Source of the DNA: Thermodesulfobacteriota bacterium
GTDB lineage: Bacteria > Desulfobacterota_D > UBA1144 > Nemesobacterales > Nemesobacteraceae
Reading direction: 5' to 3'
NCBI GenBank assembly: GCA_965263275.1
Contig: OZ253668.1
Coordinates: forward strand, 388,486-452,485
DNA: 64,000 nucleotides
Below are positions 1-64,000 of this stretch, piece by piece (position 1 is the stretch's first letter; each line of letters begins with the position of its first letter). A program made the position numbers and the translations under genes. The notes below the pieces were generated by a model that saw only the letters and a list, made by a program, of their open reading frames with translations, searched no databases and was not told where the DNA came from.

Positions 1-2
1 TC

Positions 3-881
3 GTGACGGACTTTTTCGGAAAGGACCCAAGCAAGGGGATAAACCCGGACGAGGTGGTTGCTCTGGGAGCCGCCATCCAGGCGGGCGTGCTCGGCGGAGA
101 CGTAACCGACATGCTTCTTCTCGACGTGGTTCCTCTCTCTCTTGGGATCGAGACCCTCGGAGGGGTCATGACCGCCATCATCGAGAGAAACACGACCATT
201 CCCACCAAGAAAAGCCAAGTTTTCACCACCGCGGAGGACAGCCAGAGTTCGGTTGAAATACATGTGTTGCAGGGAGAAAGACAGATGGCGGCCGACAACA
301 GGACGCTTGCCAGGTTCATTCTCTCGGGCATTCCCGCTGCGGCAAGGGGCATTCCGCAGATAGAGGTTACTTTCGACACTGACGCCGACGGAATACTCCA
401 TGTTTCAGCGAAGGATAACGCGACTCAGAAAGAGCAGAAAGTAAAGGTTGAGGCTTCAAGCGGGCTTGGAAGCGATGAGATCGATTCAATGGTCGACGAA
501 GCCGAGAAAATGTCCGAGAAGGACAAGGAAAAAAGCGAGCAGGTTAAGAAGAGAAATCAGCTTGACGAGCTTGTCTACAGGACCGATAAAAGTTTCCAGG
601 AACTTGGCGACGGCCTCTCTGATGAGGAGAAAAAGGAGCTTGAGCAGGCCCTTGAGGAAGGAAGGGAAGCGCTTAAATCCGATGATCCGGGCAAAATAGA
701 CCCCGCGACGGAAAGAATAACCGCTGTTTCTCACAAGCTTGCGGAACTGATGTACAAGAAACAGCAGGAGGAGGCTTCGCAGGGTGCCGGGGAGGGCGGA
801 GGGGAAAGCCCTGAATCCGGACAGGGGAATTCTACCTCGGGCGATGACGTGATAGACGCCGAATTTACCGAACAGAAGTAA
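3..881 (+). CDS. dnaK: Molecular chaperone DnaK (Hsp70), C-terminal part; 5' end lies outside the window
   Basis: The translation shows the Hsp70 substrate-binding domain and lid ([17 protein letters not shown]..., [19 protein letters not shown]) and an acidic GGE-rich tail. The ORF is open to the window edge. Confidence 0.95.
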
Positions 882-1186
882 TCGCAGGGGGTTACAAGTT
901 CCGCCCGGTTTCCCGTAAGCGCAACTTTAACCCATCTGGACCGATAGAGGTGAACAAATCTGAAACGGCTTTTGTCAGCCTAATTATTAGTATGGTGAAT
1001 CGAGAAGTGCCAACTTCAAGGAGAAATTAAGATGGAATCTTTTGTATTTGAGGCAAGTTGGGATGACGAGGCGAAGGTATCGTGGGTTTCAAAAACACCC
1101 ATATCAGGATTAGTGACTGAAGCCGAAACTATAGATGAATTGGGAATTGTAGACTTGTTTACCCAAAGAATTATGGAACTACCAAC

Positions 1187-1600
1187 TTAATCTGCTAATT
1201 CTTCTAGCAACTGTCTGAACTTCTTGTTGCTGATGCTGTTCTTCTCTCTGTTAAGTAACAATCTTCTACATTCAACGAAGTTTTCGTACGGCTTATCCCA
1301 CAAGTATTCCGCACATACGGCATAAGTAACAACGGTGGGATTCTTTTCATCATTGAGCATCTGTTCCAGTGCTTTCCCTTCAAATCCCCACTCACTCCAA
1401 ACCTTGTAAAAACACTGCCTTGTCAAGAGTTTTTCTTCTACACATTTCTTGTGGGTACCGGATATTTCACCCACCCATTCAAGTGTACCGTCTCCTTTTT
1501 TTACCCACTCTGCATTCGTTGATTCTGGAAAGACTACACTTGTAAAACAGAAAAAAAGTAGAAATGCAAAGACCACTTTGAAACCTATTCTCATGGGCAC
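1187..1600 (-). CDS. Hypothetical secreted protein (N-terminal signal peptide)
   Basis: 137-aa ORF with a hydrophobic N-terminal leader (FKVVFAFLLFFCFTSVVF) in a low-GC patch. No recognisable domain. Confidence 0.45.
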   Translation of the reverse strand: MPMRIGFKVVFAFLLFFCFTSVVFPESTNAEWVKKGDGTLEWVGEISGTHKKCVEEKLLTRQCFYKVWSEWGFEGKALEQMLNDEKNPTVVTYAVCAEYLWDKPYENFVECRRLLLNREKNSISNKKFRQLLEELAD

Positions 1601-1761
1601 TTTTTCCTGCGTATGCGGGACTCTTTCAACTGCGAACGGTTCGGATTATAGCACGAGGACAGGGTCTAGGCAAAGAATTTTTAGTAGGTATACTTGGGGC
1701 TAAAGAGGGACTGGGAAACCCGATCCCTCTTTACTCTATTTGAAAAGGAGAACAAACGATA

Positions 1762-1911
1762 ATGCCACAGACTGGAGAAATATGTGAGCAATCTGGATTT
1801 TATCGTGGTGATTGCGGTTGTACGCAGATTAAAATGGTGAAAGGAAATAGATTCCCTCCTTGTAGAGTATGCAACAGAGGTGTCAAATGGACTTTCGTAG
1901 GGCTTCGATAA
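1762..1911 (+). CDS. Zinc-ribbon microprotein, 49 aa (CxxC..CxC..CxxC); absent from the supplied ORF track because it is under 60 aa
   Basis: ATG at 1762 is preceded by AAAGGAG at 1745-1751, and the stop is at 1909-1911. The translation is MPQTGEICEQSGFYRGDCGCTQIKMVKGNRFPPCRVCNRGVKW..., with four Cys pairs typical of a zinc ribbon. Confidence 0.4.
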   Translation: MPQTGEICEQSGFYRGDCGCTQIKMVKGNRFPPCRVCNRGVKWTFVGLR

Positions 1912-2306
1912 CATTTACAAGGTGATAGATTTGTAATCGTTGTGTGATCTAAGGGCTTCGGTGCTATATCCGCACAGAAACCCTATTATTATGTCTCTAT
2001 ATCTTTGGAGAATTTTGTTTCCACGTGCCCACTTGTAGGTATTCAGTACCCATAATTCTTTCGCAAATCCGTAAGTAACAAAGCCATCAGAGTCTTCTTG
2101 AACAAAGGGGATTACATCCGGGTAACAGGCAGACGTGTTTTCTAGTTGGGAAAGTAAACAGGAAGGGAAATCTTCACCAGTACTTTTCTGATTCCCGAAA
2201 TGCTTGAAACGGAAATACCAAGAGTTCCTTACCGATCAAAGCAACTTCCTTTAGGGAATGTGCAACGGTCTAGACTTGGCAAACTATGCTCCAAAGCTGA
2301 AAAAGA

Positions 2307-2347
2307 TTCTTCGAGAAAATGTCCGAGAAGGACAAGGAAGAAAGCGA
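2307..2347. repeat. ~41-44 bp direct copy of an internal dnaK segment (508..548), one mismatch; candidate att-like repeat
   Basis: gaaaatgtccgagaaggacaaggaaRaaagcgagcaggtt occurs at 508-548 inside intact dnaK and again at 2307-2347. The flanks diverge immediately on both sides. Confidence 0.7.
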
Positions 2348-2638
2348 GCAGGTTCTTTGAGATTTGGTGTTGCTTCCGGGGGTTTGGAGACTTTTAAAGG
2401 GTAGAAATTCAAGCTGGTTTGTGTTACACTGTTTACTAATAAGGTCGTTCTTCTCCTGTGTTGTAAAGTGTTGTAGTCGCTTATCTTATGACACAAACAG
2501 CGGCTTTTTCTATATCACTTTATGAGAAATTTCGGGCTAGGGATGATATTGACGCAATAGGTCCAAAGAGGAAAAAAGTAGGTATATTTACAACCATACT
2601 TTGGCACGGGCAAGGATCACTTAGCATAGGATTGTAAC

Positions 2639-3361
2639 ATGGCCGACAGATCTGGGATCGAATGGACTGACGCGACATGGAATCCGGTGACGGGTTGCAC
2701 CAAAATCACACGTGGTTGCGAGAACTGCTACGCGGCGCGCTTTGCCGAACGATGGCGTGGAGTCAAGGGCCATCCCTACGAACAAGGCTTCGACCTGCGT
2801 TTATGGCCATCGCGGCTTGATCAGCCATCACGATGGCGAAAATCTCGTATGATTTTTGTCAATTCGATGAGTGATTTGTTTCATAAACGCGTGCCGCGCC
2901 GGTTCATTGACGAAGTTTTCCAGCAGATGGAAAATGTGGATCACCACATCTATCAGATATTGACGAAGCGGAGTTCACTCATGCGGGATTATCTGAAGCG
3001 CAGGTACTCAGATGGTGCGGTTCCGGAGCATATCTGGTGCGGTGTTTCAGTGGAAGACCAAACGGCTACGGCCAGAATTCTGCATCTTCAAACTACACCG
3101 GCTACGGTTCGTTTTTTATCTGTTGAGCCGCTGTTAGGTCCACTAGGTGACATTGACTTGGAAGGGATTTCATGGGTTATTGTCGGCGGAGAAAGCGGTC
3201 CAAATGCTCGTTATTTGCATCTTGATTGGGTTTGCGACATCCGTGACCAATGTGCATCCACAGGCGTACCATTCTTCTTCAAGCAGTGGGGAGGGCGAAC
3301 GCCCAAGGCTGGTGGTCGCGAGCTTGAAGGGGTGGAACATAACGCTATGCCTAACTATTAA
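2639..3361 (+). CDS. DUF5131 / phage Gp37-Gp68 family protein (three-Cys motif)
   Basis: The N-terminus IEWTDATWNPVTGCTKITRGCENCYA is the family signature (WNPxxGC..GCxxCYA, Cx5CxxC). Length of 240 aa is typical. Confidence 0.8.
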   Translation: MADRSGIEWTDATWNPVTGCTKITRGCENCYAARFAERWRGVKGHPYEQGFDLRLWPSRLDQPSRWRKSRMIFVNSMSDLFHKRVPRRFIDEVFQQMENVDHHIYQILTKRSSLMRDYLKRRYSDGAVPEHIWCGVSVEDQTATARILHLQTTPATVRFLSVEPLLGPLGDIDLEGISWVIVGGESGPNARYLHLDWVCDIRDQCASTGVPFFFKQWGGRTPKAGGRELEGVEHNAMPNY

Positions 3362-3376
3362 ACGGAGGAATTATTC

Positions 3377-4630
3377 GTGTCTTCTTTCAAGTGGCATCCT
3401 AATGAGCCACCGCCTCAGATTGAAACACATAGCAAGGCGAAACTGGATGTGTTGCGCAGATACATTCAGGAGTATTTCGACAGGTTGAATGCCAAGCCAC
3501 AACGGGAGGAATTCAAGCTTGATCTAGTCGATGGTTTTGCCGGAGGCGGCACATTTCGTGATGGAAATACTGACCTCTCGGGTACGCCGTTGGTCATGTT
3601 AGAGGAAGCGGAAAAAGCGGAGAAGCGTTTAAACAAGAAGCGAAAAAAGCGACTACATATTAATTGTAAATTCTATTTCGTTGACAAGGAGAGAGCTCAC
3701 ACAGATCACCTTAAAAAAGTTCTCAAGGAACGCGAATATAGGGTTGATGAAGACAAAATTGTTGTCCGAAACGGTCTTTTCGAGAATGAAATCGAAGCTA
3801 TTCTTCGTTCAATTAAACAAAGACAGCCTCGTGCTGGACGTGCAATTTTTCTTCTCGACCAGACCGGTTTCTCTCAGGTGGAATTGTTGCTCGTCTCTAG
3901 GATTTTAAATGAGTTGCCAGCGGCAGAAGTTATACTTACATTTGCTGCGGAGACACTTGTCAATCATCTCGCAACAACACCTGAGATAGTCAAGGCGGTT
4001 TCACCGCTGCAACTGACTGAATCACAGATAGGCGACCTGATACAATATAAGGAAGGGGCTGGCGGAATGGCCTTAGTTCAGAGGACATTGCGCAATCATA
4101 TACGCTTAATGACCGGGGCGGAATATGACACTCCATTTTTCATTCGCCCTGCAATATCTCGCCGCGCATTGTGGTTTCTCCATCTGTCAAGACATCCTAC
4201 CGCGCGAGATGTCATGATTCGACTGCATTGGGATACTCAAAACAGGTTTGAGCATTATGGTCCCGGTGACTTCGGTATGTTGGGATGGGACGCATTAAGA
4301 GACTCCTCAAGTTTGCCTTTGTTTCAATTCGGTGATCTTGACCAGACACAGATGCGAAACCAGCTTCTGAACTCACTTCCAAGGAAGTTATTCAGCTTGG
4401 TATCTGAAGAGCCTGTTACCGTAGACGCGATGCGGCATATATTTGCAAATCAGACTGCCGCTCGATTTTCCGATCTTGATGAGATTATCCTTCAACTTGT
4501 TAGAGAAGAGGAGTTTCAAATTCTAGATCCAGAAGGCAAGGCGCGTTCGCGTTCACTAAAGCGTTTGAAGCCTACGGATCGAATCGGGCTGCCTCCAACC
4601 TTATTGTTTCCGGGGTTTTCCCGCAGGTGA
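3377..4630 (+). CDS. Three-Cys-motif partner protein TcmP-like (regular genomic partner of DUF5131)
   Basis: The 417-aa ORF starts 15 bp after DUF5131, so an operon is likely. Size and adjacency fit the TcmP family. An N-terminal LDLVDGFAGGGTF resembles a Rossmann/SAM motif I; this is inference. Confidence 0.55.
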   Translation: MSSFKWHPNEPPPQIETHSKAKLDVLRRYIQEYFDRLNAKPQREEFKLDLVDGFAGGGTFRDGNTDLSGTPLVMLEEAEKAEKRLNKKRKKRLHINCKFYFVDKERAHTDHLKKVLKEREYRVDEDKIVVRNGLFENEIEAILRSIKQRQPRAGRAIFLLDQTGFSQVELLLVSRILNELPAAEVILTFAAETLVNHLATTPEIVKAVSPLQLTESQIGDLIQYKEGAGGMALVQRTLRNHIRLMTGAEYDTPFFIRPAISRRALWFLHLSRHPTARDVMIRLHWDTQNRFEHYGPGDFGMLGWDALRDSSSLPLFQFGDLDQTQMRNQLLNSLPRKLFSLVSEEPVTVDAMRHIFANQTAARFSDLDEIILQLVREEEFQILDPEGKARSRSLKRLKPTDRIGLPPTLLFPGFSRR

Positions 4631-4752
4631 TGAATTTCCTTTTTGGTAACTGGCCCAGACCGAACTTCCAGACGGAAATCACTTCCTTGTCAGTGCCACG
4701 CTCTGCCCGCCATCTACTTGCTCTTCTCTCAAAAGTACGCTTCACTCTGGGG

Positions 4753-5649
4753 TCAGCTTCTCTTCACCCGTGCAAGCGACTCAATTAATTTACGCGAACG
4801 CCCAGCAATTAACGAACTCTGGTTATATATAATCTCATTAATTCTTCGAATTGTATGATCTCCTGTGATTTCAGCTAGACTCTCCTTTTCCCTAGGATGA
4901 GAGTCATGGTGTGTGACAGTTATATCGTGCGCGATTGGAAGATGCCATTCAGCTCCTGGATCAGAAAGTTTGTGATAGAGCCTTGCTGTGGGATTACTTC
5001 CGATAATAAAACTCTTGTTCGGTTTACGAATTATTCCGATAATGAGACCTCTGCTCTGAAGAATTTGAAATATCTTGCTTTCGGGAGTTAATCTGGCTAC
5101 CGCAGTTGCCCTAAGGTTGTGTTTTGTTCCGTCTATTTGTTTGGGATCATTCGCTTTCTTGATTTCTTCTTCCGTCGGTGGTCCATACTCTTTTTCATGC
5201 TCGGCTATAAGCTCGGGAATCCAATCAAGGTATTTATTCACAATTGGATCAAGGACATCCGGTGTACGAAAGGATTGAATCAGGAAAAATACATCCCATA
5301 TATTTTTTTCATCAGGAGTTAATTTAGGCAGTCTACCAGATCGGGCCGAGTTGATTATTTTTTTGGTTACGGGTGCAGCTTTTGACTCCAATTTAGACAG
5401 AGAGTCTTCAACTGAAACATTCTCCTCCTCGTGACCATCATATTGGGTGTAGAGTTCATCCTCTACGAAGAGTTTCTTTGGAGTTCTGCTTTTAACAACT
5501 CTCTCATGGGGCTTAATAACGGTTCCTTCAGAGGAACCTAAAATGCAGAAATGTAGTTTGTTGTCGTTATCTGTAAATTCTCGTAACAACAGTTGTGGCA
5601 CGTAATGGTGCCGTTTCGGTCGGTTCTCGGATTTGCTCATTAGATTCAC
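4753..5649 (-). CDS. DUF4238 domain protein (Rst_DUF4238-like defence candidate)
   Basis: N-terminal HHYVPQLLLREF matches the DUF4238 'HYVPQ' signature. Low-GC gene immediately downstream of the ATPase on the same strand. Confidence 0.65.
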   Translation of the reverse strand: MNLMSKSENRPKRHHYVPQLLLREFTDNDNKLHFCILGSSEGTVIKPHERVVKSRTPKKLFVEDELYTQYDGHEEENVSVEDSLSKLESKAAPVTKKIINSARSGRLPKLTPDEKNIWDVFFLIQSFRTPDVLDPIVNKYLDWIPELIAEHEKEYGPPTEEEIKKANDPKQIDGTKHNLRATAVARLTPESKIFQILQSRGLIIGIIRKPNKSFIIGSNPTARLYHKLSDPGAEWHLPIAHDITVTHHDSHPREKESLAEITGDHTIRRINEIIYNQSSLIAGRSRKLIESLARVKRS

Positions 5650-5763
5650 CTATTGGCAATGCTTCATGCCATTACAAAGGGATAATTCCCAAAATTTTAG
5701 TCGGCGACTTGCTGAGCACTATCGAGACCTCTTCACCATTAGTTAGTTATTTTCCCAGAAATA

Positions 5764-7929
5764 CTAAAGTTCCCGGACCTCTTCATAAACTTTCTTCAGA
5801 TGTTCATCAGATAAGTCCATAATAGGTTCATACATAAATGAATTGAGGTGAATATTCTCCGGCGTCATAAGAACAACCTTGTCTATAGATGAAATAGCAT
5901 CGCCGTCGTTCGGGTATTTCTCCTTAAACCTGCTCAAAAGCTTTGTTGTTTGAGATTCGTGAATTTCCGCCACGAAATTTGGTTCGTTGATTCGGGTAAT
6001 CATGTATTGTTCCGCCTTCAGTCTAGCCGCGATAGAGAGAACTATCTTGTTCTCCAAGTTTATACCCCCCTCGGCAACTAGACATGCATCGGCTTCTTGA
6101 AAAATGAGATCAAGAACTTTTCCAGTCCCGCCATTTGCGGGTTTGATTTTGGAACTGAACAGGTTTCGATAAATCTCAAAGAGATCGGCCTCTGTCAGAC
6201 TGTTCGTATCGGTTTTTATATGAAGCAGGGAAGTGAGTTTCTTGAAGTGTTCCGAATCTTCTCCAACGGTATACTCTACGAGGTTCCGCATGAATGGTAT
6301 TGACGCAATCCGCTTTCTTGGGTTGGAGGCAAAGTCCGGTTTCCAATCCTTCACGAAAACATTCTTTATCCCCGTCGCAGGTTCGATTTTAATCCCATCC
6401 TCGTTGCGTTTAGCCAAGAAGCAGGAACCGTAGTTAACAAAGCGGCTCTGGACTGTCCGGAAAAAATCAAAATTGTGCGTCAAAATCAATTGGCGGAAAT
6501 TCTTCTTTTCCGAAATATCCTTCAGGTACTGAATTATTGCGTACTTGTTTCTGTAATCAAACGAATCCGCAATATCATCAATAATCATTATAGTTTTCTG
6601 TCCAGAACTAATTCGTACTTGAATCTCGAATATGATGTTCAGGATATAGAAAGCTTTTTTTTCTCCAGTGCTAAGTACTTCAAGAAGGCTGTCTCTTTCT
6701 AAATCTTTACGCTCTTCACCATCTTTGAATGTAAAACCGAGCTTAAGAATCTTCTCCTCTCCGAGCGTGACGGGGATTTTGTTCTTCACGACCAATTCAA
6801 AAGGGACAAAAAAACGTGTGTTAAAAATCTCAATAACCTTCTCCCACTCAGTTCGTTCCCGTCCAGCCACTTCTTCTATTTCTTTTTTCTTTTTGGCTGC
6901 ACCCCGGATTTCCTCAACCAGTTTTTTGAATAGCTCCTTGTTTACACCCAAATAGCTCTTCCAGACATTGTCTTTGAACTCAGTTATATTGGCCAACGCT
7001 GGAAGAATTTCCTCATTTTCCGAAATATAGCTCTGAAATCCTCGCATACCCGCATTCTTTATTAGCAACTTTTCGAGCCCTTGGAATACTTTCCGCAATC
7101 CAGGGTCGGAGGATATCTCCTCCTTCTCTTTCTGAATCAGTTGCTCAAGCTGTTCGCTCGATTCTACTTCCATCGGATCTTGGGCATTGAGACTGACGGT
7201 ATGTTTAGCTTTGAAAAATCCGTTATCAGCAAGAGTTTTCGCAATGACTGAAGCATTGTAATAGGTGAAAACCCCTCTTTTGAAGTAAGTCGAACGATCG
7301 ATTAGTTCATTGTATCTCTTTATATAATCCTCAATGGTATCTTTAGCTCCTCCAGTGTTTAGAAACTCGAGAACTCTATTATCAAAGACCACATCATAGC
7401 GAATGTCTGCAAAAGGAAAGCTTGTTTCAGACATTACTTCCTCATATATACCAGAGATAGCACGCGTAAACTTGTCTTCTAAGGCAGTAAACGTTAAGGA
7501 GATCTCTTTTTCCAAGTTCTTCTTAGATCCAGATTGTTGCTTCATCGCATCCAGAAATTGCCTCTTCGCGTCTTCTACACTGGAGTTGAGTTCCTCATAT
7601 TTTTTGCGAAGCTGGGCATTGACTAAGAGTGTAGACGTCTTCTCGGTACTACCTAGGTCCTCATCATAAGGTCGAACGACCAAGATCGATGCGGGCTCCA
7701 AGGAAACGTCTTTCTCATCGGTTATAAGACATTTCGTATCTCTATCTGGAAATACCAGATCAGCAGATTCCTTACCTTCGCTTATATCCTGAAATGTCTT
7801 GGCGAGGGAGGATTTCATTGCTCCGTTTGGAGCGTATACAGCGACGGCCGGACAATGGTTAAAACTGAATTGCTTTTCCAGTCGACGGATACCGTAACAG
7901 TGTTCCAGATCCAACTTCAAAGTTCGCAT
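5764..7929 (-). CDS. ABC/SMC-fold ATPase (AAA_15/AAA_21-like) with a long helical insert and an extra C-terminal domain of ~230 aa
   Basis: Walker A (VAVYAPNGAMKSSLAKTF) is near the N-terminus. The ABC signature LSTGEKKAF, Walker B IMIIDDIADSFD and H-loop LILTHNFDF lie ~400 aa later. The spacer is charged and coil-like. Confidence 0.65.
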   Translation of the reverse strand: MRTLKLDLEHCYGIRRLEKQFSFNHCPAVAVYAPNGAMKSSLAKTFQDISEGKESADLVFPDRDTKCLITDEKDVSLEPASILVVRPYDEDLGSTEKTSTLLVNAQLRKKYEELNSSVEDAKRQFLDAMKQQSGSKKNLEKEISLTFTALEDKFTRAISGIYEEVMSETSFPFADIRYDVVFDNRVLEFLNTGGAKDTIEDYIKRYNELIDRSTYFKRGVFTYYNASVIAKTLADNGFFKAKHTVSLNAQDPMEVESSEQLEQLIQKEKEEISSDPGLRKVFQGLEKLLIKNAGMRGFQSYISENEEILPALANITEFKDNVWKSYLGVNKELFKKLVEEIRGAAKKKKEIEEVAGRERTEWEKVIEIFNTRFFVPFELVVKNKIPVTLGEEKILKLGFTFKDGEERKDLERDSLLEVLSTGEKKAFYILNIIFEIQVRISSGQKTIMIIDDIADSFDYRNKYAIIQYLKDISEKKNFRQLILTHNFDFFRTVQSRFVNYGSCFLAKRNEDGIKIEPATGIKNVFVKDWKPDFASNPRKRIASIPFMRNLVEYTVGEDSEHFKKLTSLLHIKTDTNSLTEADLFEIYRNLFSSKIKPANGGTGKVLDLIFQEADACLVAEGGINLENKIVLSIAARLKAEQYMITRINEPNFVAEIHESQTTKLLSRFKEKYPNDGDAISSIDKVVLMTPENIHLNSFMYEPIMDLSDEHLKKVYEEVREL

Positions 7930-8145
7930 TAATCTCCTCCCTACCTATAGACTGAGCTATCATAAGATATCCGATCACTCCGACTGTGTAGCCATTTTCC
8001 ACTTGTTTCTGACCTTATATTAAGATTTGACAGATAGTGCTCGGAATCTTTCGCAAATTAAGAAATGAAGAAGGCGGCATTTCTTTATACATCCGGTTAA
8101 ATAAAACGTGGATTTACAAACTATTTAACAGGAGGAAACACCGCC

Positions 8146-8938
8146 ATGAGAGATTATACAGCGAAGGGCCCTAAAAAAAAGGTAATTCAGATAAACGAGA
8201 AGGAACTGCAGCAACACCTCAGCCCCCTTGTCACGGATACAGTACAGGAAGTTCTGAATCAGGTTCTCGACGCGGAAGCGGACGAGATGGTCGGGGCGGC
8301 TCGATACGAACGAAGCGCCGATCGCCAGGATTATCGTTACGGGAGCTACACAAGGAAGCTCCAAACCAAGGCAGGAGAAGTTGAGCTGAATATACCCAAG
8401 CTTCGGGAGCAGACGTTTCAGATGGCCATAATAGAGCGTTACAGGCGACGGGAGTCATCGATAAAAGAAGTTTTGGTGGAGATGTATCTTGCGGGAGTGT
8501 CGACGCGTCGGGTGGCGGATATCACCGAGGCGCTGTGGGACACGCGGGTGAGTTCGGCTACCGTATCGAAGCTTAACCAAAGCGTGTACGAGCACATAGA
8601 GAAGTGGAGAAACAGGTCGATAGAAGGAGAGTTTCCGTATGTATATCTTGACGGGGTGAGTCTCAAGGCAGGGGTGTGTAGATGAGACGCTCACGTACTA
8701 CGGGTTTCCGTCGTCGCACTGGCGGAGGATCCGGACGAACAATTCTATGGAGAGGATAATCAGGGAGATCAGGCGAAGATCCAGGGTGGTGGGAGCTTTC
8801 CCTGACGGGCAAAGCGCGTTGATGTTGTGTGCGGCGAGGTTAAGGCATGTATCGGGGACGAAGTGGGGGAGCAGGAGATATCTGGATATGGAGTTGTTAA
8901 GGGAAATGGACAGAAAGGAGGGAGTTAAGGTAGGGTGA
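8146..8938 (+). pseudogene. IS256-family (mutator) transposase remnant with an internal deletion
   Basis: 8146-8685 encodes the N-terminal ~179 aa of an IS256-type transposase (YERSADRQDYRYGSYTRKLQTKAGEVELNIPKLRE...). 8747-8938 encodes only the C-terminal tail (ERIIREIRRRSRVVGAFPDGQSALML). The DDE core is missing. Confidence 0.75.
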
Positions 8939-8985
8939 TTGACAAAGCAGTATCTGGAATTTCTCAAGATCTGAGATCTCAGATA

Positions 8986-11900
8986 CTACTTGTTGGTAAC
9001 CCTGAATTGATCCAGTTTCGGTAGTGATTTCACTATTTTCATGGTTTCGAGACTCACCGTGATTATACGTCGAAACAGATCCAGAGGATAAGCTGCTGAG
9101 TTTACTGTTTCTTTTGCGTATAGGTTTGCGTTGTTTACAATACCGCTGTCTTTGTCAGTTCTCACACCTTGTCTTTCCATCACCCACTCAAGCGCCGGTT
9201 TTCCGTTGACCATATACTCGTAGGTTTCCAGCGGAATACCCGTCATGGTGATTTTATGATTGTAGGCCACGGTAGTTCGATCCTTATTTTTGCCGCTGCC
9301 GCCAAATTTCATTTTTTCTACCCTGAAGTTTTCGGGGTTAGGTTGCATAGAGTATGGATCACCTTCTTTGAAGTTAACGGGGTAGGGTTCTATTCTTTCG
9401 TAATCTACGTGTATATCCGCTAGTTCACGACCTGCATTGGAAAATGCCCAGAAATCCTTGGATTTTTTCACGCAAGGGATTCGCGGCAGTTGCTTGCTTA
9501 GATTATTGGCGTAACTCTTGCGGTAATCTTCTGAGTGAAACAGGCCATAGATGTAATAAAACACGTCTTCTTTGGAGATTCTTTCTTCTGGATAAGCTTT
9601 TTGAAAGTGCTCTAGACCTGTGTCACTTATCCCGTCTTTTTCAACATAATCATCTTCGGTGCGCTGGGTTTTATATAGTTCTCCATTAAGGTTTTCGGTT
9701 TTTTCATAAAGCTTGAGAGGAAAGCATTGACTGTCTCCTACCATATGTAAGTCGGGCAAATGATCTGTCATCAAAACGGAGAAACCACTTTTTTGACCGA
9801 CACTTGTCATTACAATCACTCGGTTTCTCACTTCAGGCTTCGGAAAAATACTGGGCATTTGAAAAACCCTTTTATTCATATCTCGGCTGAAGTAGGTCCA
9901 TTGCTTGAAAAACGGACGGTACATAGATGGATAAACACACTCAGCAAAATAGCAATGTTTTTTCCTTTTGATTAGATTCCATTTAAGTCCGTCTGTCCAA
10001 CTAATCTGACTTTTGTCAGTATCGATAAGATCATCAATGTTAGTTCTTGTTAGTTCTGAGGAAAATAAACGGTCAATTTCACTATTGTAAAACGAGATCA
10101 TGGATTCCATATTCCTCGTCAAAGTTTCCTTAGAACTGTTGTAACACCATGCGTCACGACTTGTTCCCAACCCAGCTGAATAATTTTCAAAAATCGTTGC
10201 TGAAGATTTGTCTTTCTTGTTTCCAATAGCAATGAATTCACCAAAACTCTTATCCCTCTGTTCAATCCAGTCGTTATGTTCGTCGGGTGTAATCGCTTTC
10301 CAGTTATTTGCTTTCTTGATACCTGAAATACTTTTGAATTCTTTTATATGTGCGAGTTTTTCTTCTCTTGAGAGGTAATTGCCAATATCGTGGTAATAGA
10401 TTCTTCCGAGTTTCTTTTTTGCGGGATTTTTAACTGCAATTGTGATCGCTATAGCTTCCCTGCTACCTTCTCCAAACACATTTCCACTTTCCTTTCGTCT
10501 CTGTTCACCCGAAGTTCTAGCATCTCCCCTCAAATTAAAAACATGGACACTACTAAATTCATCTGCAAGACATTTACGAAGACCATCCATAGACCTAGCT
10601 GTGATAAAGGTTGAGCTGCTCACATAAGCCAGAACCCCACAACTACCTAAACGATCTGATCCCCATCGAAAAGCTCTGACGAAAGAATTATAAAGTGAGT
10701 TTTTTGCTGTAGCGTCCGTATTTGCTACGTAGGTTGATCTAATACTTTTATCAAGACTTTTATACGAGACTTTTTTAAGATTGTCCCCCTCATCTCTTTG
10801 AGATCCTCTGTATGGTGGGTTTGCCATTATGACACGTATATCTTCAAGCTTTTTCTGTTTAATTCGACGATCACTGTTATTGACCAGTATTTCGCTGATC
10901 ATATCATCTTTTTCGTAAAGCTGGAACGTATCTGTAAGGCATATTCCTTCAAACGGTTCATATTTTCCCCCAGCAAGAGCATGATAAGCGGCTTCGATGT
11001 TGATTGCGGCTATATAATAGGCAAGAAGCACTATCTCGTTCGCATGGAGTTCGTTTTTGTATTTGTGCTCAAGTTCTTGCGGCTTTATTAGTCCGCTTTG
11101 CAGAAGACGAGTTATAAATGTCCCAGTACCGACAAAAGGGTCCAGTATATGAACTCCTTTACTGCCAAGGGTCTGTCCAAACTCTGATTGGAGTACATCG
11201 TTAACGGAATTAACAATGAAATCGACAATTTCAACCGGCGTGTAGACGATACCGAGTTTCTGCGTCATACCCGGAAACGCGTTTTTGAAAAACTTCTCGT
11301 AAAGCTGAATTATGATCTGTTGCTTTGCCCCATCGTTGTCAATGCCGGAAGCTCTCATTCTGACGCTCGCGTAAAATTTGTCGAGGCTCTCAGTTTCGTT
11401 ATCAAGGTTGTGCGCTTGAAGAGCATCCAAAACCCCTTGCATTGCTATTGAGACCGGGTTCTGTTGAGAAAAACTGTAACCTTCAAACAGCGCGTCGAAC
11501 ACGGGTTTTGTGATCAGATGCTGAGACAGCATCTCAATCGCGTCTGATTCGCTGATGCTTTCATTCAGGTCATCACGAACTTCTTCAAGAAATTTATCAA
11601 AGGTTTTCCTTTCTTCCGTATCCGGTTTTTTCAGAATAGCCCCAATCCGCGTAATATGGGTTTGAGCGATCTTTGCTACATCGCCCGCCCAGTCTTCCCA
11701 GTATTCCCGGGTTCCGCATTTCTGAACGATCTTTGCCAGTACGGCCTTGTTGAAATCGTCAAGCTCAAAAGACAGTTGTTCGGGTGGTGTAACAGGGACA
11801 GCGTGATTTTCCCGCTGCTCATCCCCGGATACACTGCCTGAACCGATATCGTTTCTCTTGGGGGTTTGTATGGATCTTTGCGGGAGATTTCCTACGACGG

Positions 11901-12282
11901 CGATTATTTCCATACGGTCGCTTACGTCAACTCCCAGATCAATCTTGTTGATCATTGAGTCAAACCGGTCGTCATGGGCTCGAAGAGCGTTAAGTATCTG
12001 CCAGACCGTTTTGTATTTCTCGTTGTTGTTAAGGGCTTGTGATGGAGGTATACCCGCAGGTATGCCGATAGGGAGTATGACGTACCCCATATTCTTGCCG
12101 GGAGCCCGGCGCATTACTCGGCCCACGGACTGGACTACGTCGATTTGAGATTTGCGTGGATGCATGAAAAGGATAGCGTCCAAAGCGGGCACATCCACGC
12201 CTTCGGAAAGACATCTGGCATTGCTCAGAATACGGCATGTATTTTGGTCCACCCCCCCCCCGATTTTTCGGCGCTCAGCCAA
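8986..12282 (-). CDS. Type ISP restriction-modification enzyme, C-terminal fragment (helicase C-lobe, gamma-class N6-adenine methyltransferase, target recognition domain)
   Basis: Helicase motif VI (QSVGRVMRR), methyltransferase motif I (DPFVGTGTF) followed by motif IV (IMANPPYRG), and a long C-terminal TRD-like region. Contiguous with the upstream fragment after a +1/-2 shift at 12252-12261. Confidence 0.75.
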   Translation of the reverse strand: MAERRKIGGGVDQNTCRILSNARCLSEGVDVPALDAILFMHPRKSQIDVVQSVGRVMRRAPGKNMGYVILPIGIPAGIPPSQALNNNEKYKTVWQILNALRAHDDRFDSMINKIDLGVDVSDRMEIIAVVGNLPQRSIQTPKRNDIGSGSVSGDEQRENHAVPVTPPEQLSFELDDFNKAVLAKIVQKCGTREYWEDWAGDVAKIAQTHITRIGAILKKPDTEERKTFDKFLEEVRDDLNESISESDAIEMLSQHLITKPVFDALFEGYSFSQQNPVSIAMQGVLDALQAHNLDNETESLDKFYASVRMRASGIDNDGAKQQIIIQLYEKFFKNAFPGMTQKLGIVYTPVEIVDFIVNSVNDVLQSEFGQTLGSKGVHILDPFVGTGTFITRLLQSGLIKPQELEHKYKNELHANEIVLLAYYIAAINIEAAYHALAGGKYEPFEGICLTDTFQLYEKDDMISEILVNNSDRRIKQKKLEDIRVIMANPPYRGSQRDEGDNLKKVSYKSLDKSIRSTYVANTDATAKNSLYNSFVRAFRWGSDRLGSCGVLAYVSSSTFITARSMDGLRKCLADEFSSVHVFNLRGDARTSGEQRRKESGNVFGEGSREAIAITIAVKNPAKKKLGRIYYHDIGNYLSREEKLAHIKEFKSISGIKKANNWKAITPDEHNDWIEQRDKSFGEFIAIGNKKDKSSATIFENYSAGLGTSRDAWCYNSSKETLTRNMESMISFYNSEIDRLFSSELTRTNIDDLIDTDKSQISWTDGLKWNLIKRKKHCYFAECVYPSMYRPFFKQWTYFSRDMNKRVFQMPSIFPKPEVRNRVIVMTSVGQKSGFSVLMTDHLPDLHMVGDSQCFPLKLYEKTENLNGELYKTQRTEDDYVEKDGISDTGLEHFQKAYPEERISKEDVFYYIYGLFHSEDYRKSYANNLSKQLPRIPCVKKSKDFWAFSNAGRELADIHVDYERIEPYPVNFKEGDPYSMQPNPENFRVEKMKFGGSGKNKDRTTVAYNHKITMTGIPLETYEYMVNGKPALEWVMERQGVRTDKDSGIVNNANLYAKETVNSAAYPLDLFRRIITVSLETMKIVKSLPKLDQFRVTNK

Positions 12283-13874
12283 TCAAGAAGCCTTCCGCGC
12301 TCCTTCGCGTTAAAGGTTCCGTCCACGTGCTCTACCTCGCATCTGAGCGTCGCGCCATTTCCCTGTTTCTGTTCTTCCAGATATTCTGAAACCACCTCGG
12401 CAAATTCTTTTTTGATTAGTTCTGAGCTTTTTATGCTTTTACAGAACGCAACGGCTTGGCTCATAGGTTCTGTGTCGGCGAGCAGATCTTCTTTGAGGTC
12501 GAGCTTGGCCAGAGCCCGATAGCACCCGATGATTTTCGTTACGTCATCCAGAACGAGCTGGGAATCGGTGTCGGTCAGGCGTTTCTGTACGCTTTCGCTT
12601 ACCACCCCTTCGTCCATGGCCAGCACGATAACCTTATAATCGGTGAGGAGGTTATTCTCCACCGCGTATGAAAAGCTGACTTCGTGGAACGTTTCTCCGT
12701 AGAGTTCGGGGTCGTCCATGGAGCATAGGACCGCATCCGCTTCTTTGGCCTTTGTTTTTACCGAGTCGTGGAAAATACGGGGCGTAGCGGTCATGTAGAG
12801 GCGCTTTTTTCCTTTTATGAAATCCTGATAGTGAACCTTGACGAAATTGGATTCATCTTTATTGGCCAAAGTAGCACCGGTGGTGCGATGCGCTTCGTCA
12901 CAGACAATCAGATCAAACTCGGGGAGTCCGTAGTCCGCCTGCGCTTTGAAAATAACCTGTATTGAATGATAGGTAGAGAAAACAACGTTCATCCTGTCCT
13001 CGCTGCAAGCACGGGAAAATTCCTCTCCAAGTTTTTCTGCGTTGGTTGTGGCAGGATACGCAAGATCGTGAATGTTTATATCCGACAGGTCGTCTCTGGC
13101 TTTGCGTTTTCCGACATGAACATCGGAGCAGACGGCAAAAGACCTCAACTCCAGTTCCGCGTCATGGGTCCACTTGCGGATTGTCTGGGACATGAGGGAA
13201 AGCGAGGGGACAAGATATAAAACGCACCCGCCTTTTCCGACTATCTGCTCGGCAATCCTGAGGCTTGTCAGGGTTTTCCCCGTGCCGCACGCCATAAGCA
13301 GCTTGCCGCGGTCAGTTTCCCCGAATTTTTTTTCCACGGCCTTCAAGGCTTCCCGCTGATGCTTGTAAAGATGCTTTCCCTCCAGCAGCTTAATCTTGTT
13401 GTCTCTCGCGTATGTTTCCCAGTCTAACGGACTCAGCTCAAGGTCTCTCAGAGACAAACGTGTAACAGGAACAGTCTGGCCTTTGAGTGCATCCTCTGCA
13501 TGGTTGCTCCACTCAACTGCGGTCGAGTCGACAATAAGACGCATCTTAAAAGACTTCTTCCCCGAAGCAGTAAAAAAAGAGTCAATATCTTTTTTCTGTA
13601 TCTTGTAATTCTCTTGGTAGAACTTGCACTGAATGGCGCAGTGGCCTTCCTCACGGGCAAGCTTCGCGACAAGATCAATCCCAGTGTCGGTTTCATTCAG
13701 ATCTTGTGATCGTGCCCATCCTGCGTATGTCCATACCTGACTGAACAGGTCTGTGTACAAGGGATCGTTCTCAAGAAAATTCTTTACCAGGAGTTCAAAA
13801 TATTCTCCCTTCTCACGCTCTGTTCTGGAGTTTTTGCGATATCTGTCAAGAAGTTTCTGCAGTGCAGAGATCAT
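12225..13874 (-). CDS. Type ISP restriction-modification enzyme, N-terminal fragment (Mrr-like nuclease plus SF2 helicase N-lobe)
   Basis: The Mrr catalytic-like N-terminus (GEYFELLVKNFLEN, GIDLVA, CKFY) is followed by a helicase Walker A (CGTGKT) and DEAH box (VCDEAH). The frame terminates just after the G10 tract. Confidence 0.75.
   Translation of the reverse strand: MISALQKLLDRYRKNSRTEREKGEYFELLVKNFLENDPLYTDLFSQVWTYAGWARSQDLNETDTGIDLVAKLAREEGHCAIQCKFYQENYKIQKKDIDSFFTASGKKSFKMRLIVDSTAVEWSNHAEDALKGQTVPVTRLSLRDLELSPLDWETYARDNKIKLLEGKHLYKHQREALKAVEKKFGETDRGKLLMACGTGKTLTSLRIAEQIVGKGGCVLYLVPSLSLMSQTIRKWTHDAELELRSFAVCSDVHVGKRKARDDLSDINIHDLAYPATTNAEKLGEEFSRACSEDRMNVVFSTYHSIQVIFKAQADYGLPEFDLIVCDEAHRTTGATLANKDESNFVKVHYQDFIKGKKRLYMTATPRIFHDSVKTKAKEADAVLCSMDDPELYGETFHEVSFSYAVENNLLTDYKVIVLAMDEGVVSESVQKRLTDTDSQLVLDDVTKIIGCYRALAKLDLKEDLLADTEPMSQAVAFCKSIKSSELIKKEFAEVVSEYLEEQKQGNGATLRCEVEHVDGTFNAKERGRLLDWLSAEKSGGGWTKIHAVF
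12252..12261. repeat. C10 (coding strand G10) homopolymer tract at the frameshift point of the Type ISP RM gene; candidate phase-variation switch
   Basis: Ten consecutive C on the plus strand. The two RM ORFs overlap exactly here (12225-12282). A tract of 8 or 11 would fuse the frames. Confidence 0.8.
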
Positions 13875-14090
13875 AGCCTAACCTGTAAAGTTCAACAGTT
13901 TTGAAAGTATCCTCCAGTTTCTTGTTTCGCAAGAAACTGCCCGGAAGGATGTTCGTTTTTCTGCTACTTCTCTGAATAATTTTACCAGACCACGTATTGA
14001 TTGTCTTATTCATCAGAAGAGAACCCAAAAACAGGACAGCGTCTTAAGTGTATTCCTGCAGTAGAGTAAAACCAGATACTCGAGGTTCAT

Positions 14091-14780
14091 TATGAGACGT
14101 AAAAGGCGTAATCATTCACCGGGGTTCAAGGCTAAGATAGCCCCGGCGGCAATCAGAGAAGACAAAACGGTTGCTGGGCTTGCCCGGCAGTATGATGTGC
14201 AGCCCAACCAGATTGCCGAGTGGAAGAAACAGTTGTTGGAGGGTGCCGAGAGTGTCTACTAGAGCGCCCGGGATAAAAAGGGTTCAGAACAGGCTCATAA
14301 GAGCGGGCGCGAAGAAAAAAGCTTGTGGATCACAATCACGATCTGAGCGTGGTAAGACAGTGCAAGCTGTTGGAGGTAAACCGCTCAAGTGTCTATTATT
14401 GTCCCAAGGTGTTATCGCGGGAGAATGGGAAACTGATGAGGCTTATCGATGAGATATATCTTGAGTACCCATTCAAGGGTCCCCGAAGGTTGCGGGACGT
14501 GCTTTTGGCAAGGCATGGCATCTGCGTGAATCGTAAGCGGGTGGCCAGGTTATACGGCTGCTGGGGCTTGCGGCATTACATCCCGGGCCCAAGACAACCC
14601 ACAGAGGGAAGGGACATAAGATATATCCTTATCTGCTTGGAGGAATGGACATAGAGCGTGTAAACCAGGTGTGGGCAACTGATGTGACCTTATATTCCTA
14701 TGTCCAGGGGGTTTGTGTACTTAGTGGCTGTCATGGACTGGCACTCAAGGAAGGTGCTGAGCTGGAGGGTGTCGAACACT
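14091..14780 (+). pseudogene. IS3-family transposase remnant (OrfA HTH fragment plus frameshifted OrfB N-terminus)
   Basis: 14091-14270 encodes MRRKRRNHSPGFKAKIAPAAIREDKTVAGLARQYDVQPNQIAEWKK (IS3 OrfA). 14325-14654 encodes the OrfB N-terminus. The integrase core (IERVNQVWATDVT...) then continues in another frame and stops. Confidence 0.7.
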
Positions 14781-15144
14781 AGGGTGTGAAGATTGCGAGC
14801 AACTAGTTGTTCTTCTGGTGAAAAACAGAGTCGGAGGTTAGGCACAAGCCACATGATCTAGTTGAAATTGAAGATCCTTGCGTACTTTAGCTGAACCGAT
14901 GGATTGAACACTTATTTAGGTTCCCAAGGTTGCTTGTCCTTCTCCGGTTTTTGGGGTCCACTTCTTAGCTTCTACTGTTGCTCTATTCAGTAAAACTGAT
15001 CCATCTATTAACTAGTCGGTAATTATCAAATTGAAAGAATCAGAATGTATAAACCTGCAGTGGTTAGTGCAGTGACTATACTTGATCTGCGACTGTAAAG
15101 AATTGCCCTGAACACGTTACTCAATTCCGGTCTTAGAATTAATT

Positions 15145-16338
15145 GTGTTTTTGCGGTTGCTTTATCATACCGATTTAGTATCTTATTGTCTCATGATAGA
15201 CCATAACCATTTCGCAAATGAGCTTCTTCGTATCATTCAGGGGGCTTTACGTCTCGATATTGATAAAGTTAGGAATTATACTGATTTCTTGGCCGACAAT
15301 CTTGAGAAGGAGGGGGAAGAAACCTTGGCCAAGCGTTTGCGAAAACTGCTTGAGGAATCTGACCGCCAAATTCGTCCAACCGATGCTGAATTTGCAAATT
15401 TTCCTCCGGTAGACGGCGAAAGCCGATTTCACTTGGTTGAACTTGTTGATTGCCCAAAAGAACCTCCGCTTATACTGGCAGATGAACAGTGGGAAATTGT
15501 GCATGAATTTGCCAGCGTAGCCAAGAGCTATGCGCAAATTGACAATCGGGGTTACGATGCTTCTCTCAGCCTTGTTGTGCATGGGTCTCCCGGAACGGGT
15601 AAAAACCGACTTGTCCGATACTTGGCGCGAGAACTCGGCCTCGATCTGTACATCGCGCGCCTTGACGGTTTGATTTCTTCTTACCTTGGGAGCACAGCGA
15701 AGAATATCCGCGCTATTTTTGAATTCGCAGCTAAGCGTCCATGTGTGCTTTTTCTGGATGAGTTTGATGCAATCGCGAAGTTGAGAGGGGACTCTCAGGA
15801 ACTTGGTGAGTTGAAGCGAGTCGTAAACAGCTTTATCCAGAACCTCGATACTATCGGACGACAATCAATTGTTGTGGCAGCTACCAATCACGAGGAACTT
15901 CTGGATGCGGCAATCTGGAGGCGTTTTAGCTACAGGATTGAACTAACTCTTCCAGACGAGCAGATGCGCCACCGTATGTGGGTAAATTTCAGCCGACCTA
16001 TTGAATTCACGAAACGTGAACTGGAACTGCTTGTTGATTTGTCAGATGGATTCTCCGGTTCTGACATCCACGATGTGTGTGTTCGGTTAAACAGGTACGG
16101 GTTAAGTTCCAATAAACCTCCAAGCTTCAATAGAGCCTTTTTAACTATACAGAACATGTCAATAGGGGAAGTGACGAAGAACCGGATCGCGTCGCAGACA
16201 CGTGGAGTCAAGCCCGAAGAAGCGGCGTATATACTGAGAACCAGAAATCCACGATTGTACACCCTCTCGGCATTAGCGCATATCCTGGGTGTTTCAAAGG
16301 CAAAAGTGCATCGCTGGACATTAAAAAGGAGAAGTTAG
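15145..16338 (+). CDS. Classical-clade AAA+ ATPase (IetA-like); GTG start at 15145, or ATG at 15193
   Basis: Walker A GSPGTGKNRL, Walker B VLFLDEFD, and SRH/arginine finger ATNHEELLDAAIWRRF. The stop lies 2 nt before the S8 gene start. Confidence 0.75.
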   Translation: MFLRLLYHTDLVSYCLMIDHNHFANELLRIIQGALRLDIDKVRNYTDFLADNLEKEGEETLAKRLRKLLEESDRQIRPTDAEFANFPPVDGESRFHLVELVDCPKEPPLILADEQWEIVHEFASVAKSYAQIDNRGYDASLSLVVHGSPGTGKNRLVRYLARELGLDLYIARLDGLISSYLGSTAKNIRAIFEFAAKRPCVLFLDEFDAIAKLRGDSQELGELKRVVNSFIQNLDTIGRQSIVVAATNHEELLDAAIWRRFSYRIELTLPDEQMRHRMWVNFSRPIEFTKRELELLVDLSDGFSGSDIHDVCVRLNRYGLSSNKPPSFNRAFLTIQNMSIGEVTKNRIASQTRGVKPEEAAYILRTRNPRLYTLSALAHILGVSKAKVHRWTLKRRS

Positions 16339-16340
16339 AC

Positions 16341-18656
16341 ATGAATGAGAAACTGCTGCCTATAAAACTCATTATGCCCAAGCAGGGAAGTGAACGACGC
16401 ATACCGGGTGGTCGCGGCCCTAAAAAGCCATTTCGTCCGATTGATTCCACCTACAGGAACCGATTGTCCAATCAGATTAGGGCAATCCGTAAAAGTTTGC
16501 CAAAACAAATTAAAAATGTCGGTGCTGCTCCTGTCCGGGTTTCTCTGATTCCCCAAGCTATAGCTAAGACACACCGTCCCGAAAAACTGTTTTCAGAGAG
16601 CACCTGTCCGATCATTGGCGCGGGTGGTCTTGGAGAATTGTTTATTAAGGCAACGCCTGCCGGACTTGATGAGTTGGACAACATTGTAGAGGAAGGCGAT
16701 TCTGATCAACTTGTTAAGGAGCTATCTTCTGTGCAGAGCATTGAACCCGTTACTCCGAATTCTCGTCTTGGAAACACATCCACGAGGGAGTTGCTACAAA
16801 ACAGTCCACGCGGAGAAAACGGGTTTATAGTGCGAGTTCGTCTGTTTGATTTTGGCCGAGATGGGGACCAGGAAAAGTTAATGGCTGATTTTAAGCAGAC
16901 ATGTAGAAAACGCCGTATTGCAATTACCCAAGACGGTTATTCTTTAAATAGCTTCATCTACGCGGCTGAATGCAGAAATACAAACGATGTTAAGAGTATT
17001 GCTGATGTAGTGGGAGTTCGTTCAATTCACTATATGCCGTTGATTCAAACCGTACGTCCTAATATCTCCAATACTGAGAAGTTACCTCTTCTAATCGACC
17101 GTACCGAATACTCTGAAGATGTCCCGGTGGTAGTGGTAGTTGACAGTGGGATTTCAGATGAATTGCCTGTATTGGAAAGCTGGGTGCTTGGTCGCGAATC
17201 ATCTGTAGCGCCACCGTATCAAAATACTGACCACGGAACATTTGTTGCCAGTTTGATTTGTTGGGGTCATATACTGAATCCGACTTTAAAGGGACTAAAT
17301 TCTGACCCATGTGGGGTTTTTGACCTGCAAATCATTCCGAACAGCGACCCTGAAAAAGGAGACGTGGAGTCTTTACTCGAATCTGAGTTTTTATGGTCTC
17401 TGGAGAAATCGCTCAAACAGTGGGCGAACAAATACAAAGTATGGAATTTGTCACTTAACACGGATGCAGTTTGTTTGATTGACGAATTCTCGCCACTTGC
17501 GGAAGAACTTGATAATCTGCAGGAAAAGTATCAGGTATCGTTCGTTATCAGCGCGGGAAACTATATATCTCGACCACTTCTGGATTACCCTAGAACTCAG
17601 GAACAGGAAGAAAAGGGCCGTATAACTTCGCCAGCTGATAGCGTGCTTGGCATAACTGTTGGTGCCATCTCCCATGTTGATCACAAGAAATCGGGGGTGA
17701 TTAAAAACCATCCCTCTGCGTTTTCCCGTAACGGTAGTGGGCCAAACTATGTGATTAAACCCGATCTTGTTCATTACGGAGGGGCGTGTTCCACTGACCT
17801 GTCGCACATAGCCGGGATTCATTCAATTAATGGCAGGAAATCTGTCGAAGTTTTCGGAACCAGTTTTTCGGCTCCGCTCGTATCGCGAACATTGGCACAG
17901 ATATATCATTATGTAACTCCTTCTCCTTCTCCGGTGTTGGCAAGAGCTCTGCTTACACATCACTCGCGCGATCCGCGAACGGATGACCGAGTTCCTGACG
18001 GGGAGGAAAAATGCTTCGGATTCGGCCGGCCCGCGCCGGTTCCGTACTGTCTAGAGTGCATGCCATATTCGTCAACGCTTGTATTTGAAGATGTGCTCCG
18101 CCCAGGCTACTTTCTTGAATGGAACAATTTTCCCTATCCGCCATCTCTGAAGCGCGACGGTCGTTATTATGGCGAAATATGGATGACTGTAGCTTTTGTG
18201 CCAGCGAGAGGGGCCCGCTGGGGGACCGAATATTGCGAAACTCATATTGATGCAAGTCTTGGAGTTTATTACGAACAAGTTTCACGCGAAACTGGAGAAG
18301 TCAAAACAAAATTCCGTGGACTGGTACCACCTGAGCACAAAAACCCAGGCCTTCTTTATGAGTCGTCTCAAGTTGCTCAGTTACGCAAGTGGGCGCCTGT
18401 TCGAACCTACCATGGCAAAATGGGTGATAAAGGCGAAAGAGGGTTGCAATGGAGACTAAAGCTAAGGTTGTTGACGCGTCACGGTATAGATAACGAGGAA
18501 ACTTTCAAACCCCAGCCGTTTTCTTTGATCATAACTGTTGCGGACCCACAGAAAAAGGCCCCTGTCTATGATGAAATGTCTCGAATGGTACGGAATCGTT
18601 TTCAATCTGAGAATCTTACAATCAGAGTTCCTGCGCGTATTAGAGCGCGAGGGTAA
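16341..18656 (+). CDS. Subtilisin-like S8 serine peptidase with long N- and C-terminal extensions (IetS-like)
   Basis: Catalytic triad motifs VVVVDSGI (Asp), DHGTFVASLI (His), oxyanion ISAGN and GTSFSAPLVS (Ser). AGGAG RBS 8 nt upstream; tightly coupled to the AAA gene. Confidence 0.8.
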   Translation: MNEKLLPIKLIMPKQGSERRIPGGRGPKKPFRPIDSTYRNRLSNQIRAIRKSLPKQIKNVGAAPVRVSLIPQAIAKTHRPEKLFSESTCPIIGAGGLGELFIKATPAGLDELDNIVEEGDSDQLVKELSSVQSIEPVTPNSRLGNTSTRELLQNSPRGENGFIVRVRLFDFGRDGDQEKLMADFKQTCRKRRIAITQDGYSLNSFIYAAECRNTNDVKSIADVVGVRSIHYMPLIQTVRPNISNTEKLPLLIDRTEYSEDVPVVVVVDSGISDELPVLESWVLGRESSVAPPYQNTDHGTFVASLICWGHILNPTLKGLNSDPCGVFDLQIIPNSDPEKGDVESLLESEFLWSLEKSLKQWANKYKVWNLSLNTDAVCLIDEFSPLAEELDNLQEKYQVSFVISAGNYISRPLLDYPRTQEQEEKGRITSPADSVLGITVGAISHVDHKKSGVIKNHPSAFSRNGSGPNYVIKPDLVHYGGACSTDLSHIAGIHSINGRKSVEVFGTSFSAPLVSRTLAQIYHYVTPSPSPVLARALLTHHSRDPRTDDRVPDGEEKCFGFGRPAPVPYCLECMPYSSTLVFEDVLRPGYFLEWNNFPYPPSLKRDGRYYGEIWMTVAFVPARGARWGTEYCETHIDASLGVYYEQVSRETGEVKTKFRGLVPPEHKNPGLLYESSQVAQLRKWAPVRTYHGKMGDKGERGLQWRLKLRLLTRHGIDNEETFKPQPFSLIITVADPQKKAPVYDEMSRMVRNRFQSENLTIRVPARIRARG

Positions 18657-18888
18657 GGATGAGATTACTGCGTAGCAAGATGGACTGTCTAAGAGAGCTA
18701 GGAAAAGTTAAGAAGGATATTGGCTTTGAACCTATCAAATAATCTTATGGCGATATTCTTGGACGGACCCCAGGTTGGCTCAGCGGGGGGTTTTGTAACG
18801 TTATTGATTCTTTAGCAGACGAAAAAAGTTCTAGCGAAGTTTATTTGATTGAATTTATGAATTTGGAAATTCCGCGGGAAGTAAGCAT

Positions 18889-19500
18889 ATGGAAATCAGC
18901 CTTAATTTTACTAACTATAAACCAGGATTTTTAATTTGTACGATTGGAATACTCTGGCTTCTTTGTTATTGGGCATTGTCCTTTCTTTGGCAGCATGGGG
19001 TTTTTCAAGGAATTGCTCCAACTCTGCTTGTCGCATCTTTCTTGGGATTTTATGACAAGCTGTTATGGAAATTCCCTGTGTTTAGTCTTCTTGTAAAAGT
19101 CCCTGATTTAAACGGAGAGTATGAAGGTACAGTTGAATATCACTGGGACGATAAAAACCAAAACAAAACCTGTAATCTCCAAATTCGACAGACGGCTTCT
19201 TTCATTAAAGTAAAGTGTTCTTTTCAAAAAGAAGGGGAGAACGAGACTTCATCTGAAAGCAAGAAAGCTTTTTTTGATACTGATGAGGTAGGCGGCTGCT
19301 CCCTCTATTTTTACTATCAGAATAGAGGTTCTTGCAAGGATGGCGATACGTTGGACCAGCATGATGGAATGACAATTCTTCAGGTGATCGAGGAGGGTAA
19401 AGATATAAAACTAGAAGGTTCTTATTTTACGAATCGCAACCCACAGACAAAGGGGCGAATTAAAGTTTCAAAAATCATTTTACCGGAGGTAAACAAATGA
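18889..19500 (+). CDS. CBASS effector candidate: two N-terminal TM helices plus a ~110-aa C-terminal domain (Cap15-like)
   Basis: Two hydrophobic helices (LICTIGILWLLCYWALSFLW; IAPTLLVASFLGFYDKLLW) followed by a soluble domain. The stop overlaps the cyclase start (ATGA). Confidence 0.5.
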   Translation: MEISLNFTNYKPGFLICTIGILWLLCYWALSFLWQHGVFQGIAPTLLVASFLGFYDKLLWKFPVFSLLVKVPDLNGEYEGTVEYHWDDKNQNKTCNLQIRQTASFIKVKCSFQKEGENETSSESKKAFFDTDEVGGCSLYFYYQNRGSCKDGDTLDQHDGMTILQVIEEGKDIKLEGSYFTNRNPQTKGRIKVSKIILPEVNK

Positions 19501-20450
19501 ATACCCACAAATTATTTGAGAAGTTCAATGGGGTTATAAGATTGACTGACTCAAAGAGAGAAAAGTTAAAAACCAGCCGTAAAGCGTTAAGAGATAAGAT
19601 AAACAAATTTTTCGAAGAAAAGCGTTTGAAAAAACCTGAATTCCATCCTCAAGGCTCTTTTCCGTTACAAACCAATCTTAACCCTATCAGAGCGGAGGAA
19701 GACGGGGTTATCAAGGAAAAGTATGATATGGATGATGGAGTTTATTTTATCAGCCCTGAATCAGATCGGAAGACCCCTGAGACTTACCATTACCGCATAA
19801 AAGATGCGGTTGAAGGGCATGCGTCGGACGTAATTGATAAAAACACTTGCGTAAGAGTTGTTTTTGCTGACGGACACCACATCGATTTGCCCGCTTACTG
19901 GCTGGAAGATGGAGACAGTGTTCCGCAGTTGGCCCACAAGTCGGAAGGTTTTATAGATAGTGACCCAGTAGAATTCATGGACTGGGTTAGGGAAAAAATA
20001 TCTGAAACGAACTCTACTGGGCAATTGAGGAGAATTATTCGTTACTTAAAAGCGTGGAAAGACTATCGGGAAAACAAGAATTCGAGTCTCAAACTTCCTT
20101 CCGGTTTTATTCTTACCATTTTGGCTTGTAATCATTACAAGCCAAGTGACCGAGACGACTTGGCTTTATGCGATACCGTCGAGAGTATCAGGAATGAATT
20201 GGATTGGAACTTTGTGTGCTACCGTCCCACAACTCCTGAAGGTGAAGAGTTGTTAGGAAAATACGACTCGGAGAAAGTTCTGCGGGAGTTAGAGAAATTT
20301 GTTGAAAATGCCCAGAAAGCGATAGATTCTGATTGCGGGGAAGAATCTTCTAAATATTGGAGAAAAGTGTTCGGAGATCGTTTCCCTCTGGGAGATAAAA
20401 GTAAAAAATCTTTTAAAACATCTGTAGAAAAACCATGGACATCATTTTAA
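19497..20450 (+). CDS. cGAS/DncV-like nucleotidyltransferase (CD-NTase, CBASS cyclase)
   Basis: Pol-beta NTase motifs QGSFPLQT (G-S) and DMDDGVYF ([DE]hD), a third acidic residue in ADGHHIDLP, and the YLKAWKD motif. 317 aa. Confidence 0.7.
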   Translation: MNTHKLFEKFNGVIRLTDSKREKLKTSRKALRDKINKFFEEKRLKKPEFHPQGSFPLQTNLNPIRAEEDGVIKEKYDMDDGVYFISPESDRKTPETYHYRIKDAVEGHASDVIDKNTCVRVVFADGHHIDLPAYWLEDGDSVPQLAHKSEGFIDSDPVEFMDWVREKISETNSTGQLRRIIRYLKAWKDYRENKNSSLKLPSGFILTILACNHYKPSDRDDLALCDTVESIRNELDWNFVCYRPTTPEGEELLGKYDSEKVLRELEKFVENAQKAIDSDCGEESSKYWRKVFGDRFPLGDKSKKSFKTSVEKPWTSF

Positions 20451-21097
20451 CGAATGAAGATATTGAAGAAGTAAAGGAGGTATTCCCACAATTAAATTGC
20501 GAAGTGCAGAATGGCCGCATCTGGGGAACTTTGGACTTTTGCTGTTGGTATGACAACAGTAGCGAAGAATTAGAGCATAATTCACAGCATCGGGAAGCTA
20601 TATATGATTCTTACGAAATAGAAATTAAATTTGGCAGAAAAGACGAATTTGATTTTCCGAGAGTTTATGAACCATCTGAGAAGATATTAAAGTTTTCAAC
20701 TGATTCAGAACTAAAGCTGGAAGACTTCCACGTCAACGAAAAAGATTGTAACAGTTGCTGCTTAGGTATCTTTCCTGATTACCGATGGCAAGGCGCGACA
20801 GATTTTATATTAACAAAAGTCGTTCCATTTTTTTACTGGCAATCCCATAGAAGAATAAAAGGAGAAGAACCTTGGGAAGGATATGCCCATGGGTACAAAG
20901 GTATTGAGAATGCTTTAGCTTCAGTATCTCGTAGAAATAAAGGTCGTAACCGTAATATTTTATGTCTTTGTAATAGTGGTAAGAAATACAAAAAATGTTG
21001 CTATCAGAAAGACTCAATATTGCGATCGAGCTTGTTGAAAGCAAAGATGGATAGGAGAAAACTTAACACTAATCGCTCCGGCAAAGATTCTCAGTGA
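20435..21097 (+). CDS. Cys-rich protein with a C-terminal SEC-C zinc motif, co-operonic with the CD-NTase; function unknown
   Basis: CLCNSGKKYKKCC matches the SecA C-terminal SEC-C motif (CxCxSGxKYKxCC). Additional Cys clusters are FCCWYD and CNSCC. The start overlaps the cyclase end by 16 nt. Confidence 0.5.
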   Translation: MDIILTNEDIEEVKEVFPQLNCEVQNGRIWGTLDFCCWYDNSSEELEHNSQHREAIYDSYEIEIKFGRKDEFDFPRVYEPSEKILKFSTDSELKLEDFHVNEKDCNSCCLGIFPDYRWQGATDFILTKVVPFFYWQSHRRIKGEEPWEGYAHGYKGIENALASVSRRNKGRNRNILCLCNSGKKYKKCCYQKDSILRSSLLKAKMDRRKLNTNRSGKDSQ

Positions 21098-21213
21098 TAG
21101 CCAACTCCTCTAAACACCAGTTCAGCCAGTTTTTAAGTGGCGAGGAGAAACGAAAGGATCAATGTTGTATTTCATAAAACGGCTACTCGGAAACAAGACC
21201 TCTGGAAACTGCC

Positions 21214-21615
21214 ATGGCTGCACAGATCAGGATTAACAAGCGAAACGTCTACCGCTATCAAGTACGACGGCGATCTGCCCCCGGAGTGGTATACGCGGAC
21301 CGCAAGACCGCCATCGTGAAGGTGCTAGGAAAGCGATTCCTCGAAGAGTATGTACTCCACTGTAAGTCGCACACGGCCTATGAATATCGTCCGTCCATGG
21401 AAGTCTTCATTGAACCCAAAATCGGCGCGAGAAAGGTGACCGAGATTCTGCGGAGCGATATCGCTGAATTGCATCATGGCATGCGAAAGACACCCTATCA
21501 GGCCAACCGGACGCTTGGCATTCTTTCCAAGATGCTCAACCTCGCGGAGATGTGGGGCCTACGGTCGGACGGCTTGAACTCCATAACGCATGGGAACCAA
21601 GAAAGGTACAGATAA
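21214..21615 (+). pseudogene. Tyrosine recombinase (phage integrase) N-terminal arm/SAM-like domain only; catalytic domain absent
   Basis: ARKVTEILRSDIAELHHGMRKTPYQANRTLGILSKMLNLAEMWGLR matches integrase N-terminal domains. The ORF ends after 133 aa with no RHRY catalytic region. Confidence 0.6.
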
Positions 21616-22619
21616 TGACCGACTTATTCATCCTCGGTGCGGGTTTCTCCAAGGCCATCAATTATAGAATGCCAACAATGGACGAGCTAAGTTCTGCCGT
21701 CCTAATAAACTTGGAAAATGTCGGCTTGCGCGTACCGGATGCATTACACGATCTTGGCAACAATATCGAACTTTGGATGACTTACTTATCTCAAGCTCAA
21801 CCTTGGCTCAAAGAGTCTGATAACCACTTCAACAAGGCTTTTGCTGGCCAACTACGCAAACAAATAGAGGAGATTATCCATGACCGAACAACGATTGCGT
21901 CTCAGTCTAACCCACCAGTTTGGTTGAACCGTTTGATTAGGTCGTGGCATGAACAACGTGCCACAGTAATCACGCTGAATTACGACACTCTAATTGAAAG
22001 GGCGAGCCGGGAATTGCAGATTACGGATAAGATAAAGCGCATCATGGCTGACCAGATGTATCCCCCATATTTTGCCAATATAGCGTCAAGATCAGGAGTC
22101 GGCCTTTTTGGCGAAGGAAAAGTAGATACCTTTTTATACTTAAAGCTTCATGGTTCCATAAATTGGTACTATTCTGGCAGAGATAATTTCTACGGTGAAA
22201 CAATTTTTTACGCAGATGTACCTCCTCTCGGTTCTGATTATTCGGATCAAGAAAAGGCATTAAGTGCACTATCTAGAGATAAAGAGACGTTAATCATCCC
22301 TCCGGTAAATGAGAAGACCATATACTTCAGCAATGAAACTGTAAAAGGACTTTGGCACGACGCTAGTGTTGCTCTTTCCAACGCGACACGAGTGTTTGTG
22401 ATAGGGTACTCATTACCGATTTCAGATCTTGGTATGCAGTTATTTTTAATCAACAATCAACCTGTTCCGCAAACCCCCGTCTACGTGATAGATACGTGTG
22501 CAGAAGTTGCAAAACGCTACGAGTCCTTGTTACCAAAATTGCAAATAAAGACAGATTTTTCACACGATCAGAATCCTGTCGAAAAATTTAGCGAGCATTA
22601 TCCAAATTTAGGGAATTAG
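21615..22619 (+). CDS. Standalone SIR2-family protein (SIR2_2-like), candidate NAD+-depleting defence effector
   Basis: Rossmann LFILGAGFS, ITLNYDTLIE and the catalytic-His motif YLKLHGSINWY. Its ATG overlaps the TAA of the integrase fragment (TAATG). Confidence 0.7.
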   Translation: MTDLFILGAGFSKAINYRMPTMDELSSAVLINLENVGLRVPDALHDLGNNIELWMTYLSQAQPWLKESDNHFNKAFAGQLRKQIEEIIHDRTTIASQSNPPVWLNRLIRSWHEQRATVITLNYDTLIERASRELQITDKIKRIMADQMYPPYFANIASRSGVGLFGEGKVDTFLYLKLHGSINWYYSGRDNFYGETIFYADVPPLGSDYSDQEKALSALSRDKETLIIPPVNEKTIYFSNETVKGLWHDASVALSNATRVFVIGYSLPISDLGMQLFLINNQPVPQTPVYVIDTCAEVAKRYESLLPKLQIKTDFSHDQNPVEKFSEHYPNLGN

Positions 22620-23056
22620 ATAGGAAAGTTGAGAAATTTATAGATACGGGTCGGGAGGCACAAAAGTGTGAAGAACAATTTTTCTAGACCTAGTCATGAT
22701 AACTCGACCTCCTTAACCAGAAATGTTTTTACTGTCTTCAGCATAACCGGTGTTTTTCAGGATAATTGTCGCATATTATAACATGACGCGCCCTGGTTTT
22801 TACCTCCTCTGAAGTTCTCTCCAATCTCATAATCATAGTCATTCATCAAGCGGCTTCGTCCTTTCTCCGATCCGGATTAAGCCACACTTCCTCTACAGGC
22901 GACCAGTTGCGATAACGTTCTAAATTATTCAATTGTAAGGTCCCCGCAGACTATTTAGAATAGAACTGCTGTATTGGTTATTTCCTGTGACTATAACAGA
23001 TAATGGAAATCTTCACCACGATGAAGCACACATAAGAATTTCTGGCTAGCTATTAT

Positions 23057-23089
23057 GTATATAGTTCCCTAGCGGGGGGAACTATATAC
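23057..23089. other. Perfect 13-bp stem / 7-nt loop hairpin in a 640-bp ORF-free spacer
   Basis: gtatatagttccc-tagcggg-gggaactatatac; the arms are exact reverse complements. Confidence 0.6.
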
Positions 23090-23260
23090 TTTGTTAGCCA
23101 TATGGACGTGTTTATTTGTTTCTTCCGTCAGGCGTTGAAAAGTTGGAAGCCACGTGCCTTCGTTTCGGAGAACGAGGGTGATTCATCGTTCTTACCCTCC
23201 AGTGCTTTTTGTGGTATTATACGCCCTGCAACAATCGATACTTAATCAAAACTTTCTTAA

Positions 23261-23665
23261 ATGACTTTTACCCAATCTATCTCAACTTGCTTCTCAAAAT
23301 ATGTTGACTTCTCAGGTAGAGCGCCGAGAAGCGAATTTTGGTGGTGGCAACTTTTTTTCTTTTTAACACTATTTCTAACAAATTTTACTGACATCTTAAT
23401 ATTTGGAATACCATCATATGACTATATTGTTTACTATTGGTGGTACACACCGTCAGCCAGCCCGCTCACAATTATGTGGATATTAATAACATTTTTACCA
23501 ACTATAGCCGTTAATATAAGAAGATTACATGACGCTGGATATAGTGGTTGGTATTACCTCGTATCCTTTATACCGATAATTGGTATTTTCTGGTTGATTC
23601 TTTTGTGGTTATTAAAATCTGAAGAAAAAGACAACAAATATGGAACTTATCAAAACGCCCCTTGA
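23261..23665 (+). CDS. DUF805 family inner-membrane protein
   Basis: SGRAPRSEFWWW...NIRRLHDAGYSGWYYL...IPIIGIFWLILL and a C-terminal NKYG match DUF805 signatures. Confidence 0.65.
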   Translation: MTFTQSISTCFSKYVDFSGRAPRSEFWWWQLFFFLTLFLTNFTDILIFGIPSYDYIVYYWWYTPSASPLTIMWILITFLPTIAVNIRRLHDAGYSGWYYLVSFIPIIGIFWLILLWLLKSEEKDNKYGTYQNAP

Positions 23666-23766
23666 AAAAGAATCGGGGTTGTGCAGATACTTAAAATCCT
23701 TTTTGATGCCCCGTTCGGCAAGGATATGGTCTTCAAGCGAAGCAAGCTAATGTCGAGGTACGGGAT

Positions 23767-24924
23767 ATGAGCGTTCGGCTGGTCGATGCGGAATGGGGCC
23801 GGGAGCTTAAGGATGCTATTTGCACGCACCCCACTGAGGTATGCATCGTTTGCCCATTCATCAAGAAGCGTGCTCTTGAGCGTCTCCTGTCGCACCGGCC
23901 TTGTGGTGTTCGGGTGATTACCCGATTCAATCTGAAGGATTTCGCTGAAGGTGTCAGCGATGTGGGAGCCTTGCGAATGCTCCTCGATGCCGGGGCCAGT
24001 ATCCGTGGTATCCGGCACCTCCATGCCAAGTTGTATCTCTTCGGGGAAAGCCGAGCGATCATTACTTCGGCCAACCTAACGGAGGCTGCCCTAACCCGAA
24101 ACTGGGAGTTTGGCGTGGTCGCTGATGATATAGCCGTCGTTGCGACCTGCCGGGATTATTTCGAAAAGCTTTGGCGACGCGGAAACTCGGATATATCCAG
24201 CGATCTTCTCGATAGCTGGGAAGAAACAGTTACCCGTCATCATCTTGCTGGCGGAAGGCCCAGCCATGCGAGAGGGCTCGATGATTTTGGCGCGGATGCG
24301 GGGCCTGCAGCCACATTGCCCTATACCCTTCCCGCTGTCGTAGCGGATACAGATCAAGCCTTCGTCAAGTTTCTCGGCACGAATAATAATCGGGTGCCGG
24401 TTTCTTTCGCCACTATCAAGGAGATCAAGAATTCGGGCTGCCATTGGACCCTCGCCTATTCAAAGCGCCCTAGAATAGTCAAAGACGGTGCGGTCATGTT
24501 TATCGCGCGGCTCACGGATGAGCCCGACATTCGAATTTTCGGTCGCGCTATCGGTATGAAGCATCATCCGAGCCGGGACGACGCGTCACCCGAGGACATT
24601 GAGCGTCGCTCGTGGAAAGAGAAGTGGTCGAGGTACATCCGCGTGCATCACGCTGAGTTCGTTGCTGGAACTATGGCAAACGGCATCTCGCTGAACAATT
24701 TGATGGATACGCTTGAAAGCAATTCATTTAAGCGGACTCAGGATAATGCGGTTGCTGGTACCGTCAACACGGATCCTCGGCGTGCATATATGCGGCAAGC
24801 ACATGTCGAACTTTCTTCGCAAGGCACTTCCTGGCTTGGCGAGTGCCTTCAGGCGGCGTTTGACGAACACGGCAAAGTCCCGCAGGGCATGCTCGAGGAA
24901 CTCGACTGGCCTACACTGTCATGA
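23767..24924 (+). CDS. PLD-superfamily (HKD) nuclease domain fused to an uncharacterised ~250-aa C-terminal domain
   Basis: Single HKD-like motif HAKLYLFGESRAIITSANLT (HxK...TSxN). High-GC (~58%) gene, in contrast to the low-GC neighbours. Confidence 0.55.
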   Translation: MSVRLVDAEWGRELKDAICTHPTEVCIVCPFIKKRALERLLSHRPCGVRVITRFNLKDFAEGVSDVGALRMLLDAGASIRGIRHLHAKLYLFGESRAIITSANLTEAALTRNWEFGVVADDIAVVATCRDYFEKLWRRGNSDISSDLLDSWEETVTRHHLAGGRPSHARGLDDFGADAGPAATLPYTLPAVVADTDQAFVKFLGTNNNRVPVSFATIKEIKNSGCHWTLAYSKRPRIVKDGAVMFIARLTDEPDIRIFGRAIGMKHHPSRDDASPEDIERRSWKEKWSRYIRVHHAEFVAGTMANGISLNNLMDTLESNSFKRTQDNAVAGTVNTDPRRAYMRQAHVELSSQGTSWLGECLQAAFDEHGKVPQGMLEELDWPTLS

Positions 24925-25405
24925 AGCAGGGAACTTTGACCCCTGAAAATCGAATGCTATCAAAGATCTGGTACCGGTCAATGCCGTTATGACTCCTCTA
25001 GATTCTCAAAAACCGCGATGATGAGACTGATGTCTCATCATCGTTACTAGCCAAATGTCTGAATCCGAGCTCAGCACCTAAGTATAGCACTACAATTAAG
25101 ATGAACTATAGTACGGTTAAACCCTGAGGCATTTGCGCTGTAGCGATTTTTGGGGTTCTGGTTTCGGTAATGAGAGCGGGGTCTGCGCGGCATCAGCCCG
25201 CATTGCCGTAATCCGACGGCCAGATTGCCTGATTCAGACGGAACGCAGTACTGATTTCCGCAGAACCGACAGTCCTGACCAACCGAGGACGCAACAATAC
25301 CTTCGGGGTTATTTACCGCTAAAATTGTTTTTTAAGCGGAACTTCATAGGTATTTCAAGCTGATTTCCCAGCGCAACTTACTGTAAACAAACAATTTTTC
25401 TTACC

Positions 25406-25429
25406 AAATACAGGTTTAAACCTGTATTT
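25406..25429. repeat. 24-bp perfect palindrome upstream of the IS1634 transposase (possible IS terminus or operator)
   Basis: aaatacaggttt|aaacctgtattt; flanked by a further imperfect inverted repeat (aaacaaacaattttt / ttttttgttcc). Confidence 0.5.
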
Positions 25430-25508
25430 TTTGTTCCCATGTTTTTGGGGAGCCTTAATTTCTTCATTTATCCTTGACATAACCATATATTGATATTATC
25501 ATGTTCCC

Positions 25509-27284
25509 ATGTCTTTACATGTAGATATAATCCCCAACCGCAAGAGCAGACCCACCATACTCCTGCGCGAGGCGCGGCGCGAAGGAAAAAGAATCAGAAA
25601 GAAAACGCTGTGCAACCTCACCCACGTGCCCTCGATAATCGTTGACGGCATACGAGCCATGCTAAAAGGCGGGGTGGTGTATAAAGACCTCAAGGAGGCT
25701 TTTTCCATAAAGCGCACGTTGCCCCACGGACATGTCGTCGCCGCGCTTGGTGTCTCCAGGGATCTGGGGCTGGATCGCATTCTGCACAGAAAAAACAGCC
25801 GCGCGCGGGATCTGGCTCTGGGGGCAGTTGTCTTGGGGGTGCTGAAGCCCAATTCAAAGCTGGCGGCTTCCCGGGGCCTGTCCCCCGAGAGCGCGAGCAC
25901 GAGTCTGGGAGCTGTTATGGGTCTGGGGCCGGTTACGGGCAACGAGATGCTCTCCATGCTTGACTGGCTTGTGGAGCGCCAGAGGTGGATTGAGCGAAGC
26001 CTGGCCAACCGTCATCTCAAGGGAGGCACTCTTGTGCTCTACGACGTGACCTCAAGCTACATGGAGGGACAGAGCTGCCCGCTGGCTTTCTTCGGTCACA
26101 ACAGAGACAAAAAGAAGGGGAAGAAGCAGATCGTGTACGGGCTGCTTTGCTCCGCCGACGGCTGTCCGGTGGCCGTGGAGGTGTTTTGCGGCAACACCGG
26201 GGACCCGGCGACGGTGGGAGCTCAGGTTGAGAAGATTCAGCGGCGCTTTGGGGTTGAGAACCTGGCGTTGGTCGGAGACCGCGGGATGATCACCACCGCG
26301 CGCATCAGGGAGGATATCGAATCTTGCGGTCTTCAGTGGATATCGGCACTCAAGTCAACCGACATCCGTAAGCTGCTGAAAAAGCCTGAGGACGGCGAAG
26401 CGCCGCTTAGCCCCGAAGCTTTGGTTCCCGACGGGGTCGGTGAGATAGTCAGTCCCGAGTTTCCGGGCGAGCGTCTGATAGTGTGTCTTAACCCTCGTCT
26501 GAGGGAGCAGAGGGCGCGCAAGCGCGAAGAGCTTCTGGTTTCCACGGAGCGGATTCTTGAGGACATCAAAAAAGCGGTCCGCCGCAAAGGCTCCTCGCTG
26601 CGAGGCAAAGACAATATCAATCGGCGCGTGGGACGCGAAGCGAACCGCAGGAAGGTGGAGAAGCACTTTGAGATCACCGTTACGGACGATGATATCTCAT
26701 GGTCTCGTGACCGGGAGAGAATAGAGGCGGAGGCCCGTCTTGACGGCATCTACATCATACGAACCAGTCTTGACGGTTCGGCTCTTGGAGCGGCGGGGGT
26801 GGTATCGGCGTACAAGAGCCTCTCTGTGGTGGAGCGGGCGTTTCGTTCGATCAAGACCACTTCTTTGCGGATACGTCCCTTCTACGTGTACAGCGAACCT
26901 CACGTGCGCGGACATGTTCTGCTCTGCATGCTCGCTTATTACGTTCAGTGGCACCTTCGCAGGCTGCTGGCGCCGCTATTGTTTGAGGATTGTGACCGCG
27001 AGGGGGCGGAGAGGAAGCGGAGGACGCCGGTGGAGAGAGCCATGGTATCTGACAGCGCCAAGGCGAAAAGCGACACGAAAAAGACTCCTGAGGGGTTCTG
27101 CGTGCATAGCTTCGAGACGCTTATGGAGGATCTGGCCACCTTCTGCCTCAATGAAGTGGCGCTGCCTGGGGATTCTGAGCATGGTTTCGTCGTTATGCCC
27201 GAACCGACGCCCCTGCAGAAAAAAGCGTTTGAATTGCTAGGCATAGACCTCGGCAAATTTGTTCCCAGTAAACTGACAGGTTGA
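25509..27284 (+). CDS. IS1634-family (IS4 superfamily) DDE transposase
   Basis: 591 aa. LVLYDVTSSYMEG, LVGDRGM and YKSLSVVERAFRSIKTTSLRIRPFYV are characteristic of IS1634-type transposases. Confidence 0.7.
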   Translation: MSLHVDIIPNRKSRPTILLREARREGKRIRKKTLCNLTHVPSIIVDGIRAMLKGGVVYKDLKEAFSIKRTLPHGHVVAALGVSRDLGLDRILHRKNSRARDLALGAVVLGVLKPNSKLAASRGLSPESASTSLGAVMGLGPVTGNEMLSMLDWLVERQRWIERSLANRHLKGGTLVLYDVTSSYMEGQSCPLAFFGHNRDKKKGKKQIVYGLLCSADGCPVAVEVFCGNTGDPATVGAQVEKIQRRFGVENLALVGDRGMITTARIREDIESCGLQWISALKSTDIRKLLKKPEDGEAPLSPEALVPDGVGEIVSPEFPGERLIVCLNPRLREQRARKREELLVSTERILEDIKKAVRRKGSSLRGKDNINRRVGREANRRKVEKHFEITVTDDDISWSRDRERIEAEARLDGIYIIRTSLDGSALGAAGVVSAYKSLSVVERAFRSIKTTSLRIRPFYVYSEPHVRGHVLLCMLAYYVQWHLRRLLAPLLFEDCDREGAERKRRTPVERAMVSDSAKAKSDTKKTPEGFCVHSFETLMEDLATFCLNEVALPGDSEHGFVVMPEPTPLQKKAFELLGIDLGKFVPSKLTG

Positions 27285-27420
27285 TTTTACGGATCTCCCC
27301 GCTACCATTGAGCAATCCGTGGATTTGTATAGCGCGACAAACAAGATTGAACGGTTGCGACAAACAAGATTGAACTTTCATGTCGCAGCGAAAGAGACAA
27401 TACCGGGATAATTCAGGGGA

Positions 27421-27445
27421 CGCAACCCCGGAATCCGGGGTTGCG
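27421..27445. other. Perfect 11-bp stem / 3-nt loop hairpin just downstream of istB
   Basis: cgcaaccccgg-aat-ccggggttgcg. Confidence 0.55.
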
Positions 27446-27460
27446 CGGGTGGGGTGGGGG

Positions 27461-28288
27461 TCAGCCGGATGTGTCGCTTTCGGTGGCGAACTTCGCGGGT
27501 CTTCCCTGTTTTTTCTTCTGTTCCATGGCTTGACGGCGTCTGTAGCTCTCCACGTTCATCTCAAGTATCACGCAGTGATGCACAAGGCGATCCACCGCTG
27601 CCACCGCGGTGTTTTCGTCAGGAAACACCTTTGTCCATTCGGTAAACGGCTGATTGGCGGTAATGAGCACGGAACGTTGCTCATAACGGACCGATATCAG
27701 TTCGAACAGCACGCTTGTTTCGGCGTGATCTTTGCGCACGTAGGCCAGATCGTCAAGAATCAGCAGGTCGTAGCGGTCAAGCCTGTTGAGCATATTCTCA
27801 AGGGACAGTTCCCTTTGAGCCGTCTGGAGCTTCTGAACAAGATCCGTCGTACGGGTGAACAGCACCCGTTTCTCCTTCTCCACCAGAGACAAGCCGATTG
27901 CCGAAGCCAGATGACTCTTGCCCGCCCCCGGAGGGCCGAAGATTATCACATTGTGTCCGCCTCTTAGCCACGAATCGTTTGAAGCCAGGGCCATGACCGT
28001 GGGTTTGGATATAGTGGGAACCGCGTCAAAGTCGAAGTTCTCAAGGGTTTTTCCTGGAAGAAGACGGGCTTCGCCCAAGTGGCGGCGTATCCTGCGCCGT
28101 TGCCGCTCGGCAAGTTCAAGATCCGCGAGAGTTGCGAGCAGCCGGGCCGCGGGCCACCCCTCGGTATCCGCCCGTTCGGCGAACCGCTCCCACATCTGCC
28201 TGATCGCGGGCAGCCGAAGTTCGCGGAACATGAGGTCAAGGTCGGCTTTTCCGATCTCCACCACCTTTTCATTGGGTTTCGTATTCAT
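27461..28288 (-). CDS. istB: IS21 helper ATPase IstB
   Basis: Walker A IIFGPPGAGKSHLA and Walker B LLILDDLAY; DnaC-like AAA+ typical of IstB. Confidence 0.85.
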   Translation of the reverse strand: MNTKPNEKVVEIGKADLDLMFRELRLPAIRQMWERFAERADTEGWPAARLLATLADLELAERQRRRIRRHLGEARLLPGKTLENFDFDAVPTISKPTVMALASNDSWLRGGHNVIIFGPPGAGKSHLASAIGLSLVEKEKRVLFTRTTDLVQKLQTAQRELSLENMLNRLDRYDLLILDDLAYVRKDHAETSVLFELISVRYEQRSVLITANQPFTEWTKVFPDENTAVAAVDRLVHHCVILEMNVESYRRRQAMEQKKKQGRPAKFATESDTSG

Positions 28289-29787
28289 CTCTGTCCTCCC
28301 GTTTCAAATAAAGAGCCGTAATTGTCGAGGCGGCCTCTATGGACGTCGACTCCGGGCATAGGCCCCGTTTTCACCGTGAACCGTTCTTTGAGCTCATCGA
28401 TGTCGGGAAGTTCTCCCACAGAAACGCATTTCCCTATCGCCGAAGCCAGCTGGGCTTCGCAACTGTAATCATGGGCCAGAGCCAGAAGCTTTACCGCGAC
28501 TCCGCATGCCTCCCGCCCCGAGAGAAGTTCAACAGCAAGCTCAAAACAACGCTTGCACTCCTCCCGGGGAAACAGCTCATCACGGTAAACCAGATTCATA
28601 AACGCCCCCGGCTTGCGCCGAAGCGAATGAATCACGTGATGATAATTGACCGCGTAAGCCGTTTTCTCCGAAGATCCTCTTCTCCTGCGCTCAAGGGTAA
28701 GCAGATGACGGTCTCCCAGGTACAACTCTACTCTCTCATCGTAAAGACGCGCCGCGAGACGATGCCCTATGAGACGAGAGGGGACCGTGTAGAACACTCC
28801 CTTGAGCATGAAACCGCCGGAAGAAGTAACCCTTACGCTTTCACGCCGATAAAACTCCCCGTCCTGGGGCGGAAGAGACCCAAGCACCTTGCGCTCGGTC
28901 TCTATGCGCTCCACGCGCCGGGCGTTTAGACCGCTTAGCAGTTCCGCTATGAAGTCGCGGTAAGAATCAAGATCTGCAAAGTCCCGGGAACCCCGAAGCG
29001 CCAAAGCGTCCCCTATCTCCCTTTTCAGGTGACCGTGAGAACTCTCTATCGCCCCGTTTTCGTGGGCGACCCCGCGGTTGTTGCGCGTCGGCGCCATCCC
29101 GTAATGGGCGCAAAACTCCCTGTAGCTTGCGGTCATGTCCTCGACCTCGTCCTTGCTGAGATTGCGGAGAGCCGCCGAGAGACTGTCGGTGCGGCACTCC
29201 CGAGGAACGCCGCCCAGCATCCCCAAAGCTTCGCTGAGACCCCGGGAGAAAGCGGCGAAGCTCTCCCCTCCAAGCACTGCCGTGGCGTGAACGAACCCCG
29301 ACCAGGGAAGGCGGAAGTGATAGAGCTTGTGATCAAATCTCTTTCGGGCAATCGTGATCTCAAGGGAGTTCATGGTGGTGAAGTCGGAGATCCCCACGCG
29401 CCCCGGCTCCTTTTTCTGACGGAATATGACGTCCTTGTCAGCGCCATGTTCCGCTCTCCACGCCCTTATACGCCTCTCAAGAGTCCTGCGAACTCCCGGG
29501 TCAAGCTGGGGATTTTCTCTCATTATTTCGCGGAACACCGCGACGGAACGTATATCCGGACAGTTCTTGAGAATGGGAACTACCCGGGAATCGAAAATGC
29601 CATCCAGAGGATCGGGACGTCGGCTCCCCCGGGGCTTGTTTTTAGTTCCTGATTGCGGGTCCTTGGAGATTCGGAAACCGGTAGAGCGGCTGAAACCCGC
29701 TTTGGCAGCCGCGGTTTCCGTAGAACAAGTTTGTTTGAGCTTCATGAATTTCCTCCTTTGTTCATCAGTGATATGTTGCCCTGCCAT
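28285..29787 (-). CDS. istA: IS21 transposase IstA
   Basis: An HTH N-terminus is followed by a DDE core. Start chosen at MAGQHITDEQ (ATG 29787), preceded by GGAGG. Confidence 0.75.
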   Translation of the reverse strand: MAGQHITDEQRRKFMKLKQTCSTETAAAKAGFSRSTGFRISKDPQSGTKNKPRGSRRPDPLDGIFDSRVVPILKNCPDIRSVAVFREIMRENPQLDPGVRRTLERRIRAWRAEHGADKDVIFRQKKEPGRVGISDFTTMNSLEITIARKRFDHKLYHFRLPWSGFVHATAVLGGESFAAFSRGLSEALGMLGGVPRECRTDSLSAALRNLSKDEVEDMTASYREFCAHYGMAPTRNNRGVAHENGAIESSHGHLKREIGDALALRGSRDFADLDSYRDFIAELLSGLNARRVERIETERKVLGSLPPQDGEFYRRESVRVTSSGGFMLKGVFYTVPSRLIGHRLAARLYDERVELYLGDRHLLTLERRRRGSSEKTAYAVNYHHVIHSLRRKPGAFMNLVYRDELFPREECKRCFELAVELLSGREACGVAVKLLALAHDYSCEAQLASAIGKCVSVGELPDIDELKERFTVKTGPMPGVDVHRGRLDNYGSLFETGGQR

Positions 29788-30020
29788 CGTGAACCTCCCG
29801 CTCGATAGATTGAGCGGGGTTCTTACCCGGCCGGTCGTGAACACCGAAAGAAATTCAAAAAAATCTGGGGAGATGCTGTCTGAAACGGAAGGAGGGCGTA
29901 GCCCGACTGGAGTTTCAGACAGCATCTCCCCAGAGTCTCATCTTGTTTGTCGCAAAAGTTCAAAGTTGATTGACGCAGGATATTGTTAAATGAAGTTCCG
30001 TTTAAGTTAGTAGAGAAGCG

Positions 30021-31568
30021 CTATCCCGCTTGAGCGTAACACCCGGAAACAAGCGACCTCATCTTCTCGGGCCGCCCGGCCTTTATGTGGCCAACAGCCA
30101 ACGCCATCATCACCGCCACCGCGAGACCCGCCCGGGCGGTCATACGAGCCTTGCCCCTGATATAATGTCTTTCAAATCCAAAACTGTTGTCAATCCTGGA
30201 GTTGATACGCTCAATAGCGTTTCTACGCCTGTAAGCGCGCTTCCATGATGCGCAACCACATGGGGTCGGAGTAAAAATACGACGGTCCTTCTCAAGCGGG
30301 ACACGGACGACTCTGCCATAACCATTGGTCTTGCAGCCGGCATCACTGTGACACTTCTCCCAGCCTTTGCAATGCAGACCGAACGCGGCTGCCGGACAGC
30401 GGAATTTCAAAGCGCCCCGTTTGTCTTCACTGCCCCATGGCGCCATCTTGCGTTCCGTCCCGCTTACGGGACAGCGACACCAAAGCTCCGCCTTTTCCGT
30501 ATAAAAGACATTATCGTGAACACTGTCCAGAGGTCTCATAATCCGCTGCCCGGGCACATAGCTTTGGTTCTGCTTCTCCTCTCTCCACAGTTCTCTGTTG
30601 TCAATAACCGGACGGATTCGGTAATCATCCCACAGTTTCTTTTTCAAAGCGCCGCTGTCAAGCCCCCGGTCCGCGCTGAAGTATCTGCATCGCTTCGCCA
30701 ACCCGGGGTCTTGGGTAAACAACTTGTCTATCATGCAATCCAGTTCCACGACCTCAGAGACCGAAGCCCTGGTCACGCTGAAAGCAACGGGTATCTCATA
30801 TTTCGTCTCGGCAATAATATGCAGCTCATAACCGAACCAGGCTTTTATGCGTGACCATGTTTTGCCGGTACCGGAGTCAACCCCGGAGGTTTCGTGTTTT
30901 CCCCAGTCCGCGTCCGGGTCTGATGTTTCAGCTGTACCGCGGTTCTTCCGTCCCGTGGAATTACTCCTTATGGCCTTGCCGTCATAACCCAGGTTCTCCC
31001 CGAAGTCAGGACACAGTTCCATCAACTCTTTCCCCATACCGCCAATCATCTGTGAAACAAGACCCTGGCGCTCCTCCAGCCTGGCTACGTTTGAGAGGAA
31101 TCGGGAGAAATTGGAACTTCCCGGCGCGGGACTGCGAGGAGGAAGGTCTATAACTGTCACTTTGGCTCCACCACCGCCGGTACCCGGTTTGATTCCGTAC
31201 CTGCCGCGACTTTGCACAGGTACGGGACTGAACCCGCAGATGACAAGCAGTGATGAGTTCCGGTTAAGTTCCCGTATGAGTGAAGAAATGGATTCGTGCT
31301 GGAAGACTATGCCCGCGATCAGCGCTTTCCACATTGCAGACACCGGGTATTCGTTACGGCCGTTTTTACGCATGCTTCCAAGAGCACGGATGATATCGCC
31401 GTCGGGCAAGGCATCCAGTTCGAGCTGAAGACGGTTGAGGTCAGAAATCCTGTCGACTTCATCCCATGAAAATGGTAGGTTAGTTTGTGTCGCCACGGGG
31501 TTGCTCCTCCGGGAGAATGGATTTTTGTTGCTAACTTTAATTCTAACCTGTGGCGACATTAAAAACAA
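30021..31568 (-). CDS. IS4/IS5-superfamily DDE transposase (IS1182/ISNCY-like)
   Basis: 515 aa. The C-terminal NAIERINSRIDNSFGFERHYIRGKARM is the typical DDE_Tnp_1 tail. Confidence 0.6.
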   Translation of the reverse strand: MFLMSPQVRIKVSNKNPFSRRSNPVATQTNLPFSWDEVDRISDLNRLQLELDALPDGDIIRALGSMRKNGRNEYPVSAMWKALIAGIVFQHESISSLIRELNRNSSLLVICGFSPVPVQSRGRYGIKPGTGGGGAKVTVIDLPPRSPAPGSSNFSRFLSNVARLEERQGLVSQMIGGMGKELMELCPDFGENLGYDGKAIRSNSTGRKNRGTAETSDPDADWGKHETSGVDSGTGKTWSRIKAWFGYELHIIAETKYEIPVAFSVTRASVSEVVELDCMIDKLFTQDPGLAKRCRYFSADRGLDSGALKKKLWDDYRIRPVIDNRELWREEKQNQSYVPGQRIMRPLDSVHDNVFYTEKAELWCRCPVSGTERKMAPWGSEDKRGALKFRCPAAAFGLHCKGWEKCHSDAGCKTNGYGRVVRVPLEKDRRIFTPTPCGCASWKRAYRRRNAIERINSRIDNSFGFERHYIRGKARMTARAGLAVAVMMALAVGHIKAGRPEKMRSLVSGCYAQAG

Positions 31569-32052
31569 GTAATATCAGTAAGTTATCTGTCTTTCTGATA
31601 AGTTTTTCCGAGAAAGATTCCCCGTAATTTGGGCTTGGGGTGGAATTTGTGGTTTCTGGTGGGAATCAGCCGGTTTTCAAGGGTTTTTATGGAAATCCTG
31701 GGGTAAAAAGTTTTTTGCCCCATGCGAAAACCCTTGATCTATATGCCTATATTCAACAGCGTAAATGCCTCAAAGACCATAAAAGTATCGGCTGAAAGCG
31801 AAAGGACAAGCGATAAAGAATTGTGCTTGTACAAAGACAAGAAAGTAATCGCTGAATTCAGGCTGTCAGAAATCCTAGGCTGGGTGAAAGTGCTGAAAGA
31901 CGCCAGTTAATCGGTGCTACAAATATAATGGGTTTCTGCCTCTATCCCCAAACCCCCTTCTGGTAAGAATTTAATATTATACTGTGCCATGGTTGTCCTC
32001 CTTGGGTAACCAAGTATATAAATCCCGATTTTTATTCTTGAAATAACAAGAA

Positions 32053-32078
32053 GAGGAATCAGTTTTTTCTGGACGTGC
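32053..32078. repeat. 26-bp direct repeat, copy 1 (gaggaatcagttttttctgRRcgtgc); the adjacent short inverted repeat is aaatcccgattttta at 32020-32034
   Basis: Matches 33445-33470 with a 2-nt swap. Together with the inverted repeat at 33499-33510 it brackets the three-gene cassette. Confidence 0.7.
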
Positions 32079-32218
32079 GGATTTCCGGCAAATTGGATAG
32101 TTAAGTACATAATTCCCCGAAAGCTCTATTGACTTTCCTGTCCGCAATTGGTTTAATTGCCCTGCGTGTGAAGTTGTCCCTGTGCGTATAATCAGCTACA
32201 AGGGGAAATAGTGCGTGG

Positions 32219-32680
32219 GTGAAAATAATGGAAGAAAAACACAGTCTGCAACTTTGTCCTATTGTTTTCTGTCAACAAGTATTATGGTCAGAGTTGTTGT
32301 CTAGCGGTGATTCTCTGCCAAGCTTGATAAATGTATTCGACGGCATTGTAGACGGCATTGAAGAGATAACACCTTCTGGTGCTTACTTGGCTGAGATTTA
32401 TCTATTTGCGAAAGCAGAAGCACTTGGAAATGTAGAGAAAAACTACGAAGTGCTTATTGAGGTGTCCAATCCTTCTAACAGAAGGATTGCAAGCGTCAAA
32501 GGACATGCAGAAATAAAACACATCCAGATGGGCAATCGTGTTGGAGAGATAGTACAACCCTTGACTCTTCTAATTTTCGAAGATGGTTACTATCTGGTAA
32601 CCATTAAGTTTCAAGATGAGGTCATTGGAACGGCAACATTGTACATTAACAGAAATTTTGTACCTGATTCTAATTCCTAG
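32219..32680 (+). CDS. Hypothetical protein
   Basis: 153-aa ORF with no recognised motif, first gene of the repeat-bounded cassette. Confidence 0.35.
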   Translation: MKIMEEKHSLQLCPIVFCQQVLWSELLSSGDSLPSLINVFDGIVDGIEEITPSGAYLAEIYLFAKAEALGNVEKNYEVLIEVSNPSNRRIASVKGHAEIKHIQMGNRVGEIVQPLTLLIFEDGYYLVTIKFQDEVIGTATLYINRNFVPDSNS

Positions 32681-32693
32681 CAAGAGGTGATTT

Positions 32694-33107
32694 ATGGGTC
32701 TTTGTACACTCAAATTAAGGCAAGAACCGTATCAGTTCCAAAGTCCTGCAAGCCTTGCGACAAAGAGGGGGCTTAATCCTCTAAGAGAAATCTTTAGAGT
32801 TCTTCAAGATTCTCTGGTTGTAACATCGTTTCTTTGGAAAGGCCAACCATGTTTTGTTTCACCTCCGCTTCTGTTTAAGTGGAACAGGGATGAAGAAACA
32901 GGGATGTTCGAGTTGGTCGGAACAGATGTATATGAAGATCTGAGAACATACGGGGAAACATTAAGTGAAGCTTTAGAGGCATTGCAAGAAGGTGTCCTTC
33001 CAGTTCTCTGTGAAGACTATATTAACAGAGGCAATCTCAAGCTAACCAGAAGAGCCGAAGAAATGGCAGTTGATTTTGGAAGGCGTGTAGACGCATCATG
33101 CCCTTAA
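32694..33107 (+). CDS. HicB-like (UPF0150) antitoxin candidate
   Basis: GMFELVGTDVYEDLRTYGETLSEALEALQEGV resembles the HicB motif P.hPGC.tQGeT.EEA..NA.EAL. Overlaps the downstream HicA-like gene by 10 nt. Confidence 0.4.
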   Translation: MGLCTLKLRQEPYQFQSPASLATKRGLNPLREIFRVLQDSLVVTSFLWKGQPCFVSPPLLFKWNRDEETGMFELVGTDVYEDLRTYGETLSEALEALQEGVLPVLCEDYINRGNLKLTRRAEEMAVDFGRRVDASCP

Positions 33108-33388
33108 AGAAAAGGAAAGTTGAGGGAGGACTGGAGAGAAAAGGATTCGAAAAAACGAAAGAGACTCATCATATATATTTTCGATATGTCACAATGGATG
33201 GTGTTAGGACATCTATACAGACATATACCTCTCACGGTTCATCAGGCAAAGAAATAGACAATAAGATTATTTCACACATGGCTGGACAGTGCTCCCTTTC
33301 CACTCGGCAGTTTAGGGAACTTATAAGTTGCGAACTCTCAAGGGAGAGTTATGAGCAGGTATTAGATCTTCAGGGAAAACTTTCTTGA
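33098..33388 (+). CDS. HicA-family (YcfA-like) mRNA interferase toxin candidate
   Basis: LERKGFEKTKETHHIYFRY ... SHGSSGKEIDNKIISHMAGQ parallels the HicA signature G[FW]..R.KGSHH...H...VP.HG.KDL..G.L..ILKQAG. Confidence 0.5.
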   Translation: MPLKKRKVEGGLERKGFEKTKETHHIYFRYVTMDGVRTSIQTYTSHGSSGKEIDNKIISHMAGQCSLSTRQFRELISCELSRESYEQVLDLQGKLS

Positions 33389-33444
33389 CTGATTCTTTTT
33401 CCCCTCGGATAGTCTCCAAAAACCTCAAAAACTTTTTTTAGGGC

Positions 33445-33470
33445 GAGGAATCAGTTTTTTCTGAGCGTGC
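33445..33470. repeat. 26-bp direct repeat, copy 2
   Basis: See copy 1. Followed at 33499-33510 by aaaaatcgggat, the inverse of the left-end motif. Confidence 0.7.
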
Positions 33471-33578
33471 CAATTTTGCCCAAAAACGTCGAAAACCCAA
33501 AAATCGGGATTCAGTAATTCCAAGCACTTACAAAACACCGGATTTCCAAAATTTCGTTATTTTTTTCGCTCCGCCCAT

Positions 33579-34863
33579 TCAACTCTGAAGTGCAACACCC
33601 TGGTTAAGGATCTAGTTTGGGGAATTTTATAATTTCTCAAACACACTGTAAAAACAGTTAAGCAAAGGTGACAATCTCCGAGACGAGAACAGGAGGTTGT
33701 CATGACCAGGAGTTACAAGCAGTTGGACATTCTCGAGCGTCAGCGGATTTACTTTCTGCGCAAGCAGGGATTTTCGCTTCGGAAGATTGCTGAGGATCTC
33801 AGTCGTTCTCCATCAACCATATCGCGGGAGGTAAAGCGCAACAGCGGCGGGAGGGGTTACCGTTTCGCCCAGGCGCAGCGCAAGGCCAGGCAGCGGGGCA
33901 CCGCGGCGTCCTCCGTGCCCCCCAAGATGACCGAGCGGATGTGGTTCATCGTGGAGAGCAAGCTTGGTCTGCAGTGGAGTCCCGATCAGATATCGGGACG
34001 GCTCAAGCTTTCAGCAGTGGTTTCGGTGAGTGCGGAGTGGATATACCGTCACGTGTGGGAGGACAAGCGCAGCGGAGGGAAGCTTTACAAGCATCTGCGG
34101 CGCCGGGGGAAGAAGCGCAACAGCCGAGGGTCGGGGTATTCGGGCAGGGGGCATATACCGGGCAGGGTGGACATAACGGAGCGTCCACAGATAGTTGAGG
34201 ACAAAAGGCGTGTCGGGGACTGGGAGGCCGATACAATCGTCGGCGCTGGACATAGAGGCGCTTTGGTGTCCGTGGTGGATCGGGCGTCTAAGTTCACGGT
34301 TCTTCATCCCGTGAGTTCAAGGAGCGCGGGGGAAGTGGGAGAGGCCATGATGGAGAGGCTTATGCCCTACGTAGAGATTGTACATACGATTACTTCTGAT
34401 AACGGAAAGGAGTTTACGGGTCACGGGGAGATAACCGAAGCGCTGGGGGCGGGGTTTTTCTTCGCTACCCCTTATCACTCGTGGGAGAGGGGGCTTTGTG
34501 AGCATACAAATGGACTTGTACGTCAGTACTTTGCGAAGGGGACGGATTTTCGGGAGGTTCGGGGAGATGAGGTAAGGAGGGTCGAGGGGCTGCTCAACGG
34601 GAGGCCTCGGAAGGTTCTGGGGTACCGGACGCCGGAGGAGGTTTTCAAAGAGGCCTTGGCCCTCGGGGGTTGATCCGGAAGAACAGGGAGAGAGGGGTCG
34701 GAGAGGAGTCCGGGGGCGCCATGGCGTTTGCCTTCGGTCGGGCTACGCCCTCCCTTCGGCAACCGCCATCCAGATGTCTTGATAATCCGGTGCCGGGGAA
34801 TATAATCTTTTCCCTAAACGGAGAGCATCATCTTTTGCTGAAAGTGTTGCACTTCAGAGTTGA
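33579..34863 (+). mobile_element. IS30-family insertion sequence with 20-bp terminal inverted repeats
   Basis: Left IR tcaactctgaagtgcaacac (33579-33598); right IR gtgttgcacttcagagttga (34844-34863). The transposase ORF occupies 33702-34673. Confidence 0.8.
33702..34673 (+). CDS. IS30-family transposase
   Basis: N-terminal HTH (LRKQGFSLRKIAEDLSRSPSTISREVKRN) and a DDE core (DWEADTIVG...TSDNGKEF...HSWERGLCEHTNGLVRQYF). Confidence 0.85.
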   Translation: MTRSYKQLDILERQRIYFLRKQGFSLRKIAEDLSRSPSTISREVKRNSGGRGYRFAQAQRKARQRGTAASSVPPKMTERMWFIVESKLGLQWSPDQISGRLKLSAVVSVSAEWIYRHVWEDKRSGGKLYKHLRRRGKKRNSRGSGYSGRGHIPGRVDITERPQIVEDKRRVGDWEADTIVGAGHRGALVSVVDRASKFTVLHPVSSRSAGEVGEAMMERLMPYVEIVHTITSDNGKEFTGHGEITEALGAGFFFATPYHSWERGLCEHTNGLVRQYFAKGTDFREVRGDEVRRVEGLLNGRPRKVLGYRTPEEVFKEALALGG

Positions 34864-34891
34864 TAAGAGGGTTACATGAAAGGAGGCAACA

Positions 34892-36583
34892 ATGAGCAAG
34901 AAAATTAGCGGAGCCGAATACAATCTGGCGAAAATATTCAGTTCTGATTTTGAATACGTGATTCCTTCCTACCAGCGTCCGTACGCGTGGACGGTAGATC
35001 AGGCGTCGGAGCTTTTTGACGACTTGTTTGATTTCCACAAGTCTGAAGCCGAAGAAGAATATTTTCTTGGCAGCATAGTTCTTATTAAGCGGGAGTCGGA
35101 CCCTTACTCGGAGGTAATAGACGGTCAGCAGAGGTTAACCACTTTGACTATTCTCCTATCCGCATTGGCTTCGATATTTAAAGGAGGGCAACGAGACATA
35201 TTACGTAAGTACATACAGGAACCCGGCAATGAGTTCACTGGACTGGAACCCAAACCGCGCTTGACCCTCAGGGACCGGGACAAAGAGTTTTTCCTTAAAT
35301 ATGTTCAAGAACTGAATTTTGACGGCCTTCTTAAGTTGGATGAAAAACGTCTTGATAACGAGGCGCAAATAAACATCCAGAAAAATAGCGGGCTTTACCT
35401 GCAGCGCATATCGGAGCAACTGGAAAACGATCTCCCGCGAATAAAGGAATTTGTTAAGTTTTTATTGCAACGCTGTTTTCTAGTTGCCGTATCAACACCT
35501 AGCCAGCAGTCGGCGTTCCGTGTTTTTTCCGTCATGAACAGCAGGGGTCTGGAACTTCAGCCGACTGATATCATCAAGGCTGACATCATCGGACAACTGA
35601 GTACGGAAAAAGAAAGGGAGGAATACAGCCAGCGCTGGGAAGATATGGAAGTCGAACTCGATCGAAGCGGTTTTAACGATTTGTTCTCTTACGTGAGAAT
35701 GATATATGCGAAGGAGAAGGCGAAAAGATCCTTGCTCGACGAGTTTAGAACCCATGTTCTGACGAGAGTAAGGGAACCGAAGGAACTGATTAGTGAAGTT
35801 TTGGAGCCATTTTCAGATACCTTGGCCACCGTTTGGAATTTTAACTACGAGGCGACATCCCATGCGGAAGAAGTCAATACTTATCTTCGATGGTTAAACC
35901 GGATAGACAACTCGGACTGGATTCCTGCCGCCATTTTGTTTTTATCAGGAAACAGAAACGATTCCGAATACGCTGCTTGGTTCTTCAGAAGGTTGGAAAG
36001 ACTGGCTGCCTATATGCATATAAGTGCATTATATGTTAATGAACGTATCGAACGCTATAATGAGGTCATCAAAGCTTTAGAGAGAAAGCACAGTTTCGAG
36101 TTGCCTGTGCGAGCCGTTGAGCTAATCGATGAGGAAAAAGAAAGAATGCGGAGCGCTTTAAGCGGAAATATCTACGAACTGACGCCTAGACGAAGAAATT
36201 ATCTTATTCTGCGGCTGGACGCCTTTCTCTCCGACGGTGCCGCATCTTATGATCCGAGCGTTTTAACCATAGAACACGTACTGCCTCAAACCGTGGATCC
36301 GGGCAGCGAGTGGGCGTCGGTCTGGCCGGATGAGCAATTTAGGAAGGATTGGGTACATAAACTGGCTAATCTAGTCCCGCTCAATCGCCGAAGAAATTCG
36401 CAAGCGCAGAATTATGATTTCGAAAGAAAGAAAACCGCTTATTTTTCCGGGAAAAAAGGCGTTTCATCGTATGCACTGACTACTCAAGTGCTCAAAAGCT
36501 CCGAATGGACACCGGAACACTTAGCCGATAGGCAGAGGGAACTTTTGGATGTGCTTGAGGAAAGCTGGGAACTAACCCCTTAA
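34892..36583 (+). CDS. GmrSD/BrxU-like type IV restriction endonuclease (DUF262 ParB-like NTPase plus DUF1524 His-Me nuclease)
   Basis: DUF262 DGQQRLTT near the N-terminus; DUF1524 IEHVLPQ ... WVHKLANLVPLNRRRNSQAQN near the C-terminus. AGGAGG RBS. Confidence 0.75.
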   Translation: MSKKISGAEYNLAKIFSSDFEYVIPSYQRPYAWTVDQASELFDDLFDFHKSEAEEEYFLGSIVLIKRESDPYSEVIDGQQRLTTLTILLSALASIFKGGQRDILRKYIQEPGNEFTGLEPKPRLTLRDRDKEFFLKYVQELNFDGLLKLDEKRLDNEAQINIQKNSGLYLQRISEQLENDLPRIKEFVKFLLQRCFLVAVSTPSQQSAFRVFSVMNSRGLELQPTDIIKADIIGQLSTEKEREEYSQRWEDMEVELDRSGFNDLFSYVRMIYAKEKAKRSLLDEFRTHVLTRVREPKELISEVLEPFSDTLATVWNFNYEATSHAEEVNTYLRWLNRIDNSDWIPAAILFLSGNRNDSEYAAWFFRRLERLAAYMHISALYVNERIERYNEVIKALERKHSFELPVRAVELIDEEKERMRSALSGNIYELTPRRRNYLILRLDAFLSDGAASYDPSVLTIEHVLPQTVDPGSEWASVWPDEQFRKDWVHKLANLVPLNRRRNSQAQNYDFERKKTAYFSGKKGVSSYALTTQVLKSSEWTPEHLADRQRELLDVLEESWELTP

Positions 36584-36733
36584 TGTTTGGGAATTACCGC
36601 TTTAAGTAACCGGACTCCTTATACCCAACCTCTTTTGAAATTCTAAAAATCTCAACCTTCATCTATGACTTTATATTATTATACCCGTTTGAGCTAATTT
36701 TTTCGAGAATGAGGAACAGATTTTCCAGGAGTA

Positions 36734-37300
36734 TTATTGCCTGAACCACCAATCTGATAAATAATACAACGCACTAACACCATAAAACAGAATCAACCAT
36801 AAAAACGAAATAGAGTGCTTTTGAAAGAAGGCTTTAGAAAACACAGGTAGCGATCCTCTAATCTTCCTCTTTATAATTTTTTCCGCTTCTCTATAACCTT
36901 TCCTTTTAATAGTTCTCCTGCATTCTGTTATGTGAGCAAGGAATTCTGGAGTAAAAAAGTCTGTTGTGGCTTTAAAATTGTCAGGCAGAGAAAACCAAGT
37001 GTTTAAATATCTAGCTATTAGTTCCTTTACGTCACGCAATTCTTTAAAAGTAAAGGGTTTATTATATACCCACTTTTCCGCCATTTTTTCAATTTCTGAC
37101 AAGTGTTTTATCATTTGATCTTCTTTTAGAATATCATTATTATTGTTAGGGCTCCTAGCGAAAAAGACAAAAAGAAAAATCTTTCTGATCCAGTTATAAA
37201 ATGCTGGTATTATAGCGCCCACTATTATCTCCTTGTGCCATTCGGCCCACAAATCTTGTAATAATATGTGAAAGTCCATGTGTATTAATATACACACCAC
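36734..37300 (-). CDS. Hypothetical protein with hydrophobic N- and C-terminal segments; low GC (~35%)
   Basis: 188-aa ORF with no recognised domain, sitting at the island/core boundary next to aceE. Confidence 0.4.
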   Translation of the reverse strand: MVCILIHMDFHILLQDLWAEWHKEIIVGAIIPAFYNWIRKIFLFVFFARSPNNNNDILKEDQMIKHLSEIEKMAEKWVYNKPFTFKELRDVKELIARYLNTWFSLPDNFKATTDFFTPEFLAHITECRRTIKRKGYREAEKIIKRKIRGSLPVFSKAFFQKHSISFLWLILFYGVSALYYLSDWWFRQ

Positions 37301-37531
37301 GCAACTCGTACCTGACTTGGGTAATCCTCGAAAAAAAAGGAGCGCCGAAATAATTCCGTGCCAGTAGTGATATTTTTCTCCCTGCGGTTAAACTGCTTTT
37401 CCGAATTTGGGCTTCTACTTTTGGGTCCAGCGTGCCGTTTTTAGCGCTTGGGGCCGAATTACGAGGACAAAGTAGTTGCTCCATGTTGCAAATTCCCCCG
37501 CGGCCCCGCTTCGTCGCGTTTTGTATCTATA

Positions 37532-40201
37532 ATGGAAGAAGATCCTCAAATATCGGAAGAAGAAGCTGAAGACCGGGAATGGATCGAATCGCTTGAATAC
37601 GTGATTGAGAACTCAGGGCGCGAGAGGGCAACCGAACTGCTCAGAAAGCTCAGGATTTACTCCCAGAAAAAAGGCGTCAGGATTCCCTACGCCGCCAACA
37701 CCCCGTACGTAAACACAATCGCCCTCGAGGACCAGCCGCGCTACCCAGGCGACTACGAAATAGAGCGCAACATAAGAAGCATCATAAGGTGGAACGCCAT
37801 GGCCATGGTGGTGCGCGCGAACAGGATCGATGACGGCATCGGCGGACATATCTCAACTTACGCCTCCGCCGCCACGCTCTACGAGATAGGGTTCCAACAC
37901 TTCTTCAGGGCCGGCGACAAGCGGCGGGAAGGGGACATGATCTACTTCCAGGGACACGCCTCTCCGGGCATATACGCGAGAGCGTTTCTTGAAGGCACCG
38001 TTTCAATCGAGCAAATGCGCAATTTCAGAAGGGAGCTTGGCGGAGACGGGCTCTCCTCCTATCCCCATCCCTGGCTCATGCCGGATTTCTGGCAGTTCCC
38101 AACGGTCTCAATGGGCCTCTCTCCCATAATGGCGATCTACCAGGCTCGTTTCAACAGATACCTTGAGGACAGGGGCCTTAAGCCCCGCACCGACGCCAAG
38201 GTGTGGGCCTTTATCGGGGACGGGGAAACGGACGAGCCCGAAACCCTGGGGGCCATAACCCTCGCGTCAAGGGAGCGCCTTGACAACCTCATATTCGTGA
38301 TCAACTGCAACCTCCAGCGCCTTGACGGTCCCGTGAGGGGAAACGGCAAGATAATACAGGAGCTTGAGAGAATCTTCAGAGGGGCCGGCTGGAACGTCAT
38401 AAAAGTCGTCTGGGGAGCGACCTGGGACCCGATTCTGGCGCAGGATAAAGACGGCTTTCTGGTAGAGAGGATGGAGGCGGCCCTTGACGGAGATTACCAG
38501 AGATACACCATCTCTCCCGGCAGGCACATAAGAGAGCATTTTTTCGGCACCCGCCCGGAAATCCTCGAGATGGTCGAGAATCACTCAGACGAGCAGCTTG
38601 AAAGACTGGCAAGGGGAGGACATGACTCAGAGAAGGTCTATGCCGCCTACAAGGCCGCGGTTGAGAACACAGGGTCTCCCACGGTGATTCTCGCGAAGAC
38701 CATAAAGGGCTACGGCCTGGGGGAAGCGGGGGAAGGCAAGAACATAACGCACCAGCAGAAAAAACTGAATGAAGAGGAACTTAAGCGGTTTCGGTCCCGG
38801 TTCCGCATACCGCTTACGGACGAGGAGGTCCGCAAGGCCCCCTTCTACAGGCCCGCCCCCGACAGCCCAGAGATGAAATATCTTCGCGAAAGGAGGAAGG
38901 CTCTGGGGGGAACCATCCCCAGGCGGACCGTCAAGGCAGAACCCCTCGCGAAACTTCCGGAGAAAATCTTCGAGGAATTCAAAAAGGGTTCGGGACCGCA
39001 AAGAAAAGTGGCTACGACCATGGTAATCGTCCACATGCTCTCAAGACTCATGCGGGACCCCGATATCGGAGAACTCATAGTCCCCATAGTCCCCGATGAG
39101 GCGAGAACTTTCGGGATGGAGTCCCTTTTCCGCCAGGTCGGCATCTACTCAAGCGTGGGGCAGCTCTACGAACCCGTCGACGCCGACACCCTTCTTTACT
39201 ACAGGGAGGCAAAGGACGGGCAGATCCTCGAAGAAGGCATAACCGAGGCTGGCAGTATGTCTTCCTTTATAGCGGCCGGCACGGCCTACTCGACCCACGG
39301 CATAAACACGATTCCCTTTTTCATCTACTACTCAATGTTCGGGTTCCAGAGGATAGGGGATCTTATCTGGGCCGCGGCCGACATGAGATGCAGGGGTTTC
39401 ATGGTAGGAGGCACCGCCGGGAGGACCACGCTTGCGGGCGAGGGTCTTCAGCACCAGGACGGAAACAGCCATCATTTCGCCTACGCCTATCCGAACCTGA
39501 GGGCTTACGACCCGGCTTTCTCCTACGAGATAGCCGTGATAGTCAGGGACGGAATAAAAAGAATGTATCAGGACGGAGAGGACGTCTTTTATTACATAAC
39601 CGTAATGAACGAGCGCTATGAACAGCCCGCCATGCCGGAGGGGGTTACCGAAGGTATAATAAGGGGAATGTACAGGTTCGCGTCTTCTCGGATCGAGGAC
39701 TCAGGAAAAAAAGCCCACCTTTTCGGAAGCGGCGCGATTATGAACGAGGTGCTAAAGGCAAGGGATCTGCTTGAGAGCCGCTACGGGGTTCCCACGGATG
39801 TCTGGAGCATTACCAGTTACAAGGAACTTTATCGCGACATGTGCGAGGTACAGAGACAAAATCGCCTTAACCCCGAAGAGGACAGGAACAAAAGCTATAT
39901 TACCGAGTGCCTGGAAGGGGAAGAGGGCGTTTTCATAGCCGCGACCGACTACTTAAAGAGCCTTCCCGACTCGATCTCAAACAGCTTCCCGAAGCCCCTT
40001 GTCGCCCTTGGGACCGACGGATTCGGAAGAAGCGACACCCGCGAAGCGCTTCGCGATTTCTTTGAAGTTGATTACCGCCATATCGCGTTTGCGGCTCTCT
40101 CCGAGCTTTACAAAGAGGGAAGTATTGACAAGGAAACCGTCTCTGGGGCGGCAAGCGAACTTGGAATCGACCGGAACAGGCCGAGTCCCGTGGTTTCGTG
40201 A
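37532..40201 (+). CDS. aceE: Pyruvate dehydrogenase E1 component (homodimeric type)
   Basis: N-terminus MEEDPQISEEEAEDREWIESLEYVI and overall ~890-aa length with TPP-binding regions. The supplied ORF starts further upstream; a later ATG was chosen by homology. Confidence 0.9.
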   Translation: MEEDPQISEEEAEDREWIESLEYVIENSGRERATELLRKLRIYSQKKGVRIPYAANTPYVNTIALEDQPRYPGDYEIERNIRSIIRWNAMAMVVRANRIDDGIGGHISTYASAATLYEIGFQHFFRAGDKRREGDMIYFQGHASPGIYARAFLEGTVSIEQMRNFRRELGGDGLSSYPHPWLMPDFWQFPTVSMGLSPIMAIYQARFNRYLEDRGLKPRTDAKVWAFIGDGETDEPETLGAITLASRERLDNLIFVINCNLQRLDGPVRGNGKIIQELERIFRGAGWNVIKVVWGATWDPILAQDKDGFLVERMEAALDGDYQRYTISPGRHIREHFFGTRPEILEMVENHSDEQLERLARGGHDSEKVYAAYKAAVENTGSPTVILAKTIKGYGLGEAGEGKNITHQQKKLNEEELKRFRSRFRIPLTDEEVRKAPFYRPAPDSPEMKYLRERRKALGGTIPRRTVKAEPLAKLPEKIFEEFKKGSGPQRKVATTMVIVHMLSRLMRDPDIGELIVPIVPDEARTFGMESLFRQVGIYSSVGQLYEPVDADTLLYYREAKDGQILEEGITEAGSMSSFIAAGTAYSTHGINTIPFFIYYSMFGFQRIGDLIWAAADMRCRGFMVGGTAGRTTLAGEGLQHQDGNSHHFAYAYPNLRAYDPAFSYEIAVIVRDGIKRMYQDGEDVFYYITVMNERYEQPAMPEGVTEGIIRGMYRFASSRIEDSGKKAHLFGSGAIMNEVLKARDLLESRYGVPTDVWSITSYKELYRDMCEVQRQNRLNPEEDRNKSYITECLEGEEGVFIAATDYLKSLPDSISNSFPKPLVALGTDGFGRSDTREALRDFFEVDYRHIAFAALSELYKEGSIDKETVSGAASELGIDRNRPSPVVS

Positions 40202-40214
40202 GGGGGAACGTGAG

Positions 40215-41513
40215 TTGATAGAATTCAGGCTTCCAGAACTTGGAGAAGGAATCGAATCCGGACAGGTAATAGAGGTTCTCGTCGCGCCCGGAGACAGGGT
40301 CTCGGTCGAGCAGCCCCTGCTTGAAGTGGAAACTGACAAGGCCGCCGTTGAAATCCCTTCCCCCGCCGACGGAACGGTCATCGAGGTGTGCGTAAGCACA
40401 GGGGACACCGTGGGGATAAACCAGCTCCTGGTAAGAATAGACGGCGAAGAGAAAAAGCCCTCTTCTGAAAAAAACGCTTCCCCCGGCGCCGCGACCAAAG
40501 AGGAAAACCCCCCGGCGGCTGAAAAACCCGCTCCGAAAACAGAACCCCCGGGGGAAAAACAGCCTCCGCCGCCTGGAGTCTCTGCGGGAAGCGGAGCCGC
40601 GGCCGGACCCCTTGAGGTTCCAGCCGCACCCTCCGTCAGGCGTCTTGCGAGGGAGCTTGGCGTCGGGCTTCGCTCAGTTTCTGGAACCGGTCCCCGGGGG
40701 AGAATACTTGAGAGAGACGTAAAGGCTCACGCAAAGGCCATAATAAAATCCGCATCTTCAGCGCTGGCTGCGCCCGCGGAACCCCCACTTCCCGATTTCT
40801 CAAGATGGGGGGAGACCGCGACCGAGAGTTTCTCTACGGTTAGGAAGCTTACGGCCGAGCGGCTCTCCCAGGCGTGGGCGGCTCCCCACGTAACGCAGTT
40901 TGACAAGGCGTATGTTTCCCGGCTTGAAGATCTAAGGAAACTTAACAAGGAGAAGGTGGCGGCCGCCGGGGGAAACCTGACCGTGACCGCGATTCTCGTA
41001 AAGGCCATCTCCCGGGCGCTTTTGGAATTCCCGAAATTTAATTCAAGCATCCACATGGGCAGCAGCACGATCGTTTACAAGAAGTACATAAACATAGGGA
41101 TCGCGGTTGATACAGAGAGGGGGCTTTTGGTTCCGGTGATAAGGGATGCCGATAAAAAAGACATAACGGAGATATCGGTTGAGCTTACAGATATATCTTC
41201 TGCGGCAAGGGAGAAAAAGCTCTCAGCCGACAGGCTCAGGGGAGGCACTTTCACCATAACCAACCTGGGAGGGATAGGGGGGGTCTTCTTCACCCCGATT
41301 CTTAACCCGCCTGAAGTCGCCATACTGGGAGTCTCAAGATCTTCCGTTGAGCCCGCGTATGTTAAGGGGGAGCTTGTGGGGAAGCTCATGCTTCCGCTCT
41401 CGCTTTCCTACGATCACAGGCTTATAGACGGGGCGGAGGCGGCGAGGTTCCTAAGGTGGCTCTGCGAGACACTCGAGAAGTCCCCCGAGAGCATATTCGA
41501 GCGGGCGGTGTAG
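40215..41513 (+). CDS. aceF: Dihydrolipoamide acetyltransferase E2 (one lipoyl domain, PSBD, catalytic domain)
   Basis: Lipoyl domain (EFRLPELGEGIESGQVIEVLV), Ala/Pro-rich linkers, PSBD (PSVRRLARELGV) and catalytic DHRLIDGA. The start is uncertain: TTG at 40215 follows AGGGGGAA. Confidence 0.85.
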   Translation: MIEFRLPELGEGIESGQVIEVLVAPGDRVSVEQPLLEVETDKAAVEIPSPADGTVIEVCVSTGDTVGINQLLVRIDGEEKKPSSEKNASPGAATKEENPPAAEKPAPKTEPPGEKQPPPPGVSAGSGAAAGPLEVPAAPSVRRLARELGVGLRSVSGTGPRGRILERDVKAHAKAIIKSASSALAAPAEPPLPDFSRWGETATESFSTVRKLTAERLSQAWAAPHVTQFDKAYVSRLEDLRKLNKEKVAAAGGNLTVTAILVKAISRALLEFPKFNSSIHMGSSTIVYKKYINIGIAVDTERGLLVPVIRDADKKDITEISVELTDISSAAREKKLSADRLRGGTFTITNLGGIGGVFFTPILNPPEVAILGVSRSSVEPAYVKGELVGKLMLPLSLSYDHRLIDGAEAARFLRWLCETLEKSPESIFERAV

Positions 41514-41519
41514 TCGGCT

Positions 41520-42953
41520 ATGGAGAGAATAGTAACGGAAGTGGCGGTGATAGGGGCGGGCCCGGGAGGGTATCCCGCGGCGTTTGCGCTTGCGGACAAA
41601 GGAAAAAAAGTCACGCTCATAGATCCCGAGGCTAATCCCGGAGGGGTCTGTCTCTACAGGGGATGCATACCTTCAAAGGCCCTTCTGCACGCGGCGAGGG
41701 TGGCTGAGGAGGCAAGGGACGCCGCGGATTTCGGCCTTACCTACGGGGAGCCCCGGGTTGACCCCGAGAAGCTTTTTTCGTGGAAAGACGGAGTGGTGGC
41801 GAAGCTCACGGGAGGGCTTCGCGCGCTTACGAGGGCAAGGAAGATAAATTACGTGCAGGGAAGGGCGTCTTTTACCTCATCGCGGACCCTTCGCGTCGCG
41901 GCGGCTTCGGGGGAGGAAAAAGAGGTTCTGTTTGAAAGCGCCGTTATCTCCACGGGTTCTGTCTCAAGGAGAATCCCGGGAGTGGATTTCGGTTCCGAAA
42001 ACGTGGTCGATTCTGACGGCGCTCTCTCCATGGGAGAGATCCCGGGGACCCTGCTCGTGGTCGGCGGAGGCTACATAGGTCTTGAACTCGGAACGTTTTT
42101 TTCCTCTCTGGGCACCGAGGTGACGGTCGTCGAGATGCTCCCCGGGCTCCTCCAGGGGGTCGACAGGGACCTTGCGGGGGTGCTTAAAAAGAGGCTCGAT
42201 CGGAAATTCCGCTCCATAATGCTTGGGACAAAACTGGCTTCTGTAAAGGAGTTAGACGACGAAGTTCAAGTTCTGTTTGAAGCCGACGGGAAAAGTTTCC
42301 GGGAAAAATATGAAAAGGTTCTGATCTCGGTTGGAAGAGTGCCGTTTACAGAAGGTCTCGGCCTTGAGAATACCAGGGTCTGTGTGGACGAGAAGGGTTT
42401 TATAGAGACTGACACGCAGAGAAGAACGGCCGATCCGGCCATTTTCGCCGTCGGGGACGTTGCCGGGGAACCCATGCTTGCCCACAAGGCCACTTATGAA
42501 GCCAAGATCGTGGCTGAGGTCATAACGGGAGCCAAGACTCAGTATGACCCCCGGGCCGTTCCGGCAGTCATATTCACCGACCCTGAAATCGCTTGGTGCG
42601 GGATCACGGAAAGTGAGGCGAGGGAGGCCGGGTTGGAGATAGAGGTATCGAAATTTCCCTGGGCAGCCTCGGGAAGAGCGCTTACGCTTAACAGAACCGA
42701 CGGTCTTACGAAGATCATAGTCCACAGGGGGACCGGGAGGGTGGTCGGCGTCGGAATCGTCGGACCGCAGGCGGGAGATCTCATATCGGAATCCGTTCTG
42801 GCAATTGAGATGGGTGCTACGGCCGAGGATATAGCTTTTTCAATACATCCTCACCCAACTCTGACAGAAACCCTGATGGAAGCGGCAGAAGGCGTATACG
42901 GAGCCAGCACGCATCTGATGAAAAGGCGTCCGGGCAAGTCTTCACGAAAGTAA
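41520..42953 (+). CDS. lpdA: Dihydrolipoamide dehydrogenase E3
   Basis: FAD motif VIGAGPGGY, redox CLYRGCIPSK, NAD motif GGGYIGLELG, and C-terminal HPHPTLTE. Confidence 0.9.
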   Translation: MERIVTEVAVIGAGPGGYPAAFALADKGKKVTLIDPEANPGGVCLYRGCIPSKALLHAARVAEEARDAADFGLTYGEPRVDPEKLFSWKDGVVAKLTGGLRALTRARKINYVQGRASFTSSRTLRVAAASGEEKEVLFESAVISTGSVSRRIPGVDFGSENVVDSDGALSMGEIPGTLLVVGGGYIGLELGTFFSSLGTEVTVVEMLPGLLQGVDRDLAGVLKKRLDRKFRSIMLGTKLASVKELDDEVQVLFEADGKSFREKYEKVLISVGRVPFTEGLGLENTRVCVDEKGFIETDTQRRTADPAIFAVGDVAGEPMLAHKATYEAKIVAEVITGAKTQYDPRAVPAVIFTDPEIAWCGITESEAREAGLEIEVSKFPWAASGRALTLNRTDGLTKIIVHRGTGRVVGVGIVGPQAGDLISESVLAIEMGATAEDIAFSIHPHPTLTETLMEAAEGVYGASTHLMKRRPGKSSRK

Positions 42954-43021
42954 TGGCGGGTTTTTTTGTTGGGACCGTTTTTTTCTCCCCCTGTTAAGTC
43001 TATAGTTCCCTTCAGCTTGTA

Positions 43022-43049
43022 TTGACAATGCAGAGAGAAGATGTAAAAT
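43022..43049 (+). promoter_or_regulatory. Putative sigma70 promoter of rpsT
   Basis: TTGACA (43022-43027), 16-nt spacer, TAAAAT (43044-43049); GGAGG RBS at 43072-43076. Confidence 0.5.
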
Positions 43050-43084
43050 TCACCTTTCATTTTTAAACCTTGGAGGACTTTTTT

Positions 43085-43366
43085 ATGGGCCTTAGAACGA
43101 AATCGGCGCAGAAACAGCATCGCCAGAGCCTGAAAAGACGAGAGAGAAACAGGTTCGTAACGTCCACTCTTAAGACTAAGCTTAAGCGTTATTCAGAAGC
43201 TCTTGAGGGTGAGGATATGGAAAAATCGCAGGCCCTTCTCAAGGAACTGGTCTCTCTTACCGACAAGGCCGCCACAAAAGGGGTTCTCCACAAAAAGAAG
43301 GCATCGAGATACGTATCAAGGTTCTCAAAGAGGCTTTCTGATCTTGCCCAGGGCGCCAGCTCCTAG
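43085..43366 (+). CDS. rpsT: 30S ribosomal protein S20
   Basis: MGLRTKSAQKQHRQSLKRRERNR... is a basic ~93-aa protein typical of S20. In-frame ATG at 43085 chosen over the upstream ORF start. Confidence 0.85.
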   Translation: MGLRTKSAQKQHRQSLKRRERNRFVTSTLKTKLKRYSEALEGEDMEKSQALLKELVSLTDKAATKGVLHKKKASRYVSRFSKRLSDLAQGASS

Positions 43367-44325
43367 GTTCTCCGCGCGCAGATTCCAAGAAGAAGTTTCT
43401 CAAGAAGTATGTAATTGTTCCCGGAACTGTTCTTGATCCCGTAGTCCGTCTCCTCTATAAGACCCAGTATCCTGCCCAGGTCGTTCTCCCTGAAATTACG
43501 CACGCTTTTCTTGAGGTAAAAGACGGCCCCGCGGGACGTTTTTATAGCCTTCGCGATCCCTTCGTCAGATTCCCCTTCCTTAAGATATTGCGAAACTTTG
43601 AATATCTGGCGGAATCTCCAGGCTATCATGTACAGAATGGAGAGGGGATCCTCCCTGTTTTTCTCAAGTTCCCTGAGTATTCTGAGAGAACCCCGCAGAT
43701 CCTTGTTTGAAAGCGCTGTAGAAAGGGAAAAGACGTTCTCCGTACTCCGTTTTTCCATAAGCCCCCTTAAATCCTTCTCGCCTATGGCTTTTTTCCCCTC
43801 CCTGTAAAGGGATATCTTCTCAAGCTCGTTCCTGATAAGGTTCATGTCCTCGCCGAGCATGGTTTTTATGAAACCGACCGTCCCGGGGGCAAGGACCATC
43901 CCGAGTCTCTCCGCCAGGCGTTTTATTTCCCGGTCAAAATTGCCGCCGCTGTCAAGGTCAACGAGCTTTATGCTTTTTGCGGGTTTCACTCTGTTTTTCC
44001 GAGACCCCTGCGAGAGGAGAACCAGTACGGAAACAGAAGCCGGAGAGGCGGCGTATTCATTGAGAAGATCAAGATCGTCTTTCCCCAAACCGTCGTATCC
44101 CTTAGCTACGATCAGTTTTTTCTCGTGAAACATTGGGAGGGTCTTTGCGTCCTCGACTATTTCCAAGAGGGATACCTCATCGAGATTTCTGCTCTCAAAG
44201 AGCAGCTTCGGGGAGTTAGTCGCGAGGTCCTCTTTCAGTTTTTCGACGAACTCCTCGATCAGAAGAGAATGGGAACTTTTAAGTACGGTAACAGGATGGA
44301 TGTCGATGTTTTTCTCTGAAGACAT
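43363..44325 (-). CDS. holA: DNA polymerase III delta subunit
   Basis: 320 aa with holA-like conservation (LLYGEE-like region, C-terminal domain). Convergent with rpsT and overlaps it by 4 nt. Confidence 0.7.
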   Translation of the reverse strand: MSSEKNIDIHPVTVLKSSHSLLIEEFVEKLKEDLATNSPKLLFESRNLDEVSLLEIVEDAKTLPMFHEKKLIVAKGYDGLGKDDLDLLNEYAASPASVSVLVLLSQGSRKNRVKPAKSIKLVDLDSGGNFDREIKRLAERLGMVLAPGTVGFIKTMLGEDMNLIRNELEKISLYREGKKAIGEKDLRGLMEKRSTENVFSLSTALSNKDLRGSLRILRELEKNREDPLSILYMIAWRFRQIFKVSQYLKEGESDEGIAKAIKTSRGAVFYLKKSVRNFRENDLGRILGLIEETDYGIKNSSGNNYILLEKLLLGICARRT

Positions 44326-44369
44326 GGCCTGTTTTTCCTCCTCGGCCTAAACGGCTTGCGGGCAGAGCC

Positions 44370-44789
44370 TCATCGGCCGTTTATTTCAAGCTCGCTGAAG
44401 AAATATCCTATTTCGTAGGCGGCCGATTCCTGTGAATCGGACCCGTGCACAATGTTTTTTTCTATCCCTGACGCAAAATCCTTTCTTATGGTTCCGGGTT
44501 CGGCTTTTTCGGGGTCCGTGGCACCCATGGTGGCCCTTACCCCGGAAATCGCCCCGTCCCCCTCAAGAACCATTACTACGCATGGCCCCGAGGACATGAA
44601 GTCCGTAAGACTTCCGAAAAAAGGTCTTTCCCTGTGTACGTTGTAGAACCCTTCGGCCTGTTCTTTTGAGAGGTGTATCATCTTGAGGGCAACGATGCTC
44701 ACCCCCTTCTCTTCGAACCTTCGCAGGACTTCGCCGACGAGATTCCCCCCGACGCCGTCAGGTTTTACTATTGATAATGTTCTTTCCAT
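44370..44789 (-). CDS. ndk: Nucleoside diphosphate kinase
   Basis: LSIVKPDGV ... NIVHGSDS (active-site His) ... YFF. Confidence 0.9.
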
Positions 44790-44895
44790 TTTTTGCCTCC
44801 GTGTGTGTGCGATCTGGAAATGACTGTCTGATTCTTAACTTCGCGGCGGGGTCCGGGACGGGTTGCGCCGCTTAAAGGGGAATCCGGTACCGCGT

Positions 44896-45327
44896 CTAGT
44901 ATTTATTCTTAAGTTCTTCTAGGAGTCTCTTTCTTCTCTTAATGCTTTTTATCCTGAGATATACCATGTGCTTAAGATCAAGAGTGATTGGCAGGCCAAA
45001 TTCCTTGCTTACCATTTCTATGAGTTTTTTTCCTTTAGTTCCGGGTTCCCGGCAGATTGCCTCGTTTATAAAAGTTCTGATTTTCCTTTTCCGGGTGCCC
45101 TCTACCTTGTCTAGAATCTCATCTCTTTGCGAAGCGGTAAGTTTTTTAAGATAAGCCGCCACCTCGCTCAGGGCAGGCCCACTCCTGCCTGATTTCGTCT
45201 TTTCTATCGCTATTCTTATAAATTCACTTGTGCTTATATCTTTTTCCTCGGCACTTGAGTGTACGTAGTCGTAGTCACTCGCGGGAATTCTGAAACTCAG
45301 AAGCATGTCTTTGCGTTCAGGGGCCAT
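44896..45327 (-). CDS. Hypothetical protein (possible RHH-like N-terminus)
   Basis: 143-aa ORF; weak resemblance only. Confidence 0.35.
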   Translation of the reverse strand: MAPERKDMLLSFRIPASDYDYVHSSAEEKDISTSEFIRIAIEKTKSGRSGPALSEVAAYLKKLTASQRDEILDKVEGTRKRKIRTFINEAICREPGTKGKKLIEMVSKEFGLPITLDLKHMVYLRIKSIKRRKRLLEELKNKY

Positions 45328-45574
45328 AAGCTGCTCCGGAGAACCGGATTCCGGTTATTAAGCGAAATCTGCGCCAGCAAGTCCCGCAACCGGTTCTAAA
45401 ACTAGATTCTAATTATTAGGGTATAAAGAATCAAGAGCTTGTTATTATGTCCGTATTAAGAGCGTGTTTGTAACGGCGCTCTGGCACAGGTCGGTTTTCT
45501 AGGGTATTCTCGTGCCGTTTAGTTGTGGTTTCCTTGGAAGCAGAACAAAAGCGCGGTCTGATTAGGGGGCGAAT

Positions 45575-47164
45575 TTGATGTTGCCCGTCATTAAGCAAAG
45601 AAGGGTGGGTGAGTTCTCCTTGGGAACTCTTTTTTTTCTGCTGATTCTCTTTCTCTCGGTTCCATACTGCGGCGCGGTTACAATCAAGGCGCTGTACGTT
45701 GACACTCAGGGAACCGGGTTTAATGATACGACCAGGCTGACAGAAGAGAAAAGGACTCTGTTCGGCGATAACGGCAATAACGCGAGTACGCTCGGGCAGG
45801 CGAGAAGAAACGCTTTTGAGCATGCCGCCCGGTTGCTCGAAAACAGGTTGCCGGGCTCAAATACCATCCGGGTCGAGGTGTCGTTCAGGTTCTTTGAAGA
45901 AGAAACCACGATCGCGACCACTTATATGCTGCGGATTATAAGTTTCGGTCCCAGGGAACTGCTGCACATAGGGTACCCGCCGGCGCTTGCGGAGATAATC
46001 AGGGGAGAGAACTTCCTAGGTGAATCGGCGCCTCATTTTATCGTGGGGTTCTCCCGAGATTCGGACTTTTATTACGGTTTTACCGGAGAAACGCCGGAAT
46101 TTTCCATAGATTTTGTTACCCTCGCCATACATGAGCTTATTCACGGGCTTGGATTTCATTCTTCTCTGAAGAAAGATGGTTCTTTTCCCGCCGCGACGCT
46201 TGACGTGACGGACGGGACCCGGAATTTTTCAATCGATGTAGAGCAATGGCAAAGAATTTACGATGTGCAGATGTATTCTGAGGGAGACGGTGAATTAATC
46301 GTCGATCTTGAACCGCAGCGAAGAGAGCAGGCCGCTACTTCGGGTACCGGTCTTTTGTGGGACGGAACTGCAAGGCCGGGGAAAGAAAATTCATGCAGTT
46401 ACGGCCAGCGCATGGCCGAGCTTAAATCCGCCGCCGTAGCTTCAGACGGAAAACCTCGGCTTCACGCTCCCTCGACTTTTGATGAAGGCAGTTCCATTAC
46501 CCATGTTCATACGGAGGCGGAGGATATCATGGAATATCTTTATCCGTTTCCAAGGGACATGGACCTGAGTCTTGGCATGCTAAAGGACATGGGCTGGGAA
46601 GTTGATGGTAACGACTTTCCGCCGTCTTGCGTGCCGACGGGAATAAGCGTCACTCCGATTTCGGGGCTTGTGACCACTGAAGGGGGTGGAGTTGCGACAT
46701 TTACCGTGGGGCTTGACTCAGAACCGATAAGCGACGTTATAATTCCCCTGCGAAGCAGTGAACCGCAGGAAGGGGTGGCCGATACCGCCACGCTTGAGTT
46801 CACACCCGAGAACTGGGCCGCGGCGCAGACAGTGACGGTGACAGGCGTTAACGACAGGGAAGAAGACGGGCCGAAGCGCTACGTTATCGCTCTTGAGAGG
46901 GCGCAGAGCCGGGATCGGTTTTATGACGGTTTTAATCCGGACGACGTGTCAGTGACGAACCAGGACAATGACCCGGAGCCTGATCCGCCGGACGACTTGG
47001 TACAGCCCCGGATGCCGCAACAGGGGGAAGGGAGTGGAGGATGTGCGCTCGCCATGGAAAAACGGGTGGAAAACAGTTCTGGAAATACGGTGCTTAACCT
47101 GTTCTTGATCGCCGCGTTCCTGTTCTCTGCTACCTTGCGGAGGAGCCCGCTTAAGGAAAAGTAA
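45575..47164 (+). CDS. Secreted HExxH zinc-metalloprotease-like protein with a C-terminal Gly-rich / TM / Arg-Arg anchor
   Basis: Signal peptide; AIHELIHGLGFH (HExxH); C-terminal ...GSGGCALAME...VLNLFLIAAFLFSATLRRSP. Confidence 0.5.
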   Translation: MMLPVIKQRRVGEFSLGTLFFLLILFLSVPYCGAVTIKALYVDTQGTGFNDTTRLTEEKRTLFGDNGNNASTLGQARRNAFEHAARLLENRLPGSNTIRVEVSFRFFEEETTIATTYMLRIISFGPRELLHIGYPPALAEIIRGENFLGESAPHFIVGFSRDSDFYYGFTGETPEFSIDFVTLAIHELIHGLGFHSSLKKDGSFPAATLDVTDGTRNFSIDVEQWQRIYDVQMYSEGDGELIVDLEPQRREQAATSGTGLLWDGTARPGKENSCSYGQRMAELKSAAVASDGKPRLHAPSTFDEGSSITHVHTEAEDIMEYLYPFPRDMDLSLGMLKDMGWEVDGNDFPPSCVPTGISVTPISGLVTTEGGGVATFTVGLDSEPISDVIIPLRSSEPQEGVADTATLEFTPENWAAAQTVTVTGVNDREEDGPKRYVIALERAQSRDRFYDGFNPDDVSVTNQDNDPEPDPPDDLVQPRMPQQGEGSGGCALAMEKRVENSSGNTVLNLFLIAAFLFSATLRRSPLKEK

Positions 47165-47410
47165 CATTTCCAGCTTTTTTAATTATGGCAGCAACCAGGC
47201 AAGCTCTCCGTTTCTCAAGACTACCGTCTAACCGGCAGAAAGCATTCTCTCTCAGCCATGTGGACAACCCCTGTTTTCGTACTGTATAATGTTGCTCCGA
47301 GGGCTTTTAGAGGAAAAAGGAATTAGCGCGAAAAGCCTTGTAGTCTTGGGTTGCTTTTCCTCATCTTTTTTAAATCATATCCGCATCTTACAATCTTGGA
47401 GGCAGCAGAA

Positions 47411-48013
47411 ATGGAAAGGTTTGTTATTCCCCATCAGCATGAAATAACTAAAGAGGACAGAAGGAGACTCAATGGTCACGGTTCTTTGATTCTCTGGTTT
47501 ACGGGACTTCCCAGTTCGGGAAAGTCCACTCTTGCGAATGAACTTGAAAAGGAACTTATACAGGGCGGCCATCGCACCTACATACTGGACGGAGATAATA
47601 TAAGAATGGGTCTCTGCAAGGATCTTGGTTTTTCCGCCGAGGACCGCGAGGAGAATATAAGAAGAATAGGAGAGGTATCGAAGCTTTTCATGGACGCGGG
47701 AATTGTTGTGCTTTCCGCCTTTGTTTCTCCATACCGCGCTGACCGTGACGCCATAAGGGAGCTTGTTGAGGAAGGGGAATTCGTTGAAGTATTCGTCAGC
47801 TGTTCCGTTGAGCAGTGTGAGCAGCGAGACGTTAAGGGACTTTACAAAAAAGCGAGAGCAGGGGTTATAAAGGGATTTACGGGAATTGACGATCCCTACG
47901 AAGAGCCTTCGAGCCCTGAAATCGTAGTTGACACGGAGAAGTTTTCAATTGAGCAGTGCAAGCAGCAGATACTCGATTATCTGATCGGGCGCGATATAGT
48001 AACCATGGGATAA
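47411..48013 (+). CDS. cysC: Adenylyl-sulfate (APS) kinase
   Basis: LWFTGLPSSGKSTLA (P-loop) ... ILDGDNIR ... typical CysC. Start moved to MERFVIP. Confidence 0.85.
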   Translation: MERFVIPHQHEITKEDRRRLNGHGSLILWFTGLPSSGKSTLANELEKELIQGGHRTYILDGDNIRMGLCKDLGFSAEDREENIRRIGEVSKLFMDAGIVVLSAFVSPYRADRDAIRELVEEGEFVEVFVSCSVEQCEQRDVKGLYKKARAGVIKGFTGIDDPYEEPSSPEIVVDTEKFSIEQCKQQILDYLIGRDIVTMG

Positions 48014-48156
48014 GGAGAACCCCAACGCCTCTGTCTTGCCGACGAGGCGGATTTCCCGTTTATCAAGGTCGCCCGGTTTTTCCGTAGCCGCTTCTTTAGA
48101 TTTGCGATTATAAAGCATATAATAAGATTTCATTAAAGTTTTTTGAAGAAACACGG

Positions 48157-49452
48157 ATGTTTCTTTCAAACGATGAATCGGAGACCTTTGACTCGATGAG
48201 CCCGGCGGAGTTAATCAGCGGTATCGCGGAGAATTCAAGAAAAGCCTCAAGAACTCTGGCCACCGCCCCGTCTTCCCAGAAAAACGACTTCCTTCTGCGC
48301 TTCGCGGAAGCTCTGGTGAGGGAAACCGACAATCTGCTCTCGGAAAACGCAAAGGATGTTTCCGACGCCGAAGAAAAAGGTCTTTCCTCTGCCCTTGTGG
48401 ACCGCCTGAGTCTTAACCCTTCAAGGATAAATGCCCTGGCCGACGGGTTGCGGGAAGTATCGCGGCTTGATGACCCGGTGGGCAAGATATCGGGAAAATG
48501 GGAAAGGCCGAACGGAATTTCCGTTGAGAAAAAAAGGATCCCCCTTGGCGTTATAGGAATCATTTACGAATCAAGGCCCGGGGTGACGGCCGATGCCGCG
48601 GGGCTCTGCGTTAAATCGGGCAATTGCGTAATCCTCCGGGGTGGTTCTGAAACGATAAGATCCAACCTGGCCATCTCCCGGCTGATGGCCGATTCCCTTT
48701 CCCGAAGCGGTCTTCCGCCCTATGCGGCCCAGGTTGTTCCGGTTGCCGACAGGGAAGTCGTGACCGAGATGCTGAAACTAGAAGACAAAATAGATCTCAT
48801 TATCCCAAGGGGAGGGGAAGGCCTTATACGCTTTGTAGTGCAGAACTCCCGGATCCCTGTGCTTAAGCACTACAAGGGGGTCTGCCATGTTTACGTGGAT
48901 CGCCACGCCGATCTCAAGATGGCCGGGGAAATCTGCCGAAACGCGAAGGTCCAGAGACCGGGGGTCTGCAACTCGATGGAGACCATGCTGGTGCACTCTT
49001 CGGTGGCTCGTGATTTTCTTCCAGACGCAATAAAAAGACTGGAATCAGAGGGGGTTAGCATAAAGGGCTGTGAGAACACAAGGAAACTCCTTCCCCATGT
49101 GGCCCCGGCGACAGGGGAGGACTGGTATGAGGAGTATCTTGACCTTGTCTTAAACGTAAGGATCGTTCCCACGATTGATGAGGCTATAGACCATATACAG
49201 ACTTACGGCTCCATGCACACAGACGCCATAGTCACGGAGGACGCCGAGAGCTCCGAGAAATTCGTAAAAGAAGTGGATTCCTCCGCGGTCATGGTCAATA
49301 CGTCAACCAGGTTCAATGACGGCTTCGAGCTGGGCCTCGGCGCCGAAATCGGCATAAGCACTTCGAAACTGCACGCGTTCGGTCCCATGGGGCTTGAGGA
49401 ACTGACGACTTCCAAGTTCGTGGTAAGGGGTAACGGTCAGGTAAGAAGCTGA
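48157..49452 (+). CDS. proA: Gamma-glutamyl phosphate reductase
   Basis: 431 aa with an aldehyde-dehydrogenase-like fold and the conserved [12 protein letters not shown] block. Confidence 0.85.
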
Positions 49453-49513
49453 ACCCGGGGGCGGCTCGGGGGAATTTTCGCGGAGCGCCCCGCTCCTGCG
49501 AAGACGCAACGGG

Positions 49514-51205
49514 GTGCTGGAAAAACATATGCTTGTTGAGCTCAGGCTTAAAAATTTCGCCATAATAGACGATATTTCCATTAATTTCGGGGGCAACCTG
49601 AACATAATTACCGGGGAGACGGGCACGGGGAAATCCCTGATCGTTGACGCGATAAACATAATCCTCGGCGACAGGTTTACCGCGGACCACGTTAAATCAA
49701 CCGGAACGCAGACATCCATAGAAGCGCTTTTCGAAGTTCCCGGGGATTGCGGTATCGGTGAGAAGCTCGAGCGGTTAGGCATCGGAGATTTTGAGGGGGA
49801 GCTTCTCATAAAAAGGGTCCTCAATCCGGGCGGGAAGAACAGGGTATACATAAACGGTTCGATAGCGACGCTCGGGACGCTTTCAGGGGTAACCGACGGA
49901 CTCGTTAACATGTTCGGTCAGCATGAACACCAGAGTCTCCTTAAGAAAAACAATTATTTAAGTTATTTAGACACCTTTTCTCAACTTGAACATGAACTCT
50001 CCCGATACAAGGCCGCATACGCCGAACTTGTGCGTGCGGAGAATGAACTTGAGGTTCTTAGAAAAAAAGAGCGTGAGGGGGCGGAGAAAGAGGATTATCT
50101 GAGGTTCCAGGCGGAGGAGATAAAAAAGGTCTCCCCGGCGCCGGATGAGGATTCCGAGCTTGAAACGGAGAAAATCAGGCTTGAGAACTCCGAGAGATTT
50201 TCATCTTCGCTCGGCAACGCGACCGGGCTTGTGTACGAGGGAGAGAGTTCGGCGATAGGTTTTCTGAAACAGGCCCTCTCGCATCTTGAGAAGGTTTCTG
50301 ACCTTGATTCCTCTCTCCGGGAGCTTCGCGACAGAATAGCGTCCATACTGATAGAAACAGAAGATGTTTTCTACGGTCTGAGCGAGTTCGCGGGGAAAAT
50401 CGAACACAATCCCCAAAGGCTTGAAGAGGTGCTCTCTAGGCTTGAGGAGATAGGGAGGCTTAAGAGAAAACACGGGGATTCAATCGAGGAAATAATAAAA
50501 AAGCAGCAGCAGATCGAATCCGAGCTCGAAGGACTTGAGAACTCGGCTGAGATGATGGGAGAAATAGAGCGCAGAAGGGATTTGCTGAAAGAAGAGGTCG
50601 CCGCCGCCGCATCTTCCATATCGGCCGCAAGAAAAGCGGGAGCGAAGCAGCTTCAGGATCTTTTCTGTGAGCAGGCCGAATCGGTGGGGCTTAAAAACGC
50701 GCGTTTCGAGCTGGAATTTACGGAAAAGAAGCTCTCAGCGGACGGCAGAGACAGCGTACAGTATCTTTTCTCCGCCAACCCGGGCCAGGCCCCCAGGCCC
50801 GTTAACAGAGTCGCTTCCGGAGGGGAACTCTCAAGAATAATGCTTTTGCTTAAAAGTTTTGTGTCCACCGGCGATGCTGGCTCGATTTTCATATTTGACG
50901 AAGTGGATGCCGGAATAGGGGGAGTCGTGGCTGAGAGCATAGGGAAGAAAATAAAAAATCTCTCGGATGAAAGCCAGGTCGTGTGCATAACGCATCTCCC
51001 TCAGGTCGCGAAATTCGCGAACACCCACCTGCTTGTGGCAAAGGAGTTCAGCGAGGGCGAAACGGATGTCTCGGTTGATGCTCTCAGTGAAGAGGAGAGA
51101 GTAATGGAAATCGGCAGGATGCTTGCCGGGAAAAGCGTGTCTGAAAAGACTTTTGAAGTTGCTCGCGAGCTCATAAAAAAAGCCAGTCGTGGTGCTCTCT
51201 CGTAA
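49514..51205 (+). CDS. recN: DNA repair protein RecN
   Basis: Walker A ITGETGTGKSL, long coiled coil, and C-terminal signature/Walker B (IFIFDEVDAGIGG). 563 aa. Confidence 0.9.
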   Translation: MLEKHMLVELRLKNFAIIDDISINFGGNLNIITGETGTGKSLIVDAINIILGDRFTADHVKSTGTQTSIEALFEVPGDCGIGEKLERLGIGDFEGELLIKRVLNPGGKNRVYINGSIATLGTLSGVTDGLVNMFGQHEHQSLLKKNNYLSYLDTFSQLEHELSRYKAAYAELVRAENELEVLRKKEREGAEKEDYLRFQAEEIKKVSPAPDEDSELETEKIRLENSERFSSSLGNATGLVYEGESSAIGFLKQALSHLEKVSDLDSSLRELRDRIASILIETEDVFYGLSEFAGKIEHNPQRLEEVLSRLEEIGRLKRKHGDSIEEIIKKQQQIESELEGLENSAEMMGEIERRRDLLKEEVAAAASSISAARKAGAKQLQDLFCEQAESVGLKNARFELEFTEKKLSADGRDSVQYLFSANPGQAPRPVNRVASGGELSRIMLLLKSFVSTGDAGSIFIFDEVDAGIGGVVAESIGKKIKNLSDESQVVCITHLPQVAKFANTHLLVAKEFSEGETDVSVDALSEEERVMEIGRMLAGKSVSEKTFEVARELIKKASRGALS

Positions 51206-51471
51206 AGAGGTTCCGTATTCTCATTGCTCGAAAACCCTTCATGGTTGTCGAAATATGCTATATGAAATCCAAGTATGTCGAATTCCCATATATTTTTTTC
51301 TTTAATGTCGAAAACCGTTCATGTGGCTTGGACTGTGAATCGGGTTCAAGAAATCCTGTAAATAAGGAATTTCAACTTTGGAAAAGATATCAGACCGCAG
51401 TCGATTCAGGTGAAATCCAGAATCTGACCCCCGCAAAACTCTCCTGCTTTACGTCTTATGAGAAATGCAGG

Positions 51472-52035
51472 CTAACCGAGCGCTTTTGCCTCATACGAGC
51501 AGAAAACCACCGCGGTGAGAACCGTTGTCCAGAGTCCGTTTTTATCTCCTACGGCCGTCTGCGTTATGTTTCTGCTTTTTACCTTGTGCCCGCTTATCTC
51601 CCATATGTCTTTCTGCTCGTCATAACTTTTATCGGGGTCAAAGGGAGCGTTAAGGGTGGTGGCGAGCATGTAGGCGGCAAGATCCTCTGCGTATTCTCCC
51701 GCTAGGGTCTCTTTCTGCCCGTAGCTGTGGTGTTCCGAAATGTATCCGTAGTGTGTCTTGTCCTTGGGGATCGCGAGGCCGGTTGACGCGGCAATGAGCC
51801 TGCTGGGCTCGTTTGTGGAATTCTCGCTCATTACCACAAACGCTATCTGTCCGGGGGAGAGCATGGTGAGCCCCTGCTTTCTGGTTACGAGCTGGCAGCC
51901 TGGGGGGAATATGCTTGAAACCTTGACCAAGTTGAACTGGGCGATGCCGGCATCTCTTAGGGCAAGCTCAAAACTTGAGAGCTTTTCTTTGTGTTTACCT
52001 ACGCCTTTTGTGACAAAAGCTTTTGTCGGGGTCAA
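51472..52035 (-). CDS. pdaD: Pyruvoyl-dependent arginine decarboxylase
   Basis: [39 protein letters not shown] matches the PdaD family, including the Ser-Ser self-cleavage region. ~180 aa. Confidence 0.75.
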
Positions 52036-52107
52036 CCCACCGCTCCTTGTAAATCTGCATTCAAGTTATATTTACCGGGTAACTTTGTCAAACGAGGGTT
52101 AACCGAG

Positions 52108-52944
52108 ATGAGATTCGGAGCACATGTTTCAATAGCGGGCGGGATTGAAAACGCACCGCTTAGGGCGAGACAGCTTGGATGCGAATGCTTTCAGATGTTC
52201 ACCCGTTCCCCGAGGGGTGGAAAGCCCCCTGCGCTTGAAGAGCGCCTGCTTGAGGCCTTTTTTCTTAACTGCTCCGAGGCCGCTATAAGCGATTACTACG
52301 TTCACACTCCTTATTTCATAAACCTGGCTTCCGGGAAAGAGGATCTCAGGAAAAAAAGCGTGGCTCTGGTAAGGGAAGAGCTTGAAAGATCAAGTGCCCT
52401 CGGGGTGAAATACATGATGACCCATATAGGAAGTGCGAAAGGGATGGAAAGGGACGTTGCGATAAGCAACGTGGTCGACTCCGTTCTCCGGATCCTCGAG
52501 GATTATCAGGGCGTAACGCAGCTTCTGCTTGAGAACACAGCCGGCCAGGGAGAGACTATAGGAGTGAGTTTCGAGGAGATCTCGCTCATACTGGAGCGCG
52601 CGGCATGTGACGGTCTTGGAGTCTGTATAGATACCGCCCACATGTTTGCCTCAGGGTACGATATAAGGACCTTCGAGGGGGTAGGGGAGCTGGTAGGAAG
52701 CATCAACGCCGTATTTGCTCCCGAAACGGTGAAACTGGTTCACGCGAACGATTCCAAAGTTGGATTTAATTCTCACAAGGACCGCCATGAGCATCTCGGG
52801 CAGGGAGAGATAGGAATCGACTGCTTTCGGGCGATGATCGAGAACCCGTTTTTCGAGAATATTGACATGATAGTGGAGATGCCACCTTCCGAGGTGGCAA
52901 AAGACATCGAACTTCTTAAAAAACTAAGAGACGCGGGCCTCTGA
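52108..52944 (+). CDS. nfo: Endonuclease IV (AP endonuclease, TIM barrel)
   Basis: MRFGAHVSIAGGI...; HxxYxxN-type motifs (MMTHIGS, IDTAHMFASGYD, ENPFFE). Confidence 0.85.
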   Translation: MRFGAHVSIAGGIENAPLRARQLGCECFQMFTRSPRGGKPPALEERLLEAFFLNCSEAAISDYYVHTPYFINLASGKEDLRKKSVALVREELERSSALGVKYMMTHIGSAKGMERDVAISNVVDSVLRILEDYQGVTQLLLENTAGQGETIGVSFEEISLILERAACDGLGVCIDTAHMFASGYDIRTFEGVGELVGSINAVFAPETVKLVHANDSKVGFNSHKDRHEHLGQGEIGIDCFRAMIENPFFENIDMIVEMPPSEVAKDIELLKKLRDAGL

Positions 52945-52946
52945 TT

Positions 52947-53666
52947 TCAGGGCGAGAGCGAAAAGCCACTTTTCCCCGTCTTCAAACCGTCAACATAGAT
53001 ATTGTTTTCCCCGTCAATAGCGACCCTACCGTTTGCGATCAGATCATGGACTGCGAAGGGAAACAATTTCCATTCGCCCTGTTCTCTGATTTTCTCCTCC
53101 ATCGCCGCCACGTCCCCGGTACCGAAGCCCTCAAGGGATATGTCGGCCGACTGGGCTATCACGGTTCCGAACCTTGTTTCGGGGTCGTTTTCAAGATAGA
53201 CGGTGCATCTTATGGCTTCTTCCCCGTTTTCTATCGCCTGGATGCATGCGCTTTTGCCTCTTGCGAGGTAGTCTCTGGTCGTGTCCCCGGGATAGAGGTT
53301 TATGATCCTGTTTGCGAACCTATCGGTGAACAGGCGGCTGAGCTTTCTCCTGTAACCCGCCAGCACCACAAGATCGGGTTCAAAAAGCTCTTCAATAAGC
53401 GAAATCACGGCCGAATCGTAAAGAATTCGTCCGCCTTCGTCGGAAGGGTGTTCTCCCAGGGTGGCAAAGAAACTCTCAGAACTTATCGAAGAGGTTTTGA
53501 TTTTGAGTGTTTCCGCTTTCCTGAGAACCGCTGCCTCGGGGCTGTTTGAAAAGACATGCTCTATGGCTCCGTAGTTTCCTCCGCCGTCCTGTTCGAGTTC
53601 AATCTGTCTTGAATATATTTTCTCGAAGTTTGTTCCTCTGCCCGAGGCAAGCGCAAGAATTCTCAT
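52947..53666 (-). CDS. Formyl-transferase family protein (PurN-like, catalytic His substituted)
   Basis: MRILALASGRGTNFEKI, VVLAGYRR and NLYPGD (the canonical NxHPSLLP with His replaced by Tyr), plus a C-terminal extension. Confidence 0.5.
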   Translation of the reverse strand: MRILALASGRGTNFEKIYSRQIELEQDGGGNYGAIEHVFSNSPEAAVLRKAETLKIKTSSISSESFFATLGEHPSDEGGRILYDSAVISLIEELFEPDLVVLAGYRRKLSRLFTDRFANRIINLYPGDTTRDYLARGKSACIQAIENGEEAIRCTVYLENDPETRFGTVIAQSADISLEGFGTGDVAAMEEKIREQGEWKLFPFAVHDLIANGRVAIDGENNIYVDGLKTGKSGFSLSP

Positions 53667-53756
53667 TGGGCGGTGGGTATCAGCGTAGAGCGGCGTTATT
53701 TGCATTGATTCTCCTATCATTTAATTTTATGCGATTCCACGCAAGGGTAACGCAGG

Positions 53757-54638
53757 ATGAAGGAAAAAAGAAACCTGATCACGAGAATCGCGACCGCCGT
53801 AGTGGCGGTGCCGATACTTCTTCTTATATTCTACCTTGGGGGAGTGTACTATCTCGCTTTTATGTGTCTGCTTGCGGGTCTGTGCTCCTTTGAGTTTTTC
53901 GCGCTTGCGGGCCCCGATATCCGGAAGTCGAGAAAAACTTATATCACGGCTATTTCCCTGCTTCTGATCATAAGCGCGTTTTTCGATTTCGTGCTTATGA
54001 GTCTTTTTTTCACCCTCCTGATATTTCTTTCCATAATACTCGAATTCCGCAAAAAAGAGTTCAGCGACTGCCTGAAAGACCTAGGCATGACTCTTCTGCC
54101 CCTTATATATTTCGGCTGGATGCTGGCCCACGGTGTGCTGTTAAGAAATATCTCGGATAACACAAGCCTGGGGAGTTACGGTTTCCCTGATCGGGGTTTC
54201 GAGGATATAGGCTTTTTCCTTGTGGTGCTTGCTGTTTCCTGCACCTTTCTTAACGATGCCGGGGCATATTTCTTCGGGAAAAGTTTCGGGAGAAAGAAAC
54301 TTGCCCGCCACATAAGCTCAGGCAAGACCATTGCGGGGCTAATAGGCGGGTTCTTTGTTTCAGTCGTAGGCGCCTTCGTGGTGAATCTCATATTCAACAG
54401 CCCTCTTTCCATGACTTGGGTAGTTGTTTACGCGGTAATAATAGTCGGGGCCGCGGTTGCGGGCGATCTTTTCGAATCCACCATAAAAAGGGGGGCGGGG
54501 GTAAAGGACTCAGGTTCTCTGATCCCCGGACACGGCGGGGTGCTTGACAGGTTCGATAGCCTGATATTCGTTTTCCCCTGTACATATTACGCTTCTCTGA
54601 TTTTCTATCGCCTAAGCGAGACAGGCGCTGCTATATAG
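53757..54638 (+). CDS. cdsA: Phosphatidate cytidylyltransferase
   Basis: Multi-TM protein with the C-terminal signature SxxKRxxGVKDSGxLIPGHGGVLDRFDS. Confidence 0.9.
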   Translation: MKEKRNLITRIATAVVAVPILLLIFYLGGVYYLAFMCLLAGLCSFEFFALAGPDIRKSRKTYITAISLLLIISAFFDFVLMSLFFTLLIFLSIILEFRKKEFSDCLKDLGMTLLPLIYFGWMLAHGVLLRNISDNTSLGSYGFPDRGFEDIGFFLVVLAVSCTFLNDAGAYFFGKSFGRKKLARHISSGKTIAGLIGGFFVSVVGAFVVNLIFNSPLSMTWVVVYAVIIVGAAVAGDLFESTIKRGAGVKDSGSLIPGHGGVLDRFDSLIFVFPCTYYASLIFYRLSETGAAI

Positions 54639-54640
54639 GG

Positions 54641-55138
54641 GTGAAGATGGAAATATCGATAGTGGACAGGGAGGAGTTCATTGACGGCCCTGCCAGGGAA
54701 GAACTGGTCCGTCTGGTCGAAAAAGTACTCGTATACCTTGATCTCTCCGCCCGAAGCGAGCTCTGTGTCTCGCTTGTAAACGACAAGGATATGAGGGAAC
54801 TTAACCAGCAGTACAGACAGATTGACAGGGCTACCGATGTGCTCAGTTTTCCGCAGAAAAGCGAAGCAACCCCCGATCTTCTAGGTGATATAGTGATATC
54901 CTACCAGACGGCCGTCCGTCACTCCCGAAGGCTTGAGATCACGGTTGAAGAGGAGTTGCGCCTGCTTGTGGTTCACGCGGTTCTGCACCTGCTCGGGTTC
55001 GATCACAAAAAGAAAAAGCAAAGAGAGGCGATGCGCGAAAAAGAAAAAGAAGTGCTTGACTATCTGGCTAAGGCGGCTCGTCTTGGTACCATGTCCCTTG
55101 GAGAACAGAAAAGCGAACATAACCGTTCTAAATCCTGA
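54641..55138 (+). CDS. ybeY: rRNA maturation endoribonuclease YbeY
   Basis: HAVLHLLGFDH zinc-binding motif. Confidence 0.9.
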   Translation: MKMEISIVDREEFIDGPAREELVRLVEKVLVYLDLSARSELCVSLVNDKDMRELNQQYRQIDRATDVLSFPQKSEATPDLLGDIVISYQTAVRHSRRLEITVEEELRLLVVHAVLHLLGFDHKKKKQREAMREKEKEVLDYLAKAARLGTMSLGEQKSEHNRSKS

Positions 55139-55173
55139 GAATTTATCTTAAAACCCAAAGAAGGGAGAAAGCA

Positions 55174-55491
55174 ATGGCATTAACGCGTAATTTCAGGGAG
55201 ATCTTAAAGGAGCGCGCGATGAGAGACCCCGAGTTCCGCATCGGACTTCTGACCGAAGCGATTGAGTGTGTGCTCAATGATGAAATCAACGTGGCGAAAG
55301 TATTGCTGCGAGACTACGTTAACGCGACAGTCGGTTTTCAGGAGCTTGGAATTCTTACGCAAAAAGACCCGAAGAGCCTGATGCGCATGCTCAGTCCGAG
55401 AGGAAACCCGAGTCTCAAGAATATTTCCTCTCTGCTCGCATCTTTAAAAGAACATGAGGGCGTCAAGCTTCACGTGCGGGCAGCTAGATAA
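55174..55491 (+). CDS. Orphan addiction-module antidote-like protein (HigA/TIGR02684-type HTH)
   Basis: 105 aa; ...GFQELGILTQKDPKSLMRMLSPRGNPSLKNISSLLASL... matches the 'probable antidote' family. No cognate killer gene upstream. Confidence 0.45.
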   Translation: MALTRNFREILKERAMRDPEFRIGLLTEAIECVLNDEINVAKVLLRDYVNATVGFQELGILTQKDPKSLMRMLSPRGNPSLKNISSLLASLKEHEGVKLHVRAAR

Positions 55492-55601
55492 TCAACACGG
55501 CCGCAGATTCACTATCTGACATTTAGATGGTTGCGTAGAGGCGTCTTTGATTTACAACAGGTGCTTAATTAGCTAGCCGAAGCGGGGTAGGCGCCTGTCG
55601 G

Positions 55602-56153
55602 TCATCCAGGTTCATCCAGGTCCTCTTTAATCTTCTCTATTTCCTTTACGGTAGGGAGATCCTTTAGATCTTTAAGGCCGAATGTCTCGAGAAAAAGATT
55701 GGAGGTTCTGTAGAGAAAAGGCTTTCCCGGAACTTCCTTTCTTCCGGCGATCTCAAGGAACCTTCTCTCAAGGAGCACGCTTACGCTGCTTGAGCAGTCA
55801 ACCCCTCTTATCTTTTCAACCTCGATTTTTGTGACGGGCTGCTTGTAGGCGACTATCGCGAGCACTTCGAGGGAAGCTTTTGAGAGCCTGAATTTTTTTA
55901 CTTCCTTGTTAAACTCGACTATGTACTGCGAATACTCGGAGCGGGTTCTGAACTGATATCCTCCTGCGACGCTGCTTAGGACGAAACTCCTTCCCATCTC
56001 TTCCCAGCGCTCTTGGAGTTCATCAAGAGCATCGTTTATCTCTTCTTTTTCGGCGTCTTTTAGAAAGCTGGAAATTTCCTGAATAGTTAAAGGGTTTTTC
56101 GAAACGAATATCAAGCATTCTATTATATTTGCAAGAGAACTTCTATCGTCCAT
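55602..56153 (-). CDS. scpB: Segregation and condensation protein B
   Basis: ScpB winged-helix pair (LEALLF-like ECLIFVS, GGYQF). Confidence 0.85.
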   Translation of the reverse strand: MDDRSSLANIIECLIFVSKNPLTIQEISSFLKDAEKEEINDALDELQERWEEMGRSFVLSSVAGGYQFRTRSEYSQYIVEFNKEVKKFRLSKASLEVLAIVAYKQPVTKIEVEKIRGVDCSSSVSVLLERRFLEIAGRKEVPGKPFLYRTSNLFLETFGLKDLKDLPTVKEIEKIKEDLDEPG

Positions 56154-56916
56154 TTTTCTCTCTCAGGATTATCTTTATCGGTTCTTCGAAGGTCGGCTGA
56201 AAGACATCCAGAATGCCGTCTTTCAGCAGCTCCAGTATGGAGAGAAAGGTTACCACGAGTTCCATGCGGTTTATATCCTCTCCGAAAAGGTCTTCGAAAA
56301 TAACCTCTTTTCTGCTTCTCATTATTTCTATCATCTGGCTTTTTCTTTCTTCAACTGTATATGTCTGCGGGGTCAGGGATATTTCTTCTATTTCCGATTT
56401 CTTTCTGCTCTCATATATATTTGAGAAGGCGTCTACCAGAGACCAGAGGTCGAATTTAACGAATTCCGTTTCTTCCGCAGGTTCTCCGAACACCTCCTTG
56501 CGGTCGTAACCCGCCAGGAAGACGTCTTTTCCGAGGATTTCCATCCCTCCAAGCTCCGCCGCCGCGTCTCTGTACCTTTCATACTCAAGCAGCTGCCTTA
56601 CAAGTTCCTCTCTGGGGTCCTGCCCCTCATCTTCATCCTCATCCTTTATTCTGGGAAGAAGCATCCGCGATTTTATGTACCCCAGTTCTGCCGCCATGGA
56701 CATGTAATCCCCGACGATCTCGAGGTTTACATCTTTTAAAAAGTCCAGATATTCAAGGTACTGCTTGATTATGAGCGCGATGGGTAGGTCGTAGATGTTC
56801 ACCTCATTTCTTTTTATGAGGTGAAGCAGCAGGTCAAGGGGTCCGTTGAATATATCAAGCTCTACGCTGTAGGCTGACTGCGGATCCTCCATTTCCCCGT
56901 TCCTCTCGGTAATCAC
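56143..56916 (-). CDS. scpA: Segregation and condensation protein A
   Basis: LDIFNGPLDLLLHLIKRNEVNIYDLPIA is the ScpA N-terminus. Confidence 0.85.
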   Translation of the reverse strand: MITERNGEMEDPQSAYSVELDIFNGPLDLLLHLIKRNEVNIYDLPIALIIKQYLEYLDFLKDVNLEIVGDYMSMAAELGYIKSRMLLPRIKDEDEDEGQDPREELVRQLLEYERYRDAAAELGGMEILGKDVFLAGYDRKEVFGEPAEETEFVKFDLWSLVDAFSNIYESRKKSEIEEISLTPQTYTVEERKSQMIEIMRSRKEVIFEDLFGEDINRMELVVTFLSILELLKDGILDVFQPTFEEPIKIILREKNGR

Positions 56917-57590
56917 GATGGATTCATTGCCCTTATGACGATCTCAAGTTCGCTGTAGTTAAAATTGCACAGCTTTATAAAGATAACCACCGGGACGCGT
57001 ATGAAGTAACCCAGGAAACTCCCGCCGAAAATAAAGATGGCGAAAAGAATGAATATTCCGTAAGTTTCAAACCTGGCGTACCTAAAGGCGAGGCTGTCGG
57101 GCAGCAGTCCGTAAAGTACCCGTGAGCCGTCAAGCGGCGGAATCGGGATCATGTTGAAAACGGCAAGCACTATCCCTATGTATATGAACCATACGAGCAT
57201 CCGCACGGCCACGTCGACTCCGCTTCCCGGGGGTATGCCCGCGGAGGCGAAGTTCTCGAATACGGCCTTTAGAATCACGGCCGCCGCAATAGCGGTCAGA
57301 ATGTTGGATACCGGACCCGCCAGCGCGACCAGGAGCATGTCTTTTTTCGGGTTCTTGAAGTTTCTCGGGTTCACGGGAACCGGTTTTGCCCATCCGAAAT
57401 GCACGATAAAAAGCAGCAGGGTTCCCAGGAGGTCGAGATGTACCAGCGGGTTAAGGGAGAGTCGTCCCTGATTTTTCGCGGTGTCGTCCCCGAGCCTGTA
57501 GGCCACAAGCGCGTGTGCGTACTCGTGTATGGTAAGGGAAAAAAGGATTACAGGAGCCAGTATTATGAGAAATCCGTAGTTCATATCCAT
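56913..57590 (-). CDS. Site-2 protease family (peptidase M50) membrane metalloprotease
   Basis: HEYAHALVA (HExxH) within a TM helix; multi-TM, 225 aa. Confidence 0.8.
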   Translation of the reverse strand: MDMNYGFLIILAPVILFSLTIHEYAHALVAYRLGDDTAKNQGRLSLNPLVHLDLLGTLLLFIVHFGWAKPVPVNPRNFKNPKKDMLLVALAGPVSNILTAIAAAVILKAVFENFASAGIPPGSGVDVAVRMLVWFIYIGIVLAVFNMIPIPPLDGSRVLYGLLPDSLAFRYARFETYGIFILFAIFIFGGSFLGYFIRVPVVIFIKLCNFNYSELEIVIRAMNPS

Positions 57591-57594
57591 TTGC

Positions 57595-58488
57595 TTAAGC
57601 CCTCGGGTGAGATTTTTTGTGTATGCGTTTCAGCCTTTCCTTTTCAACGTAAGTATATATCTGAGTCGTGGATATGTCAGAGTGGCCGAGCATGGCCTGT
57701 ATGGACCGAAGGTCGGCTCCCCGCTCAAGCAGATGCGTGGCGAAAGAGTGGCGAAGCACGTGAGGGGTTATATGGGAGTGGATGCCGGCGGCAAGCGCGT
57801 AGTCCTTTATGATGCGCCAGAAGCGCTGACGGCTCATCTTGGAGGCGGTTCTCGAGGTTACGAAAAGGTACTCCGAACTCCTGCCGCGAAGAAGTCTGGG
57901 TCTTGCGTCCGAAAGATAGTCCCTTGTTTTCCTGATCGCGGCGTTGCCTATGGGAACTATCCTTTCCTTGCTTCCCTTCCCGAGGGTGATAACGTAGCCA
58001 TGGTCAAGATTGACGCGGTTTAACTCAAGTGAGACCAGTTCGGATACCCTTACCCCCGTGGCGTAAAGAACTTCAAGCATCGCGCGATCCCTGAGCGCTT
58101 TTTCGGATTTGCCTTTTTCAGGTTCCAGAAGAAGCGTCTCGACCTCTGAGAGGGAAAGAGTGTGGGGTAGGGTTTTTGCGGGCTTGGGAGATACCGTGTT
58201 TCTCATGGGATCCTCGGTTATCACCTTCTCTGTAAGGAGGAACCTGAAAAACTGCTTTAAGGAGGCTATGTTTCTCGCTACGCTTCTCGGGGAGAGCTTT
58301 TTTTCCCTCAGGTGTTCAAAAAAGGCGGCGATTTCATGCTCGCTTACCGCAACGGGGTCTGATATCCCCTTTTTGCCGAGAAAAGCCGTGAGGGAGGATA
58401 TGTCCCTTGAGTAGGATTCAATGGTGTTTTTCGAAAGGCCCCTGTTCATCGTGAGGTATACAAGGAACGAATCGAGATGTTCATCCAT
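57595..58488 (-). CDS. xerD: Tyrosine recombinase XerD/XerC
   Basis: Catalytic R..HxxR..Y residues: ATGVRVSEL, HVLRHSFATHLLERGADLRSIQAMLGHSDISTTQIYTYV. Confidence 0.85.
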   Translation of the reverse strand: MDEHLDSFLVYLTMNRGLSKNTIESYSRDISSLTAFLGKKGISDPVAVSEHEIAAFFEHLREKKLSPRSVARNIASLKQFFRFLLTEKVITEDPMRNTVSPKPAKTLPHTLSLSEVETLLLEPEKGKSEKALRDRAMLEVLYATGVRVSELVSLELNRVNLDHGYVITLGKGSKERIVPIGNAAIRKTRDYLSDARPRLLRGRSSEYLFVTSRTASKMSRQRFWRIIKDYALAAGIHSHITPHVLRHSFATHLLERGADLRSIQAMLGHSDISTTQIYTYVEKERLKRIHKKSHPRA

Positions 58489-58494
58489 TTAATC

Positions 58495-59751
58495 TTATGT
58501 TCCAACCTGCCAGGAGCTTAGGTATTTTTTCTGTTCCGCAGTCAGGGTATCTATGGTGACTCCCAGAGTTCTCAGTTTTATCCGGGATATCATACGGTCT
58601 ATATTTTCCGGGACATCGTGAACGTCGTTCCCAAGAGCCTGTGCGTTTTTAACTATATACTCGCAGCAAAGCGCCTGGTTAGCAAAACTCATGTCCATTA
58701 CGCTTGAAGGATGCCCCTCGGCCGCGGCGAGATTTATAAGCCTTCCTCCGCCGAGGATGTTGATTCTCCTTCCGTTCTCAAGCGTGTGTTCTTCAACGTA
58801 CTCCCTTATGACTCTTTTTGATGTTGTTATTTCGGCAAGTGCGTCCAGATCAAGCTCCACGTTGAAATGCCCGGAATTGGCCACAATCGCCCCGTCTCTC
58901 ATTTTCTCGAAATGCTTTTTTCTTATGACGTGTATGTTGCCCGTAACGGTGCAGAAGAAATCTCCGAGCGCCGCCGCCTTCTCCATGGTCATTACCCTGA
59001 ATCCGTCCATCGTGGCCTCAAGTCCCGCAAGCGGTTCAACCTCGGTCACGATCACGTTAGCTCCCATTCCCCTGGCTCTCATGGCAAGCCCTTTTCCGCA
59101 CCATCCGTATCCCGCGACTACGAAGGTAGTACCGGAAATAAGCCTGTTTGTGGCCCGTATGATTCCGTCAAGGGTGCTTTGTCCCGTACCGTAGCGGTTA
59201 TCGAAAAGGTGCTTGGTATCCGCGTCGTTAACGGCGATTATGGGATACTTCAGGACCCCGTCATCCGCCATGCTTTTGAGTCTTATTACTCCCGTTGTCG
59301 TTTCTTCCGTTCCTCCGACTATGTCGTCCATCAGGTCTTCGCTGTCTTTGTGCAGTGTCGATACCAGATCCGCTCCGTCATCCATGGTTACGTGAGGGTG
59401 GGCGCCGAGCACGGCGTTTATGTGCTTGTAATAGGTTTTAGTGTTTTCTCCCTTTATCGCGAAAACGGAAATTTTATGGTTTTTTACGAGATGGGCGGCG
59501 ACGTCATCCTGGGTGCTGAGCGGGTTTGACGCGCAGAGGTAAGGCTCGGCCCCTCCGGCCTTAAGCGTGGTCATCAGGTTTCCCGTCTCCGTGGTAACGT
59601 GAAGACACGCGGCGACTCTTACTCCCTTAAGCGGCTTTTCCTTTCTGAACCTCTCTTCTATCTGCTTCAGAACGGGCATTTCCTGAGCGGCCCATTCGCT
59701 TCTTAGTTTCCCCTGTTTGGAAAGCTTTAAGTCTTTTACGTCGTAATCCAT
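58495..59751 (-). CDS. ahcY: Adenosylhomocysteinase
   Basis: 418 aa with an NAD-binding [10 protein letters not shown] and overall SAHH conservation. Confidence 0.9.
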
Positions 59752-59801
59752 TTATTCCTCCGTCGTTTTTTTGCGGTCTGTGACTCCTAGCCCGGTTCGG
59801 C

Positions 59802-60950
59802 TCAGGTGTCCTCTACAGCTTTTTTAAGTTCCGCGATTCTGTCTGTCCTCTCCCAGGAGAACGTTTCTTCGTTCCTGCCAAAATGCCCGTAAGAAGCGGT
59901 TTTTCTGTAAATGGGTCTTAGGAGCTCGAGGTGCGAGATTATTCCCTCGGGAGTGAGATCGAAAACTTCTCTCACGGCTTCTGATATCTTTTTTTCCGGC
60001 AAAACGGCAGTGCCGAAGGCCTCGATCATTACCGAAACCGGTTCCGCGACTCCGATAGCGTAGGCAATCTGCACTTCGCAACGCGAGGCCAGAGAGGCCG
60101 CGACTATGTTTTTCGCTATGTACCTTGCCATATAGGCCGCGCTCCTGTCGACCTTGGAGGGATCCTTCCCCGAAAACGCCCCCCCGCCGTGCCTTGACCA
60201 TCCGCCGTAGGTGTCAACGATAATTTTTCTTCCGGTAAGGCCGGTGTCTCCCATCGGACCCCCGATTACGAAGTTCCCCGTGGGATTTATATGAATTTTC
60301 GTGTTCTTCGAGATAAGTGTTCCCATGCAGTGGTCTATTACGTTTTGCCTGATCCCCTCAACGAGGTCCTCATGTGAGACGTCCTCTGAGTGCTGAGATG
60401 ATACCACCACCGCGTCTACTCCGACCGGTTCCCCGTTTTCGTACTTGAATGTGACCTGGCTTTTCCCGTCAGGTCTTAAAAAGGGCAGGGTGCCGTCTTT
60501 TCTTACCTCGGAAAGGCGCCTGGCCAGCTTGTGGGCGTAGAGTATGGGGGAGGGCATGAACTCTTCGGTTTCATCGCACGCGTAACCGAACATTAATCCC
60601 TGGTCTCCGGCTCCTTTCCTGTCAACTCCAAGCGCTATATCCGGGGACTGCCTGTCAATCGTCAGGAGAACCGAGCAGGTATTCGCGTCAAATCCCATGG
60701 CGCTGTCGGTATAGCCGATCTCTCTTATCGTGTTTCTTGCCACCTGCTGTATGTCGACTTGGCTTTTAGTCGTTATCTCTGCGGAGATTACCACAAGACC
60801 GGTTGTGATCAGTGTTTCGCACGCGACCCTGCTATCGGGATCCTGCTCGATCATAGCATCGAGGATGGCGTCTGAAATCTGATCCGCAATCTTGTCCGGA
60901 TGGCCTTCCGTTACGGATTCTGAGGTGAATATGAAGTTTTTCGGGGGCAT
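59802..60950 (-). CDS. metK: S-adenosylmethionine synthase
   Basis: [25 protein letters not shown], and [19 protein letters not shown]. Confidence 0.95.
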
Positions 60951-60974
60951 TAAGCGGACCTCAAAAGCCCAAGT

Positions 60975-61002
60975 AATATAATTACTCTGGTCTTTCTGTC
61001 AA
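60975..61002 (-). promoter_or_regulatory. Putative sigma70 promoter of metK (short leader, no riboswitch-sized 5' UTR)
   Basis: On the minus strand: TTGACA (61002-60997), 16-nt spacer, TATATT (60980-60975), about 25 nt before the metK ATG. Confidence 0.45.
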
Positions 61003-61376
61003 CAACTTGGTTTCCAGGTTTTTTTGAGGAAATAATTTGCTTGTGGGGAGATGCATCTCAGTCACAACCTGTTCGCGGAGTTCATCGGGAAAGGGTGAAA
61101 GGAAGCGGAAGTAAATAATGTCTTCGGTTATACCTCTCAGTGTCGGTACGATAAAAAGGCTGTTTCAGATTCTTGTTTCGAAGCCAAGTCAGCAAACTCA
61201 AAAGCTTTGACGAACGAAGAAATCAGGCAATTCGAAAACGAGCTTTCTATAGAGCGCACGGTGGCGATTCCTTTCGCAAGGGAACGCAATGGGTCTAGCA
61301 TGCTGCCCAATGCTTCAGCGGATAAAGACTTTTCGTTTCTAGCCATGTTGCTTGGATATGAGGGTTTTAAGCTTCG

Positions 61377-62837
61377 CTAATTATGTTGTTCAACTACGGA
61401 TTTGATCAGGAATTCGGAGAATTCCTGGCTTAGAGCTTGCCCCAAAGTGAAGCAGAAAAGGCTTGTTGGACAGAACAGAATTTTTTTATCGCTGTATTGC
61501 CGGAGATCATATTTGGTAAGAGTACAGCAAACCAATTGTTTTAAACCGGCATGTTTATTTTCTTCGGCGAAATCAAGCAGTCCTTTGATTTCTGATGAGT
61601 ATTTGAGCGGTCTGTCGGACCACTTGATTTCAACTGCTATTAAGGGGTTTATAGGATTCATGATTACTAGATCCACCTCTCCGTTTTTCCAGCGAGCGTA
61701 ATATGGTTTTTCTGAGTATTCAGTAAAGTGAAAGTAGTGACTGAAAACTGCTGTCTCCGCCAGCTTTCCCAGAACAGTTGTGTTATTCTTGTCCAAAGTG
61801 CCGAACAATGCTGGGTACATTGAGGCGTTTGTAAGATAGACTTTGAATTTGTGCTCTCTTTTGAACTTTTTCGCATTCCTGTCAACCCGGCTGACGCGTT
61901 TTATTAGAAAAGCAGCTTCGAGATATTCCAGATACCTTGATATCGTGCCTTTCGCTACATTCGAGTCTTGAGAGATGCCTGGCAGATCAACTTCCTGCCC
62001 CGTGTTGTGGACAAGAGTCACAAACAGCCGGTTAAGCTCTGGAATATCGCGGATTCCATACAGGCTCGGCAGGTCGCGCAGAAGTACCTTTTCTATAATG
62101 TCGTCCCTGATAAAACGACCTGGGTTTGCTCTGATCTCTTTTGAGAATACGGCTTCAGGGTAGCCCCCGAAGTTTATGTAATCCACAAACTCTTTGTTGA
62201 GATCTTCAATTTTTTCAAGAAGCTTTGAGTAGCTGGAGGGATAGTCTTTTCTTTGAACAGGAAACCTTTTTTCTTCGTCCGAGAACTTAATATATTCATA
62301 AAACGTCAAGGGAGGAAGGATGAAGTCGGTGAACCTTCCGGCGCCAGACTCGTCGCTTTTCAGCTTCAGTGCGGCGGCGGCCGAACCTGTGGCTATGAAG
62401 CGGTGCTGCGGGTAGGAATCAACCAAGGATTTCAGATGTTTTTCCCAGCCGCTTAGATATTGGATCTCGTCAAAAAAAAGATAACAAGACTCCTCTTGCG
62501 TTAGGGTGTTCCGTTCAACGAACATAAGGAGTATTTTTTCAAGCGATAGGCCTGAGTACAGAGGGTTGTCAAGAGGGATATAAAGAATCCGTTTCGGTTT
62601 AACTTTTTGCTTTACAAGTCTAGCAATCGCCTGATAAATCATAACGGTCTTACCAACCCTGCGGGGGCCCATAAGCACGACCGCCCGGTTGATCTTTTTC
62701 TCGTTTACCACTTCAAAAAACGGGGCGAAATAGACTCGTTCAGGAGCTTCTTTCCACCTTATGTTGTTTCGATCTTTCCACCAAGGATTATCGGTGCGGA
62801 GGCGCTGGAGCATCTCCTCTTCTGAGACTTTTAGCAT
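61377..62837 (-). CDS. AAA+ ATPase of the AAA_14 / DUF4143 family
   Basis: Walker A LMGPRRVGKT and Walker B LFFDEIQ; C-terminal DUF4143-like region. Start chosen at MLKVSEEEM. Confidence 0.7.
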   Translation of the reverse strand: MLKVSEEEMLQRLRTDNPWWKDRNNIRWKEAPERVYFAPFFEVVNEKKINRAVVLMGPRRVGKTVMIYQAIARLVKQKVKPKRILYIPLDNPLYSGLSLEKILLMFVERNTLTQEESCYLFFDEIQYLSGWEKHLKSLVDSYPQHRFIATGSAAAALKLKSDESGAGRFTDFILPPLTFYEYIKFSDEEKRFPVQRKDYPSSYSKLLEKIEDLNKEFVDYINFGGYPEAVFSKEIRANPGRFIRDDIIEKVLLRDLPSLYGIRDIPELNRLFVTLVHNTGQEVDLPGISQDSNVAKGTISRYLEYLEAAFLIKRVSRVDRNAKKFKREHKFKVYLTNASMYPALFGTLDKNNTTVLGKLAETAVFSHYFHFTEYSEKPYYARWKNGEVDLVIMNPINPLIAVEIKWSDRPLKYSSEIKGLLDFAEENKHAGLKQLVCCTLTKYDLRQYSDKKILFCPTSLFCFTLGQALSQEFSEFLIKSVVEQHN

Positions 62838-63421
62838 GGTGGTTAATATAATGCGGAGAAGGAAAGATGTCAAATAAGAGTAATTAATAGTTCCTATTTG
62901 ACCACAAGCCAAATAGTTTAGCTATAACAGCAGGTTGCAGTCATCAAATAGTGCTTGCCGTAATTAGCTATGACAGATTTTGTGGTTTTCTACCAACATG
63001 CTAAGGAAGGGATGATCAGGAGTGCTTCTTTTGGGGACTATACAGGAAAGTTTGTCAACTTTCCTGTATAGTCCCTTTACTTTTGTATCATCGGCAATCT
63101 TATTACTAAAAGATAACCGCTTCTGTGCCACCTCTATCTCGGCAGTAATATCTGTCTCCTTCACGGCATTCATATACTTCTGAAGCACTATCTGCACCTA
63201 AGCCGCGGCTAGACTCCCGTTGCGAGACATTATTCCAAGCTTGGGTCATTGCTTCTGTCAGCCGTTATTCTTCCACTGGCATTTTTCAGTACTCAAGATG
63301 AAGCGAGCACCTGCTTTGGTATTCAGTAGGTCGACTCGGGCGGAGATAAAGCACGTGGGTTTTTCCTGCCGTTTGGGTAAAATACCAGATAATCCCACTG
63401 CAGCTTTTCGGAGAAAGTTAA

Positions 63422-64000
63422 ATGAAAAAACTCCTCGCCCCCTCGATACTCTCGTGCGACTATCTTAACCTTGAAAAAGAAGTAACCGCCGTCTGCCAGG
63501 CGGGTGCTGACCTTATACACGTGGACGTTATGGACGGGCATTTCGTTCCGAACATAAGCATAGGAATACCCATAGTGGAAGCGATTGCCCGGATGGAGTC
63601 GCCGCCCCAGATGGACATACATCTGATGATTGATAATCCCGAGAAATTCACGGAAAAATTTATAGACGCGAGCTCTCCTCACGTGAAGATCGTCACTGTG
63701 CAGATGGAGGCCTGCAACCTTCTCTACAGCGCTCTTTCCTCCATCAGGTGGAGAGGGGTTATGGCGGGGGTGGCCCTTAACCCCGCAACCCCTATAGGCG
63801 TGATAGAGGAAAAACTGATGGAGCTTATAGACGTAATAGTGATAATGACCGTGGAACCGGGGTTCGGAGGTCAGAAGTTTATCCCGGAAATGCTGTCGAA
63901 AATAAGCGATCTGAGATCTCTTCTTGACGGAATGGATGGGAAAAAACCGCTTATTGAAGCTGACGGGGGGATAAATCTCGAGAATATAGGGGAAGTGATT
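63422..64000 (+). CDS. rpe: Ribulose-phosphate 3-epimerase (3' end lies outside the window)
   Basis: SILSCDYLNLEKEV ... HVDVMDGHFVPNISIG ... MTVEPGFGGQKF. The ORF runs to the window edge. Confidence 0.85.
   Translation, partial: MKKLLAPSILSCDYLNLEKEVTAVCQAGADLIHVDVMDGHFVPNISIGIPIVEAIARMESPPQMDIHLMIDNPEKFTEKFIDASSPHVKIVTVQMEACNLLYSALSSIRWRGVMAGVALNPATPIGVIEEKLMELIDVIVIMTVEPGFGGQKFIPEMLSKISDLRSLLDGMDGKKPLIEADGGINLENIGEVI

What the first reader, a model, noticed from the sequence alone, without database searches (positions are those of the whole stretch)
21214..22619. Integrase N-terminal DNA-binding fragment translationally coupled (TAATG) to a standalone SIR2
A 133-aa ORF encodes only the arm/SAM-like N-terminal domain of a tyrosine integrase. 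Its stop overlaps by 1 nt the start of a 335-aa SIR2_2 protein (GAGFS, NYD, HGS). This is either a decayed island integrase or a co-opted DNA-binding partner for a SIR2 NADase. A standalone short SIR2 without a HerA, SLOG or STAND partner is unusual.
Basis: partly seen in the sequence, partly recalled or inferred. Interest (0 to 1): 0.6.

Follow-up and report, generated by a model that had tools for sequence, protein, structure and literature searches.

The report
Dead integrase stub beside standalone SIR2
The small ORF is most likely the decaying leftover of an island integrase gene that happens to abut a self-sufficient SIR2 defence-type gene, and their overlapping stop/start is a by-product of the junction rather than a sign of partnership.

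Summary
The sequence is as described. ORF 21214-21615 (133 aa) stops at a TAA that shares one base with the ATG of a SIR2 ORF at 21615-22619, which is 334 aa, not 335.

The small ORF is a stub of a P4-type tyrosine integrase. It keeps 13 N-terminal codons and the core-binding (SAM-like) domain. The arm-binding domain is deleted internally and the catalytic domain is gone.

The pairing is confined to one very young clade. SIR2 genes 88-93% identical in DNA sit in four other contexts without the stub, and homology starts only 12-15 nt before the ATG. None of 48 more distant SIR2 loci has such a stub. The nearest flanking ORFs, taken from 50 SIR2 loci, share no recurrent partner.

- In two contigs the stub is frameshifted while SIR2 is intact.
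- In another contig its N-terminus is replaced by a piece of an ATPase gene.
- It also occurs without SIR2.
- It diverges three times faster than SIR2, and a synonymous excess does not survive correction for mutation bias.

The overlap is built in. SIR2 starts ATGA, so any ORF entering in that frame stops there.

Verdict: decayed integrase remnant plus an autonomous, horizontally mobile SIR2. One oddity remains: surviving stub haplotypes have net in-frame indels.

The parts
21143..21213 (+). Retained 5' untranslated/upstream region of the former integrase gene
   Evidence: Homology to L004, a locus with the same stub but no CBASS and no SIR2, starts at 21143, which is 71 nt before the ATG.
21214..21615 (+). 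133-aa ORF, the integrase stub: codons 1-13 of the integrase, an internal deletion of the arm-binding domain, then the core-binding/SAM-like domain
   Evidence: tblastn with full-length integrases (P0201, P0202) covers only their residues ~50/95-193, and the match ends at window position 21591.
21253..21297 (+). Stretch read in a different frame from the ancestral one. It is bounded by a +1 C insertion (21252/21253) and a +2 CG duplication (21294-21297).
   Evidence: The window and L001 read RYQVRRRSAPGVVYA. L002, L062, L064 and L004 read AIKYDGDLPPEWYT.
21592..21614 (+). SIR2's own leader with a Shine-Dalgarno-like AAAGG. It supplies the last ~8 codons and the stop of the stub ORF.
   Evidence: Fragment-free SIR2 loci (L059, L060, L061, L005, L065) align with the window from 21600-21603 onward. 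They read ACAGACAATGACC where the window reads ACAGATAATGACC.
21615..22619 (+). Standalone SIR2_2-type protein, 334 aa, with an intact NAD-binding and catalytic motif set
22620..22749 (+). 3' flank that travels with SIR2. Homology to other contexts ends at 22655, 22680-22690 or 22749.
23057..23089 (+). Terminator-like hairpin (14 pairs followed by a T-rich tail), a possible end of the transcript
   Evidence: This is a consensus scan only.
18889..21097 (+). Neighbouring CBASS operon (Cap15 2TM effector, CD-NTase, E2/SEC-C). It is context, not part of the pair.
   Evidence: SIR2 occurs without it in most loci.

Best explanation
The 133-aa ORF is a non-functional remnant of a P4-type tyrosine integrase gene. 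It sits in a decaying, IS-ridden defence island.

The remnant keeps the integrase's 5' region, its start codon and its core-binding domain. An internal deletion removed the arm-binding domain. The catalytic half is lost from the point where a compact SIR2 unit now begins. That unit consists of a leader of about 15-25 nt with its own ribosome-binding site, the ORF, and about 40-130 nt of 3' flank.

The remnant's frame runs on into the SIR2 leader and ends at the first stop. That stop overlaps the SIR2 ATG because SIR2 begins ATGA.

SIR2 does not need the remnant. It belongs to a large family of ~335-aa single-domain SIR2_2 proteins that move between genomes and defence islands without a fixed partner. 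By analogy with other defence sirtuins, it most likely depletes NAD+ on infection.

What is shown: the anatomy, the distribution, the decay of the remnant, and purifying selection on SIR2. What is inferred: the order of events, the NADase and defence role of SIR2, and how it is activated.
For: 1. Origin of the fragment. All close homologues are pieces of one integrase family. Full-length relatives (P0201, 410 aa; P0202, 392 aa) carry Arm-DNA-bind_3 + SAM_3 + Phage_integrase, and the fragment matches their residues ~95-193. No catalytic-domain remnant lies near SIR2.

2. The pairing is not conserved.
- L059, L060 and L065 (downstream of sucC), L061 and L005 carry SIR2 at 88-93% nt identity, with homology starting at 21600-21603.
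- None of the 54 SIR2 loci from other genomes has an integrase core-binding piece within 5 kb.
- The 92 nearest flanking ORFs (one per side), taken from 50 SIR2 loci, share no recurrent Pfam or PADLOC family. The maximum is 5 of 92, and none is HerA or an integrase.

3. Decay of the fragment.
- A +1 frameshift occurs in L062 (41x coverage) and L064 (7x coverage) with SIR2 intact.
- In L003 the N-terminus is replaced by the C-terminal piece of an AAA_21 gene.
- L004 holds half the domain plus an unrelated tail and has no SIR2.

4. Evolutionary rates, window versus L003.
- The fragment differs at 39 of 294 nt and SIR2 at 47 of 1002 nt (Fisher p = 1.6e-6).
- Fragment divergence at codon positions 1+2 (10.2%) is at least as high as SIR2 divergence at position 3 (7.5%).
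- Substitutions by codon position are 13:7:19, not significantly different from uniform (p = 0.06), and they track GC1/2/3 of 0.54/0.38/0.68.
- With the observed transition bias, the synonymous excess is not significant for the fragment (p = 0.03-0.19) but is for SIR2 (p = 0.001-0.004).

5. Indels. There are five indel events (+1, +2, +4, -3 and a second +1) in ~400 nt of fragment among near-identical copies, and none in 1005 nt of SIR2.

6. The overlap is explained by sequence. The leader reads CAATGA in fragment-free loci, TAATGA in the window and TGATGA in L003.
Against: - The ORF is open in 7 of 9 fragment-bearing loci or variants.
- Every intact indel-bearing haplotype is net in-frame. 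These are +1/+2/-3 in the window and L001, +4/+2 in L063, and +3 in L003. Treating these as 5 frame-preserving outcomes out of 6, against a chance of 1/3 each, gives p of about 0.02. This is my own rough count on very few events.
- Uncorrected NG86 omega for the core-binding part is 0.34.
- The fragment boundaries coincide with a whole folding domain.
- No relative shows a full-length integrase at this position, so the ancestral state is inferred rather than seen.
- No expression data are available.
Confidence: 0.78

Rival explanations
1. The remnant is kept as a translated leader, not as a protein. SIR2 landed in the integrase gene and is expressed from the integrase's or the CBASS promoter. 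Translation through the ~400-nt stub protects the transcript from polarity and delivers ribosomes to the SIR2 start. Selection would then preserve an open frame but not the amino-acid sequence.
For: - Net in-frame indels occur in all intact haplotypes.
- The same +2 CG insertion is offset by a +1 C in the window and L001 and by a +4 TGGT in L063.
- A 15-codon stretch is read in two different frames in different strains with no loss of the ORF.
- The native integrase 5' region from 21143 is retained.
- No sigma-70-like promoter was found between E2 and SIR2.
- In L062 and L064 an 89-aa ORF still ends on the SIR2 ATG.
Against: - SIR2 carries its own Shine-Dalgarno-like AAAGG and is found behind unrelated upstream sequences.
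- The event count is very small.
- The L004-type stub has no SIR2 behind it, yet it is also an open ORF in 14 full-length variants, including an in-frame 6-nt indel. Open frames at this low divergence therefore need no selection.
- The promoter scan uses an E. coli-type consensus on a Thermodesulfobacteriota-like genome.
Confidence: 0.13
2. The core-binding domain has been domesticated as a DNA-binding or regulatory partner of SIR2, forming a two-gene system translated in fixed stoichiometry.
For: - The fragment corresponds to a complete core-binding domain.
- The ORF is retained in most copies.
- NG86 omega is 0.34.
- The pair moved as one block into a different context in L003.
Against: - The pairing is absent from the nearest SIR2 orthologues and from all distant ones.
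- Frameshifted copies sit next to an intact SIR2.
- The fragment evolves three times faster than SIR2, and the selection signal vanishes after bias correction.
- The C-terminal 8 residues come from the SIR2 leader.
Confidence: 0.05
3. SIR2 is a second effector or accessory of the adjacent CBASS operon.
For: CBASS, the stub and SIR2 are collinear on one strand in the window and in L001, L002, L062, L063 and L064.
Against: - The operon already has a Cap15 effector.
- SIR2 is a single compact domain (pTM 0.90) with no recognisable nucleotide-sensor domain.
- Most SIR2 loci have no CBASS.
- CBASS is 8-19% diverged where the stub and SIR2 are 0-5% diverged in the same contigs, so the two have different histories.
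Confidence: 0.03

Closest known systems
P4-type (DUF4102/Arm-DNA-bind_3) tyrosine integrases of genomic islands, and their pseudogene remnants
   Same: The fragment matches the core-binding/SAM-like domain and the first residues of this family. It is 73-76% identical to the closest pieces and ~50% identical to intact 390-410-aa members. It lies in a mosaic island with IS elements.
   Different: It lacks the arm-binding domain and the whole catalytic domain. There is no tRNA gene in the 64-kb window or in the loci checked. It cannot recombine DNA.
SIR2 of the SIR2-HerA (Nezha) anti-phage system
   Same: This is the best structural match (8sub and 8wld, Foldseek probability 1.0, TM ~0.55) and the best profile match in the PDB. 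The motif set GAGFS, N..D and H is the same.
   Different: Identity is only ~15%. There is no HerA in the window or among the 92 flanking ORFs scanned from 50 SIR2 loci. The protein is shorter, at 334 aa against ~380-415.
Single-protein or fused defence sirtuins (DSR1/DSR2, ThsA, Avs5, SPARSA SIR2-APAZ)
   Same: They share the SIR2 catalytic fold and a location in defence islands. NAD+ depletion is the presumed output, which is an inference from those systems (papers listed).
   Different: All of them carry or pair with a sensor: a large C-terminal domain, SLOG, a STAND NTPase or pAgo. This protein is a bare catalytic-size domain with variable neighbours.
Overlapping stop/start (ATGA/TAATG) gene pairs in operons
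   Same: The stop and start share one base.
   Different: Here the overlap is not conserved with the gene pair. It follows from SIR2's ATGA start, and the stub frame would stop at the next codon (TGA) even without the TAA.

Membership tests
Tyrosine recombinase / P4-type integrase | Catalytic domain (Pfam Phage_integrase, with the R-K-H-R-H-Y active-site residues) | tested here: not met
   There is no Pfam hit. tblastn with full-length relatives ends at their residue ~193, window position 21591, and finds nothing downstream of SIR2.
Tyrosine recombinase / P4-type integrase | N-terminal arm-binding domain (Arm-DNA-bind_3) | tested here: not met
   The alignment shows about 75 residues deleted between MAAQIRINKR.. 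and ..DRKTA.
Tyrosine recombinase / P4-type integrase | Core-binding / SAM-like domain | tested here: met
   Matches to integrase pieces reach E 1e-40. Pfam SAM_3 and Phage_int_M hits fall below the gathering score.
SIR2_2 (PF13289) defence-type sirtuin | Rossmann NAD-binding motif, catalytic Asn/Asp and His, and the SIR2 fold | tested here: met
   GAGFS 8-12, N122, D124 and H179 are invariant in 38 homologues. Pfam scores 23.9 bits against a cutoff of 24.5. PADLOC SIR2 matches at 3.7e-12. The fold match has probability 1.0.
SIR2_2 (PF13289) defence-type sirtuin | NADase activity and phage protection | not testable with these tools
   This needs enzymology and plaque assays.
SIR2-HerA system | Adjacent HerA ATPase gene | tested here: not met
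   The window neighbours are CBASS E2, the stub, DUF805 and a DrmC-like PLD. No HerA appears among the 92 flanking ORFs scanned.
Thoeris type I (ThsA) | SLOG domain fused to SIR2, plus a TIR ThsB gene | tested here: not met
   The model is a single compact domain of 334 aa. No SLOG or TIR hit was found for SIR2 or the flanking ORFs scanned.
DSR1/DSR2, Avs5 | Large fused sensor or STAND NTPase domain | tested here: not met
   The protein is 334 aa. A separate Mrr-nSTAND gene follows SIR2 in L003, L059 and L060, but not in the window, L001, L002, L005, L061 or L065.
CBASS effector | Cyclic-nucleotide sensor domain and obligate linkage to a CD-NTase | tested here: not met
   No sensor domain was detected. 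SIR2 occurs mostly without CBASS.
Conserved two-gene (fragment + SIR2) module | Co-occurrence across relatives, with both genes under purifying selection | tested here: not met
   The pairing is limited to one young clade. The fragment is broken in L062 and L064 and absent in L005, L059-L061 and L065. The selection signal on the fragment is not significant after bias correction.

The most novel reading that the evidence does not exclude
The integrase stub is not neutral junk. It would be maintained as an open, translated first cistron, or even as a domesticated core-binding-domain protein, on which SIR2 expression or control depends in this lineage. The hints are that every intact haplotype is net in-frame and that one +2 insertion was offset in two different ways.
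Probability: 0.15. Interest if true: 0.45.

Novelty: new member of a known kind. Interest (0 to 1): 0.2.

Why it matters
For the finding as stated, it matters little. A pseudogene stub next to a defence gene is the normal debris of defence islands, and this case shows how an overlapping stop/start can mislead.

Two points are mildly useful.

- A large, uncharacterised family of bare ~335-aa SIR2 proteins moves as a minimal unit between unrelated bacteria, many of them taxa I recognise as sponge-associated. It has no fixed sensor partner. That poses the question of how a catalytic-size sirtuin is kept off and switched on.
- The locus is a tidy natural experiment, because the same SIR2 occurs with and without the stub. 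This makes it easy to test whether upstream translation matters.

Tried and rejected
- Near-identity DNA searches of 21100-22700 against E. coli genomes and plasmids found no match.
- A protein search of SIR2 against phages found none. Against plasmids it found two distant hits. One was inspected, a solitary 'SIR2 family protein' on a Curtobacterium plasmid.
- tRNA scans of the window and nine loci found none, so no attachment-site tRNA could be tied to the integrase.
- An Rfam gathering-threshold scan of the whole window found no family. Folding of the 500 nt after SIR2 gave z = -1.8, which is unremarkable apart from one hairpin.
- Two junction-specific DNA patterns scanned against JGI metagenome contigs gave 0 hits, so no extra haplotypes were obtained.
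- NCBIfam had no model for either protein.
- Literature phrase searches for a standalone SIR2 defence gene and for sponge symbionts plus SIR2 found nothing relevant.
- I considered an integron-cassette origin for the compact SIR2 unit and rejected it. The right-hand homology ends are ragged (22655, 22680-22690, 22749), and by eye I saw no attC-like site in the 3' flank. No formal attC search was run.
- I first read NG86 omega = 0.34 as purifying selection on the stub. I dropped that reading after allowing for transition bias and high GC3.

Full report
**Observation**

The window holds ORF 21214..21615 (ATG start, 133 aa, TAA stop at 21613-21615). The ATG at 21615-21617 opens an ORF that runs to 22619. 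The SIR2 protein is 334 aa; the count of 335 includes the stop codon.

Pfam gives only sub-threshold hits. For the fragment, Phage_int_M scores 20.3 bits against a gathering score of 27, and Phage_int_SAM_3 scores 17.3 against 22.6. For SIR2, SIR2_2 scores 23.9 against 24.5. Both identities hold up on other evidence:
- The fragment matches N-terminal pieces of one integrase family at E down to 1e-40.
- The SIR2 matches a PADLOC SIR2 model at 3.7e-12.
- GAGFS (residues 8-12), N122, D124 and H179 are invariant across 38 homologues that go down to 48% identity.
- The AlphaFold model (pLDDT 90, pTM 0.90) matches the SIR2 subunit of SIR2-HerA complexes with Foldseek probability 1.0 and TM about 0.55.

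**Context**

The pair lies inside a defence island on the + strand:

| Coordinates | Feature |
|---|---|
| 15145-18656 | IetA/IetS |
| 18889-19500 | CBASS Cap15 2TM effector |
| 19497-20450 | CBASS CD-NTase |
| 20435-21097 | CBASS E2/SEC-C |
| 21214-21615 | Integrase fragment |
| 21615-22619 | SIR2 |
| 23261-23665 | DUF805 |
| 23767-24924 | DrmC-like PLD protein |
| 25509-27284 | IS transposase |

Further out are more IS pieces and a Type ISP restriction enzyme split into two ORFs. GC content is patchy: about 37-40% in CBASS, 52% in the fragment, 40-45% in SIR2 and 55% in the PLD gene. The closest genome found is a Thermodesulfobacteriota MAG (OZ242294.1), whose SIR2 is 86% identical.

**What the fragment is**

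All 36 word-indexed homologues are short pieces (78-227 aa) of a single integrase family, and many are frameshifted. An exhaustive HMMER search finds intact relatives at about 50% identity. P0201 (410 aa) and P0202 (392 aa) carry Arm-DNA-bind_3, Phage_int_SAM_3/Phage_int_M and Phage_integrase domains. The fragment aligns to their residues ~95-193.

The alignment shows three parts:
- The fragment begins with the integrase's own N-terminus. MAAQIRINKR corresponds to MAAQIKITKR.
- It then skips about 75 residues of the arm-binding domain.
- It resumes at ..DRKTA.. and runs through the whole core-binding domain.

tblastn with intact integrases ends at window position 21591 and finds no catalytic-domain remnant near SIR2. 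The 71 nt upstream of the ATG also belong to the old integrase gene, because they are shared with L004. The fragment is therefore a stub of the core-binding domain. It is not an 'arm + SAM' unit.

**Is the pairing conserved?**

The pairing appears only in one very young clade:
- Collinear CBASS-stub-SIR2 copies occur in L001, L002, L062, L063 and L064.
- L003 has the stub from ..YTDRKTA.. onward plus SIR2, in a different setting. There the stub's N-terminus is replaced, in frame, by the last ~45 residues of an AAA_21 ATPase gene.
- SIR2 genes that are 88-93% identical in DNA lie directly downstream of sucC in L059, L060 and L065, and in two other settings in L061 and L005. None of these has a stub.

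In the stub-free loci, homology to the window starts at 21600-21603, only 12-15 nt before the ATG. It ends raggedly at 22655-22690.

Across the wider family the pairing is absent too. None of the 54 SIR2 loci fetched from other genomes has an integrase core-binding piece within 5 kb. I scanned the 92 nearest flanking ORFs (one per side) from 50 SIR2 loci, and no family recurs in more than 5 of them. None is HerA, SLOG or an integrase. What does recur, weakly, is other defence hardware: GajA/OLD-type ATPases, Mrr-STAND, type IIG and ISP restriction enzymes, and MADS components.

SIR2 is under similar purifying selection with and without the stub (NG86 omega 0.14-0.35).

**The overlap**

The fragment's last ~8 codons (GNQERYR) and its stop lie in the SIR2 leader, not in integrase-derived sequence. 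The leader reads differently in each setting:

| Locus type | Sequence at the SIR2 start |
|---|---|
| Stub-free loci | ACAGACAATGACC |
| Window | ACAGATAATGACC |
| L003 | ACAGGTGATGACC |

SIR2 begins ATGA, so the codon after the TAA in the stub's frame is TGA. Any ORF entering in that frame, a one-in-three chance, must stop on or next to the ATG. SIR2 also carries its own AAAGG about 9 nt upstream. The 'translational coupling' is therefore a by-product of the junction.

**Decay of the stub**

- L062 (41x coverage) and L064 (7x coverage) share a +1 C insertion (CACGGCC becomes CACGGCCC). It splits the stub into 56-aa and 89-aa ORFs, while SIR2 stays intact.
- L004 and 14 variants carry the same arm-deleted stub, cut halfway through the core-binding domain and fused to an unrelated tail, with no SIR2 or CBASS nearby.
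- Among near-identical copies, the ~400-nt stub carries five indel events. The 1005-nt SIR2 carries none.

Rates, comparing the window with L003:

| Measure | Stub | SIR2 |
|---|---|---|
| Differences | 39 of 294 nt (13.3%) | 47 of 1002 nt (4.7%) |
| Codon positions 1+2 | 10.2% | – |
| Codon position 3 | 19.4% | 7.5% |

- The overall difference in rate is significant (Fisher p = 1.6e-6).
- Divergence at the stub's first and second codon positions is at least as high as at SIR2's third positions.
- Stub substitutions by codon position are 13:7:19, not significantly different from uniform (p = 0.06). They follow GC1/2/3 of 0.54/0.38/0.68.
- NG86 gives omega 0.34. Once the observed transition bias (31 transitions to 8 transversions) and a GC-to-AT bias are allowed for, the synonymous excess is not significant for the stub (p = 0.03-0.19). 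It remains significant for SIR2 (p = 0.001-0.004).

**What does not fit neatly**

The stub ORF is still open in most copies, and every intact haplotype that carries indels is net in-frame:
- The window and L001 have +1 C, +2 CG and -3.
- L063 has +4 TGGT and the same +2 CG.
- L003 has +3.

As a result, a 15-codon stretch (21253-21297) is read in a different frame in the window than in L002. Counting roughly 5 frame-preserving outcomes out of 6, against a chance of 1/3 each, gives p of about 0.02. This is my own count and rests on very few events.

This pattern is what one would expect if being translated mattered but the amino-acid sequence did not. That could be the case if SIR2 is expressed from the integrase or CBASS promoter and an untranslated 400-nt gap would cause polarity.

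Two things argue for caution. The L004-type stub has nothing behind it and is also an open ORF in all 14 full-length variants, with an in-frame 6-nt polymorphism. And SIR2 is evidently expressed behind quite different upstream sequences. I keep the translated-leader idea as the main rival, at about 0.13.

**Mechanism**

The best-supported reading (confidence 0.78) has four elements:
1. An island integrase lost its arm-binding domain by an internal deletion.
2. It lost its catalytic half where a compact SIR2 unit now begins.
3. The stub is drifting.
4. The SIR2 is an autonomous, single-domain member of a large family (more than 1100 homologues) that moves horizontally between defence islands of unrelated bacteria.

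By analogy with DSR2, ThsA, SIR2-HerA and Avs5 (papers listed), it most likely hydrolyses NAD+ to abort infection. That, and how a sensor-less sirtuin is triggered, are inferences and were not shown here.

**Comparison and novelty**

The stub fails the defining tests for an integrase, since it has no catalytic and no arm domain. The SIR2 passes the sequence and fold tests for the SIR2_2 class. It fails the membership tests for SIR2-HerA, Thoeris, DSR, Avs5 and CBASS effectors. The 'fragment + SIR2 module' fails the test of conserved co-occurrence.

The finding as framed is ordinary island debris next to an uncharacterised but not rare standalone SIR2. I found no paper that describes such a bare SIR2 as a tested defence system, so the SIR2 is a new member of a known kind. 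Interest is 0.2.

Noticed in passing
window 18860-20960, compared with 20961-22752: The CBASS operon is 8-19% diverged, in a mosaic pattern, between the window and L001, L002, L062, L063 and L064. The adjacent E2 3' end, stub and SIR2 are only 0-5% diverged in the same contigs. CBASS alleles seem to be shuffled or diversifying next to a young shared block.
   Followed up: partly
window 8986-13874, - strand: A Type ISP restriction-modification enzyme is split into two overlapping ORFs. ORF 12225-13874 carries Mrr_cat_2 + ResIII. ORF 8986-12282 carries Helicase_C, ISP_coupler, N6_Mtase and Type_ISP_C. This is probably a frameshifted pseudogene.
   Followed up: no
window 8146-8685, 25509-27284, 27461-29925, 30021-31568: The island holds several IS elements or pieces: a truncated Mutator-family transposase (179 aa), a DDE_Tnp_1 transposase, an IS21-like IstB plus a Mu-transposase-like ORF, and a DUF772/DDE_Tnp_1 transposase. 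L001, which is otherwise 96% identical, lacks the 25509-27284 IS.
   Followed up: no
proteins P0123-P0156 and P0183-P0200 (homologues of window 21214-21612): Nearly all relatives of this integrase above ~60% identity are short or frameshifted ORFs, spread over many contigs and genomes. Intact copies appear only at about 50% identity. The family looks widely pseudogenised in these metagenomes.
   Followed up: partly
L005-L058 (SIR2 loci): The SIR2 family occurs at 45-69% identity in MAGs of Poribacteria, Binatia, Dehalococcoidia/SAR202, Arenicellales, Rhodospirillaceae and Thermodesulfobacteriota. From my own knowledge, this taxon set is typical of sponge microbiomes, which suggests horizontal spread within one habitat.
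   Followed up: no
L003 7618-10425; L059 5721-8528; L060 6154-8958: In three close relatives SIR2 is followed on the same strand by a 934-935-aa Mrr_cat-nSTAND1 protein. In L065 it is followed by Gabija (GajA/GajB), and in L005 by a Type ISP-like methyltransferase protein. The window has none of these behind SIR2.
   Followed up: partly
window 21253-21297; L063 3650-3690: The same +2 CG duplication is offset by a +1 C in the window and L001 and by a +4 TGGT duplication in L063, so all intact stub haplotypes stay in frame. This could be chance or selection for an open frame.
   Followed up: partly
window 22620-23260: A 640-nt stretch after SIR2 has no convincing ORF. It ends in a 14-bp-stem terminator-like hairpin at 23057-23089. 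Homology to L002, L062 and L063 breaks at 22749-22752.
   Followed up: no
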